From the NCBI GenBank assembly GCA_002269645.1, contig NIVC01000451.1, positions 1-17,747 on the forward strand: a DNA stretch of 17,747 nt. The letters run 5' to 3'. The stretch is from Macrostomum lignano. Taxonomy: Eukaryota. A program made the position numbers and the translations under genes. Shown here in pieces: positions 1 through 17,747 of this stretch. The notes beneath the pieces are model-generated. The model did no database searches. It saw only the letters and a program-made list of their open reading frames with translations, and was not told the DNA's origin. Position 1 is the stretch's first letter. Each line of letters starts with the position of its first letter.

Positions 1-105
1 AATTATTTCATTAATTAAACTTGGCATTGTTGAAAAAAATATGAATTTAAAACAACAACAACAACAAGCAGCCAAATCAAGCCAAGAAGAAATGAAACAC
101 CAATA

Positions 106-115
106 TTTATTTATT
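106..115 (-). terminator. Polyadenylation signal (two overlapping AATAAA) for RRP15
   Basis: Minus strand reads AATAAATAAA about 37 nt after the stop at 152, followed by T/GT-rich downstream sequence and no genomic poly(A) tract. Confidence 0.55.
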
Positions 116-151
116 AATAATGGTTATGATTATGATTATGAGCACACAGAA

Positions 152-1005
152 TCAGTCATCCTCATCCATTGGCTGCTCTGCATCCGAGGAGCCGCGCGGA
201 GGACTCGCGGTCCCAGTCCTTCATGCTCAGCGTGGGCTTCACCAAGTAGTCCTCGACAGGGCGCCCCACGACTTCTTCGCTTTCTTCTTCTGCTGCCGAT
301 CTTCTTCCGCAGAAGAAGACTCATTGTTGCCAGATTTGGATTTCGCTTTGTCTGTCGCCTTCCGCCGGCCGGCCAGCATGTCGAGGAAGTCGCCGCGCGA
401 CAGCGAGCTCAGCACCCGCTGCCTGCCCGCCTCCGAGCGCCCGGCCAGCCGTGACTCCAGCGAGCGCTGCTGCGCCCTGACGGCGTTGAACAGCTGCACA
501 ACTCCGCGGCAGGCGATTCGCTCCAGCTGGCGCTCCGCCTCGCGCTCGTTTGGCGCCGACAGCGGCTTGCGGCGCCCGCGCATAGCCAACGACGCCTCTC
601 AGCCGTCAGTTTCCTGCGCCGGCGGCCCAGATCGACATTGGAGTCCTCGGCGGCGTCGCCGGTGTCGGCAGTGGCGTTGGCGGCGGCCGGGGAGAACCGC
701 TGGCGGTCGGTGAGCGCCTTGGCCAGGATGGGGCAGGCGGGGGCGCGGGTCTGCAGCAGCAGGCCGCGGATGACGTTGGCCAGTCCGGCCGTTCCGCTCG
801 CCTCCGCGGATTTGCGCTTGCCGCGGGCCTTCGACTGGCCGGCGGCCGGCTTCTGCCGATCCGAGGAGGCGTCGCTGTCGCTGGCGATGTCCTCGACTTC
901 CTCCGCGTTGTCGTCTTCTTCGAGGTCCTGCTCTATCGTGACGCGAACCGCGGCCTGCGGCTGCTTTGAAGCGGCCGACGGCTTGGCTGAGGCGGCGACT
1001 CGCAT
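152..1005 (-). CDS. RRP15: RRP15-like ribosome biogenesis protein, single coding exon, interrupted by 2-3 single-base frameshifts (about 586, 256 and probably 195); assembly errors or a disabled copy
   Basis: Joining frames gives MRVAASAKPS...acidic tract...GLANVIRGLLLQTRAPACPILAKAL...ERRRW/AMRGRRKPLSAPNEREAERQLERIACRGVVQLFNAVRAQQ...LSRGDFLDML...KKSWGAL/EDYLVKPTLSMKDWDRESS/SSDAEQPMDEDD*. This matches the RRP15 motifs W-x-M-x-R-x-KP, IATRGVVQLFNAV, KxDF and W-x2-L-x-DD...MKDWD. ATG at 1005-1003 is preferred over 1050, which lies in the GATT repeat. Without the third shift the stop is at 162. Confidence 0.85.
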
Positions 1006-1020
1006 TGCTGGATTGAGGAG

Positions 1021-1330
1021 TGAGTGATTGACAGATTGATTGATTGACATATTGAACTAATTGACTGATTGATTGACAGATTGAACAGATTGGTTGATTG
1101 ACAGATTAAACTGAGTGATTGATTGATTGATTGGTTGATTGATTGACAGATTCAACTGAGTGATTGACAGATTCAACTGAGTGATTGACAGATTTAACTG
1201 AGTGATCAATGGATTGGTTGATTGACTGATTGATTGATTGACAGACTGATTTCATTGATAGGTTGATCACCAGAACTGATTTGACAAATTAAATTGATTA
1301 GTTGATTGATTGATAGATTTAATTTATTGA
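1021..1330. repeat. Degenerate (GATT)n / GATTGACA microsatellite between CYB561D2 and RRP15
   Basis: Runs of gattgatt, gattgaca and gattcaactgagt visible throughout. Confidence 0.9.
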
Positions 1331-1435
1331 TTAACTGATTTACAAACATATAGCCTAATTAAACCCAAATTGAAAATGGTAATTAAAAAAAACTGAAATC
1401 TCGTTCTTAACTTATCAAAGTTCATTTCAGCAGCC

Positions 1436-1441
1436 TTTATT
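1436..1441 (-). terminator. Candidate polyadenylation signal for CYB561D2
   Basis: Plus-strand tttatt (AATAAA on minus) about 200 nt downstream of the stop at 1639. Confidence 0.4.
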
Positions 1442-1638
1442 CTTATAAAATAGCTTATGTATTCTTTTTTGCTACTGAACTGAAAGTAGACAGCTGTTTT
1501 ACTAAGGATATATGCCTGAATGGCCTATCTACGAGACTAGTTATTTTAGTATCTGTGACCAATACTAACAATATGATTATTAATCAATTCCAACATTCAG
1601 AAACATGATGAAAAATCTAGCTATGCTTTTACAGTCGG

Positions 1639-2301
1639 TCACTTCTCCTTCTTAGCCCTGGCAGGCCTGCCGCTCGGCTTGCCGCTTGCAGCCTCCGCGC
1701 GCCCCTGCTGAGCGGTCAGCTTGGGCAGGTAGTGGTCGCACACCTGCTTGCACACGATGGAGCCCAGCATGAAGGCGGACACGAAGCAGGCGTACCAGGC
1801 TGTGCCAGTCACCTGCTTGCTGAACCAGTCGGACCACATGCCGCTAGCCAGGGCGGCGCAGGCGCAGGTGAACATGAAGGTGCCGCTGGTGGCGTGGTAC
1901 AGCTTCATGTCAGCGGGCCGGACTCCGCCCAGCTTCAGCCGGGTGCACACGCCGCCGATGCACTGCAGCAGCAGGTAGATGTTGCACAGGGCGCCAATCC
2001 AAGAGTGCCAGCTGGTCAGGTGCGGCCGGCCCTTCTCCTCCTTGCTGCGCCACACGAAGTAGCCGCCGGTTAAGGAGGCGCCCAGGGCCGCCCAGTTCAG
2101 CAGGGCGTGCGCGGTGGTCTGGCGTTCCCGGTTGCCAGCGAACAAAGACGACTGGCGGTTGAAGGACAGCACGCCTTGGAACAGCAGCAGGCCGAAGGCG
2201 ACCGACATGAGGGTTGGGTGCCAGCTGAATAGGCTGCTGCCCGGCTGGGCGATGTACACCAGGAAGCCCACCAGCAGGATGCACAGGAAGTGCGACACCA
2301 T
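1639..2301 (-). CDS. CYB561D2: Cytochrome b561 domain-containing transmembrane ferric reductase (CYB561D2/101F6-like), intact 220-aa single exon
   Basis: Motifs PGSSLFSWHPTLM, TAH, K-x3-G-x-P-H-L-T-S-W-H and KLYHATSG supply the four heme-ligand His. There are six hydrophobic segments and a C-terminal W-F-x3-VTG-x-AWY. About 20 aa shorter at the N-terminus than the vertebrate protein as I recall it; CAG acceptor 2 nt before the ATG. Confidence 0.92.
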   Translation of the reverse strand: MVSHFLCILLVGFLVYIAQPGSSLFSWHPTLMSVAFGLLLFQGVLSFNRQSSLFAGNRERQTTAHALLNWAALGASLTGGYFVWRSKEEKGRPHLTSWHSWIGALCNIYLLLQCIGGVCTRLKLGGVRPADMKLYHATSGTFMFTCACAALASGMWSDWFSKQVTGTAWYACFVSAFMLGSIVCKQVCDHYLPKLTAQQGRAEAASGKPSGRPARAKKEK

Positions 2302-2350
2302 GGCTGCGGGATGGGTGGGGCAGATTGGCTACGGTTGAAGGCTGCGCGGG

Positions 2351-3339
2351 GCAACTGAGGATCTGGGAGGCTGGCTCAGCAACTGACACTCTGGGAGGCT
2401 GGCCCAGCAACTGACACTCTGGGAGGCTGGCCCAGCAACTGACACTCTGGGAGGATGGCCCAGCAACTGAGAATCTGAGGGCTGGCCCAGCAACTGAGAA
2501 TCTGGGAGGCTGGCCCTGCAACTGACACTCTGGGAGGTTGGCCCAGCAACTGACACTCTGGGAGGCTGGCCCAGCAACTGACACTCTGGGAGGCTGGCCC
2601 TGCAAGTGGGGATCTGGGAGGCTGGCCCTGCAAGTGGGGATCTGGGAGGCTGGCCCTGCAACTGGGGATCTGGGAGGCTGGCCCAGCAACTGACACTCTG
2701 GGAGGCTGGCCCTGCAACTGGGGATCTGGGAGGCTGGCCCTGCAACTGACACTCTGGAGGCTGGCCCTGCAAGTGGGGATCTGGGAGGCTGGCCCTGCAA
2801 GTGGGGATCTGGGAGGCTGGCCCAGCAACTGAGGATCTGGGAGGCTGGCCCAGCAACTGACACTCTGGGAGGCTGGCCCTGCAAGTGGGGATCTGGGAGG
2901 CTGGCCCTGCAAGTGGGGATCTGGGAGGCTGGCCCAGCAACTGAGGATCTGGGAGGCTGGCCCAGCAACTGAGGATCTGGGAGGCTGGCCCAGCAACTGA
3001 GGATCTGGAGGCTGGCCCAGCAACTGACGCTCTGGGAGGCTGGCCCAGCAACTGACACTCTGGGAGGCTGGCCCAGCAACTGACACTTTGGGAGGCTGGC
3101 TCAGCAACTGACACTTTGGGAGGCTGGCTCAGCAACTGACACTCTGGGAGACTGGCCCAGCAACTGAGGATCTAGAAGGCTAGCCCAGCCCAGCAACTGA
3201 GGATCTGGGAGGCTGGCCCTGCAACTGACACTTTGGGAGGCTGGCCCAGCAACTGAGGATCTAGAAGGCTAGCCCAGCCCAGCAACTGAGGATCTGGGAG
3301 GCTGGCCTGGCAACTGGGAAACTGGTAGCCCAGCAACTA
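2351..3339. repeat. 28-bp minisatellite, about 35 copies
   Basis: Unit ctgggaggctggcccagcaactgacact, with variants ending ctgcaagtggggat or cagcaactgaggat; period 28 (e.g. 2401 and 2429). Confidence 0.95.
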
Positions 3340-4310
3340 AATGAGAAACAGTGAGACAAACATAATCTGAGTGACAAAGTGTCAGAAAAGATGTCAGCGG
3401 CATATAGCATAAAGACACATTTAATATCTGGGCAGTCGTGGTGAGCTGTGTAGGCATGCTAATCCACAATATCAGTGCATAAGCAGTGTGAAGAGCAAAG
3501 TGAAGAAGCGCCGCCGCAGCGGGTACATCTGAGTAAGACAGGGTATAACAAAGAGAATGAGTAAAGAATGGCATGCATAGCGCATTTGCACAATGCCCGT
3601 GAGCTGGGTTTAGTAGAGAATATTACAGCTAAGGAGAAATTGTACACAAAAATAGCTACAGACAGAAGCAATAAAACTGAATAAATCGTGAAAAATGAGG
3701 CCACAGGCTGGTTGTCAAATCAAAGCGAACTTGAATTCACTTCCATTCTACTGGCAGTAGCATTATAAAAGCCACCTTACTCTCTTATTGTGGTTAGAAA
3801 AGGAAAAAAAGACTGTAAAAAAGGGACAATAGACAGGTGAAAGTAAAAAAACTGATAAAACCAGGTATTGAACGGATTAGACTATGGAACTGGTTGTATC
3901 ACAATGCAATAAAAAAGTTCGCTAGTAGAGTTTAAGAACAGTAGAGGCAGCTACGTGACGCGAATAACGCAAGGACTACTACTATCAGTAGTCTGACTGG
4001 ACTTTCACCAGGTCAGCGAGTTCGAATTCTGGTGCATTCTAGTCGAAATATTTCGGCCTTCAAAACAATTCCTAGAAACGAAAAACGTCTCTTATCTTAA
4101 TTTTAGCTCGTATTGGTCCCTGCAATCAATGTCGAGATAATTTGGAAAGGCACGAACAGAGAGACTGCATGCTGGGTGAGACTGAGAAATAATCAGTCAG
4201 ATTCTGATTCCCGATATGTTGTGTAGACCACTTTTTTTGAAGTTCAGATACAAACAGGGAAGAATTTTTTTCTTGCTGTATTCATGTTTAAATTCTCGGC
4301 TCTTTCGTAC

Positions 4311-4690
4311 GGGGAATTCCCCGGTTAGGTAGGTGGGCTTGGAATTCCTTGGCATGGGGAATTCCCCGGTTAGGTAGGTGGGCCTGGAATTCCTTGGCAT
4401 GGGGAATTCCCCGGTTAGGTAGGTGGGCCTGGAATTCCTTGGCATGGGGAATTCCCCGGTTAGGTAGGTGGGCTTGGAATTCCTTGGCATGGGGAATTCC
4501 CCGGTTAGGTAGGTGGGCCTGGAATTCCTTGGCATGGGGAATTCCCCGCTTAGGTAGGTGGGCCTCGAATTCCTTGGCATGGGGAATTCCCCAGTTAGGT
4601 AGGTGGGCTTGGAATTCCCCGGTTCGATAGGCGGGCTAGGAATTCCTTGGCATGGGGAATTCCCCGGTTAGGTAGGTAGGCTAGGAGCTT
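4311..4690. repeat. 45-bp minisatellite, about 8 copies, downstream of the NHE stop
   Basis: Unit ggggaattccccggttaggtaggtgggcctggaattccttggcat starting at 4311, 4356, 4401, 4446, 4491, 4536 and 4581. Confidence 0.95.
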
Positions 4691-4907
4691 CTTGCAACGG
4701 GGGAAAGCAATTAATCGATACTGCAGGTAATCTCGGTGAGGGGGACATTATTTGTGTAGGAAAGAGAATTCCTCTGTAGGGAATATAATTCCTTTTTAAG
4801 CAGAAATTCTGAGTAGGGGGAATTTCCCAGATAGTTTGAAGAGTGCAGAGTCAAGGCAGGCATGACAGACAGACAGTTTCAGACCCGACTTCAGCCGGGC
4901 CATCGGC

Positions 4908-5214
4908 TCAGAACAGCACAGGCGAGGCCGCCCCGTTGTTGTCGGCGTCTCCGGTGGTGGCCACCTGCAGGGAGGCTGGCGCTGCCGGCCCCGCCTTGTT
5001 GACCTGGCCGCCTTCGCCCAGGCCGGCGAAGCTGTCGCTGTCTGGCGGCACTATCACGTCAGTGTCCTCCTGGCCGCCGGAGTACAGGTCCCGCTGCACA
5101 GCGGCCTGAGTCAGCTGCTCGGTGGTGGTGAGCAGGCGGGCCAGCGGCAGGCAGCAGCCGCTGCAGGTCTCCGTGAGCAGCGGCCGGGCGTTAGTGAGCA
5201 GCGGCTTCACGAAA
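4908..5214 (-). CDS. SLC9A6: NHE terminal coding exon (cytoplasmic tail)
   Basis: Acceptor ccgcag|t ttc gtg aag ccg; [36 protein letters not shown] matches the NHE6/7/9 tail motif; stop TGA at 4910-4908. Confidence 0.88.
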
Positions 5215-8200
5215 CTGCGGTGGAAATGCGGAGATGTGAGGGCTGATGAGACAGATTCTCAAGGACTGAGGCAGCGGAGAGGCAGATTCTCAAGGACTGA
5301 GGCAGCGGAGAGGCAGATTCTCAAGGACTGAGGCAGCGGAGAGGCAGATTCTCAAGGACTGAGGCAGCAGAGAGGCAGATTCTCAAGGACTGAGGCAGCG
5401 GAGAGGCAGATTCTCAAGGACTGAGGCAGCGGAGAGGCAGATTCTCAAGGACTGAGGCAGCGGAGAGGCAGATTCTCAAGGACTGAGGCAGCGGAGAGGC
5501 AGATTCTCAAAGACTGAGGCAGCGGAGAGGCAGATTCTCAAGGACTGAGGCAGCGGAGAGGCAGATTCTCAAGGACTGAGGCAGCGGAGAGGCAGATTCT
5601 CAAGGACTGAGGCAGCGGAGAGGCAGATTCTCAAAGACTGAGGCAGCGGAGAGGCAGATTCTCAAGGACTGAGGCAGCGGAGAGGCAGATTCTCAAGGAC
5701 TGAGGCAGCGGAGAGGCAGATTCTCAAGGACTGAGGCAGCGGAGAGGCAGATTCTCAAGGACTGAGGCAGCGGAGAGGCAGATTCTCAAGGACTGAGGCA
5801 GCGGAGAGGCAGATTCTCAAGGACTGAGGCAGCGGAGAGGCAGATTCTCAAGGACTGAGGCAGCGGAGAGGCAGATTCTCAAGGACTGAGGCAGCGGAGA
5901 GGCAGATTCTCAAGGACTGAGGCAGCGGAGAGGCAGATTCTCAAGGACTGAGGCAGCGGAGAGGCAGATTCTCAAGGACTGAGGCAGCGGAGAGGCAGAT
6001 TCTCAAGGACTGAGGCAGCGGAGAGGCAGATTCTCAAGGACTGAGGCAGCGGAGAGGCAGATTCTCAAGGACTGAGGCAGCGGAGAGGCAGATTCTCAAG
6101 GACTGAGGCAGCGGAGAGGCAGATTCTCAAGGACTGAGGCAGCGGAGAGGCAGATTCTCAAGGACTGAGGCAGCGGAGAGGCAGATTCTCAAGGACTGAG
6201 GCAGCGGAGAGGCAGATTCTCAAGGACTGAGGCAGCGGAGAGGCAGATTCTCAAGGACTGAGGCAGCGGAGAGGCAGATTCTCAAGGACTGAGGCAGCGG
6301 AGAGGCAGATTCTCAAGGACTGAGGCAGCGGAGAGGCAGATTCTCAAGGACTGAGGCAGCGGAGAGGCAGATTCTCAAGGACTGAGGCAGTGGAGAGGCA
6401 GATTCTGAGGCTGCGGAGGCAGATTCTCAAGGACTGAGGCAGTGGAGAGGCATATTCTCAAGGACTGAGGCAGCGGAGAGGCAGATTCTGAGGCAGCAAA
6501 CATAAAAAGCTCACTTCTTGTCAATCTTCCGCCATCCCAATGCAATGCAAGACCTGTCGCGCAGGCTCGGCTGGGAAGCCGCCTGTAAAAAATAAAAAAT
6601 ATGAAATTGCAGAGACAGACTAAACATTGGCATGACAAAAAAACTCAAAGAAATCGCAGTTACGAACCTCCCCTGTGGAGTCTTGCCGGTCAAGACGCTG
6701 ACGATTTGGTTCCTCTTCAACTCCAACTCTGCGATGCAAGTGAATATGAATTATGAGCGCGCAATGGTTAACAGTCATTGAGCATGGTACACACAGTATG
6801 CTCTTATGTACACTCAAATTCAGGACAGCTTGTGGAGGTGTTGACAGTCAGTTCTATTTGTACGCCCGTATTTGAAAACAAAGCAGAATGGGGTGTACCT
6901 GTGTACACCCTAACCTAGAACACGTTGAGTTGGCGATTTGCACCCCATAGCTAACTGACAGTTAAACTTAGGCGTCTTCTGAGCCTCTAAAAGTGTTCAA
7001 AGTGTGCTCAAGACGGCAGAAATCAATGATCTTAAATAGGTCGAGAGGTTCTGAACACAGAGCAGATGTTCTTGGATGGCTGATCTTTTAGTCCCATGAT
7101 CCTTGACCCCAGTGTACAGATGTATAAGTGTACAGATGTATAAGTGTACAGATGTATAAGTGTACAGATGTATAAGTGTACAGATGTATAAGTGTACAGA
7201 TGTATAAGTGTACAGATGTATAAGTGTACAGATGTATAATTGTACATATGTATAAGTGTACAGATGTATAAGTGTACAGATGTATAAGTGTACAGATGTT
7301 ATAAGTGTACAGATGTTATAATTGTACAGATGTATAAGTGTACAGATGTATAAGTGTACAGATGTATAAGTGTACAGATGTTATAAGTGTACAGATGTAT
7401 AAGTGTACATATGTATAAGTGTACAGATGTATAATTGTACAGATTTTATGAGTGTACAGATGTATAAGTGTACAGGTGTATAAGTGTACAGATGTATAAG
7501 TGTACAGATGTTATAAGTGTACAGATGTATAAGTGTACATATGTATAAGTGTACAGATGTATAATTGTACAGATTTTATGAGTGTACAGATGTATAAGTG
7601 TACAGGTGTACAAGTGTAAAGATGTACAAGTGAACAAGTGTACAGGTGTACAAGTGTACAAGGTTTTTTCCAACGCCACCTGCAGGAAGTGACCGAGGGA
7701 CACGAGACTGCAAGCAGAAGGACCCCCCTGGCCGCAGGCTTACTCAATGTGCATCCACTGCAGCATCTGGGTGGCGAGGCCGCCGCACACCAGCACGGTG
7801 ATCATGACCAGGATGAGAGTGGTAGAGAAGATGATCTTCCTGGCATCCGATGAGGTGTTCCGAATGGCCAGGGCGAACGCCATGGCGCCCCGCAGGCCGG
7901 AGAAGGCCAGCACGTGCATCCGGGACAGCCCGATGGCGCAGCCGCTGCGCCTGCGGCCAATATTGGCCAGGCCGCACAGGGGGTAGACGCACAGCACCCT
8001 GCCGATGATCATAGCCAGGAATCCCGCCACAATGAACACCGGGTCCCACAGGTGCGAGCTGTAGGTGAACACGCTGACCCCGATGTACACAAAGGTGAAA
8101 TTTTCAGCTAGAAAATTCAACAGGCCAAAGAATGACATTGTGGTGGCCTTGGACTCGTCAGACAGGTTGTTATAGGTGTAGTGCGCCTGGCAGATGCCGC

Positions 8201-11200
8201 AGAACAGCACGGCCACAATGCCGGTGCTCTTCACCGCCTCGGCCGCCAGGAAGGTGCTGTAGCTCATCAGCACGAACAGGCTGGTCTCCAGCAGCGGGTG
8301 CTCGCGGACCTGGGCAATGGGTGAGCCAGGCTTTGAATTTGAAATAGTAGAAACCCAGATAGTGGCCTCTGGAACCTGCTCATAATCAACTTTTCGGATC
8401 CCGCATTTTTAAATCCCACAGGGATCAGTAGCCTGATTCTCCCGAAATCCTCACAGTGGGATCAGTAGCCTTATTCTCCCGAAATCCCTACAGTGGGATC
8501 AGTAGCCTGATTCTCCCGAAATCCTCACAGTGGAATCAGTAGCCTGATTCTCCCGAAATCCTCACAGTGGGATCAGTAGCCTGATTCTCCCGAAATCCTC
8601 ACAGTGGGATCAGTAGCCTGATTCTCCCGAAATCCTCACAGTGGGATCAGTAGCATGATTCTCACGAAATCCTCACAGTGGGATCAGTAGCATGATTCTC
8701 CCGAAATTCCTACAGTGGTATCAGTAGCATGATTCTCCCGAAATCCTCACAGTGGGATCAGTAGCCTGATTCTCCCGAAATCCTCACAGTGGGATCAGTA
8801 GCATGATTCTCCCGAAATTCCTACAGTGGGATCAGTAGCCTGATTCTCCCGAATTCCTCACAGTGGGATCAGTAGCCTGATTCTCCCGAAATCCTCACAG
8901 TGGGATCAGTAGCCTGATTCTCCCGAAATCCTCACAGTGGGATCAGTAGCCTGATTCTCCCGAAATCCTCACAGTGGGATCAGTAGCAGGATTCTCCCGA
9001 AATCCTCACAGTGGGATCAGTAGCATGATTCTCCCGAAATTCCTACAGTGGGATCAGTAGCCTGATTCTCCCGAATTCCTCACAGTGGGATCAGTAGCCT
9101 GATTCTCCCGAAATCCTCACAGTGGGATTAGTAGCCTGATTCTCCCGAAATCCTCACAGTGGGATCAGTAGCATGATTCTCTTGAAATCCCCACAGTGGA
9201 ATCAGTAGCATGATTCTCCCGAAATCCCCACAGTGGAATCAGTAGCATTGTTCTCCCAAATCCTCAGTGGGATCAGTGATGACTCTTAAAGAAATCCCAC
9301 AGTGGGATCGGAAATGACTCTTATAGAAATCCCACAGTGGGATCAGTAGCCTTATTCTCCCGAAATCCTCACAGTGGGATCAGTAGCCTGATTCTCCCGA
9401 AATCCTACAGTGGGATCAGAGATGACTCTTCTCTTTCCAAAACGCTCACCCGAGACTCACCTGCGTGAACTTGGTGATGAGGGCGGTGAGGCAGCCCAGC
9501 AGGCAGCCGATGCCGATGGCGCCAAGGAACACCCCGGCGAAGCTGCCGATGGCCTTCAGCACGGAGATGGCGGCGGTCTCTCCGGCCGCCGCGGCCGAAC
9601 CGTAGGTCTCGATAGACTCGGACAGCACTATGGCAACGGCGTCGTTAAGGACGCTTTCGCCGAATACGAGAGCGTAGAGATCGGGCTCGACGCGGAGGTC
9701 GCTGAATATTGCCAGGACGGTGACTGGAAGGATGCGATGAAAACAAAGGCTTGCCTGACTTGACAGCACATCAGATGCCGATGGCAAAGAAGCGGTTTTA
9801 AAAATTCTCACCCGGATCGGTGGCCGATATGAAGGCGCCGAACAGGAGGCACTCGCTGAGGCTGACGATCGAGGCGAGCCTGGCGCTGGCCCGGCTGATG
9901 CCGAATGTCACGCCGCTGCGGGAGTTCAACGGCGATTTGGGAGAACAGTTGGGATCTGGGATGAGGCAGACTCTATGGTAGGGGTTTGCAGAAGAGAGAT
10001 GGGAATGGGATAAGAGAAGGGATTAGAGAAAAGATAAATGAGGGAGAGAAGAGAGGAGGGAGAAGGGAAAAGAGAGCAGACAGAGGAGAGGGGAGAAAGA
10101 GAGCTTAGAAGAGACATAAACCTTGAGCAGGCCGGGCCGGATTGCTATTGTGAACTTTCAAAAGTCAGGAGGGTCGAAGTTTTCCAACCCCTGCTCTATG
10201 GGGATCAGGGATGAGGGAGTCTATATGGGGATCAGGGATGAGGGTGTCTATATAGGGATCAGGAATGAGGGTTTCTATATGGGGATCAGGGATGATGGTG
10301 TCTATATGGGGATCAGGGATGATGGTGTCTATATGGGGATCAGGGATGAGGGAGTGTATATGGGGATCAGGGATGAGGAAGTGTATATGGGGATCAGGGA
10401 TGAGGGAGTGCATATGGGGATCAGGGATGAGGGAGTCTATATGGGGATCAGGAATGATGGTGTCTATATGGGGATCAGGGATGAGGGAGTGTATATGGGG
10501 ATCAGGGATGAGGGAGTGCATATGGGGATCAGGGATGAGGGAGTCTATATGGGGATCAGGGATGAGGGAGTCTATATGGGGATCAGGGATGAGGGTGTCT
10601 ATATGGGGATCAGGAATGATGGTGTCTATATGGGGATCAGGGATGATGGTGTCTATGTGGGGATCAGGAATGATGGTGTCTATATGGGGATCAGGGATGA
10701 GGGAGTGCATATGGGGATCAGGGATGAGGGAGTCTATATGGGGATCAGGGATGAGGGAGTGTATATGGGGATCAGGGATGAGGGAGTGCATATGGGGATC
10801 AGGGATGAGGGAGTCTATATGGGGATCAGGGATGAGGGAGTGCATATTGGGATTAGGGATGAGGGAGTCTATATGGGTATCAGGGATGATGGTGTCTATA
10901 TGGGGATCAGGAATGAGGGAGTATTGCAAATCTGGAGTCAATTTATGAAATCAAAGATGCAGTTCAAAAGTGACAGATCAGATGAAATCCAAGAAACATG
11001 GGTTGCTGAACTCACCGATAACAAAGCACGATATGGTGGTGCCAAGAAATGCCAGCATCAGAATCGAGCCAATATTGCGAAAGAAGTGTTTCTGGAACAA
11101 TAATGTGGGCTTTAAATTTATTGCTTGTAAAAGCTGTAAGCATAATCTGATCAATGACGTTTTGAAAGCCTCATAGTGGGATTGGGGTCATGCGATGGGA

Positions 11201-11784
11201 TTTAAGGGACCTGCAAGCGTCGTGTCATGAAGGCACATTGGAAACATCATGAAGGCACATTGGGGACGTCATGAGGGCACATTGGAAACATCATGAAGGC
11301 ACATTGGGGACGTCATGAAGGCACATTGGAAACATCATGAAGGCACATTGGGGACGTCATGAAGGCACATTGGAAACATCATGAAGGCACATTGGAAACA
11401 TCATGAAGGCACATTGGGGACGTCATGAAGGGACATTGGGAACGCCATGGAGATGGGGATGCATGGAGATTGGGGACGCCATCCTCACCCTCTTCATGCT
11501 GAAGCCGGCAAAGAAGATGATGGGTGGCAGTATGAAGTTGAAAAACACTTCGGGATTAAACGTCGCCTTCTCGTCTAAAATCGGGGCGTTGATATCGTTG
11601 CCATAGAGACGCCGCTTATAATCGTACTCGTAGATTTGCGATTCGTTCAGAACGGACATGTTGACGAGGACTTTCTCCGGCGGCAGCTTGTTAGACTGCT
11701 CGGGTGAGTCCTCGATAGAGATCATTGTGATGCTAGGCTGGTAGCTGGGAGAGCCGTAGCGAATGATAACGCCAACTATGAGAC
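4908..11784 (-). CDS. SLC9A6: Endosomal sodium/hydrogen exchanger, NHE6/7/9 (SLC9A6/7/9) clade; 5'-incomplete multi-exon gene. Exons: 11489-11784, 11016-11091, 9812-9915, 9461-9723, 7744-8309, 6668-6728, 6515-6582, 4908-5214
   Basis: Spliced translation gives [11 protein letters not shown]...[26 protein letters not shown]|[25 protein letters not shown]|GVTFG...[13 protein letters not shown]|VTVLAIF...[16 protein letters not shown]...ITKFTQ|[12 protein letters not shown]...[13 protein letters not shown]...MLQWMHIE|VGV...|WRKIDKN|FVKPLLT...[11 protein letters not shown]. All introns are GT-AG and all phases are consistent except at 9915. About 580 codons. The symbol denotes the clade, not 1:1 orthology. 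Confidence 0.93.
5252..6495. repeat. 31-bp minisatellite, about 40 nearly identical copies, filling an NHE intron
   Basis: Unit ggactgaggcagcggagaggcagattctcaa; period 31 (5261, 5292...); only scattered single-base variants. Confidence 0.97.
6515..6582 (-). CDS. SLC9A6: NHE exon (68 bp)
   Basis: tttttacag|GCG...GAC AAG AA|gtgagc; [22 protein letters not shown](N). Confidence 0.85.
6668..6728 (-). CDS. SLC9A6: NHE exon (61 bp)
   Basis: catcgcag|A GTT GGA GTT...GGG GAG|gttcgt; [20 protein letters not shown], matching the conserved I-x-VGV junction. Confidence 0.8.
7111..7661. repeat. 16-bp minisatellite, about 34 copies
   Basis: Unit agtgtacagatgtata; period 16 (7111, 7127, 7143). Confidence 0.96.
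7744..8309 (-). CDS. SLC9A6: NHE exon (566 bp; C-terminal transmembrane helices)
   Basis: gcccag|GTC CGC GAG...ATT GA|gtaagc; includes [29 protein letters not shown] and [15 protein letters not shown]. Confidence 0.95.
8415..9422. repeat. 37-bp minisatellite, about 27 copies
   Basis: Unit cacagtgggatcagtagcctgattctcccgaaatcct; period 37 (8526, 8563). Confidence 0.96.
9461..9723 (-). CDS. SLC9A6: NHE exon (263 bp)
   Basis: ccttccag|TC ACC GTC...ACG CAG|gtgagt; contains the ion-binding [14 protein letters not shown] motif. Confidence 0.95.
9812..9915 (-). CDS. SLC9A6: NHE exon (104 bp; acceptor appears one base out of phase)
   Basis: tcccgcag|C GGC GTG ACA TTC...GAT CCG G|gtgaga; [17 protein letters not shown]. 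Confidence 0.85.
9990..10118. repeat. Purine-rich (GA) low-complexity tract
   Basis: Almost exclusively A/G on the plus strand (gagagaagagagg...); pyrimidine-rich in the NHE pre-mRNA. Confidence 0.8.
10195..10922. repeat. 27-bp G-rich minisatellite, about 27 copies
   Basis: Unit tatatggggatcagggatgagggagtc with variants; produces the spurious GIRDEGVYM repeat ORF. Confidence 0.96.
11016..11091 (-). CDS. SLC9A6: NHE exon (76 bp), not shown in the ORF track
   Basis: ttgttccag|AAA CAC TTC TTT CGC AAT...GTT ATC G|gtgagt; [25 protein letters not shown]. Confidence 0.93.
11226..11445. repeat. 22-bp minisatellite, 10 copies, two alternating variants
   Basis: A = catgaaggcacattggaaacat, B = catgaaggcacattggggacgt; order ABABABAAB plus one degenerate copy. 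Confidence 0.93.
11489..11784 (-). CDS. SLC9A6: Most 5' NHE exon in the window (296 bp; an internal exon)
   Basis: ccaacccag|GT CTC ATA GTT GGC...AAG AGG|gtgagg; begins in phase 1 at [11 protein letters not shown], so an upstream exon is required. Confidence 0.92.
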
Positions 11785-12734
11785 CTGGGTTGGAGATAGG
11801 ACAGAGTGTACTTTAGTTTTGAATCATTAGCCATGATGGCTGGGTTCATTTTTTCGGAGTTTTTGGAGTTTTTTTCGGGTTCATTTTTGCATCCAGGTGC
11901 CAATTGCTAGGTGGCACCTGGATGCACCTGGATGGGGTTCAAAATTCACTTTTCATTTTTAATTTAATGCTAACTTTGTAAGTCTATCTGAGACTTTTTG
12001 TTAAGTAATTGTTAGTGATTCTCAATATTAATATAAACTATCCTATGCCATTAAGTTTGTATACAGTCCACCACTGTCATTAATTGAATTAGTAGAAACA
12101 GAAATGATAAATTTCCATGTAATTCACGGCCTGCGAGCTCAGAGTGAATTTTATCTAGCATGGACAAGTGGAGAAAATTTGCAGCAAAAAAGTACCAGCT
12201 CTGAATTTGAATACCAGAAATTCATCTCCAAACTTTCTCGGCTGGCAACTTCAAGTACACACATGAGTCAATGAACAGTTATTTAACCTTTTTTTACATA
12301 TCTATAGTGAACATCCACTGCTTAAAAACCAACTGCTACGGCATGAAATATTGTGGGTTTAAGGAAAATCGATTCTTAATAGCAACGAGCATAGACACCT
12401 GTTTGAGTTTTCACTTTACATACATAAATTTTGACCAAATAAGACCAATTTAGCAGTAAAGATTGGTTATGAGTACCAAAGTCTGGCAGGAACAAGTTTT
12501 GAAACTCGTTACTTTCAAATTATTAACGGTAGCAAAATACGGCTAGCCGAAACGCCAGATAAAAAATCCACCAGAAGATCTTCGAGTAAGGAACTGGAAC
12601 TGGTGCAGATAAAAGCGGACAATCCAACAAGCCGTCAGAGTTAACAAGCTAAGAACTGTCAATGAATGTCAAAAAAGATTCGCACCAGCGATACGCCCAA
12701 TCGTGTGAACTCGACAGTCTTTTCTTTGATAGTC

Positions 12735-12972
12735 TATATATGCAAGTCTGATTTAAGATGCCATCTCCAATTAACAAAAACTCATAAGCCGACAGTAACC
12801 GAATTCGAAGAGCGCAACTCCAGTAACAAGTAAGTTTCGTCGACAATAATTTCCATTCTTCCTTTTTAAAAATAAAACAAATCAATATTCTACTCTCTAC
12901 TCAATAAGTGGATAGTAGCACAGTAAGCGCAATATAACTATTTTGCATTCCAATTACTACGAATATTCACAG
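12735..12972 (+). promoter_or_regulatory. Candidate TATA box, short non-coding exon and 5'-UTR intron of the small secreted-peptide gene
   Basis: ctatatat at about 12734-12741; donor aa|gtaagt at 12830 (alternative ca|gtaagc at 12923); acceptor tattcacag| at 12971-12972, one base before the ATG. Confidence 0.4.
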
Positions 12973-12973
12973 A

Positions 12974-13255
12974 ATGAAGGCCGTCATTGCTCTTCTGTGC
13001 CTCGTGGCCGTGGCCTCCGCTGCATACACCCCCGCCCAGCGTGAGGAGGTCCTGGATGACCTCGTCCACGAGATTGTGCCCTTCCTGTCTGTGGACTGGA
13101 ACTGCGTCAAGAACGCCGGCATCTCCAGCTCTATGTGCATCCTGAAGAACCTCATCAGCTGCGGCGTGGCCATCAAGCCGCCGCTCATCGCTGTCTGCCT
13201 GGTTGCCAGCTGCGGCGGAGACGCTGCCAAGCTGGCGTACTGCATCAAGCTGTGA
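12974..13255 (+). CDS. 93-aa secreted cysteine-rich peptide precursor of unassigned family (signal peptide, acidic pro-region, six-Cys domain)
   Basis: MKAVIALLCLVAVASA is a typical signal peptide. It is followed by acidic AYTPAQREEVLDDLVHE and a domain with spacing C-X10-C-X7-C-X11-C-X4-C-X9-C. The ORF is a GC-rich island with C/G-ending codons like the other genes, set in AT-rich flanks. Confidence 0.85.
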   Translation: MKAVIALLCLVAVASAAYTPAQREEVLDDLVHEIVPFLSVDWNCVKNAGISSSMCILKNLISCGVAIKPPLIAVCLVASCGGDAAKLAYCIKL

Positions 13256-13475
13256 AGCTGGCAATGCCCCTTACATTGCTTTAAAAATAGTCGACTAAAT
13301 ATATATTAATTCGACAAGTACAGCTTATATTGCAGCTTTCGTCTTAGGCTTCTTTAATTATGATAACAATCGAAAATTCATGATGACAGACTAATAGCAT
13401 ACAAATATCTCAATCTGAGCTACAATTTAGCTCGTAGTAAACCCTGAAAATGTTCAAATTTTCGGAGCTCATTTA

Positions 13476-15062
13476 CGATGACTGATTAGTGCTCAATAAG
13501 TTCGCGAAAAAAACACTTTTAAAATATTCTGGCACTAATTTTTTTCCGCATATACCCCCATCTAATGAGACTTCTCAACGTAGTTTCCAGACAGATTGAT
13601 GCATTTCTTCATCTGATGAAACCAATGCTGTAAAACAGTCCCTCAATTTCACCTGAGCTCTGCTCTCAGCTCCTCTTCGAGCTCCTTGCGAGAGTCAAAG
13701 TGCTTTCCTTTGAGATTCTTCTTGATATCTTCGAGAAGAGGAAGAAGTCCGCTAAGAAGTCTTTGGCCGCTCCTGACATAACAAAATGGGAAGAGGTGAA
13801 AGCAATGAACAAGAACACGGTCATGCCAAGGGACCAAACAGGACGGCAAACAGAGAACAGATACTGCACCATCTGCAACAGAGAGTTCAAGACTCACACG
13901 GGACTGAAGATACACAACACCAGGATGCATCGAGAACAGAGACAAGAGGAGAAGAAGTTCCCAAGATGCGGAGACATCCTAAACAACAAGGCCAGCGAGA
14001 CGAACCACCTTTAGATCTGTAAAGGCGCCCTGAAAGGGACATGCCCGTACTGTCTCCAGCCCAGGAGCGCCAGCAACATGGCGAGGCACATACGCAACTG
14101 TGCGCAGTACAATGACCTACAAACAGGGTACCAACAAGAAGAAGAGGACCAAGACGCCTACACGACGGACAGGCCTGAACCAACCGACGCACCGAGAAGA
14201 GCGAAGATTGCTTGCCCGGGCTGCAGCAAGAGCATCTCGAAGACAAATATAGCAAGACACCGGAAAGTCTGCACCGCGGAACCGACTCAAAGCCAATGAG
14301 TGGCATGCCTCATAGGAGGTCGAATTGTCATATAAGGACAAGGACAAGGCCGCTCCTGAGAGAGTAACTTCAGCACCTGCGGTGAGCAGACACCTGAGTA
14401 CCAGTTACCAGTCACTGTGGCACCTTCCTCGAATAGGATGGGTAGCAGAATGCCACACCGCATGCTGCCAAGACCTTGCCGACACTCGTAGGAATTTGAC
14501 AGGGGCATCCTCTTCGAAGGCGATCCCCTGCCTGCTCTGGAATTTTGTCTCTGAGAAGTACACCCATGTTTCATCACCTGTCAGGATGTTGTCCACCAAT
14601 AATTTCGAAGCCCCCTTGTCAAATTTGTTGAGCATGAAGGTTGCGAACTCAATATGAACTTGCATCTGGGTTGGGTTCAGGTGATGGTTACCCAGCGCCC
14701 GGATACTTTCACTCGTCGATCTTCCTCAATTAGCCACTGCTGCCTCCTGACCAACTTGTATACCATTGTATGGATGAGGCTTCATCACTCAGGGCTTGTT
14801 GAAGCAGTGTCTGCATGCATTCGGAGGCAGACTGGCCAAGTCGAAACTGGACAAGAATTGCGACTCCTCTGTCACACATGGTCAATCAAGTGCAGTAAAG
14901 ATTATTAAGTTGCATCACTTTTCAGCCACTGCATCGCAGAATCTCAGTCAAAGATGCTGAAAATCTACATGAAATGTTTTAACATTGTATGAAATAAACA
15001 AACTTCAGTATATTTGCATGGAAAGGAGATTCATTTTTTGCGAACTTATTAAGCAGCTCTTG
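13476..15062 (-). mobile_element. Decayed, internally deleted mariner (Tc1/mariner DD34D-type) transposon
   Basis: Imperfect TIRs share tgctcaataagttcgcgaaaaaaa (13490-13513) and ttttttgcgaacttattaagca (15034-15055), with flanking TA at 13474-13475 and 15063-15064. Transposase remnants on minus from the ATG at 14879: FRLGQSASECMQTL, LIEEDRRV, WV(P)HHL, NILTGDETWVYF, GATVTGNWY...QERP, DFFLFSKIKKNLKGKHF, W-x3-MKKCINLSGNYVEK* (stop at 13562). Multiple frameshifts and stops; the HDNA-YSPDLAP segment is missing. Confidence 0.9.
13777..14347 (+). mobile_element. 5'-truncated non-LTR retrotransposon 3' end inserted in the mariner; encodes four zinc fingers
   Basis: Exact 12-bp direct repeat ggccgctcctga at 13765-13776 and 14348-14359; removing the insert restores mariner QERPKT. 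The insert ends in a 48-bp 3' UTR with a (GGACAA)2 tail. One reading frame runs to the stop at 14297-14299 with one C2H2 finger and three C2HC fingers, and carries an internal TAG at 14012-14014. Confidence 0.75.
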
Positions 15063-16115
15063 TACAAGTAATTTAGGACTGTGTGAAATGTATAATTATA
15101 ATGATGGAGTATGTAAAAAACAGAATGTATTCGTATTTCTCTGCATTTCTGTATATATCTTTATGTCTTTTATGGAGCTGGTTTCAATTTTAACTCGATT
15201 TTTACCTAGCTATAAGAAACATTCATGTACTAGAACAAACTCTAGGGCATGACATATTAAGGGTTTAGTTTAAATAGATTCTTAATAACAATGAGCAGAG
15301 CACCTATTTTACTTTAAACTTTAGATACATAAAAAAGATTTTGTTTTTGGGGCTCTTGAAACTCCCCACCTTTGTCAAGCTGATATGGGGTAGATACACC
15401 AAGCTTGCCAGTTTGCTAAGCTAGGGGAGGGTTTGGCAGTCTATCTAAGGTTTTTTATTTTTTGGGCCATATGGGGTTTTTTTATCCCTTGAAAATCGCA
15501 TTGGCAACTGGATTTTTGGCATCAGAGGCCAATCTGGCAACTTCATTTCCTTGTGCTAGTTGCCACTTTTAGAAAATTATTTTGCAAGTGTAATAAAAGT
15601 GCCATATGAATCTAAGTTGTGGCAAATACTAAGTTGCAAAAATTGACAATATCAATAACAAGTCCCAGACAAGACTCATTCCTATAGTCATACAGTGCAG
15701 TGCATACATGTTTAATGAGCCTTTGAAACATACATGCACAACCCCCCTGATTTACACTGGCTATGCAACTTACTTTTTAACAAAAATGTGACTTACCTGT
15801 GAAAAAAACCCTAAAGCAAAATTTTTACATAAAATATTATTTTTATAGTTCCTAGTGAAGAATATATTCCAATCAAAAATAAACTTTACTATTTTGTTCT
15901 AGGCCTACTAATTATTTCTATTTTTTCAAATGGTACAGAACAGGTTTTATTCTGCAGAAATTATTTGCCTCCTTTACTGCTTGTTGCATTGTTTTTGTGC
16001 TTGTTAATTATACAATATTATTAGTATACAAATTCATTAGAACACTTAATTGGATACTTTATTGGTCTACACTTTATTAGATAGCTAAATACTTTCTAGA
16101 ATACCTATGGAATAC

Positions 16116-16165
16116 TAGACTCCAGAAGGTTACAAGTACGCCGGAAAATTCCAGCATAAAAATGA
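16116..16165. mobile_element. Degenerate left end of a second copy of the MITE family found at 16921
   Basis: tccagaaggttacaagtacgccggaaaattccagcataa aligns with tccagaaggtggcctttatgccggaattttccggcgtaa at 16926-16964. Confidence 0.45.
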
Positions 16166-16756
16166 CCCCTTTCAAAGTTGGTGTACAAATTTTGGCCTAC
16201 AAACAAAGTCTTACCATTTTTGGTATACAAACTTTGGCCTACAAACTCATATTGTATGACTTGTGCCTGAAACTTTTAATGTAAATTTATGTAATTTACG
16301 TAAAAAAAATTCAAGAACTATTTCAAATAAGTTTAAATTTCTTTTCATTTCTATTTCTAGATGACTAAAAGAAGATGACTGAGTAATATTACTTAATTCA
16401 GATTTAACTATTGTTTACGCTTTTTTAACCTAAATGACCTTTTTTAGAAGAAATTTTGATGTATATATTAGGGGAATTGTTACCCTTTTTGGAGTACACT
16501 GCTAACACTTAGATGAGCTAGGATTATTGTTCTGGTATACATTACTATACAATCTAGACCTTGGATAGAATATAGGTATATGTTATTAACATAGTCTAGT
16601 ATAGAAAAAAAGGGCATCTAGTGGATTAGGGGTTGGTCTACTAGTTTTATAAAGTTTAGTTGATGATTAATAAGGGCATGGTTAGGCAGCTTCATAGGAA
16701 TTTTTAAAAAGCCACACTTAGAGACATGGCAACTGTGTCTATAATGCAAAAACTTA

Positions 16757-16900
16757 GACACAGTGGCCATGTCTCTAATAGTGACTAGGTCTATACTTAT
16801 AGACACAAGTATCTATAAGTATTTGCATTATAAACATAGCACCATGTCTATAAGTATAGACCTAGGGCCTAGTAACTATTGAAGACATGGCTACCATGTC
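16757..16900. repeat. Foldback inverted repeat with a perfect 21-bp core
   Basis: ctaggtctatacttatagaca (16785-16805) is the exact reverse complement of tgtctataagtatagacctag (16845-16865); the arms continue imperfectly for about 30 more bp. Confidence 0.8.
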
Positions 16901-16920
16901 AATGAAACTTGCATAGCAGC

Positions 16921-17377
16921 CATAGTCCAGAAGGTGGCCTTTATGCCGGAATTTTCCGGCGTAATTTTGCACTCGCTGACAATCTTGGCGTACATTTGGC
17001 GTATAGAATATTCAGGTTCAACATGAAGTGTAAACAACCCGCGTACAAGAAATAGAAAAGTTCAGGGCTGATGCAATTGTGTAGTTAAATATCAATTAAC
17101 CAAAGCTCTTCTGAATATAAACGGTTAACAAAACAGGAAATATTAACGAAATTTACGAGAAAAACAAAATTAAAACAAAGAATATTAGTTTTTGGAAAAA
17201 ATCAGCCGTTTTCAAGTAAATAATTATTTTTAAGTTTTATAAAATACAAATTCTTTAAAAAGTTGGCGTAATAAACAACTTTTGACTTGGCGTAAAAAAA
17301 TTTTGACTTTACGTCGGCGTAAAATTGAAAGACACGAATTTTCACTCCAGCGTACGCCTGCCATGATCCGGACTATG
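16921..17377. mobile_element. 457-bp non-autonomous TIR element (MITE)
   Basis: Termini catagtccaga... and ...tccggactatg; flanking direct repeat gcatagcagc at 16911-16920 and 17378-17387; six GGCGTA motifs plus one inverted copy clustered near both ends; AT-rich non-coding interior. Confidence 0.8.
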
Positions 17378-17747
17378 GCATAGCAGCCATGTCATTAGGC
17401 CTAATATTGAATGGGTTGACACTTAAAGACACAGTGGGTGGCCATGTTATTAATATAAAATAGGTTCACACTTAGACACTGTAGGTAGCTATGTCTAATA
17501 TAGGAACTTATAGGCATGGCTGCCATGCTATGTATATAATCATTGATTGGATGAAAAGAATTGACCAACTGAAAGTTAGAGTTTTTTAAATGTAATTTAA
17601 TTTAATTTTTAAGAATAAAAAAATCATAGCAATTCTCTTAATCCATTAAGCTACTGCCACTATCTTGATTATGAGAGAGGCTATAGAATGTGTTTTATAT
17701 TGATGATTATAGCCATGCCTAAAAGCTCAAATATTATAGACATGGCC

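Follow-up and report, generated by a model that had tools for sequence, protein, structure and literature searches.

The stretch of Macrostomum lignano contig NIVC01000451.1 analysed here, 17,747 nucleotides in full length and referred to as the window, carries on the plus strand at positions 12974..13255 an open reading frame of 93 codons plus TGA, read as the single-exon coding sequence of a six-cysteine protein. Its translation from ATG to TGA was identical to the one given in a previous sequence-only reading of this DNA. The GC contents at the first, second and third codon positions are 0.585, 0.426 and 0.84, respectively, and both flanks of the ORF contain 37% GC; for comparison, GC3 lies at 0.71-0.91 in the neighbouring coding sequences for cytochrome b561, NHE and Rrp15. 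Log-odds scoring with local codon usage yielded +0.54 in the frame of the ORF and -0.03 to -1.19 in the five other frames. Together with the high GC3, this positive score in a single frame bears out the gene-like codon bias noted in the sequence-only reading.

The length of the ORF alone is not significant, since the window contains 30 ORFs of at least 90 amino acids, and two long antisense ORFs overlap positions 12974..13255, as might be seen if a GC-rich patch or a repeat had produced the frame by chance. However, the codon usage signal is specific to one frame, overlapping antisense ORFs are an expected by-product of high GC3, and significant homologues with aligned cysteines exist. The ORF is thus raised above chance by its codon bias and homology, and the combination of phmmer homologues, frame-specific codon usage and cysteine alignment refutes a chance origin, to which we attach a negligible probability. 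The homologues share the same start, a methionine followed by a signal peptide, and the same C-I-K-L end with the 93-aa protein. Judged by these features, M. lignano very probably possesses a genuine gene at this position.

Regulatory candidates and the NHE neighbour

A TATA-like element (TATATA, 12735..12740, plus strand) represents a candidate promoter. The last two ATGs upstream of the ORF, at 12740 and 12758, lie at or just past this motif, and the 213 nt preceding the start codon contain no further ATG (P ~0.045). A candidate 5′-UTR intron extends over 12830..12972 on the same strand, bounded by a GTAAGT (12830) and a CAG (12970-12972). The TATA box and 5′-UTR intron motifs proposed earlier are thus present and are regarded as candidates. 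Alternatively, the AG at 12971-12972 may be a spliced-leader trans-splice acceptor, as 38.8% of the M. lignano genes are trans-spliced (PMC5730564). Downstream, A/T-rich motifs resembling poly(A) signals (13283..13303, plus strand; AAAAATA at 13283 and AATATA at 13298) lie 28-45 nt past the stop codon and are candidate processing signals; in the paralogue on locus L003, a comparable TAAAAATA is present behind the stop codon.

The first exon of the Na+/H+ exchanger (NHE) gene on the contig was located at 11489..11785 on the minus strand, with a 3′ splice site at ~11786. The deposited NHE model (4908..11725, minus strand) is truncated at its 5′ end and stops 1.25 kb short of the six-cysteine ORF. 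The frame of the exon remains open for 11 residues upstream of the ATG of the model, and the exon aligns to human NHE6, used as probe, from GLLVGLVLRYG onward. Its acceptor reads ctgtcctatctccaacccag/GT, a clean 3′ splice site, which requires that an upstream exon exists. The proposal that the six-cysteine gene is nested antisense in the first NHE intron was not confirmed: the deposited model ends before reaching the ORF, and neither a motif search nor tblastn with a human NHE6 N-terminus revealed an upstream exon between 11787 and the contig end at 17747. A word-indexed search for full-length paralogues using the NHE exon yielded no candidates. Nesting of the six-cysteine gene in an NHE intron is a plausible but tentative reading.

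A family of related proteins

The description of the protein as an orphan did not hold. At least 15 GenBank models of hypothetical proteins from M. lignano, distributed over at least 10 contigs, were identified as paralogues with 43-48% identity. A word-indexed search with the 93-aa protein had returned only the protein itself, and the family was found through an exhaustive phmmer search of the single sequence against 1.84 billion representatives, which yielded E-values of 7e-19 (P0002), 2e-10 and 7e-9 (P0005) for M. lignano proteins and of 2.6e-4 for an environmental protein. A profile search added Mlig001791, Mlig013012 and others, and it recovered P0008, P0009 and P0010. Named models include BOX15_Mlig001791, Mlig013012, Mlig029556, Mlig018888, Mlig000320 and Mlig004736, and PAA78713.1, PAA46646.1 and PAA59846.1 are examples of accessions. 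The similarity to the M. lignano family spans the whole length of the protein, the highest identity among the proteins found being 48%, and DNA similarity to the paralogue loci L005 and L006 is limited to the coding sequence.

Some of the paralogues occur in tandem clusters, with one 13-kb stretch holding four full copies and a partial one, and two further relatives are encoded on a 949-bp environmental contig. Scans of metagenomes did not reveal additional relatives and likewise did not recover this known environmental contig. Two matches were discarded: the repeat protein P0004, which derives from a soil read set, was spurious, and NuoA fragments in cluster 1 were clustering artefacts. The gene IDs and accessions of the family, and likewise the JGI sample, were not found mentioned in paper text, and among the paper supplements searched, a family member was found only in the accessible part of Brand et al. 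2020 (PMC7336406), for low-numbered IDs.

As had been suggested as a check, we looked for homologues conserving the cysteine spacing, and all six cysteines are retained in each of the 10 aligned sequences. The M. lignano proteins further share a signal peptide ending in AAYT, an acidic helix, P36, a C-G-G motif, cysteines in the same register, the C-terminal C-I-K-L and a single-exon coding sequence; across the whole family alignment the C-terminus follows the pattern C-[IF]-[KH]-[LIR]. The loop between the third and fourth cysteine comprises 11 residues in the 93-aa protein and the environmental relatives, whereas it comprises 13 in the other aligned M. lignano copies. The 93-aa protein can be placed, as a divergent member, in an uncharacterised and fast-evolving family whose small secreted proteins possess six cysteines and are predicted to be helical.

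The copy in the window differs from the clustered paralogues in being solitary, with no second family copy found in the window, and in having no GenBank gene model, whereas three other genes on the contig are annotated. An exact match to the 93-aa protein was not obtained in the transcript-based GenBank annotation, and the protein is known only as a UniRef/MetaClust singleton. Since it also shows the greatest divergence among the M. lignano members (dN ~0.53-0.61 to the others) and lies off the tandem clusters, this copy might be silent or decaying within an otherwise real family, and a frameshifted family copy is indeed known at L003:1715-1997. Nevertheless, we regard this as quite improbable. 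The ORF is intact and retains all family-invariant residues, its GC3 is still 0.84 amid 37% GC, a difference that neutral decay would have worn down, and the leader lacks an upstream ATG. In addition, low-RPKM and repeat-overlapping transcripts were taken out of the GenBank gene set (PMC5730564), so that a missing model is weak evidence of silence. Expression of the copy at 12974..13255 is presumed.

Predicted layout, fold and disulfides

The protein begins with a predicted signal peptide (residues 1-16; 12974..13021, plus strand), in which MK is followed by the hydrophobic stretch AVIALLCLVAV and then by A-S-A in front of A-Y-T, satisfying the -3/-1 rule for cleavage between A-S-A and A-Y-T. 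The signal peptide proposed in the sequence-only reading is thereby upheld as a prediction, and all M. lignano paralogues keep a hydrophobic N-terminus followed by AAYT. The acidic N-terminal segment of the predicted mature protein (residues 17-40; 13022..13093, plus strand) precedes the hydrophobic six-cysteine domain (residues 41-93; 13094..13252, plus strand), whose cysteines C44, C55, C63, C75, C80 and C90 show the spacing C-x10-C-x7-C-x11-C-x4-C-x9-C described before. In an alignment of 10 sequences, two of them environmental, the columns without variation are A16, T19, P36, C44, C55, C63, A73, C75, C80, G81, A84 and C90.

The previous interpretation assumed a prepropeptide; in such a model, cleavage behind the acidic pro-region would set free a 53-aa antimicrobial or toxin peptide of the cationic type. 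The order of elements, namely a signal peptide, an acidic stretch (five D/E in residues 24-33) and a cysteine-rich domain, fits such a layout. However, KR, RR or RxxR sites are absent from residues 17-44 of the protein, and no dibasic or furin-type site precedes C44. The spacer itself is as conserved as the cysteine domain, with T19 and P36 invariant and S39 nearly so in the 10 family sequences, and AlphaFold predicts a helix at residues 20-34. The prepropeptide layout is thus not supported, and the acidic stretch, conserved and predicted helical, is no demonstrable propeptide. Furthermore, the cysteine domain is not cationic. The mature protein is hydrophobic and mildly acidic: with 77 aa and 8.2 kDa as predicted, it has a pI of 5.6, a GRAVY of +0.68 and six K+R against seven D+E, resulting in a net charge of ~-1, and across the family the pI ranges from 4.4 to 6.9 and the GRAVY from +0.19 to +0.68. 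Release of a cationic peptide from a precursor is consequently hardly credible. CaaX prenylation at the C-terminal CIKL was also rejected, as a signal peptide is present and the a2 position is occupied by Lys; in addition, an environmental relative ends in CFHR, and C90 belongs to the invariant, even-numbered set of cysteines.

AlphaFold predicted an all-helical protein with five helices, at a pLDDT of 55.8 without an alignment and of 62.3 with a 7-sequence alignment. The helices of the cysteine domain are placed at residues 42-47, 53-66, 69-80 and 84-88, and the models are almost entirely helical: isolated bridges of two residues number no more than two, and strands of three or more residues do not occur. 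A Foldseek search against the PDB gave a best E-value of 3.9 and listed no saposin, a result obtained with a query of pLDDT 62, which is too weak for excluding folds. The helical prediction and the six conserved cysteines are in line with the sequence-only reading, while the three-disulfide bundle itself and any saposin-like shape are putative, given the weak model and the missing Foldseek match.

The environmental relatives provide a hint on cysteine pairing. They possess one extra pair of cysteines, at positions 48 and 86 of the protein in the window, and these two are shifted by four residues from C44 and C90, respectively, towards the middle of the domain. The sums of both pairs equal 134, which indicates the register of two antiparallel helices, and the sums for the inner pairs (55+80 = 135 and 63+75 = 138) suit a nested hairpin. 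The number of cysteines is even in all mature family sequences. Judging from these positions, the disulfides are most likely nested, connecting C44-C90, C55-C80 and C63-C75.

Possible function and comparison with known systems

The GenBank models of assembly GCA_002269645.1 are transcript-derived (PMC5730564), from which it follows that the paralogues are transcribed. According to the accessible part of the data of Brand et al. (PMC7336406), the paralogue pair Mlig000320.g3/g4 has counts of ~3,600-7,900 in every one of the four body fragments, falls into the 'Non-Specific' class when the head, testis, ovary and tail regions are compared, carries no germline annotation there and does not respond significantly to social group size (adjusted P 0.33-0.85); these expression data concern a paralogue ~46% identical to the 93-aa protein and not the gene at 12974..13255. 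The coding sequences of the pair comprise 288 nt, and g4 corresponds to the 95-aa family member P0022. Between the subtypes Mlig001791 and Mlig013012, dN/dS amounts to ~1.0-1.4 with every cysteine kept, a ratio based on small counts, for which dS is lowered by strong codon bias, and in which a value of ~1 could mean relaxed constraint.

A lineage-restricted, secreted, tandemly duplicated family with dN/dS ~1 between subtypes matches the profile typical of reproduction-related genes in Macrostomum, as far as described in PMC7336406, and might therefore encode a fast-evolving reproductive or communication protein under sexual selection, such as a seminal fluid protein, an egg or sperm coat component or a pheromone. 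Seminal and gland-specific origins had also been among the options of the sequence-only reading. However, the high counts of Mlig000320.g3/g4 in all body regions argue against a seminal or tail-gland role, since the pair is neither testis-, ovary- nor tail-region specific, and in the accessible data its missing germline annotation and indifference to group size point the same way (PMC7336406). These options are no longer favoured, and a reproductive function appears very unlikely.

The same counts, which are very high in every fragment including the head-only one (PMC7336406, accessible part), would suit a protein that serves structure or packing in an abundant secretion, for example epidermal mucus, rhabdites or the product of another body-wide gland, and that lacks lipid or membrane activity of its own. 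The protein is small, hydrophobic and putatively locked by disulfides, and tandem amplification would suit the demand for a bulk product. Against this, the sequence contains no repeats, low-complexity stretches or glycosylation-rich region, and a dN/dS near 1 is unusual for structural proteins. Overall, we consider a purely structural role unlikely.

The interpretation to which we give an even chance is that the ORF is an intact single-exon paralogue of a lineage-restricted family and encodes a protein with nested disulfides that is secreted by somatic cells and binds lipids or membranes. Removal of the 16-residue signal peptide would yield the 77-aa, 8.2-kDa mature protein, consisting of about five short helices, namely the cysteine-free acidic helix and four helices bearing the six invariant cysteines. 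Through the nested disulfides, the two halves of the domain, N-terminal and C-terminal, would be stapled together in antiparallel orientation. The protein would be secreted in abundance by somatic cells, of the gut or of the epidermal/gland type, and would act extracellularly; its most likely role would be to bind lipids or membranes, for defence or for digestion, in a saposin-like manner, though it is no saposin by sequence. Such binding is tentatively suggested by hydrophobicity and analogy. A bolder version, possible though doubtful, would be a helical fold not described before, laddered by disulfides and without relation to saposins, serving as a bulk membrane-active defence or digestive effector of somatic secretory cells in macrostomids and in at least one environmental organism, and evolving under positive selection.

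The family is predicted to be secreted, abundant in the case of the paralogue pair and lineage-unique, and its cysteine framework and sequence are unlike anything described. Should membrane activity be confirmed, the proteins would provide a new scaffold for invertebrate innate defence or digestion and would also illustrate the speed of effector evolution (dN/dS ~1, tandem arrays); as positively selected membrane-active effectors, they would constitute a new class of invertebrate host-defence proteins. A mere packing or structural function would amount to a routine gain in annotation. The gains would then be the gene model absent from NIVC01000451.1, the correction of the 5′-truncated NHE model and doubt about the 'saposin B-type' label of two paralogues. 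As M. lignano serves as a transgenic flatworm model, the six-cysteine family is open to direct study.

Pfam, PDB-sequence and Foldseek searches all remained without a match, in agreement with the earlier view that the protein fits no described family. Pfam returned only sub-threshold noise for the 93-aa protein and six relatives, and phmmer with the protein alone detected no PDB chain sequence at E-values up to 10. The family profile, searched to the same limit, matched only SecB (E = 0.004) and a fluorescent protein, both weakly; SecB, a bacterial cytosolic chaperone without disulfides, was rejected as a chance match. The suggested resemblance to the Histoplasma calcium-binding protein CBP found no support among PDB chains, as these two proteins were the only ones matched by the profile. 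Defensins, macins and knottins were rejected because of the missing Pfam match and the almost wholly helical prediction without a beta strand of at least three residues.

Antiparallel paired cysteine motifs are the defining geometry of disulfide-stapled helical hairpins. The outer C-x3-C ... C-x3-C of the environmental relatives, in antiparallel register, recalls the twin CX3C/CX9C proteins and the plant alpha-hairpinins. However, the second cysteine of each CX3C is absent from the 93-aa protein and all M. lignano copies, 37 residues with four more cysteines separate the motifs, and no sequence similarity was found. Moreover, twin-CX3C/CX9C proteins are mitochondrial and not secreted, and alpha-hairpinins are plant peptides. 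The Euplotes pheromones and Aplysia attractin are lineage-restricted, fast-evolving secreted helical mini-proteins of ~40-58 aa with three disulfides. The six-cysteine family resembles them in being lineage-restricted, fast-evolving, secreted and predicted helical, whereas they are shorter, possess other cysteine frameworks and were not matched in the PDB sequence search. A comparable role as a signal molecule is disfavoured by the very high body-wide expression of the paralogue pair.

An analogy is offered by the saposin-like proteins (SAPLIP), i.e. saposins A-D, NK-lysin, surfactant protein B and the flatworm gut saposin-like proteins. The saposin framework consists of C-x2/3-C, ~27 residues, C-x10/11-C, ~24 residues and C-x5-C, with cysteines in the first helix, whereas the six-cysteine family shows a spacing of 10/7/11/4/9 and its first predicted helix contains no cysteine. 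The earlier judgement that the spacing does not fit saposins is thereby confirmed, and hhalign assigned a probability of 0.2% to a relationship with human saposins A-D, whose aligned sequences have invariant cysteines at 4, 7, 35, 47, 73 and 79. SapB_1 and SapB_2 were not detected in seven family members at E-values up to 10. In UniRef, two paralogues are automatically named 'Saposin B-type domain-containing protein', a label not reproduced by Pfam or hhalign. The likeness to SAPLIP lies in the general architecture of a secreted, hydrophobic, predicted all-helical protein of ~80 aa with six cysteines, and probably also in three nested disulfides (1-6, 2-5 and 3-4), which the six-cysteine family would share with them.

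Coding status and family of the six-cysteine gene

Reading of the sequence and the ORF listing both confirmed that the 93 residues quoted in the sequence-only reading are encoded at 12974..13255 (+), with the cysteine spacing of 10/7/11/4/9 described there. Because 30 ORFs in the window reach at least 90 aa, ORF length alone means little. The claimed gene-like codon bias was borne out: the first, second and third codon positions have GC fractions of 0.585, 0.426 and 0.84, set against a GC3 of 0.71-0.91 in neighbouring genes and 37% GC in both 500-bp flanks. When codon usage was scored as log-odds, with the cytochrome b561 and Na+/H+ exchanger (NHE) exons as training set, the ORF frame reached +0.54 and each of the five alternatives fell below zero. 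Two long antisense ORFs over the gene are a usual by-product of high GC3. The N-terminus reads, as had been proposed, as a putative signal peptide with cleavage at A-S-A / A-Y-T. The C-terminal CIKL is reminiscent of a CaaX box, against which speak the putative signal peptide and a relative ending in CFHR.

A word-indexed search with the protein retrieved only itself, a UniRef/MetaClust singleton. Exhaustive phmmer against 1.84 billion representatives yielded P0002 (E = 7e-19), P0003 (2e-10; a fused gene model of 979 aa whose residues 103-182 match), P0005 (7e-9) and the environmental P0006 (2.6e-4), besides one spurious repeat protein. Profile search added P0008, P0009 and P0010, and cluster look-ups raised the count to 15 or more GenBank models, spread over no fewer than 10 contigs and titled 'hypothetical protein BOX15_Mlig...'; all named relatives are M. 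lignano proteins. The gene is thus no orphan, and the paralogue search that had been suggested returned relatives in which all six cysteines are kept: A16, T19, P36, C44, C55, C63, A73, C75, C80, G81, A84 and C90 are invariant in 10/10 sequences. As the GenBank models of GCA_002269645.1 derive from a genome-guided transcriptome (PMC5730564), the paralogues are transcribed. Codon bias and homology are two lines of evidence marking the ORF as coding, and we regard it as very probably a coding gene of the six-cysteine family. Databases already list the family under hypothetical proteins. It is uncharacterised, lineage-restricted and quick to evolve, and consists of secreted proteins predicted to be helical; the window gene looks like a real, divergent member of it.

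Apart from the protein itself, none of the family proteins found exceeds 48% identity to it, and its exact product matched none of the collection's called genes, GenBank models of the assembly included. This absence is weak evidence, since the annotation dropped low-RPKM and repeat-overlapping transcripts (PMC5730564). The upstream motifs named earlier exist as candidates, namely the promoter motif TATATA (12735, +) and the 5'-UTR intron motifs GTAAGT (12830, +) and CAG (12970-12972, +). With 38.8% of M. lignano genes trans-spliced (PMC5730564), the AG two bases upstream of the start codon might just as well serve as an acceptor for a spliced leader. The 213 nt ahead of the ATG are free of any ATG (probability ~0.045 at the local ATG density). 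A functional state of this copy is favoured by its intact ORF, the retention of the invariant residues, the high GC3 and a leader free of ATGs.

Paralogous loci and rate of evolution

A tandem cluster lies at 1511-13405 of a 13-kb stretch at the end of contig NIVC01000671.1 (L005), with four complete copies plus a partial one, ~3.5-4.3 kb apart, in which Mlig001791-like and Mlig013012-like subtypes are intermixed. Two copies, one of them frameshifted, are carried by stretch L003, and one each by L004 and L006. The frameshifted copy (L003, 1715-1997), 4 kb upstream of Mlig013012g1, is interrupted between the first and second cysteine, which points to a pseudogene or else to an indel error of long-read sequencing. 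DNA similarity of the window to L005 and L006 is restricted to coding sequence.

The environmental stretch (JGI sample 3300030741, Ga0265459_10766186; 949 bp, AT-rich) bears two eight-cysteine relatives at 157-775, arranged head-to-head with 31 bp between them. No ATG stands at the called start of the minus-strand copy, perhaps because its initial codons are on a separate exon or because both copies overlap at their 5' ends. The profile E-value of P0006 is circular, as P0006 itself is in the profile; independent support for kinship comes from the single-sequence E-value of 2.6e-4, local tblastn matches of ~1e-8 and the alignment of all six cysteines.

Nei-Gojobori estimates for the Mlig001791 type against the Mlig013012 type, the main M. 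lignano subtypes, gave dS 0.11-0.20 and dN 0.15-0.17, with dN/dS ~1.0-1.4 in seven of eight pairs and 0.79 in the eighth, while all cysteines stay fixed. Within subtypes, dN/dS was 0.3-0.7; the window gene against the others gave 0.7-0.9 (dS 0.64-0.77, dN 0.53-0.61), and the two environmental copies 0.46 (dS 0.52, dN 0.24). Ratios of ~1.0-1.4 could reflect diversifying selection. Since counts are small (~6-11 synonymous and 30-33 non-synonymous changes between the subtypes in the L003, L005 and L006 coding sequences) and strong codon bias lowers dS, the values indicate fast protein evolution around fixed cysteines rather than proof of positive selection.

Genomic setting on the contig

Deposited models, listed for window 1..12301 and hence not for the region of the six-cysteine gene, are all on the minus strand: Rrp15p-like (~239-583), cytochrome b561 (1639-2301; 220 aa) and NHE (4908-11725; 560 aa). 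High GC marks the exons on the contig, high AT and abundant minisatellites the introns. Arrays inside or adjoining NHE occupy 2351-3316, 4311-4618, 5248-6489, 7111-7652, 8421-9419, 10197-10922 and 11224-11449, with units of 28, 45, 31, 16, 37, 27 and 22/44 bp, respectively, in up to 40 copies of 87-97% identity; they yield the long repetitive pseudo-ORFs of the ORF list.

The frame of the first NHE exon (11489-11800 region, -) runs upstream of the model start at 11725 to a good 3' splice site at ~11786 (ctgtcctatctccaacccag followed by GT) and codes for a conserved membrane segment. Alignment of a human NHE6 probe begins at GLLVGLVLRYG. The deposited model is 5'-truncated, and the N-terminal membrane segments must belong to an upstream exon. 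Motif search, tblastn and GC islands revealed no such exon in 11787-17747, where the only GC islands are the six-cysteine ORF and a transposon-like block at 13650-14900. Should the contig stop short of the exon, the six-cysteine gene would sit antisense within an NHE intron of 6 kb or more; should this NHE copy instead be truncated, the two would be divergently oriented neighbours, separated by 1.2 kb. The number 'intron 1' previously given for the nesting is unsupported.

The block at 13650-14900 contains a C2H2 zinc-finger-like ORF (13700-14014, +) with weak, sub-threshold Pfam matches and a minus-strand fragment reading '...ILTGDETWVYF...', in which we see a resemblance to mariner/Tc1 transposases; Pfam did not match the fragment to any transposase. 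A transposon remnant is only suspected.

Protein architecture, expression and relation to known families

The mature protein (77 aa, 8.2 kDa, pI 5.6, GRAVY +0.68) is hydrophobic and slightly acidic, not cationic; family-wide, pI is 4.4-6.9 and GRAVY +0.19 to +0.68. The prepropeptide layout with an acidic spacer was not supported: residues 17-40 contain no dibasic or furin-type site, are as conserved as the cysteine domain and are predicted by AlphaFold to be helical, and we therefore read them as probable helix 1 of the mature protein. Of the proposed three-disulfide helical bundle, the helical part agrees with an all-helical but low-confidence AlphaFold model (helices 20-34, 42-47, 53-66, 69-80 and 84-88; pLDDT 55.8 without an alignment and only 62.3 with seven sequences). 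A disulfide pattern may be read from the environmental relatives. Their one extra cysteine pair corresponds to residues 48 and 86 of the window protein and is offset inward from C44 and C90 by exactly four residues (44+90 = 48+86 = 134), which is the register for a pair of antiparallel helices joined by two staples. With 55+80 = 135 and 63+75 = 138 fitting a nested inner hairpin, this suggests C44-C90, C55-C80 and C63-C75.

Expression was taken from table rows in the supplements of Brand et al. 2020, a re-analysis of a four-fragment positional RNA-seq data set (PMC7336406). Mlig000320.g3 and.g4 (288-nt CDS; g4 is P0022, a 95-aa family member) have counts there of 3790/7938/5935/3873 and 3806/7806/5528/3575, with 2-273 in neighbouring rows; these rows class them as 'Non-Specific', without germline or neoblast annotation, and with no significant response to social group size. 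According to these rows, at least this pair is highly expressed along the whole body, which argues against a prostate/seminal, gonadal or tail-gland product, including the seminal role suggested earlier, and fits a gut or epidermal/gland secretion. As the favoured mechanistic guess, made by analogy, the family would act as effectors secreted by somatic cells and bind lipids or membranes, a proposal somewhat less probable than its opposite; the combined statement of a family gene with such a role we consider evenly balanced. Taxon-restricted cysteine-rich secreted families are common, and this one is abundant and structurally unplaced in a tractable model animal.

The Pfam, AlphaFold and Foldseek checks recommended before placed the protein in no known family. 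Pfam gave none at threshold for any family member searched, PDB chain sequences no match to the single protein, and Foldseek against PDB with the better model nothing below E = 3.9; the family profile matched only SecB (E = 0.004) and one fluorescent protein among PDB chains, both treated as chance. The suggested likeness to the fungal protein CBP found no sequence support. A0A267DBX8 (P0010) and A0A267D9N1 (P0022) are called 'Saposin B-type domain-containing protein' by UniRef's automatic naming. The implied similarity was reproduced neither by Pfam nor by a profile comparison with aligned human saposins A-D, in which hhalign found no relation (probability 0.2%). The cysteine framework of saposins also differs, and by the features tested the window protein does not appear to be a saposin-family member. 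What the two share is a general design, ~80 aa, secreted, predicted helical and hydrophobic, with three probably nested disulfides, and this likeness is a basis for a 'works like' guess only.
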